Of a stretch of DNA of 64,000 nt, positions 1 to 64,000 are shown in pieces. Origin of the DNA: Utricularia gibba. Lineage: Eukaryota > Plantae > Magnoliophyta. The notes beneath the pieces are model-generated. The model was given only the letters and a program-made list of their open reading frames with translations. It was not told the DNA's origin and searched no databases. The stretch lies in NCBI GenBank assembly GCA_002189035.1, contig NEEC01000016.1, positions 1,736,001 to 1,800,000 on the forward strand, in the 5' to 3' direction. The position numbers were made by a program, and so were the translations under genes. How positions within the stretch are numbered: the first letter of the stretch is position 1; every line of letters starts with the position of its first letter.

Positions 1-197
1 TGTCCGAAAACCTTCCAAAATTCAGAATTCGGCTTCTAAATGCACAATGAACAGTACAAGCCTTTGAATATTTTCGTGTCTTCAAGCGAGAGAGGCACAA
101 CTCATTTGATAATTAGGTTATGGGCTGGCCATGTATTTATATTCTTGTGAGTCAGCCCAACACTTCTTAACACACTACATGCCAGGCCCATTTACAC

Positions 198-332
198 TGA
201 CCCGCCGAGTCGACTCGTACCCGTAGACCACCGACCCATCCCGTACCCGTTTTTGACGGTTACGGGTGGTTGGACCCGTCACGGGTTGACCCGCCGGATA
301 CACGGGTCAACCCGTAACCGTGCCCAGCTCTA
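198..332. mobile_element. Probable 3' end of a hAT-type non-autonomous element
   Basis: Dense ACCCG/CGGGT subterminal motifs ending in CCGTGCCCAGCTCTA (reverse complement TAGAGCTGGGCACGG, a hAT-like terminus). The partner end was not found in the window. Confidence 0.45.
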
Positions 333-1310
333 ATCGAATCTCACAGAATATAGAATAATTAAAGACAAATTTGAGCTCCAAGAACAAGGAGACAACTGAT
401 ATGGGCTGGGCCTCTTCAATTTCGCCCCGACCCCGATCAACTGTTTTCTAACGGCTTTTAATTTTTGTAAATTGGTTTAGATTGGGGCCACATTACAAAT
501 TCTAATGACGGATTTACATAAATTTGTATTTTTAAATTTAAATATATATAAATAAATATATATATATATATAACAATTGGCTTGTGCTTGTAATAGATTT
601 ATCTCTTAAATCCACGTCTTTCATTTTCAAGCTCTTGATTGAGTTTAGCATATAGACTTTAAATCACTATTTTTTTATATCATAAGTTTGTTGGATGATA
701 ACCTTGACTCAGATAAGAACTACTAGGCAGTTACTATGGATAAGATTAGGAAGTTGTTATAGTTACTAAAAGTTATTAAGATAAATATCTCAATCATGTG
801 CACATTAATACAATGACCAAAACCTATAGTAATTTCTACATTCCTTTTCCTTGTTCTTTGGAGCATTTTCTCGAATACATGTTGTGCAAAATCAGTAGCC
901 TTTGATCCCCAGCCTGTATGTTTCTTCATTGACCAAAACCTACCGTACAAGCATACTTGATGTGATTAAGAATACACAATTCCTCCAACAAAGTGGTATC
1001 AAAGCAAGCTAAGATTCTATGGTAACCAATAGCGCACTTCCAATCCCCACACTCACCAAAGAAAATTATGAGAATTGGAGTTTGAGAATGCAAGCCTTGT
1101 TTGGCACAATGAACTGATGGACGTGATCTCAATAGCACCTATTGCTAATGAGGCTGTAGCATAGAAAAAGGACCAGAAGGCCTTGTCATTGATCTAGAGG
1201 CATTGGATGATAAATTATTAGAGAAAGTGGCAGGTGCCACTACACCAAAACAAGCATGGGACATGTTGACAGCTTAATTCCAAGGGGTAGATCGTATGAA
1301 ATGAGTAAGA

Positions 1311-4300
1311 TTGCAAACATTGAGAGGTGAGTTTGAGGTGTTGAGGAATAAACCAGGAGAATCAATATCATATTACGTAGTTCGAGTGCAAGATGAACGT
1401 GTTGTTGAAAAAGTCCTGAGATCTTTGGAGCATAAATTTGATCATACTTCAATGGCAATTGAAGAGACAAATGATGTCACTAACATGGCCATCGAGGAAC
1501 TTAGTGGTTCCTTAGAAGCTTATGAAGCAAGATTAAAGAGTAGAGAGGACTCTACATCTACAAAACTACTCAAAGTTAAGGATGATCGTGGGAAGGAAGA
1601 ACAACGAGAACACTTCCCTTGTGGAAGAGGCCACGGTCGAGCCTCTTATTACCGTGGCAGAGGTAGAGGAGGAAATTCTAGGAGGAATTCTAACCAAGAG
1701 AAAAATTCAGAATTTTCTTATCAACATGGAAGAGGAAGGTGGCATACATGAGAAAGAGGAAACTAGATACAAAGAGGTTCCTATAACAGCTCAAACACCT
1801 CAAGGGAAGTGGATAAAACAAGAGTAGAGTGTTATTCATGTCATAAAAAAGGGCATTGCTCTTGGAAATGCATAAATAATATAGGAAATCATCAATCTAA
1901 TTTTTTCTCAAGAGGTCTCAAAAGAAGAATCTGAGCCACTCTTACTTATGGCATTTGAAGAAAAGAGGAACTGGAATTTATGTAAAAAATGGTACTCAGA
2001 TTCAGGTGCGAGCAGCCACATGTGTGGCTATAAAGACATGTTCTATACACTTGATGAAACTCATGTAGCAGATGTGACACTTGGTGACTCCTCAAAGATC
2101 AAAGTTGTAGGAAAGGGTTCTATTGTCTTACAATTCAATGATGCAAGCCACAAGACTATCTCTGATGTTTTATTTGTTCCTTGGATGAACAATAACAGTT
2201 TAAGTCTTGGCCTAACTCCTTGAAAGAGAATATGAAATATATTCAAAGAACAAAAAATTGATTTTATTAAATAAATATGGTTATGTTGGGGCTCACATGG
2301 AGAAGACTCCTAACAAGTTGTTTTGTACTTAAGGACCATGTTTTTCCTATGTGCTTGAAATCAATCTATGGAGAAGAATCATGGATTTGGCATATGAGAT
2401 ATGGACATATTAAATTCTCTCACCTAAATGAGATCAGCAAGAAAGAGATGGTGCTAGGAATGCCTATTATCTTGCACCCTAATCAATTATGTAAAGCATG
2501 CCTTGTGAGAAAACAAACAGGCACAATCATTCCTATGAAATCTACTTTCCGTGTAGAGAGATCACTAGAACTCATTCATGGTGATGTTCACAATCAAACC
2601 AAGCTCTATAGCTGGGAATAATTACATCTTGTTGCTGGTGAATGATTATTCATGGAAAATATGGATGTATCTCATGAAAGAAAAATAAGAGGTATTTGGA
2701 ATTTTTTAAGAGATTCCAAACCATGGCTGAGAGACAAAGCAGGCTTCAACTCAAGGCTCTATGCACTAATCGGGGTGGTGAATTTAGTTCAAATGACTTT
2801 GTTCGTTTTTATGAGGAGCTTGGTGTTCACAAAGGGCTTACTTCAGCAAGAGTGCCACAACAAAATGGGTAGTTGAAACGTGAAACCGTATGGTGATAAA
2901 CATGATGAGAAGTATGTTGAAAACAAAAAACATAAGTACGGAGTTATGGGAGATGATGCTATTATTGCAGTTTATTTGCTCAAAAGATCAAAGACAAGAA
3001 ATGTTCCTTGAATGACGCCACAAGAAGCATGGAGTGGTAGGAAACCATAAGTATCTCATTTACGGATTTTTGGTTGCATTGCCTATGTGCATATTGAAGA
3101 TGAGTTGAGAGAGAAACTGGATGCTAAGACACGAAAGTTGGTGTTCATCAGATATAACCAAACATCCTAGTCATATTAGTTGTTTGATCCTGATAGAAAT
3201 CAGTTTGTTACACAAGCACATGTTACACTTTCTATGACAATTTAGATGATGAAACAAAAAATACTACTCAAAATTCACAGGAAAGTCAGCTAGAAGTCGT
3301 GAATGATAATGGAGGTTGCAACCCATCTATTTCAACACCTAGAGTTGTTGGCACTCCCATATCCACCAGCCAATCACAATTAGGAAGGGGAAGCCGACTA
3401 AGATGTCGTCCGAAAGGCTTTGATGACTATATTGTGGATCTACTAGATTCACTAAATCCAAGCATAAATGTAGACTTAGTGGGTGAAACCAACTATTTCT
3501 CTTATTTCTGTCTTTACTCAGATTGTGAACTATTGTCCTATGAGGAGGCCAACAAGGTGGTTCAATAGAGAAAAGATATAGATGAAGAGATTGGGTCTAT
3601 CTAAAAAAATAAGACATGGAAACTTGTCCAAAGACCATCACACAAGAATCCTATTGATGTTAAATGGTTCTACAAGATCAAATGAAATGCTGATGGAAAG
3701 ATTCAAAGATTCAAAGCTAGACTCGTAGCCAAAGGTTACAAATAGAAGGCATGAGTTGATTTTGAAGAGGTTTTTGCATAAGTGGCTAAAATCAAGACAA
3801 TGAGATTTCTGATTGCATTGGCTGGATAAAACTCCTTGAAAATCTACCAAATGGATGTGAAGAATGCTTTCTTAAATGGAATTCTAGAAGAAGAAGTATA
3901 TATTGATCAATCACCAAGCTATGTGACTAAGGGTTCTAAAAACAAAGTGCTATGGCTCGAGAAAGCACTTTATGATTTAAAGCAATCACCAAGGGCCTGG
4001 AATGTTAGAATCAATGAATATTTTTTGAAGATGGGATTTTGTCGCTGCTCACATGAGTATGCTCTATGTGCTCATGAAATTAAGAGTGGAGATATCCTTA
4101 TCATTTGTCTCTATGTGGATGACTTGATTATCACAGGTTTTGACTTGCAAGGTCTAGTTGATTTCAAAGAAGCCATGAAAAAGGAGTTTGAGATGAAAGA
4201 TTTGGGCCTTATAAACTTCTAGGCATTGAAATGGAGTAAATGGAGTCTAGTATATTTGTCTATCAACAGAAGTTCGCTAGAGATATTCTATTGAAACATG

Positions 4301-5008
4301 AAATGCATGAATGTAGCTCTATTGATATGCCAGGTGAGGTAGGAATCAAATTAACACTAGATGAACCTATGCAGAGAGAGTGGACTCAACTTAGTTTAAA
4401 AGCTTAGTTGGCAGTCTACATTACTTGACAAACACATGATTAGACATACTATTTGGAGTGGGTCTTATTAGTTGCTTTATGGAGGCATCTACTCAAACAC
4501 ATTTGAAAGTAGCCAAGCGGATCCTAAGGTATTTGAACGGCACCATTGACTATGAATTATGGTATGGGAAATTGGACAATTCTGAACTAGTAGGATACAA
4601 CGATAGTGATTGCATTGGAAGTAAGGAAGACTCAAGAAGCACCACTAGGTTTGTCTATTTTATTGGAAGTTCTGCATTTTCATGGTGTTCTAAGAAATAG
4701 CCTATAGTTACTCTTTCTTCATGTGAAGTTGAATATGTTGCTGCGAATGCATATGTATGTCATGGAATCTGGTTGGGTTATCTATTGGAAGGACTCGAGT
4801 ATCTACAGGTTGAACCAACTAAGATAATGATTGATGATTGACAACAAGTCTACAATTGCTCTTCGAAGGAATTTGGCCATGCATGGAAGAAGCAAGCATG
4901 TTGAGACAAGCTATCACTACATAAGGGATTGTGTTGCAAAGAAGAAGGTTGAGTTGTTGTACGTGAAGAGTGAAGACCAAATAGCAAACATTTTCACTAA
5001 ACCATTGA
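1311..5008 (+). pseudogene. Copia gag-pol, multiply disrupted; the last RNase H codons continue at 10477-10540
   Basis: Gag (1311-1751), CCHC knuckle CYSCHKKGHCSWKC (~1830), protease WYSDSGASSHMC (~1990), pre-integrase WHMRYGH, integrase, RT (YQMDVKNAFLNG, LYVDDL), RNase H (DNKSTIAL...RSKH, DQIANIFTKPL). Confidence 0.93.
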
Positions 5009-5531
5009 GGGCGCGTTTGGTTGCTGGGGTTGGCCTAAACCTAGGTTTAGTTTATTTGGGTTTAGGGAACCCGGTTTCGTGGGTTTAGGGTTTAGAAATC
5101 GTGTTTCGTTGATGGGTTTACATTATTTGGGTTTAAATGAACCCACGTTTGGTTGGTGGGTATAAAATTGGGTTTATATATAATTTTCATGGGAATTTAC
5201 TAATATAGCCTTTTACACTCGTCCACCGCCTTCCACACTGACTTAAACAATCAGACATATTCCTCTTTATTACCTAGTTTTCCCAATTCGTCCACCGACT
5301 TTCACACTCGGTTTTGGTGGTGCTGTCGATCGAAGAGATCTCTCGATTTCACAAGTAATTGAGAGTGAAGAGCCATGGGTTAAGTCCAGTTTGTATACTC
5401 TCTTCGTTGCACAGAGTTTGTCGTTTGAAATCCGTTGAATTTTGAGTGAATTTTACGGTTTACTTGTGGTAAGTGCTCGGTGTAGGTGCTTTGTTCTTGC
5501 TGTTTTCTTTCCTCCAGCACAGATTGCAGGT

Positions 5532-6581
5532 ATGCACAGCCCAATCGTGGTGGAAGAGTCTCACAAGAAAACGAAATGCGCCTAGAAGCCAGATGAGGAG
5601 AAAGACTTGTTGCACGCTTTGAAGCAGATAGTGAAAGAAGGCTGGAAAATTGAGATTGGTTTAGGGGTGGGTATCATCGAGCGTTAGAGACATAGTTCTT
5701 GAAACTCCGCCCTAGAACCGACATTCGCGCACACTCGCATATATCTAGCAAGGTGCATACCTGGAAAAAAGACTACTACCTCCTTGTAGATTTTTTATCT
5801 AGGTCGGGCACCGGTTTCAGTGAGCTGACCTACACCGTAGACACAGACAATGAGGTTTGGAAGGAGATTGATCAGGTACGTATGCCTTGTTGTCGCTGTG
5901 TTATATCCGGTGCTGACCGTGTTATTATGTCAGCATGCACCCAGACTGCGTGCCCTAAGACACAAAGCGTGGCCGTCTTACATGGAGTGGCAAGAAATCT
6001 TTGGAAAGGATCAGGCTATAGGAGAAAAAACGATGAGCTATGTTCACGCGACCAGGAAGAGAAAATTCATGGAAAATGTTGGGGAGAATTTGGAAGTATC
6101 TTCGAATTGCCCTCTAGACTCGGATAGCACTGGACACGATATGAACTTCTCGTATGCTAACACACCTTGTGACCCAATTGGTTGTGCTGCGGAGGGTGTG
6201 AACGTCACGCCTAGTAGGGACTCCGAGTCACACAAAAGCACCGACTCGTCTCGATGGACTGGACGAAGCAGCAGGAGACCGAGGGGAATCGACGATGATG
6301 TGCAGTTCATCAAAGAAATGTAGGAGCTTAACGTGCGCACATGCGAAGAGCTACGTCACTTGGGATTAACAGTGGTGCAGCAAGCGCGTGAGTTGGTGGA
6401 TAATCAGCGTCAGGCAGGGGAGATCATTAGAGGTATGTCGGTGCAATTAACTGCCATCGAACGTTTTACCATAGCAGAGATAATTAGTTCCAACCCTACG
6501 AGGTTGCGCTACTTCCTTGCCTCTAGTGACTGTGAAAGAGAGCTTATTGTGCATGGTTTAGCATCAGAACATAGATCTTAA
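5532..6581 (+). pseudogene. PIF ORF1, Myb/SANT-like DNA-binding protein, disrupted
   Basis: KTKCA*KPDEEKDLLHALKQIVKEGWK ... ISSKVHTWKKDY ... SGTGF ... DNEVWKE, then a probable short intron, then KAWPSYMEWQEIFGKDQA. This is the typical plant PIF Myb/SANT-like ORF1 pattern, with a stop and a frameshift. Confidence 0.85.
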
Positions 6582-6967
6582 ATCTTTTGTGTGGTGCTCC
6601 GTCTTATATTAGACTCATGGACTAGATGTATTTTATCTTCTATTCATCCTTTAAACTGGTATGAGCACTGCAAAGGGTAGACAGTGTTCTGACTTGCGCG
6701 GTGCTTTGTTCTTGAGCACTTTTCCGCAAACATTGTACTGCAACTACCGCCACATTCATAGTGGTGCTATCGAGAAGTGATGGACTAGCACCGCGCTGGT
6801 GCTGCATATTACGAAGCACCACGTCTAGACACAAGGTTTCAAATCCATAGACGGCACCGGATGTTGAACATCCGGTGCCATTACGATAAGTGGTCGATAA
6901 AAAACTAATAAGGTCGACATAGGATAGTTCACGCAAGATCCATGCAATTTCAAAGGTGCACCGTCGA

Positions 6968-8790
6968 TTACACAAGAATCTTGTAATGCTTCCACAATGG
7001 GTGTTCCTCGTCTATTGGACATTGACCTACCCGATGGCGATCGACGTGCGTGGGTACATCCATTTGGTCAATGAGAACTTCCAGGAACGTCTTAATATCT
7101 CCCCCTCGAACCATCAAACAATCATTGACCGCGGTGTAATTGAAGGTGGTTGAGAATATGGCATTTTCGGGCTGTCGAATGAAACTAAACAAGTGAAATA
7201 GGATGCAAGATGGTGGAGAATGAGCACAACCAGAAACTCACTGGGGTGTACTTGAAGGTGGTTGAGAATATGACATTTTGCACCCCATACATGATTCAAA
7301 AGCTTAAGCTTAACTGTGTTGTTCCTGTTGTCGTGCACTGGATAATCGGTGTCCACACACTTGGATCCATCCCATTGGAAGACGAGCTTGCTGGCTGCTG
7401 CAGTCCCTAGTAACCATTGAATCACATCGTGCAATTGTTCACTGCCACATGTCATCAGAAAAAGAAAATGTCAGCAGGAATGTAGACCCCCTTGTCTGCT
7501 AGGTGGTTAGTCTTACCGCCCTCTTGAAGACCAGATGGCGACGTCAAAGTGTTCCATGCAAAACTATATCAACTCACGTGCACCTGGTTGAAGATACACT
7601 ACAACCAAAAGAAATAGTACTGACACATGCACCAAATATTAAATGCATATCAATGACATTGCATTACCGTTTCGCCCGTAAATGACGGCATCCGGCTTTG
7701 GCGCTCCCCATCTGACTTCGCGAGGATACACAATGTCTGCAAGTACGCCATTCACATCAAATATAAGCAACTTCCGTGGGTGGGGCCGTGAAATCACTCA
7801 ACAGTCCACCATATGGCCACCTTGCTTCATACCCTGCAAGCCGACCACAGAGATCAAGATTCTCTACGTACAGTCTGCCCATTTGGATATACTTTGCACT
7901 GGCAGCACCGCACCCGTCGTCGTGTGTCGAACTCGCTGTTGGCCCCGCCGTGTTGCCCCCGACTTCTGGCTGCACATCTTCATCTTCTTCATGGGTCACC
8001 TCCTCAAGAGCATCATTTATACTCCTATGTTGTCTATAGTGTCGAGGGGTTACGCACCACAGATGCTGTGTCCTAGGGGCATTGATGAAGGGGGGCAAGA
8101 CATCCTCCAAGGACTTTGTTTTGCAAGAGAACAAATTCACAAACCTCCTTGCCGCACGTTTTGGCAATACCTCTATGCCTACAACGCAAACAGCAAAAAA
8201 ACATGAGTACTGTTCAACAAGACATGTGAATATCCGAAGTAATTGCTTATGATTACCTGATGGGTGTCCCACATTCTATGACACTGTCTACGTTGGTCAT
8301 TCTGCAACGGTGGGTGGGCATACCCATACAAAACTGGTCCACCAATCATCATATGCGCTTCTCACGTCTGTAACCAGTACCACACCAGGTTTTCCATGAA
8401 GCGAGTAGTGCGGACTCCCCTTGCGTTGGACACAAACAGAAACCGTAAAGAAGACACGCATTTCCGAGGATATGTCCTCTTCACAGATCTACAGAAATGC
8501 GAGAACGTGTGCCATAGAATGCAGTGTGAGGTGGGAGAGTGGGATCTAGAGAGCAGCAAGTATTTGCACCAAGAAAGGGGCGGGGGGAGTCGTAATCCAC
8601 ACCGAAAGTGCTCGGTGCTGACGGCGAATCCCGAACCGCCAACTCTGGATGGCGGTTCGCCGTCCGACGTCTCACCCGGCTGTTTATCCCACATTGTGTA
8701 ACCGTCGGGAATTGAGAAGTGGACACGTAGTTTCTCACATGTCAACATCTGGAAAACAATAGACGTGTTACTCGACGATGGCAACGAAGA
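6968..8790 (-). pseudogene. Cargo gene: Transposase_28-like (Gypsy accessory) domain plus FCP1/NIF HAD phosphatase-like domain, spliced and lightly disrupted
   Basis: N-terminal part: KLRVHFSIPDGY...EHFRCGLRLP/FLVQILAAL*IPL...DDWWTSFVWVCPP (8748-8310). C-terminal part: RKLLIFDVNGVLADIV (7776-7729), GT-AG intron 7667-7599, VYLQPGARELI*FCMEHFDVAIWSSRG, intron 7516-7442, EQLHDVIQWLLG...KLVFQWDGSKC, then FIRQPENAIF...GGDIKTFLE...VGQCPIDEEHPLWKHY. How the two halves are joined is uncertain. Confidence 0.75.
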
Positions 8791-9061
8791 ATTTGAAACG
8801 CAAAGGGCAAAGGTGCCTACCGTCGCGATGCTGTTCTAGAGAGGTTGCCGAGGAGACTGTTTTCGTGGTGTTGCTGCACGTTTGCCGAAAGGGTGGAGTT
8901 GGATGGGCAGAATTAATGAAGTTGTTTTGGAAAGTGCACAATGTCAGACACCTTTATTGCGCACAGGGGAGGTATTAATAGCACTAGGCGGTTGTCAACA
9001 GCCCTTCGCATTTAATGCTGGATAACTGCAATATTTTATGGCGTTTTGTTTTTGGAACTCA

Positions 9062-9438
9062 TAACACCGGATTAGGTTTTCGTGGTGCTGTGGAATGCAT
9101 AGCATACCTCAGGCATTTGGAAACACCGCATATTACGGATCGCGGGGTTTGGTCAAATGGAGTATTATTGTACTACCAATCACCCACGCTAACATGTACG
9201 AGCTGCGTACACATCTACTTCTAAGATTTGATAGCACCGGATATGAGGAAGCATCCGGTGCAGCATTAAACGCAGTATAGCCCAAGCGTATAGAAGCACC
9301 GGAGTTTACGGATCGCGGTGTTCGGTCAAATGATGCTTTGATGTACTACCAAATACCCTTACTACTATGCACTAGCTTCACACTCATCTAATCTTCGATT
9401 TTATGAGCACCGGATACGATGAAACACATGGTGCTGCC
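9062..9438. repeat. Diverged ~173-bp tandem repeat (about 2.3 units) inside the PIF element
   Basis: TACGGATCGCGG at 9134 and 9307; GCACCGGATA at 9234 and 9407; a partial third unit from 9062. Confidence 0.75.
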
Positions 9439-9990
9439 CACAACGTTGGTGTCGTACAACTCTATTTAGGGGATCGACCACCATCTCCTTTCGAATGACG
9501 TTATGAAGTAAAGCACATGCCAATACAATGCGGTTCTGTGTGTCTAAGGAATAGTAGCTAGCCGTCCGTAGTATACCCCACCGCATCTTCATCAAGCCCC
9601 AAGCTCGTTCGATCACATTTTTGGCTGATGCATGCCGCATGTTAAATAACTCCTTCGCATTTTGGGGTGCTCCATTTCCCTGGCCCCACTCCTTCAAGTG
9701 GTAACGTACTCCACGGTATGGTGCCAAAAAGCCCTCCCTATTGGCGTATCCATTGTCACATAGGTAATATGTTCCTGTGTCATCACGTATACCAGGTGCA
9801 TAAAATCATTGGAATCAAAGGCGCAAGGGCTAAACAAGTGAAAGACCTGGTGTACACGGAAGTGAATACTTGTCTAGGAATCTTGTCTAGGAATCTTGTG
9901 AGTAAGTGAATACTTACGTCTCAGCCTATATCCCCTACGGTATTTCCTCCAATGTAAGTATACTAACACATTCATCTGCACCAAGTATTC
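9401..9990 (-). pseudogene. PIF DDE transposase with an internal deletion
   Basis: N-terminal basic stretch LHWRKYRRGYRLRRKYSL jumps to GTYYLCDNGYANREGFLAPYRGVRYHLKEW...NVIERAWGLMKMRWGIL...ACALLHN. The core containing the first catalytic Asp (DGT motif) is missing. Confidence 0.88.
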
Positions 9991-11199
9991 AGTCAAAACT
10001 ACCGCTGCCGCACTCAACATAACATGACCCTCCGTGAAAAAATCCATGTCCCCTCAACAGTCACCAAAATTGAGCAAATTAGGTTCACTAAAACAGCACC
10101 ACAGATTCTGAAATTGGAAATTCATAGATAAAAATCCACTATGCGGTGCTACCGTGGACCAACCCACCAAGAACAGAAAGCATACTTACCGAAAGACCAC
10201 CCTCTTGCGCTCGAACAGGCGATGCTACTGGCAAAGCACGAACAAATTCTGGGTTATGGACCTGCGTTCAAATGTAGTTCACGCGAGGGCAAAAGTGGAA
10301 GTGCCGAGCTGGGTTTAGCTAAACCGACCCCCCCTGGGTTTAGCTAAACCCAGCTCCACGGGTTCCCGCCTGGTTTATGGTCAACAGGTGGGTTTATTTT
10401 TACCCACCTGAAACCCACGAACCAAACGTGGGTTTATGACTAAACCCACGCCGCAACCCAGCAACCAAACGCGCCCTGAAGGCAATGGTTTTTCAGAAAC
10501 TCAGGTTTCTACTTGGTGTGAAGAAGTCAAGCTTAAGGGAGGATGTTGGATGATAACCTTGACTTAGATAAGAACTACTAGATACTTACTATGGATAAGA
10601 TTAGGAAGTTGCAGTTACTAAAAGTTATATGGATAAATATCTCAATTATGTACGCATTAATACATTGGTGTAGAATGCATTAATTTCCACATTCCTTTTC
10701 CTGGTTTTATAGAGTATTTTCTCGAATACGTGCCATGTGAAATCAATAGCTTTTGATCCCCAGCCTGCCTATTCCTTCATCGATCAAAAGCTACAGCACA
10801 AGTATACATGATACGATTAAGAATATACAATTCCTTCAACAAAGTTCTCCTTGCTTTTGGTTAATCAAGTTTTCATAACTCATTCTAATGTTTTTCAAGT
10901 GGTCTATGAGTTTTTTGTGTCTCCCATGAAGTGAATCATATTGATCCTTCAAGGCGTTCTTGTCAAATTCAAGTTGTTGAATAATGATGACTTACTCCTC
11001 CAATTTGGCTTCTAACCCCTTGATTGAGATTTTCTTGATCCCATTTTCTGTTGCATTAGACTTTGGTCATGTGTTTGTTAATGCAAGCTATTGATGTCGG
11101 TTGACTTTGGATAAATTTTGTTTGTTTCAATTGGGAAAACTTTGTGACATAGGTTTGACAATTATATACCCCTTATAAAACTCAATCTAATTCAGTGTT

Positions 11200-12280
11200 T
11201 CTGCACTTTTGTGATTAATAGTGTATTTACGTGTTTTTATTCCAGATTGAGACTAAATACTGGATTTCACCCCAATCTATGTTTTAATCATTTTCTTTTA
11301 GCAATGTAGCATGTTTGTCAACTTTCCAAGTCCCAAATAGCCAAAAATTGAAAAAATGGTAGAAAATGAGGACAAAAGAGAGGAAAGAAAAACACAAAAT
11401 CCAAGGAAAAGAAACAAGAAGATTTTGTAGCGAAAATAGGGGGAGTGAAGAGAGAAAAATATCTCTTCATTGGAGAACACACAACATGATTTTGAGGGAG
11501 AGATCTAGATAAAAACACAGAAGAATGACGAAGGAGATGAATTAAGAACCAACCTAATTGCTAAAGATTTTTTTGTTTATTAAAAATATTACTCTCAGCT
11601 GGGAGTAGATCACAGCAATTTAGCATTTTATGTTGAACTATTTACATTCCATTGCTTTTATCTTTCTATTATTAAGGTGTGATATGAACATATTTCGTTG
11701 TTATGTCATGACCATATTTCATTTTTTTCAGTATGAGTGGCTAAACACACGTGATGCCATGAGATCGAAGGGAATGTGCATGGTTATTGCATATTAGACT
11801 ATGTGAGCTCGGTAACAACACTAATTTCTTATCAAACTAAGATAGATACAAGAAGGGGAAGTAGTGATATTCATCATAAACAAATCTAATTAGAGATAAA
11901 CGAAAAATTTAGGTATTCTTGAATTTTTGTTTGTTAGATAATTGGTTAATGGGTTAGGTGAGATAAGTGCAGTAATGATCATGCTACTCTAAGAACCTCC
12001 AAGGCATTGTATTACCTTATTCTAGTTAGTGGTCGAAATTACCTATTATTTCTATACTGCCTATATCGAAGATCCGCATTAGTCCTAGTTTAGACCAAAA
12101 TTTTTATCATGACAACATTGAATGCATTAGTTTTCATATGACAAGCATATAAATCTTTGTGTTCGTTCTTAATCCATTATGTTCATTATTCATTCTATGA
12201 TTGAGTGTGCATTAGGTCTATAAATTTATTTGATAGAAAAATTTGTACTTTTAATGACATTTGTAATTTTTCGTTTATCA
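11200..12280 (+). mobile_element. Athila-like LTR remnant, left boundary approximate
   Basis: Ends in ...TAATTTTTCGTTTATCA, like the family LTR at 21513-22529. No TSD identified. Confidence 0.55.
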
Positions 12281-13333
12281 GTGGGTGTAACTAGATATAG
12301 AAAATGTTGAATTGTATATTCGATATTTTTCTCAAAAATTTTAAGAAAGCAAAAACCATAATTATAGATGTGGATGTAAGGATTCCTGAAGACAAATTTA
12401 GAAATGTGAGTAGTTCTAATAGAAATGGAATTAGAGGAAATCTTAAATCATTTTCATTTGATTTAGAAATGTGAGTAATGCAAATTTATTGGACAATGTA
12501 GTAGCACCAAGCTCAACAAAACTACATGATTCAAGATGAATACAAGTATGCATTTGCAAATATAAATTAAATTTATACTATTAAAATAAAGGGTAGTTTG
12601 TAAGAATTAAAGTGTAATAAATAACATTTTACTGAATTTGTAATACATTTATAAGGCTAATCATTTATCAATAATGTGCTATTGATATCGTAAGCCCCAC
12701 TAATCTCATTCCAAACTTTTGCTAGCTTCTTTAGAACCATCTTCTTTAATAGTTTGTCAATGATCTTTATATCAATTAGGGTGACATAAGATGCATCCCA
12801 TTCAAATAAAAAGCAGCTTCGTCTATCATATCCAAAAATTCATCTTTTCAATTGAGTTCTGAAAAAGTGATTGATACAAATAATGTTAGTTTTTAAAAAT
12901 ATAGATAGTATATACATTATGTGATACTATTCATGTGATGACAAAATTATAACATTAAAGCGTTCAAAGCACCAATCTATGAATTTTATAGCAAACAGTC
13001 TATATATTAAAAAAATAAATGTGTAAAGAGTTAATTTTGATAGCTATTAAAATAAAGAGTCAAAGTTAATTAATGTAATAAAAAAAATAATTCATTTTAC
13101 CTTATCGATGATATATTTTTATGTCCGGACTACAAACACGACTATTTCTCGCATTAGCTCTATATGGTGGTAGGTCGCAAAAGATTCCAATTAAATAAAA
13201 AATTAGCAATTTCTTTCCATTGGAGATTTATTGTGGATAACTTCACAGGTACAACTAATTCATGAGACATTGACATCTCTCGATTTTGTAGGTGAGCTCT
13301 TGCTCTTCATCATCTGTAACCTCATTATCATCC

Positions 13334-16222
13334 TGTTAAGGGCAAAAATCGGTATATCGGACTGGGCCGATTTTCGGGTTACGGGTGGTATTGTTTCTTT
13401 CCGTCATCTGTTCATTTTGATCAGATGAAATGAAAATAGGCAGGGATTTTTTACGTGGAAACCACCGTGAGGCGGAAAAACCACGGAGCTATCGGAGCTC
13501 GCCGGAGAAAATGTTCACTAGACGGAGATGGTAGAGAAAGGTACAGGTTGGGAGGCTTGGGATCTCCCCCCTCCGCTATGATTTCTCCTATTTATGGGGG
13601 AGGTTGGTGTGGCCGAATTCCTCTTTTCTGCAAATGTCGGTTGCTCATTGTACTGGTACTATGATCTTCCTTTTCAGATAATCGCCGCCCATTCTGCTAT
13701 GATTTGGCCGCTTTTCAGACTGCGTCATATGGCCGCCGCTGCAAGTTTCTAACACATATCGGTCTATCGGCAGACATTGTCTCCCCAGAGCTTCTTTTGG
13801 CAGCCTTTTCAGAAACCTATTATCTTCGTCCAATTTATACCCCATCATTCAGCCCCTTGGATCTGCCGATATTGATTGATCCAAGGCAATTCGGTGGATC
13901 AGAATTACTATCGTGCCGATTTCGGATACGCTGCTCTTCTATGGGTAGGTCTCGAACCAATTTAGACCGAATTCCTTGCCACTTGTCACCTCCCTGATTG
14001 TGCCACGTCTTTCCCGCTCATTTTGGGCATCTCGAGCATCGCGTCGTTTTGCCTCCCCAATACTTTTTCTATAAGTACGTGCTCCTCCCGTCACTTCTCC
14101 CCTTTGCCTCCTCTGTTCACTCGCGAGATCTTAGCGTTATTTGTGCCCCGTCGCTCTCACCCATTGCCTTCGCCGCCGTACTGCCACCTCGAACTGTGGA
14201 TTTTCAGGTACCAGTCAACGCTTCACACTCTCTGCTGGGCTTTTTTGTGGGTTTGGTTGGATTCCCTTCTTTTGCCGTTTTCCCTTTCCTATGTTTCGTT
14301 TATCTCTAGGGTTGGTTTCTCTTTTCCTTTTTCTGAACATGGGTAGAAGGTCTAGTGCATTGGATCTTCCTCTTCTCCGCATCCGGTATTCGATCCCTGA
14401 TGAATAACAGGTTTTTCATGCTCGGGATATCGAAATCCCGTGGGGATTAGGTGGGAGTCCGCTTCCTCCCTTCAGCTTACCGATTCCTATAGCTTATTTT
14501 GAAAGCGGTCTACGGTTTCCTCTTCATCCCCTGATCGTTCAATTCCTATACACCTTTACCATACCGCTTTATTGCCTCGTCCCTAATTCCATCTTTTGTT
14601 TCGCTACGTTTTTAGTCTATTCGGCTGGTATGGATCCGGCTATGACTTTAGAGGATTTTCTCCACCTTTTCAAAATTGCTGTACGAAAAGCGAAATGCCC
14701 CATGGACGGTCGTTCTCATTTCCAGTTCCGTCGATTCAAAGATAACCCTCACTTCATCGTAAAAGCTCCCAACACCCACCATGATTGGTGGTCCTCTTTT
14801 GTCTGTGTGGCGCCTCCCTTAGGTTTTCGGTGGAACTTTCCGATTAATCCCCCTAGTCCCTTTAGAGTGAAACTCTCTGATGTGTTTCGGTCCTCATCCG
14901 AATATAGAGAGGCTTTGTATGAAAGGCTGAGTCGAGGCTCCTTCCGATTCGAAACTCGGGCCCTCATGTCTTCGGCTGAATCGCTGAAGAGGTCCGGCAT
15001 TATCAATTGTTCTCGTGACCCCCACTGGCCAGATATCGTGCCCTCCGAAGGCACTAGTTTGCCAACTCCTCCTTTTGGCCCTTCCCCGAGTCCCTGACTC
15101 GTCCCGGTTTCATCCCCGAATACCCAAATTGCTCAACCCGTGGCCCCCAAGAAAAAGAAAAGGGTTAAGGCAGTCGTCCATAAACCCTCGAAAAAGCAAA
15201 GAGGTAGTTAGGTGTTATTTTTCCAACTTTCAAATCCAGTTCGATGCCTTACTGCTTTCCCAATTTTTGCTTGCAGTTGAAGAGATGGCCCGAAGAAGTG
15301 CCTTGGAGAATTCGGTGATGGCTCGCTTTTCTGCCAAAATGCAGAGGATGCAGGAGTTGGAAGTGGCTCCTCCTGTACGGACTTATCTTTCACTTATCGG
15401 CTACTGTGGGTATTCGACTTTGATTTTTTCCAATTCTCCTTTCAGGTTGGTCCGCGTGAGGTCTCTCCGAACACTAGTGATCGTCCCGCTGAGGAGGATC
15501 AAATAACGGAACTCTCCAGGGCTCAGGATCCGACTCCCTCTCCCTCGATCAGAAAGGGAAAAGAAAAGATAATGCCTTCACCCGATCTCACCGAAGCGCC
15601 GGCTCATGACATAGGGCTCCCTTCGACAGGCGCCTCCACATCGGTTCCCACGAATGGAGCACAGGGGGACCCTGCTCCGATAGAGGTAGAAGGCGATCCG
15701 GCGCTTCCCCCATGCTGGATGAAGCTGTACCGAGTCTTCCGTACGTTCAGCTGGAAATAATACTCAAGGGGATTTGGCAGGTATTGATCCTTTACCTTCT
15801 CAGTGTCGTTCATAACAGCTTTCCAACTTACTAGTTTTTTGTTAGGCCTTGACTTTTGGATGGGGGCTGGCCAAGAAAGTCGGATCTCAACCCAGGGAGG
15901 TTGTTCGGCTTCAAAAGCAGGTGGAAGCTCAAGATGCCAAGATGAAGTTAATGGCCGAGGAAGGGAGTTCTCTGCGGAGTATCTTGGGAAAGCATGACCG
16001 CCGGGAGGAAGAGTTACGGAACGTGATCGAGGAGATGGGGAAAGCGGTTGACGACGCCCAATCGAAGAGGGAAGGCTTCAAGGTTAGATTCGAAGAGACG
16101 GAAGCCGAATTAAACGAGGCCAGAGATCACATCGCGACTCTGGAGGCCGACTTATTAAATCGGGAGGCGTCTCGGCGAAACCTTCTGGATGATTTCGTCA
16201 ACTCAGCATGCTTTTTAGAGTT
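13334..16222 (-). mobile_element. Truncated Retand/Tat-like Gypsy element (one LTR, 13334-13847, plus the antisense accessory gene)
   Basis: TGTTAAGGG...CCCCATCA LTR. The internal region is collinear with 53740-56125. Similarity stops abruptly at ~16222. Confidence 0.88.
14339..16222 (+). pseudogene. Retand-type antisense accessory ORF (Transposase_28-like domain, NLS, coiled coil), truncated
   Basis: MGRRSS...LRIRYSIPDE*...FESGLRFPLHPLIVQFL...HHDWWSSFVCVAPP, then PKKKKRVK, probable GT-AG introns, then a heptad-rich segment LQKQVEAQDAKMK...ELNEARDHIATLEADL. Confidence 0.8.
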
Positions 16223-16569
16223 GGAGAGTAGATCCAAGTCTTCATATTGGGCTTATTTGACGGTCTTGGATAAGATCTTCTATCCAAATCTTTTATCCAA
16301 ATCTTCTAAGATCATTTTCATATCTTTATCTTATCCATGAATCTTGAACCAAATCTTTATCGTTTGACCGAGTCTTGGGCTGAGATTCATGGCCCATCAA
16401 GTCCATAATGTGGTGAATCTTGATTTCTCCTGAAATTGATCCAAAAGTGACCTAAAAATCTACAAAATACACTTTCTTTTCAAAAAGATCAAAATAGTGT
16501 GAAAGATGCAAAATCAATTGAGAATAGTAAGAAAGTGGAGTTTAAGATAAATAAAAACAACACTCAATA
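16222..16569. mobile_element. Fragment of an unrelated LTR-like sequence fused to the truncated Retand copy
   Basis: Abrupt loss of Retand similarity. Ends in AAAACAACACTCAATA, resembling a decayed LTR terminus. Confidence 0.3.
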
Positions 16570-17388
16570 ATAATGGAAGAACATGTTTTGGAACAACATA
16601 AAATCAATTATCAGACTAAAGCTAATATATGCTATTATATGATAATAGAATTCAATATTTTACAACAAAAATATATTCTTTTTAAATGAAGTTCTTTTTA
16701 ATTAATTGCATGCTAATAGAATATACTATTTTATAAAATATATTTGGTCAATATATCATTTCTTTTTAAATAAAATATAAATTATTTGTTACTCGTTCAT
16801 TTGTTCATCTAAGTTTATTTTTGAATTAATTACTGATCAAATTAAAAATAAGAAAATATATCACATATTTATTGTTTCAATAAAATACTTAAACTAAATG
16901 AATTTAAATGATAAAAAAATTATAATAGAGTTTTCAGAATTTTATTAATGTTTAAAGGAGTAATTTATTTTTCACAAATTAAATTTTTAAATACTGTATT
17001 TAAAGAATTTTTTTAAAAAATATATTTTTAGTGTTTTTCCTTTAATGATATTTCAATAAAATGAAAAATACCGTTAGTGCGAATATGCATAATCCACACG
17101 GATGGTACTTATCTATTTTAAATTATTATTTTTATAGTAACCACAAATTACTATTTTAATAATGAAAACTTACATCAGTATGAATATGTATAATTCACAT
17201 AGACCACATTTTTATCTTATTAGGAATATCTTTAAATTTAAAAATAATTGAAATGATTAATTTTTTAAATCTGAGTAAATAATAATTAATTTTTTATGAA
17301 ATGAATCAATAATTTGAAATTAATAGAATTAATTTGAGGAAATAGAAATTAATAATAAACAAAATTCTGAAAAATCCAAAATAATTGA

Positions 17389-17454
17389 TTTTACACAAAT
17401 TTGAAAGTTGATGAGATCGGTCGAGTGGTCTCACTTGGGGATGGTATTGCACGT
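17389..17454 (+). other. atp1: NUMT: 66-bp fragment of mitochondrial atp1
   Basis: Reads FYTNLKVDEIGRVVSLGDGIAR, matching the plant mitochondrial ATP synthase alpha N-terminus (FYTNxxVDEIGRVVSVGDGIAR), in very AT-rich intergenic DNA. Confidence 0.8.
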
Positions 17455-17795
17455 TATTTATTATCAAATTCTATTTAAATTAATTCATGAGTCATTCTTC
17501 TTATTTTAAACAAATAAATTAAATAATTTTTTTAATAATAAAAATCAATCTATTTTTTATAATTAATAATCATTGTCTCATAATTTCAATATTAAAAATA
17601 TAGATTTCAGAAAATAAAAATAATTTTTTTAAAAAAATATAAAAATAAATAAATAATTCAATGATTTTAATGAAAATATTTATTATATATTAAAAAAATA
17701 AATTTAAAAACACATAATAACTAATTTTTTTAAAACCATTTGATGCAATGGATAGTTTTCAAAATAACCCCATACCTATACATACTCCCCGGCAC

Positions 17796-18254
17796 TCAGA
17801 TATCACAGGGACGCTGTGTCGATGGTGCTGCCCTCCCCCAACCCCAACTGCTTCTGTCTGCTCTTTCCCAAGCACCGCGCTTTTTCCATCCTCGGTGAGC
17901 CCTCACTCCCCAACTATCAGCATTTGCTTCTTCTCTTTCCCACCCTCTGCCGACGCTCGCTCCCCGGTTATCGGAATTTGATTGTTCCATGCTTCCCCAG
18001 CTACACGAAGAAGGGCGTTTCCTCCACCCTCCACCCCAAGCCCACGAAGTGTGCTGGTTTGTTTGCTTCCAGCCTCCAGCAGCAACTTGCTCTGTTGCCT
18101 CCCAACCTGAAGCATGCGTAGGTTGCTGAATTCCGCTCCAGGCCACATCAACTGGATCCACTGGTGTCACTCGTCCGCCTCCACCACTAGTCTGTGTTTC
18201 TTCCATGTTCGTCAGTGGACCCGACATCCATTTCCTGCCAACGGAAGGACACAA
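17796..18254 (-). CDS. GW/WG-rich open frame directly downstream of the nucleotidyltransferase, probably its C-terminal tail
   Basis: 152 codons with 14 Trp, 10 of them next to Gly. Not in frame with the preceding exon; the junction is unresolved. Confidence 0.5.
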   Translation of the reverse strand: MCPSVGRKWMSGPLTNMEETQTSGGGGRVTPVDPVDVAWSGIQQPTHASGWEATEQVAAGGWKQTNQHTSWAWGGGWRKRPSSCSWGSMEQSNSDNRGASVGRGWEREEANADSWGVRAHRGWKKRGAWERADRSSWGWGRAAPSTQRPCDI

Positions 18255-18274
18255 TGCTCTTTACTCGAATTGAT

Positions 18275-21103
18275 TCAAGTGACTAAATGCTGTACTTGCC
18301 TTTTCCTCCCTACTCTTGTTCCCAAGGTTTTCAGTTTCCTTCTCTTTTTGGTAACTTGTCTTCGAGGATGCCGTTCTGATGCTGCCGTCGAGTTGGATTG
18401 CAAACTCGAAATCCCTCGAGGAACTGCTGGGTTAACGGCTTGCCCAAATAAGAGTTCCTTGACTTCCGCTCCTAGCTCCCCAGACAAGAAGGATGAGATA
18501 TGCTGTATAGAGATGTCAATGCACCTGTATATTCGCTTTACTTCTGCTTTTCCGACAGCTCTCGCAACATTCTGAAACTGATCCCACAAATCCTCAACCT
18601 GAAGACAGGAAATAACAGCATACTTATGCAACAACACACATGGTGGACTTCGAGATCTTATAGAACAATTACACTGAAGAAGTCGACTTTGGAGTCCCAG
18701 GCTCTCGTTTTCCAGGATGCATCGCGATTGCTGACACATAGACCTTTAGGCCAGAGTTTCTCCACGGATGATAGCTGAAACATCAAATTCATCACTAAAT
18801 TCGCTTCAGGGCTTCTGAGAAGAACTAAACTTGATCAAAAAATGACAAGAATAAAGAGAGAAAATCACTTTTAACAGAAGAGTGATGAAGAGATGGGCCA
18901 AAGACTCATGGTTTTTCTCCCCGTAATTTAAAAAACTGGAAGCGGATTTCTCAACTGCTTCTGGATCAATACTATCTGCATGACACATAACTATGCTATC
19001 AAGTTCCACGCGAGTTTCCCAAGAAATAAGTCAAGATTTTCAGGTACATTCCATGCAGTTTCACTGGTTAGGACTATGAGTTCCATTTTAACCAGAAGAT
19101 GGTGATTTCCAGGAGAGAAGTTGTAAATGATAAGCCAATGTCAAGAGCAATTACTATATTAATGCTTCGTTGCTAAGAGGAGCATGAAATTTGCGCGAAA
19201 AAAATTACCCTTGAATATTTCAGAGAAAGGAGGAAGAACTGGAGGCTTTCGTGTCTGCAGAAAAGCAAGGGAAATTACGTGTGTATAAAAAAAAAAGAAA
19301 AAAGACGACCAATGATAGATAACTAAGGAGTCAAAATGAAATCATAAAAAATTCATGTATGTATTTCAATTTCAAGAAGTATAAAACATAAGAAAGCAAA
19401 ATACTAATCATGCTCTGGCAATTATGCTTATACATGGAACGGTCGTGCTATCCCAACAAAGCTCAAAATAGAGCCGTTCGGAGAGGTCTGAGGTTTTATT
19501 CTATTAAACAAGAAACACATTTTACGTGTTATTGTAAAAAATGAGACAACTTGCCCAGATTTGTACCTGTAAGTGGAATGCAACCAGCAGGATAATAGAG
19601 AGAGAATTCAAGGTTCCCTCTCTTGCGCTATTGATATTGTGTGATTTTGCCCATATTTTCATCTGCAATGACAGGCCAAATCAACATATCAAAAATAATC
19701 CTTATCTTGAACGCCCATTCAAAGATGAAAAAACAGCCGAGGGCTAACTACAGCAAGACAAAAGAAAATCTAATTGTACCTAACAGGAAATAAATTATAT
19801 AGAAGAGAACAAGAACCGGGAAAACTACCAAAAAGCTCAGCTTCTGAAATCTTTCATCAATGGATGTGATAATGCGGATTATCAGGGAATTCAAAATCCC
19901 ATCTCTGCTTTCAACTGATACATCACACTTAACACCGGTTCCACGATCAATACATTTTAGGATAGGCACCCTTGCAGAGGTAATTGGTTGAACCCCATAA
20001 ACATGACCTTCTCCTACACAAAAGGAACGTTACTATAAGAAGTATGTAATTTTCTGATCAACTGCAAACAGACACGATGATTATAGACAGATGTCTCACA
20101 ACTTCAACTCCATCAGGAAAATGTGAATATCAAGAATAAGAAAAAGACCATGACATAGTTTAGATTAACAAGCTAGCCACAGCGACTGAGAGATTCAAGT
20201 GACAATGCTAGGAATGCAGAACCAAAAAATGTACCATAAAATCCATACTCTGTAGAGCATATAACTTTGATGCAAATTTTCTTAATGTTCGAATCTTCTT
20301 CTCACGAGAAAAATCAGCTCCTGCACTGCTAAAGTTTACAGAAAGATCTAAATCACTACTAGTACTGAAAAGGTCCATGACGAAGGAGCCAAATTCAACC
20401 ACAACAGGAATATTTTCTGTTTTCCTTCTACCTGAAAAAAGAAAAAGGGACAAAAGAGTAGGAAAATTAACGTGAGAAGAGATAAACACAGAACCAAGGT
20501 AAAAATGGAACTCTAAAGATAACAAAAAAACCAATGATCCAATTTACTTACCATAAATTTCCTTTGCAATCATATTAAAGGCATGAACCAAACTTTTTCG
20601 AGCTTCATACTCATCTGGTTTTGGCCGCATACTTGCATAAACTTCTTGAAGCAGGGGCTCAAGAGCCAACACTCGTTCATTGTTCAGATTAAAATTTCCC
20701 AATTTCATAATTTCGAACTTTTCTGCTTTCTTCCGCAGCACTACAATAAACCAAGAGAAAATCGAAATTCAACACAAAATGGGACATGGCGAGAAGAGAA
20801 CCTAACACAATGTGATTATCCCATTCGCAAATGCAGCATCCAAGTACCGAACAATCATTTTCCCCCAATCAGACATTAACATTCTCACTTTTCTTTGTCA
20901 TCCCTCTCCCCCATTTCCACTTTCAAAAGTTGATAAATTTATAAATTGCAAGTCTCAACGACGACATTTCATCAAAGTGCTCCTCGCCCGTAACATGATA
21001 AAGAAACCAAGATTAAAGTTCATATTAACGATGCCACACGATACCGCCATATGTAAGTCGAAGCAAAATATACAGAAATCTCACCGTTCTTCTTCCACGC
21101 CAT
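18275..21103 (-). CDS. HESO1/NTP-like terminal nucleotidyltransferase (Pol-beta superfamily)
   Basis: Exons by GT-AG and frame: 21103-21085, 20740-20552, 20431-20249, 20013-19829, 19662-19567, 19254-19209, 18975-18869, 18774-18673, 18598-~18275. Motifs FGSFVMDLFSTSSDLDLS, ARVPILKC...CDVS, KIWAKSHNIN...GTLNSLSIILLVAFHLQ, VEDLWDQFQNVARAV. Confidence 0.9.
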
Positions 21104-21512
21104 GACGAATCAACACCGCAAACCACTAAGAAACAAAGAACTTAGGCAAATCAAGCCAGCAGTAGCACATCTGCCATCGTAGAAGGTTCTTTCAATCATC
21201 AAACTTCGCGGAAGGCTCCGTTCACGCCATTCGAGGGTACAATGTTGAATTGAAAAAATCCAAAGGCCTATCTAACGGATTTATTAGAAAAGGAGGCTCT
21301 TGGCGGCAATATTCCATGTAATTGTAAAAATGATCTTAAATTTATATTATTTATATCCATTATTAAAAAAATCAGCTAAAATTGATCTCCATTATTTGAA
21401 AATGAGCTGAATCAATCCTCATTATTTGCGAACATGATATTTTTAGTCCCAACAAAAATAGTTTACACTATTTAAATAACGAGTCATGCATTAATAGTAT
21501 CGTTATGATCTT

Positions 21513-22529
21513 TGATAACATATATTTTTGAGTGATAGAGTACATGGAAATTACTCATATTGTCCTACAAAAATCATGTTTTATTACTTAATTCTATATT
21601 TTTGTGCATAGTATCATAGTTATGTTATTTTAGTCTTAGTTAGGACTAAATTACCTTCTAATAGTTTCCTTCGAGCTATGCAGTACATGTCGACCGCACA
21701 AATCCCAAAGAGTTGAAGAACCATGGTTTTCTGGAGGGAAAAGTTGTAGAAGAACCATGGAGGATGAAAAAGAAGATTTCAGCTACACTTGAACTTTTCG
21801 TTTATCAGGAATACTATTCCTAATTAGGAATAGATTTAGCTTTCAGCGTGGACTGTTTATCATCTTCTGTCTTTGTTTATGTTTCTTTCTTGATGTTGCA
21901 CAATGACATGAACATGTTCTGGTTTCTAGGTTATGAAAATATTTTTCTTTCCCTTGTTATGAGTGGTTAAGTATTTAGGGATGCCTTGGGGTGAAAAGGG
22001 AGAATTTGTGTTAATCAATCTTTAGACCTAATCAACCATAAGTTACGTCACTTCCTTAAAAAATTAGGATAGATTCAAGAGGAGGAAATAGTGAAACTCA
22101 ACTTAACAACTCTAATTAGAGATAGGCCAAAGATTAGGGGAAAACGAAAGTCCGAGTAGACCTAGACTTTGTGTGTTAGTTGTTTAATTTATGGTTTGTG
22201 TGAGCTTGTTTAATGATAAGCATATCTCCCCTAGGAGTTCCAAAGCATTACCCATTTCATTTTAGGAACAATCGAGTTCAGAAGCTTGTTACTTTTATTT
22301 ACTTTATTTTATTATAACTTTGCCTTAATCCTAGTTAAGACCAATTCTACCAACGTGACACTGATTTCATGCATTAAATTTCACATAGCAAACACCTAGC
22401 TCCTTGTGTTCGACCCTAGTCTACTATGTTCATATTTTTCATATGATTTGAGGTAAATTAGGTTTATAAATTTTATTTGATATGAGAAATTTGCAAATTA
22501 ACAACTTTGCACTAATTTTTCGTTTATCA
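21513..22529 (+). mobile_element. Solo LTR, Athila-like family
   Basis: TGATAACA...CGTTTATCA with perfect TSD ATCTT (21508-21512, 22530-22534). Confidence 0.9.
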
Positions 22530-22747
22530 ATCTTTCAACTATCTAAAGTCATATACTATTACACTTTTTTGTATCACTACCCCATCCAACCCCTAGTGCA
22601 AGTCATCCATATATACACTCGAAGTATTCCAATTTCTTGGTTAGTTGGGTGAGGGGTTATGCTACTCTTGCAAAACCTAGTATGAACTGTTAGTAATAGC
22701 CCGTTACATCCATGAAAGTACATACCTCCACCATGCTTGTAAGCATT

Positions 22748-23178
22748 TGATGAACATGAAAACTTTGTTAAATATCACAATTTATCATGGCAAACAAAAG
22801 AAACTTATAAAACTTGATATTCTTCTACACGAATCATGAAAATCAATATAGCACGACAAAAAAGAGTAAAATTCATAGGGAATAACTGTAATTCTTCGAA
22901 TTCTTTTACATTTACTAAAAACAAGGGGAGGGGTTCTGGGAATTTAATTCATGCATGCATATGATATAAAATAACAATAAATAGGGGTTAACAAGTTGCA
23001 GGGTTGAAGAAGCACTATAAGTATCAGGAATGCTTAGAAAATGTAAGGAGAAGTGATTTAGTTAAGGTTTATATCAAGATCTAGCTCTCATGTCATTTGA
23101 AAGAACCTTTAGACTTAGACCCAATTTTATCACATCTAGAGATTGGGGAAAGGGTTATGGAATAATTACCATACATTT
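22748..23178 (-). mobile_element. Truncated Athila-like LTR
   Basis: Begins TGATGAACA and is collinear with the first ~400 bp of 24571-25726. Confidence 0.6.
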
Positions 23179-23228
23179 GATCTAGCTCTCATGTCATTTG
23201 AAAGAACCTTTAGACTTAGACCCAATTT

Positions 23229-24192
23229 AAAACTAAGATTGTTGTTTAATTTGATGATATTCTTATGTATAGCAAAACATTAGAAGAACATACATGTCGT
23301 TTGCATGAAGTGCTGCTTGTCTTGAGAAAAGAGTGTATGTATGTTAAGATCAAGAAGTGTGACTTTTTTACAAACAAAATCTATTTTCTTGACTACATTG
23401 TGAGTGATGCATGAATTTCAGTGGATAAAGAGAAGGCGAAGGTAATTAAGGAACGGCCAACTCCTACCATGGTTGGAGAAGTCCATAGCTTCCAAGGATT
23501 GGCTAGTTTTTATTGTTGTTTTGTCAAGGATTTCAACACCCTAGGATTTCATTGAGAAAATCAATGGCAATGCTTACAAAATTGATCTATCAAGTGAGTT
23601 TTCTTTTTATTCTACATTCAATATTGCTGATTTGATTCCTTATGATGTAAATGATGATGATCAAATGATGAATCTTTTAAAAGAAGGGGCAATGATGAGA
23701 TCATAGATTCCAAAGATGAACACAATTAAAATGAAGGGAAGAAGGTCACTAATCTTTTAGTGATTTTTTTCTTGGCCAGTCACTAGATCAAGAACAAGAA
23801 AGAATCAAAAGCTTCTTAAAGGATTATGGGAGAACCAAAAAAATCAATGAAGAGAATGACATTGAGTTTAATCTACTCAAAATGGACCAAGTGGAGTAAA
23901 GTTGGACCCTTACTTTCAAGTTCACTTTTTGTACTTGTTATGTATTTTGAGAGCATTGCTCCTTACTTGAGTTTTTATATAATCTTAGACTTATCAAACT
24001 TTGTTGTAATGTTTAGTATGGTTTATCACTCCTATTTCATTTCTTGTTCTTTGAGTGTGGTACCATTTTTATAGTTTGAGTTGCAAGGATTTTCATTTTT
24101 TGAAAGCTAACTTCTTCTTTTCTTGAAGGATTGCTTTATTTGAAACCCAAGATCCAATTTTCCAAACACTTGTTAATTGGAGATTCGTATCA
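23229..24192 (+). mobile_element. Gypsy (CRM-like) remnant: RT fragment, integrase tail and 3' LTR (23693-24192)
   Basis: LHEVLLVLRKE...KKCDFF...FLDYIVS...SFQGLASFY, then LEKINGNAYKIDL...FNIADL. PPT AAAGAAGGGGCAA is followed by TGATG...GTATCA. Confidence 0.75.
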
Positions 24193-24570
24193 CGAGTGGT
24201 GGTGAAGGATAACTAAGGAAGCACCCATGGGGTGTGTATGTGTGAGTTTTTGTAGTATGGGCTATAGCCCCTTTTGTGGAAATCTCATGACTATCTTAAA
24301 AACTTAACAAACTACATGATCATGATATATGGACATGAAGTGTTTTGATAGGGCACAATGCACCCTAGGGACAATCCAATTACCTATCAAGAGCACCTCT
24401 CTCTTCATAAATGTAAGAGCCAATATCAAGAACTATGATATATTCTCAAGAATGAAGACCATGAGATAGTGAAAGCACAAATAAAAATTGGTAGGTAAAG
24501 TTATTATGAATAAAAGATATAGGGTTTGAGACATGGCATTAGGTTCAAAAGGGAGTTGGAGGTAGCCCCT

Positions 24571-25726
24571 TGATAAACGTTAAAATAGGATGTTAAATGT
24601 CACGGTCTCGCACATTCAACACATCAAAAGAAATTTATAAACCTAGCTATTTTATTACACAAATCACAAGAATTAATGAGGTGTAACAAGCAAGGGTCAA
24701 ATCAATAGGGAATGGTTGTAATTTCCTGAAGTCCTCTACATTTATTGAAAACAAGGGGGTTTTTTGGGGATTTTAGCTCTAAATAACAGTAGTTTAAATA
24801 AATGAGTTGAAAGGGTGAAGAAGCACAAAAAATAGCAGGAATGCATAGAAAATATAAAGTAAAAATGTCTTGACTGAGTTTTACACTAAGGTCTAGCTCT
24901 TGTATCACTCAAGAGAGACTATAGGCTTAAATCCAGTTTTAACATGCTTAAAAACAGAGCAAAGGGTCGCGGAAACAGTAAATAACATGTTAAACTTAAA
25001 AGCAAACATGAAGAATTTAAATAGAAACATGTTCATAAGCTGAAATAAGATCTACGAGGGATTTCTTGTTTACAACAAGGTACCAGAACTTAATAGAATG
25101 CATGAAAACTTAGGAAGTAACAATAATAAGTTCAACAACAGCGAAAGTGTAGAAAAAAAATGCAAATAAAAGTAGCAAGCTGCTTCTGTGGTTTGTAGAT
25201 GTACTAAAAATCAAAGTTTTGAGTGGAAAGCTGGTGTAGAAATGTAGATTTGAAGGTCATCGGAGCTATTCACCAAAGAAACACAGTTCTCCTCACTCCC
25301 CTCCTCTACTATTCGCTTCCTCTCTCTCTTCTTCCTTTTTTTCTTTTCCGGCTCAAAAGCAAGGATATCTCCATCTTTTCCATGGGCTTGTAGAAGGAAG
25401 ACCTCTGCTCCATATCTTATTTTGTCAGAAGGCGGCTGCTTTCGATGAAAAGTAGCTTTTGCATAGCTTTTCTATCACTTTTGACTTGTCAAAACAGAAA
25501 ATGCGTTGCTATAGTACTAATTCTTACCCTATTAAGATTTAAACTGAGACTAGAAGAAATATTAGAGTTTTTGACTCAATTGTTGTCAATTGAGCCTGTT
25601 TTCCCAATAAATATATTTCAACAAACTAAATACACAAAAGGAAATAATTTAGCATACTAAAAAACTTTTAACCCTACAAAATACACCTAAAATATATATT
25701 AAAATTCAATAAAAGCAGTGTCATCA
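24571..25726 (-). mobile_element. Solo LTR, Athila-like family
   Basis: TGATAAACG...TGTCATCA. TSD CCCCT/CCCCC (4 of 5 match). Confidence 0.85.
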
Positions 25727-26402
25727 CCCCCCAAGTAAAGGAAAACACCAAAGACTATACCTAGATGTGATTAGATGTGCGAGTAGAGACTTGGCACCAT
25801 TTGTGATCTAAAATTCCCTTTTTCTTTTGAATTGCAGTTGCAGGGTTGAGTTATGGATTAGGCAAGAAAGAGGAATAATCCATACCATGCTACCATACTC
25901 CCACGCGAGATTGCCATCTCTACTCCAAGTGGATAGCCTACCGCAAAGAGCTCAACCCTCAATTCCCTCTTTGGGCACAAGCCCTAGGGTGCATGCTAGA
26001 GATCCACCATCCTCATGATGGCTACCGTCATCAATGTCCCCAAGGCAATTTCATCATATTCCCTCCAGAAGTGAGGGTGGATACCTTTAGCATGCCCTTG
26101 CTATGATCTCATCTACTTATCCCATCCCTTTCTAGACTCTTATGTACTTCATCTAAACCCCCTTACCATTCTCTTGTTGTCGTTCGAGATTCCCATGAGT
26201 CTTAGCACCCTCTTACTATGCTCTCCCAACAAGCACCTTGCACATCTACTCTTTTTCTTTTATAGACGTGTCTATCCTTGCATGCAACATACTCTTATCT
26301 GCTTCACATGCAAGCCATTCAGTCCCTCCTATGTCATGTTATCATATGCCTGCTCCTCATCATGATTATAGTTGCCTACCTTAATTTCCATTGTACTTAT
26401 TA

Positions 26403-26810
26403 GTGCACATTTGGTTGGTGGGTAACACTTAAACCCAAGTTTCATTTATTTGGTTTAGATAAATGGATTTTATGGGTTTAGTAGATTAGTCGTATTTGGT
26501 TGATGGGTTTAGTTTATTTGGGTTTAATATAGAGATACGTTTGATACATGGATATAAAATTAGGTATAAGATGAACGTATATACGACATTACTAATATAC
26601 CCTTTAGTTAAATAAAATTAATTATTACATATTTTAATTTTCTAAATCATTTTACAAGTTCAATCAAGCACCGCATAGTATAAATCATGGTGCTTAGTTG
26701 AAACTATATTTTGTAGCAAGCAACGTGTAATAATAGATACGGTGCTTGTCTTCAAAACGAAAAACTCACATTTAGCAACAAAAACAAAAACCCACTACAT
26801 GGTGCTCGTA
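26403..26810. mobile_element. Decayed left end of a PIF element related to 5009-10476
   Basis: TTA followed by GTGCACATTTGGTTGGTGGG (15/20 to the TIR). Shares GATGGGTTTA/TTATTTGGGTTTA subterminal blocks and TTACTAATATA with 5041-5210. Confidence 0.65.
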
Positions 26811-26919
26811 TTTTCATCTTTGTCTTTTACTTCTTCTTCTTCTTCTTCTAGCCCACGTACCAAACGTGAGTTTATCCCTAAATCCTCTAATGTGAAAAAC
26901 GAACATCAAGGCCCAGTCC

Positions 26920-27799
26920 AGCGCTATTGTTTCGGACTATGAAGAATAGCAGACAGAAATCAGAACCATTTCTACTTTACTTTTGTTTGCTGAACGTTTT
27001 TAGTTTCTGTGACCAACTCTCTCACGATGTCTGACATTTTCGCTGTTTTATCTTAATGTTATCATGTTTTACCTTCCATACATGAGTAACTAACCCTTAG
27101 GGATGCCTTAAGGAGTAAAATGGTGATGTGAGGCTAGAGTTTATAATATGATTTATCATTGTTTTTTAACATTTATTTATATCATTCCATGAGTAGATCT
27201 AGGGGAGGGGGAGAAGAAATAAGTAGCTTCACAACTCAAATACTTGATTTAGAGGTAGATCAACAAATCAAGACGAGGATAATAGATATTAGTCCACGGT
27301 AGAATTAATATAACTAGGTAGACCTAGTTTTATATACTTTGCATGCGATTAGAACTAATTGCAAAATTAGATGATGATATTGGAGGATTATCTTAACCGA
27401 AAATATGATGAATGACTTGAGTAGACTTAAGTTATTTGAAATTATGAGTATAGAAATTTTGTAGATTATATTAGAGACCTTAGTACCACATTACATGCAT
27501 ATCCTTTTTAGTATTACCTCACATTTAGAACGAGCACTTGTTAATTTCTACCTTGCAACTTGACCTTACTTCACGAGTTTGTCTGTAACTGTTAGTTTGA
27601 CCTTAGACTAAAACTGAAACTATTTTGTGATCTTGCATAGACTAGAACACTTTGCAAATATCAGTTCCTTGTGATCGACCCCGAAATTCCACTCTACATT
27701 TTTTGTTTAATTTGTATTAAGTGAGGATTATGGATTATAAATTTATTTGATACAAAGATTTCTATTTTTATAATGACATTAGAAATTTTATGTTTATCA
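26920..27799 (+). mobile_element. Partial Athila-like LTR, left boundary approximate
   Basis: Ends ...ATTTTATGTTTATCA and is similar to the other family members (TTCCTTGTGATCGACCCCG block). Confidence 0.6.
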
Positions 27800-28276
27800 T
27801 TTGTCATCACAAATATCATGTCAAATTTAAGCGAAAACTAGGAATCTCCCCTGAATACTTTATTAAATAATTTTATTTATTTATTTTAAATTAGAACAAA
27901 TTTAAAATTAAATTTAAATTTGAAACTATTTAAGTATAATGTAAGTTTTATTTTTTAATTATAATGTATAATATCATATTAATACCTTTTTTATTATCAT
28001 TACATATGGAATCATTTACTATTGATATTTTTATCACTTCCACATCTATGTTTTGCATTTCCAAATTACACAGCTTACAAACAACTCATTAGCTTTCACA
28101 TTTTTACATATTTTGCACGTTTTTTTTGTTTTTTTGTAAAAATGTGGAGTTCTATTAATTTGACGACAAAAATATGATGTGGGATCGGTTGAGACTGCAA
28201 CCATTGAAGACAAATCTTTAGAGCTCAGGGTTCCAAACTAGGGCCCATGTAGCTGCTGCTAGCAAGTGTTCAAAAC

Positions 28277-30501
28277 TCATGATCTTACTTGAAAATCACC
28301 TGATCGAGTATGCGCTCGGAAGCCTTTATATGGGCGTGATGGCAAGTTTTTAAGCTCCAGTTGCTCGACCTTCAAGCCTGAGAGTGCAACTCCCATGATC
28401 TTGAATGCCACTTGAAAAGTGGGGAAGACGTGCAGCCGCTCCACACCTGCCTGGAGCACCAGTTTACCAGACAATGAGGGAGTTTTGTCCTTGGGCATTT
28501 GCCCTATCGTCCATGAGCAGCTCTGTGTTTTCAAGATAATGTGATCAGTGAAGAATCTAGTCAGGGGGAGAATGATCCTTGAAGCACTACCTTGTCGGCA
28601 AGAATGCTTACAGCCCCATAATTTGGAGAGAGATCTGATGATGAAACAGAGGCAGGGAGTTTGAATTGAACCGTCACGGAGTCAATTGGTTTTCCTGGAT
28701 CATGCCGTATTCCCACCATAACACTTAGTTGGCACGTCCCTGAATCAGAGTTCAGCTGCGGCTTCACGTAAATCGGAACATTTTTCAGCTTTTTAACCCT
28801 GAGAGGGGAAATGAATGAGAGCTGGTGATGACAACCGAAATATACATACAGCAAAAACATATCCCACTGCAAACCTGTAGCTCATGAGGTTGAACTGCCC
28901 ATCAGGTGGCACAAATGATAGAACTTGGTTTGATTCCCATGAACGGAATCGGACACATGGGTGAAATCTTGTGTCATTGAGAATGGAAGGGTTCGCAAAT
29001 GACAATGTAAGATCCGGGAGACCAGAGAGATGAGAATCTACTTGAACTTCCCCACATATTTCGCATTTTACCATGACCCCATCTCTGAAAGACAGATAAA
29101 ATTCAGGAGGCCAGAAGAAAGAAAATGAAATGGAAGACGTGCTTTTGTAACCAAATAATGTGGCACCGATTTATGGTGGCATCCAGTTCTTCAACCAGAC
29201 TGACATAAACTTCATTACTGGCATGTTTAAGGTCAGCCTTCCTCCACGGAATACATGAAGATGTCGAGCCAGGAAGTGTGCCACTCACGTTCGACGTGTT
29301 GCCAGTTATGACACTGATAACCTTCCCAACAAGGTTGGGAGGAGCTATCATTTCCCTTAGGATATTTGGTTCTGTAGTCAAAGGGAAGCCACTATCAATC
29401 ATTTCATCCAGTAGCTGCATCAACATTGGAGACTCTGTGTTACACCCCGAAAGCAATTACAGGAGTTCAAATGGCAAGTAAATATGTAGCTGCTCCGTTT
29501 GTAAAGGGAACCAATGATTCTCATATATCATAGATTGTGAAAGTGAGCAACTGTTTCACTTATGCATATAACATAATGAATGTGGACGAAAATACCATAC
29601 ATAAAATCACCGGTCTGATATAAATATGAAACATCCCTTTCCTAACAAAGTGCAGGTCAAGGACAAGCAAAAATAAAGATGTACATATTTTCAGCACTCT
29701 TTGTTCTAGTTTTATCCAACAACGCAGGTAGAGCCAAGGTTACTGAATTGTAAAAATAAAAACCAATAAAAAAGACATGGAAATTTGTTCTACCCCACGA
29801 TAAGCAGGAACAAAAGCGTACCTCGTACACAATAACAAAATTATCCTTAATCAAATCTTCATTCAATCCATCCAAGTATCCGGAGAGAACATTAGCTACC
29901 CTGTAAAGAAACTAAATAACAAGAATATGCTAAAGAGTTTTGCATGATGGGGTCTCACAGATAACCGGAAAGGCCAAAAAAATGCTTACCTCAATTGCCA
30001 GCAATGGCGGCATCTCAACTTGTGCGCAACCCAAAAATATGATCCCATCACGAACCACTTGAAACAAGTAATGTGTAGGAGAAGTGATAACTGGTACCAG
30101 CTACAACAAAAGTAACTCACTATATTTAGGAACTTATGCCCGATAGAAAACGTTAAATTTTGTCCGTTTACCTTCAAAGCATCACCTTGACTCAGCATCT
30201 GATCCCAGAACCATGAACATATGGAGCGGTCGACTTTATGACCGGTCAACTGTTTTTCCAGTATCACTTCCCTGAAATATACAGATCATTTAGAAACTTC
30301 AAGCACCCACAAATCAACGCTGTCACTTTATGTTTCGTTTTGAAAATATCCCAAATTCTAACGGATAACCCCACAATCAGGAATTTGAAATGTCTCGATC
30401 TTTCTTGACCCTTGATTTAAAAATTCAGCATAAGAAACCACAGAGATGCAGTACTTGAGCGCATACCCGGAATCTGACAGTATAAAGATGCATTGCAACA
30501 T
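28277..30501 (-). CDS. AP3M: AP-3 adaptor complex subunit mu
   Basis: Exons 30501-30467, 30271-30172, 30100-29990, 29911-29822, 29414-29167, 29084-28875, 28798-28591, 28522-28277. Motifs MLQCIFILSDSG, DNFVIVYELLDEMIDSGFPLTTEPNILREMIAPP, IPWRK, LSGLPDLTLSF, FHPCVRF, SFVPPDGQFNLMSY, YKGFR. Confidence 0.95.
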
Positions 30502-30716
30502 TCCTGCAACCGCTTCAAAATTTTTCCGGGAAGTTGAAGGCAACTGCGGATGCTCACCCAGAAGCAAAGAGATCGTTTAGTAGAAATTAACGATCGAACC
30601 ATATAAAAGCTTGAATTTCAAAGCACCCCACTTTTTATCTCATTTTTCAAATGTATCCCAAAATGAACTAAAATAATATCCATCTGGAGGCAGTTTCAGA
30701 ATATTCGTAAAAAGCG

Positions 30717-31375
30717 AGGGGTAATGCGGATGGGCTTCCTTGGTGGAATACCCCTCGCAAAAACCAGGTTTGCAGAATACCCGGTTCCAAAAGTATTGTC
30801 AAAAAATCCCTCTTTTGAATTTTTTATTATTTTTCATATAATTATATTAAAAAATATATCTTTTGATGTATAAATGTTATTTATTTAATATTTATGTGTA
30901 TATAATAACAAAAAAATAAAAAAAGTAATTGTTTTTTAAAATGTAATTAAAGATCTATAAATATTTGTTATTCAAAAATTTAATTTTGAAATTCAATTTT
31001 CATTTCTAATTAATTCAATACTTTATGAATTGTAAAATCAAAATTTTATGTAACATAATTTAAAAATTTTATTGAAAATATAATAATAAGATAGAATTAT
31101 TTATCATATTATTATTTAAAAACAATACTTCTATAAATGTATTAATAAATTCAATTGAAAATATAAAAAAAATAAATTGAAATTTATTAGAAAAAATATG
31201 CATATATAGGTATTTATTTTTTTATATATTATTCATATGTATTTTTTATTATTTTTTGTATTGAAACTAAGAATATTCAACAAATAAAATAAAAAGGTAA
31301 GGTATTATACAAATGATGTTGAAGAGTGGGGTATTCATCAAAGTATTGCTAGTGGGGCATTGTGCTAAATTACCC
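30717..31375. mobile_element. Possible degenerate Mutator-like MITE upstream of AP3M
   Basis: Imperfect long inverted ends (GGGTAAT...GAATACCCC on the left; GGGGTATTC...ATTACCC on the right) around an AT-rich core. No TSD verified. Confidence 0.35.
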
Positions 31376-31628
31376 ACATTATGGTAACTGTTGTAATAAA
31401 TCTGATATAACTGTTATTACATATCAAGATAAGATTATTTTGAATACAAAAAATACGTTCATACTATACTTCATCCTTTATCTCTCTTTATCAGAGTTTA
31501 ATTATTAACTCCACTCTTTAAGGATGCGTTTGATTTGTATGTATAAAATAAATATAAATGAGTTAATAAAAGATACATTTGTTAATATATTATTAAATAT
31601 TTAATTGGTTTTTAAACCAAAACCCATA

Positions 31629-34600
31629 GGGGGTGTTTGTTTGGATGGTTTTTGTGGGATTTCGGAGGATTGAATTTAAAATCGTGTTTGATTGGAAAAA
31701 GAGGACTTCATTAGATTTATTAAAAGGATTTTGAAAACCATTATACATGCCTTTTTAGAATTCAATTTTTATGGACCAGATTCTTAAATCCTCTTATAAA
31801 AAGACATAATTGTCCTTATGAAAAATAAAAGAAATTGTTATAATTTTACATTCTCATCCTTCACCAGAGTCGCAATTCAAGTTTCTCTACTGCTAGTTTA
31901 CATCGGGGTCTCTATCCAGTCTAAATTTGGGCTAGGGATTTGTGGGTAATTGTTTTTTTCTTAAAATCGCTCATTAATTTTCATGTGTTGCTTCATTTTG
32001 TTGGTATTGATTCAAGCTTGTGGGTAACTTTCATATTTGCTATGGGTCTCCATCCATTAGTTCAAATTTAATATTACTTTTAATTATGATGTGGCCTCTT
32101 GGTTTAAATGGATACGTATCAATTTTATCACAATTGCTTTTGTATATGATTCGTGTTTGTTTGATTAGAATCATCAATTATTTGCTCCCATTTTGAATTC
32201 AATTAGTTATTGGTGGAAGATTAATTTTGAATGATATTTTAGGGGATATGGATTCGTTTGCCTAATGTGAATTTTTGTTGCCAATTTTGAAGTTCCATGC
32301 CAACAATATGTTTGTGATGAATTTTGGTAATTATGATTTTGAAAGCGATTTCTAGTGCCAATGATGAGGCCTAGACTTACATATTGTAGAAAGATCGAAT
32401 ATCAAAGCATCCTATGAAAATCTTAGATTGAGTGAAAGTATGTTTAAACGTATTTGTGAATTACTAGTTGTTCATGGTGGTCTTAGACCATCAAAGTATG
32501 TATTTGTGTCTGAAAAATTAGTTATGTTTCTTGGAGTATTAGACCACCATAAGAAAATGAGAATTCTAAAGTTTGATTTTAAAAGGTCGATCCAAACGAT
32601 AAGCAAGTACATCAAGACTATTCTTCGTTATATACTTAGATTGCATGATGTATTCTTAGCCAAACCCAAACCTATAAAACGTGTAAATGTCTTCAAATTT
32701 TTTGAAAATTGTTTGGGAGCCTTAGATGAAACTTATATTGACTTGAATGTAAATGAATTCTACAAACCGAGATATAGAACTCATAAAGGTGGAATATCAT
32801 CCAATATTCTAGGAGTTTGTAATAAAAAATTCTAATTTATCTACATTTTTTTTGGATGGGAAGGCTCAGCTGCAGATAGTCGTGTACTATGGAAATCTCT
32901 TACACGAGAACTTGGCTTATGTGTGTGCAGAGGAATGCTTATGACTTATATCGCTGCACGTTTTTTTTGGGTGTTGCTACTAATTTAGTGTAAATGTTTG
33001 GGGTGTGTAGGTTATTATTATCTTGCAGATTGTGGTTACACTAATTGTGAGGGTTTTATCACACCGTTTTGGGTAGTTTGATATCATCTTAAGGAATGGG
33101 TTCCTAGAACACAAATCCCTCAAAATGCAAGAGAATACTACAATATGAGGCATGCAAAAATAAAAAGTGTTACTTCACAATTTTATTCTACAATTGAAAT
33201 AGCTTGGGGAATAATGAAAAAGATATGGTGTATTCTTTGCAACCCTTCATTTTATTCTATCAATACACAGAGTCGCCTAATAATTGCTTGTGCGTTATTT
33301 CACAATTTTATTTTTTAAGAATTGGTTGAGGATCCTTTAGATGCGAAGTACCGAAGGATTATTGATAAACGGAAATTTTAGCATATCGTTGCAATAAAAG
33401 CAAACTTCTATATCAAATAAATTTATAGTCCCTAATCTACACAAAATACAAATTTAAAAAACTTATATAGTGGATTTCGGGGTCGATCACAAGGAACTTG
33501 TGCTTGCTTAGTGTTCTAGTAGATGCATAATTTGTTATAACATAAAGTCTTAGTCTAAGCTCGGACTAGCAGTGGAAAATATGTTCAGTAAACGAAATCA
33601 GGTTTCAATGCGAAAGGTAGAAAGTACTGGTTCTAACTGAGAATAATACGTAAATGCCTTAAGGGTTTGCAGGTGGTGTGGTGCTAAAATGTCTAAGTTA
33701 AATTACCATATTCCTGCACCCACAACTTCAAATCACCTAGGTCTACCCAGGTTATTTGTCATATTTTCAGCTAAGCTAGTCTCTAATATCATCACCAACA
33801 TTACAATTAGGTCTACCCACATGTAAAGTGTATAGAACTAGATCTACCCAGTTCTATTAGTTCTACCCCGGACTAACACCTACTGTACTCATCTTGATTT
33901 GTTGGTCTACCTCTAAACCAAGCTTCTTAGTCGCGAAATTACTTGTTCTCCTCCTTAGGTCTACCCATGGAATGATAGAAACAAGAACTAAAAAACAATG
34001 ATAAATTTTACTAAGAATCCTAGACCCACACCACCATGCTTCACCTTAATACATCCCTAAGCTTCTAGTTACTCATACTTTAAAGGTAAAATATGATAAC
34101 ATTAACATAAAATGATAAAAACGTCAAGAACATCGTGAAAGAGTTGGTTGCAAAAACTGAAAACATAAACAAACTAAAATAAAGCAGTAAGAGTTCTGGT
34201 TTCCGTCTGCTACTGTTCCTGGACCGGAACAGTAGCACTGAACTGGTTCTGATACTGTGCTTGAGGATGAAGATCTTCTTCTCCTCTTCTAGTCAGTGTT
34301 TTTCGTGTTCAAGTTGAAGGAGAAGTCGTTGGAGGTTGCTGGGGGAGTTCGTCCCGACGTTGGAGGTCAGTGGTGTTGGAGGGAAAACCCTCGTGTGTCT
34401 TCTCAAAACTTGTCTTCCCCCTTTTCGAAAAATATCTTCCCTCATTTACTCCTATGCATTGTTCCTGACACCAGCACTCTTCTTGGCTTGAACCTGCAGA
34501 CTACAGGTGGTAGAACAGTGCTCGTTGTCCCTCTTCGGTTGTTGCGTCCTTTTCTACTTGTTCCACACGTTTGTGAGTCTGATTATGCTACTGATCTCCC

Positions 34601-34912
34601 TACTGAACTTAGTCAAACATTAGCACAAAGATGGTGGACTAAATCAAAGGATTTAGTCCACTTTTCAACATAAACACACAAGATTAATATAAACACCACA
34701 TAAACATGAAAAGCTATATTTACCTAGCCTAAAACACAATAAAATATAGCCATTTTGTATTGTAAAATTTAGAGAAAATGTGTATCATCAGTTATCAACA
34801 AGAAGATGATGTTGTTGATGATTTCATCAAAACTGTTGAACCTTCGCAAGCTTAGAATACATGGCGTAATGATTTGATTGAAGCCATATATCAAGAATGG
34901 TTGAATGCTTAG
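31629..34912 (+). mobile_element. Second PIF/Harbinger element, decayed transposase interrupted by a solo LTR
   Basis: Left end GGGGGTGTTTGTTTGG. Transposase motifs MSESMFKRICELL, CLGALDETY, GWEGSAADSRVL, YYLADCGY, ACALFHN...DPLD. The C-terminus ...WRNDLIEAIYQEW resumes at 34791. Right TIR not found. Confidence 0.8.
33363..34790 (-). mobile_element. Solo LTR, Athila-like, inserted in the PIF transposase
   Basis: TGATAAACGG...TATCATCA. TSD ATTAT/GTTAT. The transposase reading resumes across it. Confidence 0.88.
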
Positions 34913-35989
34913 AATTTGGTGCAAGGTTTACACATTTATGATTCGATCAGAGCGTGTTTATGAATGTTAGTCCTGTTTTATATCAATTATTAAAATGCAG
35001 AATTTTTCTTCATAATTCATATATAGTTCCATGATATGGGCCTCAATAGCTTATATTTTATTTGCTTCTACTCTTCTTGTGATTGCATTTGGACAACCGT
35101 CGCTAATTCTTGATGTAGCTGAACCAATTATTATTATGTATTCATACTTGTGAGATTTTACAAAGAGAAACATTGGAAAGGACTTTTCAATATTTGAACT
35201 GCAGTGCTATTGTTTCTTCTTAGAATGTTTGAGATTGCTTACTGATAATTTATATAAGCAAACTGAAAAGAACCAATAGGACATGGGAAAAGAACACTCA
35301 TAAATTTATATGTTGCATGACAGGGGAAGAGAACCAGCAGGATTCATTTTTGTTGCATTGATACCAGCAGTGATGATTGTTGGCTTATATTTCTTTGATT
35401 ATAGTGTGGCTTCTAAGACTGATACAAAAAATGCAGTTGAACAAAAGCCTCAAACCATAATGACTAGTAGAAAGGTGTGGTTGGTGTTGTAAATTGGTAA
35501 TTATAAAGTATGATTAGTATAATAAATTGATAGTTCTAAAATGTGCTTATTGAAATAGGTTTAATAAGTTAAATAATTTTTTCAATGTAATATAATAAGC
35601 TAAATTCAACTTACATAGTTCATAAAAATTCAAGCATTTCAAAATAAACAATATGAAGGATCAATAATCATCATTTCAAACCACTATATGGTTCTTGAAA
35701 ACTTATTTGAGAAGGAAGCAAACTAGCTTGAGTTGGAAGTGATACATGATTGTATGCTTCACTATATAGTATTTTTTTAAAATCATCAATTTTCAACACA
35801 TCCATCTTGATCAACAACCTCAACTCATGTGTAGAGTTTATTACAATTTATGCATTCTTCATTGCAATATTTTGTTAATATAGTGAATTGTGTCTTATCA
35901 TTTTTCTTCTATACTCATCCAATTTATCAGTGATTGCTTTGATAACATCTTTTTTTTTTTTTTTTGGAGAAATCCCACTAAAGGTACAA

Positions 35990-36600
35990 CCTTAAAATCA
36001 TAGCTTCTTAGCATTCTTTCGTCCAATGGGGTATTGTATAATTGGAACTCCTGAATTTACTTGTTTTATTACACTTGAAGGTATAGAAAATTGGACGGAT
36101 TATGAGTCACATATGATGCTCACTTTGTTTTTCTTCTTACTTCCATTATCTACATCTTATTTCTACATAAAATAAGGAGTTAATAAAAATAAAATAAGAT
36201 GTAAATAAAAATAAAATAATATGTAAATAAAAATAGATTTTACATTTATCCATTTTGATTGATCTCTAGGATTTTCCAAGCGTCCAAGCTTGTAAAAGGT
36301 TTACGATGTTTTTCTTAATATATCTTCAAGTTCATATTAATCACGTCGTAGTTGTTATAACCGCTTGGATTCTATCGTGAAATCCTATCATACATTCTAG
36401 AAAAAAATTGGACATCTATACTTAAGCTTTTCCACTTTTTCCTCAAGTTTTCAAGTTCATGAACTTTTCCATTTGTTCCATTAGACTTGATTGCATCACA
36501 ATAGAAAAAACCAATGGCTTTTCAGAATGACTATGTTTTCTTGGGAATTACCAGTAATTTTTTTTTATCAATGGAAGTGTTTTACCAAGCTTACATTAAT
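35990..36600 (-). pseudogene. Pong-like Harbinger ORF1 remnant (Myb/NAM-associated type)
   Basis: Minus-strand KWKSLSIDVQFFSRMYDRI...SGYNNYDVI...KPFTSLDAWKIL...W and PIGRKNAKK resemble Pong ORF1 proteins. Confidence 0.55.
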
Positions 36601-37400
36601 ATGTTGACTTTGTTATTTATCCATCATGTCATTGAAGTTATATTAATTTAAAAAAATTATCATTGAAAAAATGATCAAATGAATATTTAAATAAATATAT
36701 CTAAAATAAATACTATAAAACCAAATGTAATATGTCGAAATGATTCTAAAAAATTAGAAAATTATTTCAAAAATATATACAAGAAAATTATATATATATA
36801 TATATAATAGAATTCACAAATATTTAACATTAATCAAGTTTAATCAAATTTATGAGATATTACAAAAAATATAACTTTATATATCATAGTATATAACATA
36901 GTTATTTTATAAAAAGTTATAATTTAAAATATCAAACATCAATTAATATAGAAAATGTAATAGAAATCCTTCCAAAATATCCAAAAAAATTCAATATTTA
37001 GAAATTTTCTAAATCCTTCAATTAGTACAATTAATATAGAAAATGTAATAGAAATTTTGAGAACTTGCTAAAATACAAAAATCCTACATTACCTAGTAGT
37101 TGCAAACGAAAACTTGCAGATGAATCTTCACTTTTTGTCGAAACAGATCCGTTGCCCAAGAGAAAATGAGGAGATGAATTTGTGTATGAAGAAGTAGGGT
37201 TTATATATTAAATATATTAGAATAAAAGGAATTAAAAAAATATGAAAAATACTTAGTTGTCCATAGAGATAGATTGTCTGAGAATTGCAAATTACCAGAC
37301 AAAATTACACCACACATTGTTATTCAAAAGTTTTAATCATTTCCATCAATTTATGTGTCTATCATATCAGGATTGTTTGGACACAATGTGTATACTGTTA

Positions 37401-37870
37401 GGGCGTCCACATTCGTGTCCACTCAAATCAATTAATTTTTTTTCCACATCATCTTTTCTATCTTCTATATCACACTTATTTTAATTAAAATTTAATATTG
37501 AATGTTATACATCATCTTTATGTCCACTCTCACATTTATGTCCGGACATTTTATTATTTAATATTTAATATTTAATATTTATCTATTTTTATATTATTTA
37601 AATTCATTATTTATTATTTAAAAATACAACAATCATACAACATAAGAAACAACTTAATATGAGACACTTTAGATTAACCAAACTTAGCCTAAATATGATC
37701 GATCAAGTCCGTCTTGAATTGCATGTGCAACGTTTTTTCTCTGGATTTTATAAGTCTACCAAAATAGTCTTCAAAAGCATGAATATTTTATCCCGAAAAA
37801 TCGGACACTTTTCCAAGATTAATTTGATCATGATCTCCATGATTTGACTGCTCCTCTTCACCTTCATATT
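37401..37870 (-). mobile_element. Pong-like element end with a transposase C-terminal remnant
   Basis: TTA followed by a GGGCGTCCACA terminus at 37401. Minus-strand LHMQFKTDLIDHI*AKFG matches the Pong-type transposase C-terminus (H-x-x-L-x-x-DL-x-EHIW). Confidence 0.55.
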
Positions 37871-38535
37871 TCACTATCATATTTCTAAAATAAAAGGAAA
37901 TGCATGGTATGATTTCTAAAAAATAATTCTACATCATTTTTAGTTGTTCAAATATTTCTATGAATATGAAAAATATAAATGACTTCCAAATAGCAGTAAA
38001 ATTACTTCACAAACACAAATTAGACAAATATAAACAATTCTATTAGATTTAAAGTTTTTAAAAAACAAATACATAACTTACAATCTCAAAATAAGCATTA
38101 ATAAAGAAATTAACTATACCTACCTCTTCAAAATAATTCTACATCATTTTTAGGCGATATTCTATAATATGTCACTGAATTGTGTTTCATGGTGCTCTAG
38201 TTTTTTATATTCTTGCAGCTTTGTTTGTAGAATTTTGTCATCATATTCGTGATCACAGTTCTTTTAACTGCTTTATATTTTTGGGTTGTGAAGAATGTAA
38301 GTGGATGTATCTTGGTTGGTTTCAGATGGTGGAATAAACACTCTCATCTATTTGGAAATTTGAGTGTCTTGATGAGGAGGTAATGTTATTGCTTATGATT
38401 GCTCTGTAGGCTGGTTACTTGTTTCCGATTGATTTTATTTGCTTTGTACTGTAGTCTCTTCCTAGAACAAATAAGAAAGATTCGTGGCTGTTTTGGTGGA
38501 CTCCGTACATTACAGTGTGTTAATTCCTTTGACTC

Positions 38536-41500
38536 TATTATGAACACAATCTGTGCAGATCTGGAGAATAAAGGAATAGAGGGAAGAACGCAAAGAGAAG
38601 AAATCTATTCATTCAAGTAAAAATCTATACATTGTCATTGAACTTAAATACATAAACGAATATGTGCAACAGTCATATTTCTTGACCTGACTACACCTTC
38701 AACTGCTTTAACATATGATTATTCACAACTTCAGCCTTGAGCATAGGCACACAGAGGCTTTGTTAAGTGTCATTTTCTAGTTAATTATTAGGTATTATTA
38801 TGTTAATTATGTATGAAGTCACCCAAATTAGGAGTCTTATTAGTAAATATTTGATTTTTACTAGAAAATTCCTATTTTCCCATTTTGTGTATATTTTATG
38901 TCTTTTTTCTCACACTTTGACCGATACATGTCAGGAGACTATCATAGAGTATTGCAGGAGTATTGCAGGTGGTCAGACTCTAAGTTTTCGTGCCTTGTAC
39001 GCGAGTTGGAATGATTGTGAGCAGAAGACTGACACTGGTCAAGGCCCTTGACTTACGGCATGTTAGAGTCTGCAGCAATGATTGAGCGCAAACTTGCACG
39101 CAAAGAAAGTCTGGTGGCGCACGCAAGACAGAAGGAATGATGGGAAGGGGACCCAAAGGAGTTAATGCACGTGGGAAGTCATATAAAAGCCACTTAGAGC
39201 ACTTAGTTTCGGACTTTTTTCCATTTCCTTACTAGACTTACACTTTTGAGTTCTCCCTCCCCTCGAAGGAGGAAGAACACTTAGTTTCTTTTCGTTTCTG
39301 TTTCCATGGCCCTTTCGGGCAAAAAACCTTTAGTTTCTGAGAAGTAGATGAAGTTTCCTTCCAAGTCTTGAGCAATACACTCAGTTCTTCACTGAATTCA
39401 ATTCAGATTCCGCATACTTCCACGCGTCTTGTTGCACTCTTAGTCAAGGTCCATGAGTAGCAGGCCACTTCTCGCGGATTTTGGTGCAGATCAAGATGAA
39501 GAGCATCAACTCCAACCCTGCTGGTTCGAGGGAAGTAGCATATTGTTTGTGGCCTAGGTACCGCGACAGTGGACAGGTTGTGACCTCGGACCTGCCACTG
39601 GCCATTGGCAACAGTTGGGCACACGCGCACAATTCGGTTTTGAAGGCAATCAAAGGCAATCCTCTTGTCTTCCTAATCGTCCAAGGGGGAATCACATGAG
39701 GCTATTCCCGTACCTCCTTATCAATCAGAGGGTAAGGGAGAGTAGGCTATTCCTTGCTCCTACAACCAGCTATTCGGAAGAAAACAGTGAAAACCGAGGC
39801 AAGGACGGAGAAAGGAAGGAGATGAAATCTTATTCCCAGGAACTGCGTACCGTAGTCAAGGCCCATTACTTAGGTTGTATCTTTCATTTCTGCATCTTAA
39901 AAACCCCATTTTACAAAACCGTGACATTTTGTAGAAGTTGCTTACAAAACACTTTTCACGAAAAACAACTCCCTGTGATCGATACTCGTACTACGCTTGT
40001 TGGTGTTTTACGTTTTAAATATTTAAGGAAACGACACGCAACAGGCTTCTTTTAACATTTCCCTGCAAACTAAACATGTATTTTTAACATGTTTAGTTTG
40101 AAGATAAGATAGTTGAATTGTGTTGAATGCAATTCTTTTGTAAATAGATCAGCTACCTGCTGCTTTGAAGTTACATAACTAACCTAAACATTTCCAGATT
40201 CCACTTATTCTCTAATAAAATGCAAATCCATCTCGAAGTGCTTGGTTCTTTCATGAAATATCGGGTTCTAAGATAGTTGAATTGCCAATTTGTTGTCACA
40301 CAGAAGTTGCGTTACATCCCGGACTTCGTAGTGAAATGATTGCAGCAAATTTTGAATCCATTTCATTTCGCATGGTGTTGATGAAAGTGCTCGGTACTCA
40401 GCTTCTCTTGAACTTCTCACTACAAGCTTCATCTTCTTGGATCTCCAACTTATTAGACTGTCACCCAAATAAATACAATAGCCATAGATAGATCATCTTG
40501 TGTCTTTGCAAGATCCCCAATCACTATCTGCATATGCAATTGACAATTGTTTTATCTTGGACTTCAGTAATATTCCTTGACCAACTATTCCCTTTAAGTA
40601 TCTAAGTTCATGAAATGCTACATTCAAATGAGAACTAGTCGGTTGATGCATAAACTATGATAGCACTTTGGTTGCATAACTGATATCTGGTCTTGTAAAG
40701 GTTAGATATAGCAGCCTACCTACAAGAATCCTATACATATTTGCATCCGACAGGGGCATATTGTCATTGAGTCTTGAGTCTATGATGAACTTCAATGGGG
40801 GTTGTAGCTGATCTACAACCAAGCATTCTGTAATCTGTCAATAAATCCAAAATATACTTCCTTTGACACAGTGATATGCCAGAGGCTGCTCGAGTTATTT
40901 CTAGACCCAAGAAACATTTAGGCGCTCCCAAGTCTTTGAGCTTGAATTTTCTAGACAAGAATCTGACTACTACTTCCAATTGCTGACCATCGGTACCACC
41001 AATCACGATATCATCCACATACACGACTAACACCAATATGCCACCATTGTGCAGCTGTGTTGTGAACAGAGAGTAATCTGCTGGGCTCTGTTTGAAACCA
41101 AACTCCTTCATAGCAGTAGAGAACATAGAGTTCCACTAATAGGTGGCTTGCTTCAGACCATAAATCGTCCGGTTTAGCTTACAAGCTAATTTTTTATCCA
41201 TGCCATAAGGCATTATACTAGTGTATCCAGGAAGGAGGTCCATATGTATGGTCTCTTTGATTTCACCATTAAAGAATGCATTATTGATATCCAATTGTCT
41301 GAAAGTTCATTGCTCATAAGTTGCTAAGGCAAAAAATGTCTGAATGGTAGTGTGCTTTGCCACTGGACTGAATGTTTCTTCAGGGTCGATGCCATAAATT
41401 TGACTATAGCCTTTGGCAACTAATCGTGACTTGAGTCTGTCCACAGTGCCATTTGACAGTAACTTCTTGGTATATAACCAACTATTATCAATAGTATGGT

Positions 41501-44500
41501 GTGCTTGTGATATAGCCATGACCAGCCAAGTGTTGTTCATAGCAAGGGCATTGATCTTTATGCTCATCAAAGTTACTCATGCAGGCTCCTATGCAACCTC
41601 TGCATAGGTGGTTAGTACCTGAATTTCAGATAAGCTAGTGACGTAAGCAGCATGCTGAGGAGACAGCCGACGAGTAGATAGAACATCAGAGATGGGGTGT
41701 GATGTTGAACAAGCAATAATGGGGTCTGATAGAGAATGTTGGTAGTCTTGGAGGTAAATCAGGAGCTTTCTAAGTCGGTGGGGTCGCAGACATTGTGTTG
41801 ATGCCTCAGCATGAGGTGGTGGGACCTCCATAGAAGTGGCTAGTCCATTTGTTGGCTGGTTGGGGGGGTATCGATTGCTAAGGTGGGGTCCATGGGATCC
41901 ATAGTCGCTGTAAATAAGTGCTCAGCATTGGTAGGGAGAGATGGTTTTGACCAAGGACCTGTACTTTCATAGGAAGATGCTCTAGTGGTTTCAAGACTGA
42001 GCAATTTGTGAGCTAACAAGCGTCAGGGTTAGTAACAACTGGAAGAATTATGTTCGCAAAAAAATTTGGTGAAAAGTGAAATATATGCTCGTAAAAGACA
42101 ACATCTCAAGAGATAAAAACAGCTTTAGATTAGAGATCATATACAACATAGTCTTTGATATATGCGGGGTAACCTAAAAATACACATATCTTATCCCTAG
42201 GATCAAATTTGCTGCGATTTCTAGATAATGTGGCAATAAAACATAAAGAACCAAAGACACGTAAGTGGCGATATTCTAGTGATTTGTCGGTGAGTTTCTC
42301 ATAGGGTGTGAGACAATCAAGTTTCAACACAGGCAACCGATTAATGAGATGTGTAGCAGTCAACAAAGCATAGCCCCAAAATTCTAAAAGAATAGAAGAT
42401 TGTAGTAATAATGCTCTAGTGACATTAAGCAAATGTTGGTGCTTGCATTCTACAACTCCGTTTTGTTGAGGAATATCAACACAAGTGATTTGGTGAATGA
42501 TTCCTTGCTCGAGGAACTGTGGAAAATTAAATTCCTTGGCATTGTCACTACACATTACACGGACTGTACCATTGTATTGTCGAGAAGCCATCGATGTGAA
42601 GTGAGAAATCACAGTAGCAGCTTCATATTTATGGCACATAAGGTAGGTCCATGTAGCTTTGATGAACTCATCCACAATTGTTAAAAAATATTTGTGCCCC
42701 TATGAGTAGGTATCCTAGAGGGGTCCCAAGTGTCTATATGCACTAACTCAAAGGACTGTGTCGAGGTAGAAACAGATTTAGGAAAAGGGTGTCTCCTGTG
42801 TTTTTCAAAAGGGCATGTGAGACAGACTTTTGATGGCAGCGCTTTGATAGATGACTGAAATTTGGAAATATGAGGGATGATTTTATGAGAGAAGTTCCCA
42901 ATCTATAATGCCATATATCAAATGTAGTAGAAGAACATGAATTATCAGTTGAAAATACACTGCAAGTAAAGGACTCTCGGGTCACTCTAGGATACAAAAC
43001 ATTAAAAGCTGGAACAACAGGTTGTTGTAGCACATGGTTGTTGGCTCTTTTTAAAAATACAGAGGCTATGATGCACTCTACCCATGCCAATCGTCTTCCA
43101 TGTGTACAAATACTGAAGGAAACAAAGTGAAGAAATAAATGTGGCAAGGATTTGGTTTTCGAAAGCGAATGTATTGAGAGTAAGTTGACACGAAAGGAGG
43201 GAATATATAAAACATTTTATATTGTGATAGAGTCATTAAGTATGACGGGCCAATGCATGAGACTTCAACCGAATTCCCATTCAAAAACTTGACTACCCCG
43301 GAATGTGGTCTATTGGAAGCAATCAGGTCAATATTGCCACACATGTGCTCATTGGCACCTGTATCAATTACCCATGAAGCCGTGCATAAGTTAGAAATTG
43401 TAACATCAGGGAGTGTACCAACAGAAGTGTCCAGAGGAGGAGTTGGTCCTTGTGCAGTAGTAGAAGTGGAAGCCAGAACCACTTATTGATTTTTTAAATG
43501 CTATAGTAGTGCTTGCAGCTGGCCATGAGTGATTGGGGCCATAGCAGAGGAGTCCACATGTTATGTCTGCAATGCAAAATGATTAGAAAAAGAAGGGGAT
43601 GTATCAGAAACCTTTTTCTTCTTTGGTTGACAGTTAGGGGATAGCCAACCAATTTGTAGCACTTCTCAATTGTGTGGTTCTCTAGTCCACAATGTAGACA
43701 TTTCTGTTTCTGACGAGGGGGAATAAGCACCTTGCCTTTAGAAGGAGTGGGAGGATCGACTTGGAGAGACGTTGCTCTTCCTGATAATCCATATTAAAAA
43801 CTTCTTCTACTGAGAGTAAGGGTGTCTACAATAAAATTTGCGAACGGTTCACCGCAAACTCTGGGTTCAACATGTCAAGGAATTTATATATTTGGTCATC
43901 CTGGTATTGCTTATGGAAGGTCTCAAAGTATACATTATTGCACATAACATAAGAACAATGAGGCCGCAGTCTGTAATGTTCAAGTTCAGCTAGCAGCACA
44001 GTATACTTGTTATAGAAAGTATCCAAAGAATTCGAGTCCTGAACCAGATTGCCAAGGTCATGTTGAAGCTGAAAAATACGAGAAGTGGAGATTGAGCCCA
44101 GCGTTTTTCAAGGCTGACCCAGATATCTCGTGCATTGGATTTGAAGAACACAGATGAGAATACAGCAGGATCAATGCAATGAATAAACTAAGCAACAATT
44201 AGATCATTGCAGCGAGCCATTACTTGTAAAGTGGATCTGTGTGTGGTGGTTACGGTAGAGACCCATCTATGAACCCTAGCTTATTTCTAGTGGAGAGACC
44301 AAGGCGAACCCCCTTTGCCCAAGATGCATAGTTATCACCAATAAGGCATGTGGAGGTGAGTTGAACTTCAGGAGTATCACCAGAAAGTAAAGGGTATGGG
44401 TCTATTGAAGAGAGCATCGGTTGTAGGCTAGCAGTGCATAATGTAGCAATGAGCTGTGATGCAAAACCTGCAGCCTCTCTCGATGTATCATTCATTTTGA

Positions 44501-44802
44501 GATGAATATAGAGTGCCACTTGACAGGAATGAAGCAAGAATAGGAGGAGAATTAAAGCTCTGATACCATGTTATGAACACAATCTACACAGATCTGGAGA
44601 ATGAAGGAACAAAGGGAAGAACACAGAGAGAAGAAATCTATTCATTCAATTAAAAATCTATACATTGTCATTGAACTTAAATACATAAACGAATATGTGC
44701 AACAGTCATATTTCTTGACTTGACTACACCTTCAACTACTTTAACATCTGATTATTCACAACTTCAACCTTGAGCGTAGGCACTCAGAGGCTTCCTTTAA
44801 TA
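38536..44802 (-). mobile_element. Ty1/Copia LTR retrotransposon in an ECH intron
   Basis: 5' LTR 44569-44802 with PBS (GCTCTGATACCA at 44557-44568). 3' LTR 38536-40057 is split by a solo LTR. TSD GACTC/AACTC. Gag (GDNYASWAK...NKLGFIDG), knuckle CLHCGLENHTIEKC, protease WVIDTGA, integrase, RT YVDD and RNase H all lie on the minus strand. Confidence 0.93.
38761..40043. mobile_element. Solo LTR of another family inserted in the Copia 3' LTR
   Basis: TGTTAAG...GCAACA with perfect TSD GGCTT (38756-38760, 40044-40048). The Copia LTR resumes on the other side. Confidence 0.9.
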
Positions 44803-46023
44803 AACTCCAAGTTCGGCTTTGTTGTATTTTTTACTCAAACAAATCAATGAATTCTTGGACTTGATGGGAGTGGATTCAGATTCTAGTATTTCTTGGGCAC
44901 TTTAAGCATTTATAAAGTTGAAGACCTTGAGGCCTCCTTTTTCTTTCTTTGCAGGTTGTTTCATGGATCATATTTGCAGTGTTCTCTCTTATCAGATTAC
45001 ATGAGGACTATCTTTGTGTCTGCTTGAGCCTTAGCGTTGCCAATGTTGTCGGCTTCACTAAATTCCTGAAAGGTGTGGCCTTATAATCACCTATCCATGA
45101 TCCATCTCCCACACGTATGACACAAATCACACACTTTGATTGAAATGTATCTTCAAAGAATGACATCTTTTTTTTACAAACAGATGCCAAGAAGCATATT
45201 CAACACTTTGCCACTCAGACCATTGCTTCTCGGCTTTCATCTACGATGCAATCCGCATTTAGCGTAGTCTAAGTGGTTTATTTGAAATTTCAGATGATCA
45301 TATGGAAGAATTTGGCTCCTCATTGTGTAGTTGTGTAGAGATTACCCTTGCGCCCCATGTCCCAATCCCTCTTCTGCTACTTGCTTCTCTTCTTATTCAA
45401 TGGATTCGACTGAATACTGCACTGTTAAAAAAGTTTTACTGTAATTAAAAATGGCCCTGTGTTAGGTTCAGATCAGCCACCGTCCACAACCAGTGAAATT
45501 TGTCTGAAAATGTAACACCCTAGAAGCTGATAGTGCAACAACTGTAGCAGCCTTAAAAACAGGGGATGAAAACTGTGAACCGCTGTCATATAATTGCATC
45601 TGCTTCGGGCCCATCGCTAGAAAAAGAGTCACATTACGAAACCATGGGATAAGGACAATTGCCGAACCATACCCTTGTTCTCTTTTAATACCACTCTATC
45701 ATCACCGGCTCCAAGTTGTTGTACCAGAGCACGGAAGCTTGAATCTTTTAGCCAAGTTGATAATTTTCAGAAAATCCCTTTTCCTGTAAAGGTTTTCCGA
45801 CAATTGTGTGACGGCATTTTAGTGATAGCGTTGATTGTTTCGGGATTTATGTGATGAATACCCATAGATCATTTGCGTTTGATCCCACAGTCTAGTTCTC
45901 GTTAGATACGGATTTTGATCATTTCCTTGGATATGCTTGTCGTTTGCCTTCTAATCTGAGCTTTCTGTGTTGTTATTGAAATCTGTCTGCCTCTAACGTT
46001 GGCCGAATATGGGTTGATTGTAG

Positions 46024-47195
46024 ATGGGTTCTGAAGGGCCTACTCCACCAATAACTATCCATGTTACAGGATTCAAAAAGTTCTATGGAGTTGCAGAAAA
46101 TCCAACTGAAACGATTGTTAATAACCTTCAGTGTTACATCAATGAGCGAGGTCTGTCTAAAGGGTTCATCCTCAGGAGTTGCAACGTTCTTGAAAGTGCA
46201 GGCCGTGGAGCTCTTGAATCTTTGCACCAAATGCTGCAATCTTCTTTGATCAAAGATGCCGATAGCTTGACTAATGAGAGAGTTGTGTGGGTCAGTTGTT
46301 TAGATTTCGGTGCATTACTATTCTTTTATGCTTTGTTATCTTTGAATCCCCCAGCCATTAGTAGCTTAAAATCAGCTGTAATCAAACAAGAAGAGAACTT
46401 GCAGCCTGAAATTTCAATTTTCTTTCACTCTTTATTCATGTAATAGTTTTGGTAGAGTGACTGTGCAGTTGTGAAGCGGATGCTTCATTTATTTGCAGTC
46501 ATTGCATTCTTGGTTCCCAAGCTAAGAGCCCCTTTTTGGAGGGGGTTATTTCGAATCAAATAATCAGTTCTTCCTGCTGATACTCCAATCGCAGGTACAT
46601 TTTGGTGTGAATAGTGGCGCAACACAATTTGCGGTGGAGAATCGAGCTGTCAACGAAGCCACATTTCGCTACCCTGATGAGATGGGATGGAAGCCTCAGG
46701 TTTTTCAAATGTAGAATTAAAATGCTCAATGCTTGTGATTCAGTATTGACATCATTCATTCTTGTCGCAGAAAATTCCCATTGTTCCTGCAGATGGTGGG
46801 ATATCAAAAGTTCGTCTGGTAAGTTTACTTTTTCTCTGTTCTCCAAATCACCACCAGCAAAGAACCCGTAAAGCAAGGTTCCAAAATGCCAACTTGAACT
46901 CCCGATATAGACAGGAGGGGAGCTTGAGTCCTACTTTTTTTTTCAATGGTTGCAGAGTTGTCTTCCGGTAGAGGATATCGTGAAGTCTTTAGCGAAGATG
47001 GGGCACAAAGTGACCATCTCCGACGATGCGGGCCGGTTCGTATGCAACTATGTGTACTACCAGTCGCTCCGATTCGCAGAGCAGAATGGGATCAAATCAG
47101 TGTTTGTTCACGTACCACTCTTCTTGACCATTGATCAAGAGACTCAGATGGCGTTTGCAGCTTCCCTCTTGGAGGTTGTTGCTGCTCTGTCTTGA
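46024..47195 (+). CDS. Pyrrolidone-carboxylate peptidase (pyroglutamyl peptidase I, family C15)
   Basis: Exons 46024-46290, 46595-46699, 46771-46818, 46956-47195. Motifs VTGFKKF, HFGV, NEATF, SDDAGRFVCNYVYY (catalytic Cys), FVHVP (catalytic His). Confidence 0.93.
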
Positions 47196-47514
47196 AACTG
47201 TTTGTGGAAAACGTGGGATTAGTGCAGTCAAATAAAATCAATATGCATTCGTCTTACGAGGTTGGTATTGATAAGGACTTCACAGCACACCGTTTACCTG
47301 CGAAAAACATTAAACAAAATCTGTATTCCTATCGATTTGTAAAGTTTTGAAATTGTCAAATGGTATTATGGTAAGTACGCGGTGTAGTAACCAGCCGGCG
47401 ATTCTGATGGATCTCGACCGTGGACTCCCCAGATCTACCAAATCTTCGGACGGTTGAGAACGAAGGATGTACACTCCTAAACAAACGTTAGGGTGGCAGA
47501 TGCCACCTACTATA

Positions 47515-47576
47515 CAGTCTACGACTCTTCTCCATGCGACCACGCCAGTCTACGACTCTTCTCCATGCGACCACGC
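47515..47576. repeat. Perfect 31-bp tandem duplication in the SAMS promoter region
   Basis: CAGTCTACGACTCTTCTCCATGCGACCACGC at 47515-47545 and 47546-47576. Confidence 0.95.
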
Positions 47577-47609
47577 TTGCCTTTAATGCTACAGATTCAT
47601 TCCCTCACC

Positions 47610-48253
47610 AATCTATAAGAGCGGATATTCAATAAGCAAGATCGCGCAAAGAGTGGAAGGGCATTTCCTGGATTGCCGCAGCCTTCAAGTTCTCTGCTTT
47701 CGTCGCGACTGGTATGGCTTTTGTCAAAATTTGCATTCTGGGTGAAGCTTGTTGTGGGTCGTTTTGCTTCAGGTGAAGTGGGGTTTGCTTGAAATGATTC
47801 TTCTCTGTCTGTTTGTTTCTAATAGAGCCAAAGGCTGAACCTTTATTGGAGAACTCGTTTTGGGAGTCGATATTTTTTCTTCTGTTTACGAGATTAGTAT
47901 TGTCATTCAGCCATGGCTCAAGAGTCCGATCTGACCCTGAAACGGATCTATCAATCTATTGGTGATTCAACGAGTCCATGAACATTATTCTGCCATTGTG
48001 CTACTGATCTGATGGTTCCTCCTATATCCAGTTGTTGGAACCTTGCTTCGGCTGCTACATGCCCGCGTTCTCTCGTTGTAGATATCAGAAAAAATTGCTA
48101 AAATATCATTCTCTCCTTTTATTCTCAACGATCTTGTGCTTTTCTTATAATATCTGTAATAGCTTTAATAACTGCATTGGATCTTGCATTAGACTGAGAA
48201 GTTACTTTCTTGATAAATTCCTCATTGATGATGTTGGATTTTGCACATCGCAG
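47610..48253 (+). promoter_or_regulatory. Probable SAMS core promoter, 5' non-coding exon and 5' UTR intron
   Basis: CTATAAG at ~47613. Donor candidates CTG|GTATGG (47712) or CAG|GTGAAG (47773). Acceptor CGCAG| at 48253, 9 bp before the ATG. 5' UTR introns are typical of plant SAMS genes. Confidence 0.55.
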
Positions 48254-48262
48254 GGTAAGGAA

Positions 48263-49444
48263 ATGGAGACCTTCTTGTTCACCTCTGAGTCCGTGAATGA
48301 GGGGCACCCAGACAAGCTCTGTGATCAGATTTCTGATGCAGTCCTTGATGCGTGCCTTGAACAGGATCCTGAAAGCAAGGTTGCCTGTGAAACTTGCACC
48401 AAGACCAACCTAGTCATGGTTTTCGGTGAGATCACGACTAAGGCCAAGATAGATTATGAGAAAATCGTGCGAGACACATGCCGTGGAATCGGATTTACTT
48501 CTGATGACGTTGGTCTTGATGCTGATAGATGCAAGGTTCTTGTCAACATTGAGCAGCAGAGCCCTGACATCGCTCAAGGTGTCCATGGTCACTTGACCAA
48601 GCGTCCAGAGGACATCGGAGCCGGTGATCAAGGCCACATGTTCGGCTACGCCACTGATGAGACTCCGGAGTACATGCCCCTGAGTCATGTGCTCGCTACC
48701 AAGTTAGGTGCCCGTCTCACTGAGGTGCGCAAGAATGGAACTTGCTCCTGGTTGAGGCCTGATGGGAAAACTCAGGTGACTGTGGAGTACTTCAATGACA
48801 ATGGAGCTATGGTTCCTGTTCGAGTCCACACAATCTTGATCTCAACTCAGCATGATGAGACTGTCACCAACGATGAGATCGCCAGAGATCTCAAAGAGCA
48901 TGTCATCAAGCCCGTCATCCCAGGGAAGTACCTCGATGAGAAGACAATCTTCCACCTCAATCCGTCAGGCCGGTTTGTCATTGGCGGCCCTCATGGTGAT
49001 GCTGGACTCACTGGCCGCAAGATCATCATTGATACCTATGGTGGTTGGGGTGCTCATGGTGGTGGTGCCTTCTCAGGCAAAGACCCTACCAAGGTTGACC
49101 GCAGTGGTGCATACATCGTTAGACAAGCTGCAAAGAGCATTGTTGCCAGTGGCCTTGCTCGTCGTTGCATCGTTCAAGTTTCGTATGCCATTGGCGTACC
49201 CGAGCCATTGTCTGTTTTTGTTGACACCTACAAAACTGGGAAGATACCAGACAAGGAGATTCTGAAGATTGTCAAGGAAAACTTTGATTTTCGGCCTGGA
49301 ATGATTTCCATCAGCCTCGATCTGAAGAGGGGTGGAAATGAACGATTCTTGAAGACAGCAGCGTATGGCCATTTTGGAAGAGATGACCCTGACTTCACTT
49401 GGGAGACTGTTAAGCCTCTCAAATGGGAGAATACCCAGTATTGA
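48263..49444 (+). CDS. SAMS: S-adenosylmethionine synthetase, copy 1 (canonical), 393 aa
   Basis: [54 protein letters not shown]. Single coding exon. Confidence 0.98.
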
Positions 49445-50050
49445 ATCCACACCACTTATCCATTGCTGTTGTACCCATATCTTATACTGCGGGCCACCTT
49501 TATTCTTTGTTGGTGTCGTTTTTCTGGTTTTCATGGCTGGTCTGTAGCTCGTGTTTCCTGAGTTTGTCTTTCATACGTGGATGTACTAGAAGAAACCTGG
49601 TAATAAATGCTTTGGCTTCTAGAATACCAGTAGACCCTCTTTTCTAACCGGAGGTGAAGACAACCGGTCGATCTCTAGGACAGCTGTTTTGATTGCTCCA
49701 AATGCTAATTAGTTAATTCTAGTGACCGGGAATTATTATTAATAAATCACATCTGGGCTCTTGTTTTGCTGTCGATCAGTTTTTGCTTTCATCTGATAAG
49801 CATCCTTTTGAGCGATTATCTGGTACGGTTGCAACTGTTCGATTTGCTTTCCTGTCTGAAACAATTTTGATCAAGCTGCTTTTTTGTTTTGCTTGATCTA
49901 ATAGAACGACCCTTCAACTGGTGTTGATGAAACTTTATCTGATTCGTGATCCAGCTGCTTTTTCTTTTTCTTTTTTTGATGTTCTGACAGAAGGAGATGA
50001 ACTGAAACGAATTTGTTGTTATGATTGTCAAGAATTTGCAGGTGAAACTA

Positions 50051-51229
50051 ATGGAAACATTTTTGTTCACTTCTGAATCTGTGAATGAGGGACACCCTGA
50101 CAAGCTGTGCGATCAGATATCCGATGCTGTACTGGATGCTTGTCTGGAGCAGGATCCAGACAGCAAAGTTGCTTGTGAAACTTGCACCACGACCAACTTA
50201 GTGATGCTCTTCGGAGAGATCACAACGAAGGCAGATGTGAACTACGAGAAAATCGTGCGTGACACATGTCGGGGTGTCGGATTTACTTCCGATGATGTTG
50301 GTCTTGATGCAGACAAATGCCAAGTTCTTGTTAGCATCGAGCAGCAGGATCCGGATATTGCTCGAGCAGTCCATGGAAACTCGAGTAAGCTTCCGGAGGA
50401 GATCGGCGCTGGTGATCAAGGGCATATGTTTGGTTATGCTACAGATGAAACTCCTGAGTACATGCCTCTCAGCCATGTTCTTGCTACTAAACTGGGTGCT
50501 CGCCTCACTGAAGTTCGGAAAAACGCAACGCTCCCGTGGCTGAGGCCTGATGGGAAAACTCAGGTGACTGTGGAGTACTACAATGACAATGGAGCCATGG
50601 TTCCTGTTAGAGTCCACACCATCTTGATCTCCACTCAGCACGATGAAACAGTCACCAATGATGAGATCGCCAGAGGTCTCGAGGAGCATGTCATCAAGCC
50701 TGTTATCCCTGACAAGTATCTTGACGAAAAAACTATCTACCACCTCAACCCTTCAGGCCGTTTTGTCATCGGGGGACCTCACGGCGATGCCGGGCTCACA
50801 GGGCGTAAGATTATCGTTGACACATACGGAGGCTGGGGTGCACACGGCGGTGGAGCCTTCTCAGGTAAGGACCCCACCAAGGTTGACAGGAGTGGCGCTT
50901 ATATAGTTAGACAGGCAGCCAAGAGTGTCGTCGCCAGTGGGCTTGCTCGCCGGTGTATAGTGCAGGTGTCGTATGCGATTGGTTTACCAGAGCCTCTGTC
51001 CATCTTCGTCGACACTTTCGGAACCGGCAAGATCCCAGATAAGGATATATTGAAGATTGTGGAGCAGAACTTTGATTTTCGACCAGGGATGATCTCGATT
51101 AACCTCGACTTGAAGAGGGGCGGAAACGGCAGGTTCTTGAAGACGGCAGCTTATGGTCACTTTGGAAGAGACGATCCGGACTTCACTTGGGAAGTTGTTA
51201 AGCCCCTCAAATGGGAAACAACCTCCTAG
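50051..51229 (+). CDS. SAMS: S-adenosylmethionine synthetase, copy 2 (divergent loop), 392 aa
   Basis: Intact ORF with GHPDK, GAGDQG and GGGAFSGKD, but [17 protein letters not shown] replaces [17 protein letters not shown]. Acceptor TTTGCAG| at 50041. Confidence 0.96.
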
Positions 51230-51449
51230 CCATCTCTGCAAGTGACTACTTTTGCCACTGTGATGTGCTTATGATTCAGGAACTTTAAATATGAGCGGAC
51301 GCAAGCTACTGCTGTTTTGTATGAACCAGAGGCCACCGAAAAGTGCATTGTAGCAAAAACAGAACCAGTTCAGCAAGAGACACACTCTAAATCCATCCCA
51401 CCAACTCGCAGCATATCATTTAACAGAAACACGAGATGGAAATGTTGAT

Positions 51450-52508
51450 CTAATGGTGAGGGCAGAAGGTGACCAAGTAGCTACCGCCAGAGCATGTGGC
51501 GATGCTGGTGGGATCATCGTAGGCGTAGGAGTAAGCTCTCGGGCAGGCGGCTTTGAAAATCTTCGAGTACGCCGTCGGCTTGCACGACTGTGGATTGCCG
51601 TAGCTACCTGTGCAGCAGTACTTGGGGGAGTTGAAGGCAGAGCAGGCACTCTTGCACGCCATGACTCGTTTTTGATCGAAAGATCGGACCTGAAGCCCCA
51701 CCGGACACATCGCATTCAGGTCGGAGACACACCCTGCGTAGCTGCATTTCCCTGCAATAACAAATGAGGCAAAGCACAATCTGTGGCTCGTCTTCTGTAT
51801 AAGCAGTTCTTACATACGGGGATAGTAGAAAGAAAATAAAAAGTTCAGTCAACACTACAAGTAGCCAAGATGCATCATCTGCGAACCTACTTTCAAGCAA
51901 TGGATAAAAAACGTCACAAAGATACTAAAAAACTAAAGCTTCGGAAGTTGTGTACCTGAACCACGAAACGGCATGATGGAAATCGCAAGATTGTAGCCAT
52001 CCACAAGACTCACATCGTAGAAATCCTGCTCATTACCGAGCGTAATCTCAGCAAGAGTCGCGGGTGGAGCACCCCCAAGGCCATTGCAGAAAAGGGCACC
52101 ACCGCAATCTCCAGTGGCGCATCGGCCGCGCCCTTGGGCGTTGAATGAGCAGCCGTGTCGCCCCCAGACACGGCCGGACCACCCAGATGGCAGCTCCAGA
52201 GTGTACGCCTTATTCGGAAGCAACTCGAATCCGCCCTTGGCCAAGATCGGCTTCCCACTGCTAGGTTGAATGCCTGGCCACACGGGATGGCCGCATTTGT
52301 TGTACAGTGTCATCGCCGTACCCGACACTTGAACTGAAAACAACAGCACAGAAAAACAAAATCAGCGTCAAATGTGAACCCAGGCAGCAAAATGTGAAAA
52401 AAGAAGCTTCAGATTTCCACCCCAGAACAATGTACCCGAGATTTGGAAAGCGAAAACGGCGACACAAAGCCAGGGCAGAAGAGGAGGTCTCCCCAGTGCG
52501 GACTCCAT
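51450..52508 (-). CDS. TLP: Thaumatin-like protein (PR-5 family)
   Basis: Exons 52508-52436, 52333-51956, 51751-51450. Signal-like N-terminus, NKCGHPVWPG, SGRVWGR, CATGDCGG, PPATLAE, DFYDVSLVDGYN, CKSACSAF, FKAACPRAYSYAYDD. Confidence 0.95.
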
Positions 52509-53213
52509 TGCATCCACAAAAAGTGAAGACCCGCTACACAAAAGAACCAAACCTGGTCTGGGTTTCACTTTTTCAAGGAGACCTTAAAACTCAAACCACG
52601 TGGTCTTTCGCCTTCACCGATTCCCTCTCCCAATAGCAATAGCCAGCCACCCTTTTCCTTTTAATTTCATTTTGGGTTTGCAAATGATTTAATTTAAATA
52701 TGATAAAAAAGGAAGGGGGTCACCGCCACCCCCGCCCCCGTCCAGGCTTCGAAAAGGCAAAGGGCCCGGCCATCGAGGATGTGGGGCCCGGTATCCAGAA
52801 TAATCCATCACATCATACCCCCTACTGCCTTGCCTTTGTAATAATTTGTTGGGCAAAGTAATAAATTTTTATAGCAATCAATTATTGGCGCTCGGAAAAT
52901 TAGAAATAAATCCACCTAGCCTTTGAAAATCTTTAGACAAATGTCCATCCTAACAAATCTATTATTTAGATAAAAATCCTACCTATTTATTTAGTTTTAT
53001 AAAAAATTGATTCATTCATAAAAAATGTTTGGTTAAATGTTTGATTTTTTTTGTAATATTTTCATTTAGAAACATGAACTTGATCATTACAAAGAAAAAT
53101 AGGAGAATGCTAAATTAATTTCAACCAGCCATATAAAAGGATCAATGAGTAGTGATACATTGCACGATTTGGAATTCATCACAGTGGTTTTCATGCTCAA
53201 ACTATGATGATAC

Positions 53214-56200
53214 TGTTAAGGGTGAAAACTGGTTAAGTGGGTTGGGTTGGATTTTCGGTTATGGAGGTGATCGGAAATGCAACTTTCGTATCCCTCCTCT
53301 CGTGATCCATTCGGTTTTACCAGGCGAAATGAATGTAGGCCGAGATTTTTTACGTCTAAACCGTCATAAGACGGAAAAACCACGGAGCTATCGGAGGTCG
53401 TCGGAGAAGGTTTTTTAATAGTGGGATGTGGTGATGGAAAGTATAGGTGGGAGGTCTGGGATCGAACCCCCCTCCGTTATGATTTATAGGGGAGGTTGGT
53501 CTAGTCGAATTCCCCTTTTATGCAAATATTGGTCACTCATTGTACTTGTACTATGACCTTACTTTTCAGACGATCGCCGCCCATTTTGCTATGATTCGAC
53601 CGCTTTTCAGATTGTGCCATACGGCTGTCGCTGCAAGTCTCTAACACATATCGGTCTGTCGGTAGACACTGTCTCCTCAGAGCTTTTTTTGGCAGCCTTT
53701 TCAGAGATCGATTATCTTCGTCCGGTTTATACCCCATCATTCAGCCCCTCTGATCTGTCGATATTGGTTGATCCAAGGCAATTCGGTGGATCAGAATTAC
53801 TACCGCGCCGATTTCAGATACGCCGCTCTTCTATGAGTAGGTCTCGAGCCGATTGAGACCGAATTCCTTGCCACGTGTCACCTCCCTGATTGTGCCACGT
53901 CTTTCCTGCTCATTTTGGGCATCTCGAGCGTCGCATCGTTTCGCCTCCCGAGTACTTTCTCTATAAGTACGTGCTCCTCCCTTTGCTTCCTCTGTTCACT
54001 CGCGGGATCTTAGCCTTTTTTGTGCCCCGCCACTCTCGTCCGTTGCCTTCGCTGCCGTACTGCCACCCCGAACTATGAATTTTAAGGTACCAGTCAACGC
54101 TTCACACTCTCTGCAGGGCTTTTTTGTGGGTTTGGTTGGATTCCCTTCCTTCTTCTGCCGTCTTCCCTCTCCTAGATTTTGTTTATCTCTAGGATTGGTT
54201 CCTCTTTTTGTTTTTCTGAACATGGGTAGAAGGTCTAGTGAATTGGATCTCCCTTCTCTCCGCATCCGGTATTCGATCCCTGATGAATACCAGGTTTTTC
54301 ATGCCCGGGATACCGAAATCCCGTGGGGATTAGGTGGGAGTTCGCTTCCTCCCTTCAGCTTACCGATCACCATTGCTTATTTTGAAAGCGGTCTATGGTT
54401 TCCTCTTCATCCCCTAATCGTCCAATTCCTATACACCTTTACAGTACCGCTTTATTGCCTCGCCCCTAATTCCATCTTTTGTTTCGCTACGTTTTTAGTC
54501 TATTCGGCTGGTATGGATCCGGCTATGACTTTAGAGGATTTTCTCCACCTTTTCAAAATTGTTGTACGAAAAGCGAAATCCCCAATGGATGGTCATTCTC
54601 ATTTCCAGTTCCGCCAATTTGAAGATAACCCTCACTTTATTGTGAAAGCTCCCGACACCCACCATGATTGGTGGTCCTCTTTTGTCTGGGTGGCACCTCC
54701 CTTGGGTTTTCGGTAGAACTTTCCGATTGATCCCCCTAGTCCCTTCAGAGTGAAACTCTCTGATGTGTATCGGTCCTCATCCGAATCTAGAGAGGCTTTG
54801 TACGAAAGACTGAGTCGAGGCTCCTTCCGATTCAAAACTCGGGCCCTCATGTTTTTGGGTGAATCGCTGAAGAGGTCCGGCGTTATCGGCCGTTCTCGAG
54901 ACCCCCACTCGCCAGATATCGTGCCCTCCGAAGGCACTGGTTTACCAACTCCTCCTTTTGGCCCTTCTTCGAGTCTCCGACTCGTCCCGATTTCATCCCC
55001 GAATACCCGAATTGCTCAACCCGTGGCCCCCAAGAAAAAGAAAAGGGTCAAGGCGTTTGCCCATAAACCCTCTCAGAAGCCAAGAGGTAGTTAGGTTTCG
55101 TTTTTTCGAGTTTCAGATTCGTCGTGGGGTCTTACGGTTTCCGCTTTTCGTTTGCAGCTGACGATATGGCCTGAAGAAATGCCTTAGAGGATTCGGTGAT
55201 GGCTTGCTTTTCCGCGGAGATGCAGAGGTCGGAAGCAACTCCTCCTGTACAGGTTTATCGGGTATTTATCGATTGCTATAGGTTTCCGACTCCGACCTTC
55301 AATTTTTCTTTCAAGTTAGTCCTTCTGAAGTCCAACCGAATGTCGCTAACCCCGCTGTTGGGGAGGGTCAAATAACTGAAGTCTCCGGGGCCCATGATCC
55401 AACTCCCCCTCTAACAGTCGGCAAGGGGAAAGAAAGGATCCCGCCTTCTCCCGATCTTAACGAAGCCCCGACTTGCGACGTAGGGCTCCTGTCGGCGGGC
55501 ACTTCCACATCGGCTCCCCTGGATGAAACACAAGGGGACCCCGCTCCGATAGAGGTGGCAAACGATCCAAATCTTCCTCTGTCTTCAGTTCCTGCCAAAT
55601 TAAGGAGGATGCTAGATGAAGCCGTGACGAGTTTTCCGGACGTTCAGTCGGAAGTTATACTGACAGGGATTTGGAAGGTATGACCCCTTCTTCTTTTCGG
55701 TACCATTCATGACCGATTCTTAACTTTGTAGTTTCTCTCTAGGCACTGACTTTCGGGTGGGGAATGGCCAAGAAGATTGGCTCCCAACCAGAGGAGGTCC
55801 TTCGGCTTCAAAAGCAGGTGGAAGCCCAGGATGCGAAAATGAAGTTGATGGTTGAGGAAGGGAGTTCTCTGCGGAGCATCCTTGGAAAGCGTGATCTTCG
55901 AGAGGAAGAGTTGCGAAATGTGATTGAGGAGATGGGGAAGGCGGTTGACGACGCCGAATCAGAGAGGGAAGGCTTCAAGGTAAGGTTGGAAGAGACGGAA
56001 GCCGAATTAAATGAGGCCAGAGATCGGATTGCGACTCTAGAAGCCGACTTATTAAGTCGGGAAGCGTCTCGATGGGACCTTCTGGAGAGTTTCGTCAACT
56101 CAGCATGCTTTTCGGAGTTATCCGATATCCACGCAGGGGACCTGATCGGTTTGCTCCTCTATCGGCAAAGGCGTCAAATTTGCCGAGAATTCGGGTTAGC

Positions 56201-58838
56201 GATCACAAACCCGCGTTTTGACAGGGTCGATCCCTTGAGGAAAGACAAGAACATGTTGGATGTTATCGCTGATGTGTACCAGCTCCTGAATTTGGATCCG
56301 AAGCAGATCGGGAACGACTGGTAGCACTCATCCGGGTGAGAATCGAACGAGAGAACGAGGTCAAGCTGTGGGCGAGGTGTCGGGGGCATGTTGGCCCCTC
56401 GGTCGGTCCTGACAACGATCCTCCTCCTCCCCCTGAAGTTTAACCTCTTTATCTTTTCTTTTGCTGAACTAATGTTCTTGTCCTTGGTTCCGGGGTTTTT
56501 GAATACTTTGGAATCCCAGTTTGAGATTCTTCTTTCTGATCTACTTATCTCTTACTCCAATTGCCTTTACTGATTTTATGAGTTGCATGATTCGTCAATC
56601 ACCTGACCGGGTTTCTCGTTTGAGTCCTCTCTTATAATCGTGCGATTGTCGCTGAAGGCATAACTCGGGACCTTCCATGGCTTGAGTTATCTTCTTAATC
56701 CAACAAAGGTCCTTTTGGGAAAGTCTCATGCTTTTGGGATATTTTCGTATCTGCTTCGAGTACGATTACCATATCGGGATTTGAGAACATGGGCTTTGTA
56801 TAGAGCTTTTTCGGGGGTTTTCCGGGGCTTGTGTGAGCTGATCGAAGAGACCGGTGCCCGAGTTATATTAGGGCTTACCCTTATTATTGGAGCCTATGCT
56901 TTGGAGATCATATGCTTAGAAGATAGCTCCGAGTCGGTTTGTAGTGCTCATAACGAGGTTTAGATGTGGGGGATTCGCCCAGGCTTTTGTGACCCAGGAA
57001 ATGGGCGTCTTTTCGCCAACCCTTTGGTTGGGATTTTTTTATTTTTGGTTTGCCTTAGTACTTCCTTACGCGAGCCGAACCGTTGCTATGGAAGTACACC
57101 AGGACCCCTAACGGGTTGAGTAATTTCCCCAATCCGATTGGGCCCTCTTCTGGCCGGAATCTCATTGTTTTGAACATGGGCGAATTTGCTTTGGGTGCTC
57201 TTGCCAACTCGAGGTTCGGCAGTAAGGTTTGAACTTAAGAGCTTTTTCGGGGCTTACGCACACGGTTTGAGGAAACCGCGCCCGAGTGGTACCAGGGCTT
57301 ATCCTTATCATTGGGGCCTGGGTTTAGAAGGCTATAAGTATATGGCGGGGGTTGAATGCGCCGGCCTATTTCGGCAATATTCCCCCTTGAATGACAAGGA
57401 TCCCCCGATTTTGATATGTGGTGCCCAACAGGGGGCATTGATTTACGAGGTTTTCCTGGGCTTATATGACTTGGCCAGGGCTTATGGTTTTAGAATGGAA
57501 GGATTTGCCTGGGCTTATGTGACTCGGCCAGGACTTGTAAGGTTTTTAGCTCAGCTTCGCTTTAGAGGAATTTATTGCCGCTTGCGTACTTTGGTGAAGA
57601 GAGTACCGAGTTTAGCAAGAACCTGCGATGAGGATTGGTATCGAACCGGTTGGGCGTAGAATCTCCTCATATGGGATGCATTCCATGATCTTGGAAACTC
57701 CACGTCATCTAACCGTTCTAGACGATAAGCCCCTTTTTTGATCACGCTCAAAGTCCGATAAGGGTCTTTCCAATTGCATTCTAGTTTTCCTACATGCCTT
57801 TGTGGCTGGATGTTCCGAAGCACCAAGTCTCCTTCCAAGAATTCCCTTGGGGATACCAACTTGTTGTAACTCTTTTGTGTTCTTTCCGGATGAGCCCCTA
57901 GTCAGCCATGAATATTCTATCGTTTTACTTCCAATAATTCCAGCTCCAGTTTTCGTAAGATAGCGTTATCCTCCTTGTTGTAGTATTCCACACTGATCCA
58001 ACTGGACTACCAACTACCCTCCGAGATCTTCGAGTTTGGCCTTCATTCTTTGTCTGATATTTATTCAAGAGGGCATCCATTCTCCCTTCCCATTCCTGGC
58101 TCGTGGGTGACTTGGTTTATGTGTCTGAGGAATATTCTGAGATCAAGGGTTGCCCTGAAGTTGGGGAGAACTTCCATCGAAAGGGGGCCTTCAGCTGCTC
58201 CCTGTTGTTGACCATAAGACCGGGGTTTTGCATGCCGGTGTTGTTTAGTGAGTGGTTCTTGTGGATTTCTCGAGTGGGACTGTGGAACGTAGCCCCACAG
58301 TGGGCACCAAAAATATTAAGGGTGAAAACTGGTTAAGTGGGTTGGGTTGGATTTCCGGTTATGGAGGTGATCGGAAATGCAACTTTCGTATCCTTCCTCT
58401 CGTGATCCGATCGGTTTTACCGGGCGAAATGAATGCAGACCAAGATTTTTTACGTGGAAACCGTCGTAAGATGGAAAAACCACGGAGTTATCGGAGCTTG
58501 CCGGAGAAGGTTTTTTACTAGTGGGATGTGGTGATGGAAAGTACAGGTGGGAGGTCTAGGATCAAACCCCCCTCCGTTATGATTTATAGGGGAGGTTGGT
58601 CTAGCCGAATTCCCCTTTTATGCAAATGTAGGTTACTCATTATACTTGTACTATGACCTTACTTTTCAGACGATCGCCGCCCATTCTGCTATGATTCGAC
58701 CGCTTTTCAGATTGCGCCATACGGCCGCGCTGCAGGTCTCTAACACATATCGGTCTGTCGATAGGCATTGTCTCCTCAGAGCTTTTTTTGGCAGCCTTTT
58801 CAGAGATCGATTATCTTCGTCCAGTTTATACCCCATCA
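53214..58838 (-). mobile_element. Retand/Tat-like Gypsy element, gag-pol deleted, both LTRs present
   Basis: LTRs 53214-53739 and 58314-58838. Perfect TSD GATAC. PBS TGGTGCCCACTGTGGGGCT (tRNA-Lys type) after a TTTT spacer at 58309-58291. Only a gag start and the integrase tail (GDLVLR...W..PY...GAYRL...SWNASH) remain. Confidence 0.94.
54222..56324 (+). pseudogene. Antisense accessory gene of the Retand-like element (Transposase_28-like domain, NLS, coiled coil), nearly intact
   Basis: MGRRSS...LRIRYSIPDEY...DWWSSFVWVAPPLGFR*(TAG)NFP...PKKKKRVK, probable introns, then coiled-coil ORF 55764-56324. Confidence 0.82.
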
Positions 58839-60959
58839 GATACTATCTTTAAGAGAGAGAGAGCATATGAAAACTTTATACTTGAGAAAATTAGTAAAAT
58901 ATATATTTTAGAAAAAGTCATTGGTAAAATACCCTAACCTGAGAAAAGATTTGTAAAATATATATTTTGTACGATTGTGTATAAACTTGTCACCATAGTA
59001 GCAATGAAATTTTACACAACCTAAGTCAATCACATGTCTCTTATTATTTGGCCAATTCCCGATGGTTTGTCAAATGAAAATGAATAAGCCTCCGTGCTCC
59101 CTATGGTGTGTCATTATTTAGCAATCATTGGTGTCTTTTGCCAAATGCCCTATAATTTTTTTCCTTTTGTAAAAATTCATAGTCGTATATGATTGTTTGC
59201 AATATACATTTTTTTATAATTTACTTTTCATACTATCAAATAATATATGAAAAACTAATATTTTTAATATTTATTATTGTTTAAATTTTTTTTATTTACT
59301 TACTTAAAAATCTTTATGTTATCAATACTATCGAGTAATCAATATTAGATTTTTAATAATATTATATTTATAAGTTTTTCATTTTATATATCATTATTTA
59401 TTAGTTTATAAATTTTTTGGTTTTATGATTTTATGGGATGTGGTGCAACATCATTATTATGTTTTAATTACATTTGTATATTTTTTTCGTTTATATGATA
59501 TTACGAAGTGAGGTGTATCATTCATTATAGATTTTATTATGTTTGTAAATTTTCTGATTATCATGTTTTGTATATACATAAGTTGTATACATACTTATCA
59601 ACATAACCAAAATATATTTGATGAATCAGACCTATTTCATTTGTAAAAATACATATTTTGCAATTAATATTTTTCTTATCAAATATTTTTTATATTATCA
59701 AATAACATATAGAAAAATTAGCATTGTACTATATTAAAATTTAATTGTAATAATAAATTTTTAATTATTAATTGTAAACTATATTAGTAGGGTGCAACAT
59801 TTATTATCGGGTTTTAATTATTTTGGAAAACTTTTTTCTATTTTGTTATCCTACAAAGTGGAATGTAACGTTTATAACTATTGGGTTTAAATTTATTAAT
59901 TTTTTTCATTATTCGGTTTATTTATATTATATTAATAATTTTATTGTTTATAAATCTATATTCGTCAATTTATAAATCCTAATGAAGTAGTTTTATATTC
60001 AATATTAGGTTTTAATTATAGCATTTTTATAACTTTGAAATATGAAAAAACAGAAAATTTAAAAAGATTGATATTTTGCTAACAATACTTATAAAACTGG
60101 TATATTACTAACAAATTTAAACGATAACAATCCTACTTCATTTTTTTAGAGAGGAGACAACTTTATTTACCATTCCTTTTCTCCAGCTAGTAAATTTCCT
60201 CATTTGCTTACTTGATTGTGATTTGGAGCTTGATGTAAAATCAGATGAATGGGGGTGCAGTATTGAATTTCAAATAGGGGCATATGAAAACTGGATCGTG
60301 GCTGGTGGTTTGTCATAGGAAGAAAGCCGAAAACTAGAGAAAGATGGAGGACGTGAATCTAGAGACAATAGATTACTATCTCGTTTAGAAGGTCGCACTA
60401 AGGTGGAGTCATCCAACAAAAGTTGGGAGGCATGGGCCATTAGTTGATCGTCATAACTGAGACCTAAAAGTGGTGATGCATTCAAATCAACTGGATTGAA
60501 TGCTCTAGTCCTCGTAGGCCGATCTTTCTTTTTCTTTTATTATTGGTAATTCACAAGTCCCTTGTACCTTGTTGCTTTATCGCAACCCAATTTGATTCTC
60601 CATCTAGAGAGATCAACGAGAAGACGAAAATATGATGGTGACCAATCTCGTTCGTCTCTTATAGAATGAACTTTGCTATTGTAAATGCTCAACATTTGAT
60701 GATAGTTGATAATAATCACTAGTTTTGTTCTTGGGGTTGATCCAAAATCGATGACATGCCTGATAAAGAAAGGTTAATAGATTTGAATTGTATATTATAT
60801 TGTAGACAGAGTTTGTTCATATACCTTTTGTGTATGACTACAGGGATATCGGTCTAATTGCCACATGCCACAATCATAGTTTGACATCTATCTTGTGAGT
60901 TCATTCGCCATGCAAGTTAGTTAAGGTACTAGTCTCGAATGCTCAATTAACTCTTTAAG

Positions 60960-62259
60960 CAAGGAAAGGGCTTTGGTTGGTGACTTTTTCCTTAAAAATC
61001 ATGCCACTGATGAATCTACCATGGCTCTATTTGTGCATAAGAGTCCATCATAGAAATATTTGACCAAGACATTAGTTTAAAACCCATGGTGCGGTTAGGA
61101 ATCCAAAAGATGATTACATCTTTCCCAATATTCATGCAATGATTCGTCACTCATTTGCTCAACATCACTTATCTCTTTCATGATTCTCCCAACTTTTGAA
61201 GCTATAAAATATTTACTCAAAAACACTTTTTTCATCCCAACCCAATCAATGATGCTTCTAGACCTTAGAGAGTTAAATCACGTTTTAGCTCCTCCTTCCA
61301 AAATAAATTGGAAGACTCTCAAACAGATTGAGTCCTTAGTCATTCCAACTCTCTTAAATGATGTACACACTGCTGTCACGTTATCTAGAAATTTCTCATA
61401 GATGTCTTGAGCTTGTTTGCTCCGTCATTTGGAATCTAATGCATCGATCCTATAAGTGTGATAGTAGCATCTAATTCGCTCAAGGTCTTCTCAGGTTCAA
61501 TCACTCTAGAATCAGTGTTGGTCACAATTGGGAGCTGCCTCAACTTGCATGGTTCCCTCACTTTCTTCCTATTTTTAATGATAGCTTTCTCAATTTTTGG
61601 ATAAAAAACAAGATTACTTACACTAGAAGAACACAATTGCATCAATTAAAGCACCAAACAATTTGATAAACGGAAATTTTGGATCATTACAATGAAATAA
61701 AATTTTCATGTCAAATAAATTTGTAAGCTCTAATTCTTAAAAAATGCAAATCAAACACAAGATGTATAGTGGACTTTCGGGGTCAATCAACGAGTAAGTG
61801 GTTGTTGTGTGTTTTCTAAGATGTGGATTCGTGGAATAAATGGTACTCTTAATTCAAAGTAAGACTAACAATGGTATGCAAGTTTAGCAACTAAGATAAA
61901 ATCTAAACACAGATAATAAAAAATACAGGTTTTGTGCACAATGTAATATTATGATGGCTCAAGGCAATATAGGTGATGTAGTACTAAGGCTCCTAATTTA
62001 ATCTACAATGTTTCAATACTCACAATTCTAACAAGGTAATATACTTTTAGTCCAATTTTTCTTCTAATCCACCTACTAGACTTAATTAAACATCAGTAAC
62101 ATAAGGTGGACTAAATCAAAGGATTTAGTATACTTTCCAACATATATACAAAATTAACATAAAAAACATGTAAAATATGAAAAACCGCACAAACCTAACC
62201 TAAACCACAACAATACATTATAATTTTGTATTATAAAATATTAAGAAAATGTGTCATCA
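60960..62259 (-). mobile_element. Athila-like Gypsy 5' portion: shortened 5' LTR (61664-62259) and gag remnant
   Basis: LTR TGATAAACGG...TGTCATCA, then a PBS-like TGGTGC. Minus-strand gag LVFYPKIEKA...ICLRVFQFILEGGAKT*FNSL...KYF...SLHEYWER...YFYDGL. Confidence 0.78.
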
Positions 62260-63399
62260 GAATGCATTCATTGAATCAATATAAACATCATGTTCATCCT
62301 TTTTTTGCATTAGTGAGAGAGCTCCTACATATGCCCTAGGACTTTAAATGTCTAGAGGCAAGTCATGTAAATCTTCAATTGCAAATTCTACAGCAGCCTC
62401 CTCAAAGTCTAGGCCAACAAGTATATCATTATCATCACATAAATTGCATGCCTCACCTACATACATGTCATCTCCAACTAGAAAGATGTAAGAGTCATCT
62501 TGGTATTCATAATCCATATCTTGGTCATAATAATCAAAGAAGGTATCATGGTTGGAATAACTAGTTACATATTGATAGTCCATACCATGATTGCTATAGT
62601 AGTTGGGATTGTTCAAAAATTGAGATTTCGAACCTAAAACCGATGAAAAATATGAAATCAATAGTAAGTATTATACTGTGATATTCTCAATCCTTATGTA
62701 TAAAATCATTTTACACCTTTAGAATGATGATAGGACTGATACAAAGTTTCAAAACAATTATAGTTGTTGAAGTTTTGTTGAAATTGTGGGTAATCATAAT
62801 GTTATGAGTATTGTGGCTATTGTGGACTAAGGGACATTGCAACTTTCTCTTAAAGAATAAACATTAAAAATAAAAAATGAAGACCTATAAAGTGATTTTT
62901 AAATCATAAAAATTAGTCATTACCAATAAATTTATAATTAATTTTTTATTATAACATGGAATACGTTAGTTTTCGATCATAGAAAAATCACAATAATCAA
63001 ATTTTTAATTTTATAACAAGAATAATGCGTTCAAAGTAATTCTACTTGTTTACAATTTTTAAAAAATATCATTGTGATTAACAACCAATCAAATCAATCA
63101 AGATATTCTTTACTAAGTATGAATTAAAGTAATAACGATATTTTTGTCTAACAACTAAAAAAAATAAAAAAGAAAGATATGTGAAATAGTCATTATTTAA
63201 AAACTTAAATACTTCAAAGAAAAGAAAAATATTGTAATTACGAATTAGTAATTTTTTTCGAATTCACAAAAAATTATATATAATTTTTTCTAAGATGATG
63301 ATGAACAAACTATTAAGTTATATTGTAAGATTAAAATTTCAATATCAAAATCAGATCTATTCGGGTCCAAAATAAAGGAGAGATCTATTGAATCATTAA

Positions 63400-63640
63400 C
63401 ATTGATATAACTTGCAGTGTAGGAATAAATGTTGTAGAACTTGACATATAATCAAACATTATCACAATCCACTATGATTCCTAGCTCATTTTCAATAGTT
63501 CAATAGCTTTCTCCAGGAAAATTTCATTTCACCAATAAAATTTTCACTACTTCTGAATCATACGCATGGTGGATTGATGAACCACTTTATATCGACCCTC
63601 CAACATAGAATTTCATAGTAAATTTGGCCATTGGCTCGAG
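63400..63640 (-). mobile_element. Possible MuDR-type N-terminal remnant
   Basis: MAKFTMKFYVGG resembles the FTIKxHHGG N-terminus of MULE ORFs; the match is short and decayed. Confidence 0.3.
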
Positions 63641-64000
63641 AATTGAGTAATTGAATGTGAAGTTTGGATTGGAGGTCGAGAAAACAAGAAAAACAAAAGA
63701 GAAGGAATCACAGGAGCATTCTTGAGGTGAAATCCGAATACTACAAAACGAAGAGGAACGAGGAAATGAGGGATACCAAGGGGGGAATACAATTCCATTC
63801 ATCTTAATGAATTGATTTTACAACTCATTCAATGGAGTAATATTAGAGACATGTGATTGTCTTGAGATGTGTAATATTCCACTACTACTTTACCGAATGT
63901 CATTGTACAAAACACAACACATCTATAGAAAACATGCATATTTCTAACACTTTTTTTACTTGAGACATTTTTCCAACTCATATTTTTTAAATATGTATTT

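Follow-up and report, generated by a model that had tools for sequence, protein, structure and literature searches.

A decayed PIF/Harbinger element of Utricularia gibba carries a third gene that probably joins a TRP28-like part to a captured NIF-like part

The window, that is, the whole stretch of 64,000 nucleotides (64 kb) of Utricularia gibba DNA analysed here, contains a PIF/Harbinger element of 5,468 bp, which is bounded by perfect TIRs of 20 bp and flanked by the TSD TGA. Both the TIRs and the TSD had been claimed in a preliminary description of this DNA and are confirmed: the TIR sequence has no further match in the 64 kb, where 0 would be expected by chance, and removal of the element together with one TGA in silico gives a continuous C-terminus of copia pol, in which ..FTKPL is directly joined to KAMVFQKLRFLLGV.. 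at the empty site. The insertion site is a Ty1/copia pol, and copia gag, Pol_BBD, gag_pre-integrs and RVT_2 are found upstream of it. TSDs of PIF/Harbinger elements consist of 3 bp and are canonically TWA; the TSD of this element has 3 bp but reads TGA, not TWA, while the loose ends of other family copies in the reads have TAA. The TIRs, the 3-bp TSD, a transposase of the DDE_Tnp_4/Plant_tran type and a Myb/SANT-like second gene together place the element in PIF/Harbinger. ORF1 and the transposase converge, and a third gene, called the cargo hereafter, lies in the spacer between them in the same orientation as the transposase. The features are as follows, in the order of their positions in the window.

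5006..5008, no strand: left TSD TGA; the flanks rejoin into the copia pol frame
5009-5028, plus strand: left TIR, 20 bp, perfect, GGGCGCGTTTGGTTGCTGGG; 20/20 bp match with the right TIR
5029..5220, no strand: left subterminal region with six GGGTTTA motifs
5532..6581, plus strand: ORF1, Myb/SANT-like (Myb_DNA-bind_3); two exons, intron 5876-5933, several stops
6854..6878, no strand: dyad GCACCGGAT..ATCCGGTGC, a hairpin, where ORF1 and the cargo face each other with their 3' ends
6968..7171, minus strand: cargo exon 5, C-terminal part of NIF and stop codon; BLASTP E 2e-10, phmmer E 1.4e-6
7241-7172, minus strand: cargo intron 4, GT-AG, 70 nt, phase 0 after ..NP; position as in host genes
7242..7441, minus strand: cargo exon 4, middle part of NIF; HMM E 1.5e-4, BLASTP E 6e-5
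7516-7442, minus strand: cargo intron 3, GT-AG, 75 nt, phase 2; position as in host genes
7517..7598, minus strand: cargo exon 3, 28 codons, motif II ..IWSS.., one TAG; the host exon has equal length and boundaries; HMM E 0.0017
7667-7599, minus strand: cargo intron 2, GT-AG, 69 nt, phase 1; position as in host genes
7668..8178, minus strand: cargo exon 2, a linker confined to this lineage and then HAD motif I (..LLIFDVNGVL..); frameshift around 7778
8256-8179, minus strand: cargo intron 1, GT-AG, 78 nt, in phase
8257..8748, minus strand: cargo exon 1, TRP28 (PF04195)-like; five stops, frameshift around 8579
9101..9437, no strand: tandem repeat of two units, both about 165 bp long and both containing a GCACCGGAT..GGTGC dyad, between the 5' end of the cargo and the 3' end of the transposase
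9404..9805, minus strand: last exon of the DDE transposase; second D and E retained, DDE_Tnp_4 E 4e-10
9806..10260, minus strand: upstream transposase exons, decayed and internally deleted; loose ends at 10078, 10093 and 10198 in reads
10300..10456, no strand: right subterminal region with GGGTTTA/TAAACCC motifs
10457..10476, minus strand: right TIR, exact reverse complement of GGGCGCGTTTGGTTGCTGGG
10477..10479, no strand: right TSD TGA, the same 3 bp as on the left side

As to a reading of the cargo cassette as a nested TE, its dyads (6854, 9234 and 9407) form hairpins instead of a TIR pair, and no TSD was seen.

ORF1 gives a weak match in Pfam (E 0.019) and is recognized by tblastn with ORF1 exons of related elements (E 1.6e-16 and 8e-10). 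The TAG that it has at 6321 is found in this copy alone, reads from other copies having AAG. The last exon of the transposase matches the DDE_Tnp_4 and Plant_tran models (E 4e-10 and 1e-6) and is 61-71% identical to plant Harbinger transposases, with 279 homologues found. The transposase is a remnant with its upstream two thirds gone; the DUF8040 part and the exon with the first D are missing or unrecognisable in this copy. In three DNA runs, read depth is similar over all 30 bins of the 5.4-kb unit, those of the cargo and of the two non-coding spacers among them. The whole unit is highly repeated with the cargo in it, and the element in the window is a decayed, non-autonomous copy of this PIF/Harbinger family. 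The expectation that the cargo should occur in more than one copy is thus borne out by read depth, and reads joining 6561 to 7543 come from at least one other copy, which connects ORF1 to the cargo.

The cargo gene runs on the minus strand from 8748 to 6968, between ORF1 and the transposase remnant, and consists of five exons and four GT-AG introns, the first three of which (78, 69 and 75 nt) have lengths that are multiples of three. A third minus-strand gene at this place, as the preliminary description had it, is real, while its start at 8790 has to be corrected to the ATG at 8748 and its two introns to four. The in-frame stops had been described as mostly TAG or TGA; all six are so, and at least one of them is private to this copy, the TGA at 8299-8297 being TGG in reads of other copies. 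In addition, there are two frameshifts, at around 8579 and 7778. Exon 4 is rearranged: its 3' part including motif IV is gone, and in its place stands a duplicate, 35 nt long, of sequence from the beginning of exon 5 (7245-7279 and 7133-7167), and the alignment gap corresponds to query residues 124-146. HAD motif IV is therefore deleted here, and other copies read DAPYKSLHNP before the GTGAGT of intron 4, with the preceding residue outside the view of these reads. With six stops, two frameshifts and the loss of motif IV, the cargo in this copy is dead. No intact cargo copy was seen, nor was any cargo transcript in reads; one possible RNA contig maps to ORF1 only.

What did this gene encode? 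A Transposase_28-like domain had been proposed for its N-terminal part, and no stop-free piece of the cargo matches PF04195 above the cut-off. It is to be noted that the model region of 69 residues is interrupted in the cargo by one frameshift and two stops. The proposal is nevertheless supported, by homology through an intermediate. A Retand-type ORF at 54075-54716, one of two Retand-type TRP28 ORFs in the 64-kb window, passes PF04195 with 27 bits (cut-off 26.2), and cargo exon 1 is collinear with it by BLASTP (residues 57-110, E 7e-6; residues 181-209, E 8e-7) and by tblastn through the stops (residues 110-209, 100 residues, E 5.8e-4). These matches support the assignment of cargo exon 1 as a TRP28-like domain through the intermediate ORF. 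Between the cargo part and the Retand ORFs residing in the window, identity is only about 30%, and no DNA similarity exists between the element and these ORFs. A word-index protein search with the Retand TRP28 ORF gave no match, and its AlphaFold model, calculated with no alignment, was unusable (mean pLDDT 34.5). In the literature TRP28 is reported only in Retand, with function unknown, and the Retand region containing it is said to have no similarity to other known TEs (PMC11963269). The antisense TRP28 ORF of Retand (Ty3/gypsy, Tat clade) is homologous to cargo exon 1 across the full length. The cargo departs from it in belonging to a class II element, in being spliced and in its fusion to a second domain; identity between them is no more than about 30%, and the conserved P-N pair of the TRP28 domain is absent from the cargo.

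For the C-terminal half an FCP1/NIF domain had been suggested. Its direct test gave nothing: single exons and stop-free pieces of the cargo have no match to PF03031, and Pfam on ten stop-free pieces of the element detected only DDE_Tnp_4/Plant_tran and the weak Myb match, with none in the cargo. The suggestion holds through homology to a subfamily whose members pass PF03031, with the cargo pieces in collinear order. This subfamily was represented by 120 loci from metagenome contigs, fetched by the motif IV pattern and all belonging to one family; it is eukaryotic, has DLNG as motif I and DDSPYKA as motif IV, and six full ORFs of it pass PF03031 with E 1e-13 to 2e-42. When the complete set of 3,339 six-frame fragments of the window was searched with a profile built from 36 subfamily sequences, four pieces of the cargo matched in the right order (positions 9-25, 61-74, 78-131 and 176-216 of the profile; E 0.023, 0.0017, 1.5e-4 and 1.2, respectively). 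A plant NIF domain finds the window by tblastn at E 4.5e-11, and cargo exon 5 matches the plant NIF ORF L029 by BLASTP at E 2e-10, beginning at residue 349, right after a shared intron. Identity of the cargo protein to host NIF genes is about 35-50%. Other searches were less telling: a word-index protein search with NIF exon 4 gave nothing, three NIF pieces against PDB sequences gave a weak HAD match on motif I (E 0.12) and chance matches only, and in the ESM Atlas exons 4 and 5 gave nothing while the motif I piece met several HAD families including NIF with a score of 0.83, which is a lead only. The sole other NIF-like locus in the window, at 12576-13043, is decayed and distant from the cargo.

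The catalytic motif of HAD/FCP1 proteins is DxDx(T/V). Motif I of the cargo is D-V-N-G-V and does not conform to it, and the whole host subfamily has D-L-N-G, so that the DxN motif is to be regarded as a trait of the subfamily and not as decay. As the second catalytic Asp is replaced by Asn, phosphatase activity is doubtful for the cargo and the host subfamily alike. Literature on Arabidopsis members of the subfamily gave nothing on function.

The cargo has the same motif order as the plant DLNG...DDSPYKA NIF proteins, and three of its four introns agree in codon and phase with those of the plant genomic loci L017 and L077, which indicates that the capture of the NIF part took place from genomic DNA. 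It differs from the host genes in its N-terminal part, made of TRP28 and the linker, in the absence of two host introns and in a very long end branch (1.6) within the seed-plant clade, where the tree places it with SH-aLRT 98. No PF04195 match exists in the host NIF proteins checked. Judged from these sequence comparisons, the NIF part must have been captured from a seed-plant host gene with its introns included; host sequence and host introns thus lie together inside a TE, as in Pack-type elements. The linker and NIF motif I occupy one exon (exon 2). The 136-residue linker found only one spurious repeat protein by phmmer against 1.84 billion representatives, so the fusion was not found in annotated proteomes, and a metagenome scan with linker peptides detected no relative.

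Positions invariant in the host are kept in the cargo in 29 of 37 cases (78%) as against 25 of 76 (33%) of the moderately conserved ones (Fisher p 7e-6), and seeding of the alignment on conserved residues inflates this signal somewhat. Such retention of residues points to a period under past selection. The signal could also predate the capture, in a host paralogue.

The preliminary description opposed a Harbinger lineage with an accessory gene to random gene capture. A family unit of three genes agrees with the former, and the NIF part is a capture all the same; therefore, the proper contrast is between a capture that has been kept and one that merely drifts. We lean, with confidence somewhat above even, toward a Harbinger family in whose master element the chimeric TRP28::NIF third gene was active and under selection for an accessory protein. 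The family unit consists of the transposase, a Myb-type ORF1 and the chimeric gene in the spacer between both. The NIF part, taken as genomic DNA from a host gene of seed plants, diverged strongly afterwards, with the invariant residues of the subfamily kept. In the master element, the cargo may have been expressed and selected as an accessory protein, whose TRP28 part, for which DNA binding has been predicted by others, would tether it to the DNA of the element. Candidate TRP28 sites are the dyads rich in GGTGC that surround the cargo, though nothing links the dyads to TRP28. The NIF part might act on a phospho-protein belonging to the machinery of transcription or of silencing, either by binding it or by dephosphorylating it slowly, and by analogy to the plant PMD-PP7 module the element might in this way modulate its own expression.

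A different possibility, for which we see a real though minor chance, is that a progenitor Harbinger transduplicated a host NIF gene and a TRP28-coding piece, and that the chimera was then amplified with no service to the element. PIF transduplication is documented and tolerated (PMC2528002; PMC8903248), most captured fragments in Pack-type and Pifvine-3 elements behave so, capture of host DNA with introns is what the cargo displays, and this copy is full of stops with no cargo RNA seen. However, the cargo is complete with an ATG, five exons, splice sites and a stop, and it has kept 78% of the invariant positions in spite of its distance from the host genes (end branch 1.6). By a rough estimate, its six stops correspond to the decay of this copy from an intact master, at least one stop being private. 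Far less probable is a Retand piece nested beside a transduplicated NIF pseudogene with accidental splicing: Retand-type TRP28 ORFs occur twice in the window as nearby donor sequence and the join was seen in no transcript, but the cargo TRP28 is only about 30% identical to the resident ORFs with no shared DNA similarity, exon 1 leads into exon 2 via an in-phase 78-nt GT-AG intron, and the linker shares its exon with NIF motif I. Action of the cargo as RNA, for example as a decoy or as a source of small RNAs that target the host NIF gene, is likewise most improbable: transcription of captured fragments, with regulatory effects, does occur (PMC2528002), but protein identity of about 35-50% means DNA identity far too low for small-RNA targeting, and conservation tracks sites invariant at the protein level.

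Beyond the accessory-protein reading that we prefer, it is a rather remote idea that TRP28 is a portable TE module, shared by Retand and this Harbinger family, which here recruited a host pseudo-phosphatase engaging the phosphorylated CTD of Pol II or of plant silencing polymerases and so became a new type of TE regulator or anti-silencing factor. An anti-silencing or CTD-directed function, as once suggested, is unsupported here, with no cargo RNA seen and Asn in place of the second catalytic Asp.

How does the element compare with known systems? At most two ORFs have been described in the PHIS superfamily (PMC4482050), and no description of a three-gene, cargo-bearing Harbinger was found in the literature searched. 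Five related two-gene Harbingers with no cargo were identified. Like the studied element, plant PIF/Harbingers with two genes (L002, L003, L004 and L006) have a G...GTTTGG core in their TIRs, a 3-bp TSD, a Myb_DNA-bind_3 ORF1 and a DDE_Tnp_4/Plant_tran transposase whose last exon is 61-68% identical to that of the element, and the annotated ORF1 of L003 and of L006 is convergent with the transposase in the same manner. In contrast, only 0.5-0.8 kb with no cargo separates their genes, whereas the spacer of the studied element measures 2.8 kb and holds a five-exon gene. Cargo pieces have no match in six loci of related Harbingers. Pack-type and Pifvine-3 elements are PIF elements that likewise contain host exons and introns and still amplify, but they usually hold gene fragments in few copies, while here a complete chimeric gene sits in a high-copy family keeping ORF1 and transposase.

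VANDAL MULEs carry VANC, whose anti-silencing role has been experimentally shown, and the searches made here gave nothing pointing to VANC homology of the cargo. KAONASHI MULEs and CACTA elements carry a ULP-protease domain (PMC2528002). Together with the VANC carriers, these are class II families that also keep an extra, host-derived or accessory coding part family-wide; the studied element differs from them in its superfamily and in its unrelated proteins, and a role of its cargo like that of VANC would be hypothetical. The PMD-PP7 module, formed by MAIN/MAIL1 with PP7L or fused in MAIL3, acts on transcription and TE silencing (PMC7156037). There, too, a domain derived from accessory ORFs of gypsy-type retrotransposons is joined to a phosphatase-like domain, but the likeness is one of analogy only, as the module belongs to host genes and is not TE-borne, and neither the PMD nor the PPP fold is related to TRP28 or HAD/NIF.

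A high-copy family with a complete TRP28::NIF chimera changes the picture of Harbinger as a two-gene transposon, and the picture of TRP28 as a Retand-only domain changes with it into one of an accessory domain exchanged between class I and class II elements. The cargo offers a clean and datable case of the capture of a whole gene with introns by a PIF element. In the manner of a Rosetta stone, the fusion of TRP28 to a phospho-protein-binding fold suggests a testable function, and a parallel to it is the PMD-PP7 module, which serves TE silencing in plants. Finally, the host DLNG NIF subfamily, which is conserved from algae to seed plants and uncharacterised, gains a functional lead.

The transposon at 5009-10476 (5,468 bp) is a real insertion with ends of the PIF/Harbinger type, because perfect TIRs bound it, TGA flanks it on both sides as a 3-bp duplication, and removal of the element together with one TGA restores a continuous frame with a Ty1/copia pol-like end (..FTKPL KAMVFQKLRFLLGV..). 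Upstream of it, on the same strand, are copia gag, Pol_BBD, gag_pre-integrs and RVT_2. The TIRs and the duplication claimed in the preliminary description are therefore borne out.

5009-5028 and 10457-10476, inverted: TIR GGGCGCGTTTGGTTGCTGGG, perfect over 20 bp
5532-6581, plus strand: Harbinger ORF1, Myb_DNA-bind_3 (weak Pfam match)
9404-9805, minus strand: last exon of a DDE_Tnp_4/Plant_tran transposase (Pfam)
6854-6878, 9234-9261 and 9407-9434: GCACCGGAT..ATCCGGTGC hairpin dyads
9101-9264 / 9274-9437: tandem units

The TIR has no further match in the window, where none is expected by chance, and GGGTTTA motifs are repeated in both subterminal regions. The duplication TGA differs from the canonical TWA; TAA is found in reads at the loose ends of other copies. 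The target, a Ty1/copia element at 1311-4222 and 10480-10553, is itself fragmented into short ORFs. Another segment, 26410-26605, is 72.6% like the left subterminal region (5016-5213), contains GGGTTTA motifs, and probably marks one end of a related Harbinger or a Tourist-like MITE.

The two ORF1 exons of related elements match 5660-5896 and 5955-6569 (E 1.6e-16 and 8e-10), and the last transposase exon has 279 database relatives, the top ones, from Salvia, Sesamum, Buddleja and Striga, being 65-71% identical, which makes an asterid host probable. As in the window element, annotated Myb ORF1 and transposase are convergent in two fetched plant Harbingers (L003 and L006). No significant match to the DUF8040 N-terminal part or the first-catalytic-Asp exon was obtained in the element; both look deleted or scrambled in the window copy, which is non-autonomous. 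In the transposase region, reads of other copies carry extra sequence at loose ends 9459/9468, 10078/10093 and 10198. A second PIF/Harbinger transposase, of a different family, lies at 32383-33342 on the plus strand, with DUF8040, first-D exon and DDE exon present and 40-53% identity to fetched Harbinger relatives.

The third gene, or cargo, runs on the minus strand from ATG 8748 to TAA 6968. It has five exons, and its four introns, all GT-AG, measure 78, 69, 75 and 70 nt; the gene had been proposed at 8790-6968 with two introns, so that its presence stands but its start and intron count do not. The linker and motif I share one exon. The conceptual product of the window copy contains six stops, all TAG or TGA, and two frameshifts, one in a C-run near 8579 and one near 7778, and in exon 4 about 30 codons are replaced by a 35-nt duplicate of the exon 5 start (7245-7279 versus 7133-7167). 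How did other copies fare? In reads of three DNA runs, the TGA at 8299-8297 is TGG, some copies have one base more at 8576 or one less at 7778, which would close both frameshifts, and DAPYKSLHNP immediately precedes the GTGAGT of intron 4. Six stops over about 1.5 kb are, on a rough estimate, close to the number expected if the window copy itself diverged from an intact master. Against a functional cargo, no intact copy of it was seen, nor any cargo RNA, the one possible RNA contig being unspliced and on ORF1.

Single cargo exons gave no NIF match in Pfam, PDB or word-index searches, and the motif I piece matched only HAD families in an Atlas search. Because of these empty single-exon searches, metagenome contigs were scanned with the degenerate pattern D-D-[SA]-P-Y-K-[AS]-x-x-N-P, taken from the motif of other copies. 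All 120 loci returned (L007-L126) form one family, marked by (V/I)xDLNG(L/V)L some 130 residues before ..NTLL.DDSPYKA..NP.., and six of its full ORFs pass PF03031 NIF (E 1e-13 to 2e-42). All 3,339 six-frame window fragments were compared with a NIF profile built from 36 domain sequences, and four cargo pieces match it collinearly, at profile positions 9-25 (E 0.023), 61-74 (0.0017), 78-131 (1.5e-4) and 176-216 (1.2). The plant ORF L029 matches cargo exon 5 (phmmer E 1.4e-6, BLASTP 2e-10) beginning exactly at the first residue past a shared intron, and its domain finds the cargo in the whole window by tblastn (E 4.5e-11), with a 23-residue gap at the lost motif IV of the window copy. The cargo thus belongs to the NIF-fold proteins of the DLNG...DDSPYKA subfamily. 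Its D-x-N in place of D-x-D reflects the normal state of that subfamily and not damage; wherever motif I is visible in the members examined, Asn stands in for the second catalytic Asp. The subfamily is conserved across marine algae or protists, whose ORFs lack introns and span 250-1,056 residues, moss-like sequences and seed plants, and no functional study of it was found in the literature searched.

For the N-terminal part, no cargo piece matches PF04195 directly in Pfam, and the link is made through Retand-type ORFs of the same window.

54075-54716, plus strand: Retand-type ORF with TRP28, open, passing PF04195 (27.0 bits, cut-off 26.2)
14196-14830, plus strand: second Retand-type ORF with TRP28, 85% like the first, with one stop

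Cargo exon 1 has two collinear matches to the former (E 7e-6 and 8e-7) and, read through stops across the Pfam core, matches that same ORF over 100 residues (E 5.8e-4). Since identity is about 30% and no DNA similarity of the element to the window's Retand-type ORFs was found, a recently nested Retand fragment is ruled out as the cargo N-terminus. The Transposase_28 and FCP1/NIF domains first claimed thus both hold by homology, via the Retand ORF and the NIF subfamily, but not by direct Pfam matches to the cargo pieces. In the literature, TRP28 is given as the hallmark domain of the Retand antisense ORF, with no function assigned; DNA binding is predicted, and similarity of this Retand region to other known TEs is unreported (PMC11963269, PMC6317226). 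A coiled-coil ORF (55764-56324) follows the Retand-type ORF at 54075-54716.

Where did the NIF part come from? Plant genomic loci of the family have exon boundaries after L029 residues 236, 264, about 286, 348 and 369. Cargo introns 2, 3 and 4 are identical in codon and phase to three of these host introns, which are of phase 1, 2 and 0 at the nucleotide level in the plant loci L017 and L077; exon 3 has 28 codons, as in the host, while the cargo lacks the introns at about 286 and 369. A tree of 71 rows puts the cargo within the seed-plant clade whose members bear introns (SH-aLRT 98) and away from algal and moss-like sequences, on a long end branch (1.6 changes per site) that places it to clade level only. 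The NIF part was thus acquired from plant genomic DNA, introns included, with TRP28 and the linker taking the place of the host N-terminal region. At 12576-13043, minus strand, lies a second NIF-like pseudogene of the DLNG subfamily, AT-rich and decayed, whose introns sit at host-type positions and whose sequence includes ..LLIND*PYKCITNS..; it matches the profile with E 2.4e-5 and 1.6e-3, groups with seed plants in the tree (end branch 2.1), and is perhaps the relic of a host gene or another element's cargo.

Is the cargo a passenger of one copy? Contigs that come from this organism in three DNA runs cover all 30 element bins at similar depth, cargo and both non-coding spacers included, with likeness from under 90% to over 99%. 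One contig type fuses ORF1 to the cargo through a 981-bp deletion (6561>7543), and another connects 5400 to 9007. The cargo is absent from five loci with related transposases in other plants. The proposal had set a lineage with an accessory factor against capture; the three-gene lineage is supported as a family-wide unit, but the opposition is not, the NIF part being itself captured.

Neutral decay of the cargo fits poorly with its conservation, which looks like a trace of purifying selection on the fold. Among 29 plant sequences, 37 positions reach at least 95% conservation, and the cargo retains 29 of them; of 76 positions with moderate conservation it retains 25, and of 62 variable ones 13 (Fisher p 7e-6), counts from an alignment seeded on conserved residues. 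The pseudogene at 12576-13043 has no such contrast (16/28 versus 12/32). The selection on the NIF part could also date from a host paralogue, prior to the capture.

On the most likely reading, the element would encode a two-part adaptor, in which the TRP28 part would be a putative DNA binder and the NIF-fold part would bind, or slowly turn over, a phospho-protein. GGTGC/GCACC reaches 7.1 per kb in the element versus 1.0 per kb in the remaining window, a sevenfold difference, and the three hairpin dyads, candidate binding or termination sites, bracket the cargo. The closest functional analogy is PMD-PP7 of plants, where a domain of gypsy origin cooperates with a phosphatase-like domain, or forms a fusion with it, in transcription and the silencing of TEs (PMC7156037); structurally, the ULP-carrying MULE and CACTA families and the Pifvine-3 transduplicates are closest (PMC2528002).

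Survey descriptions give PIF/Harbinger and relatives at most two ORFs (PMC4482050), and the literature searched for a Harbinger with FCP1/NIF/CTD phosphatase, third ORF, gene capture or PF04195 holds no description of this arrangement. The three-gene Harbinger is confirmed, with corrections, and the idea of a three-gene lineage is supported; the arrangement, for which no description was found, is rated as a fresh form of a familiar type, TE families that have kept a gene they captured.
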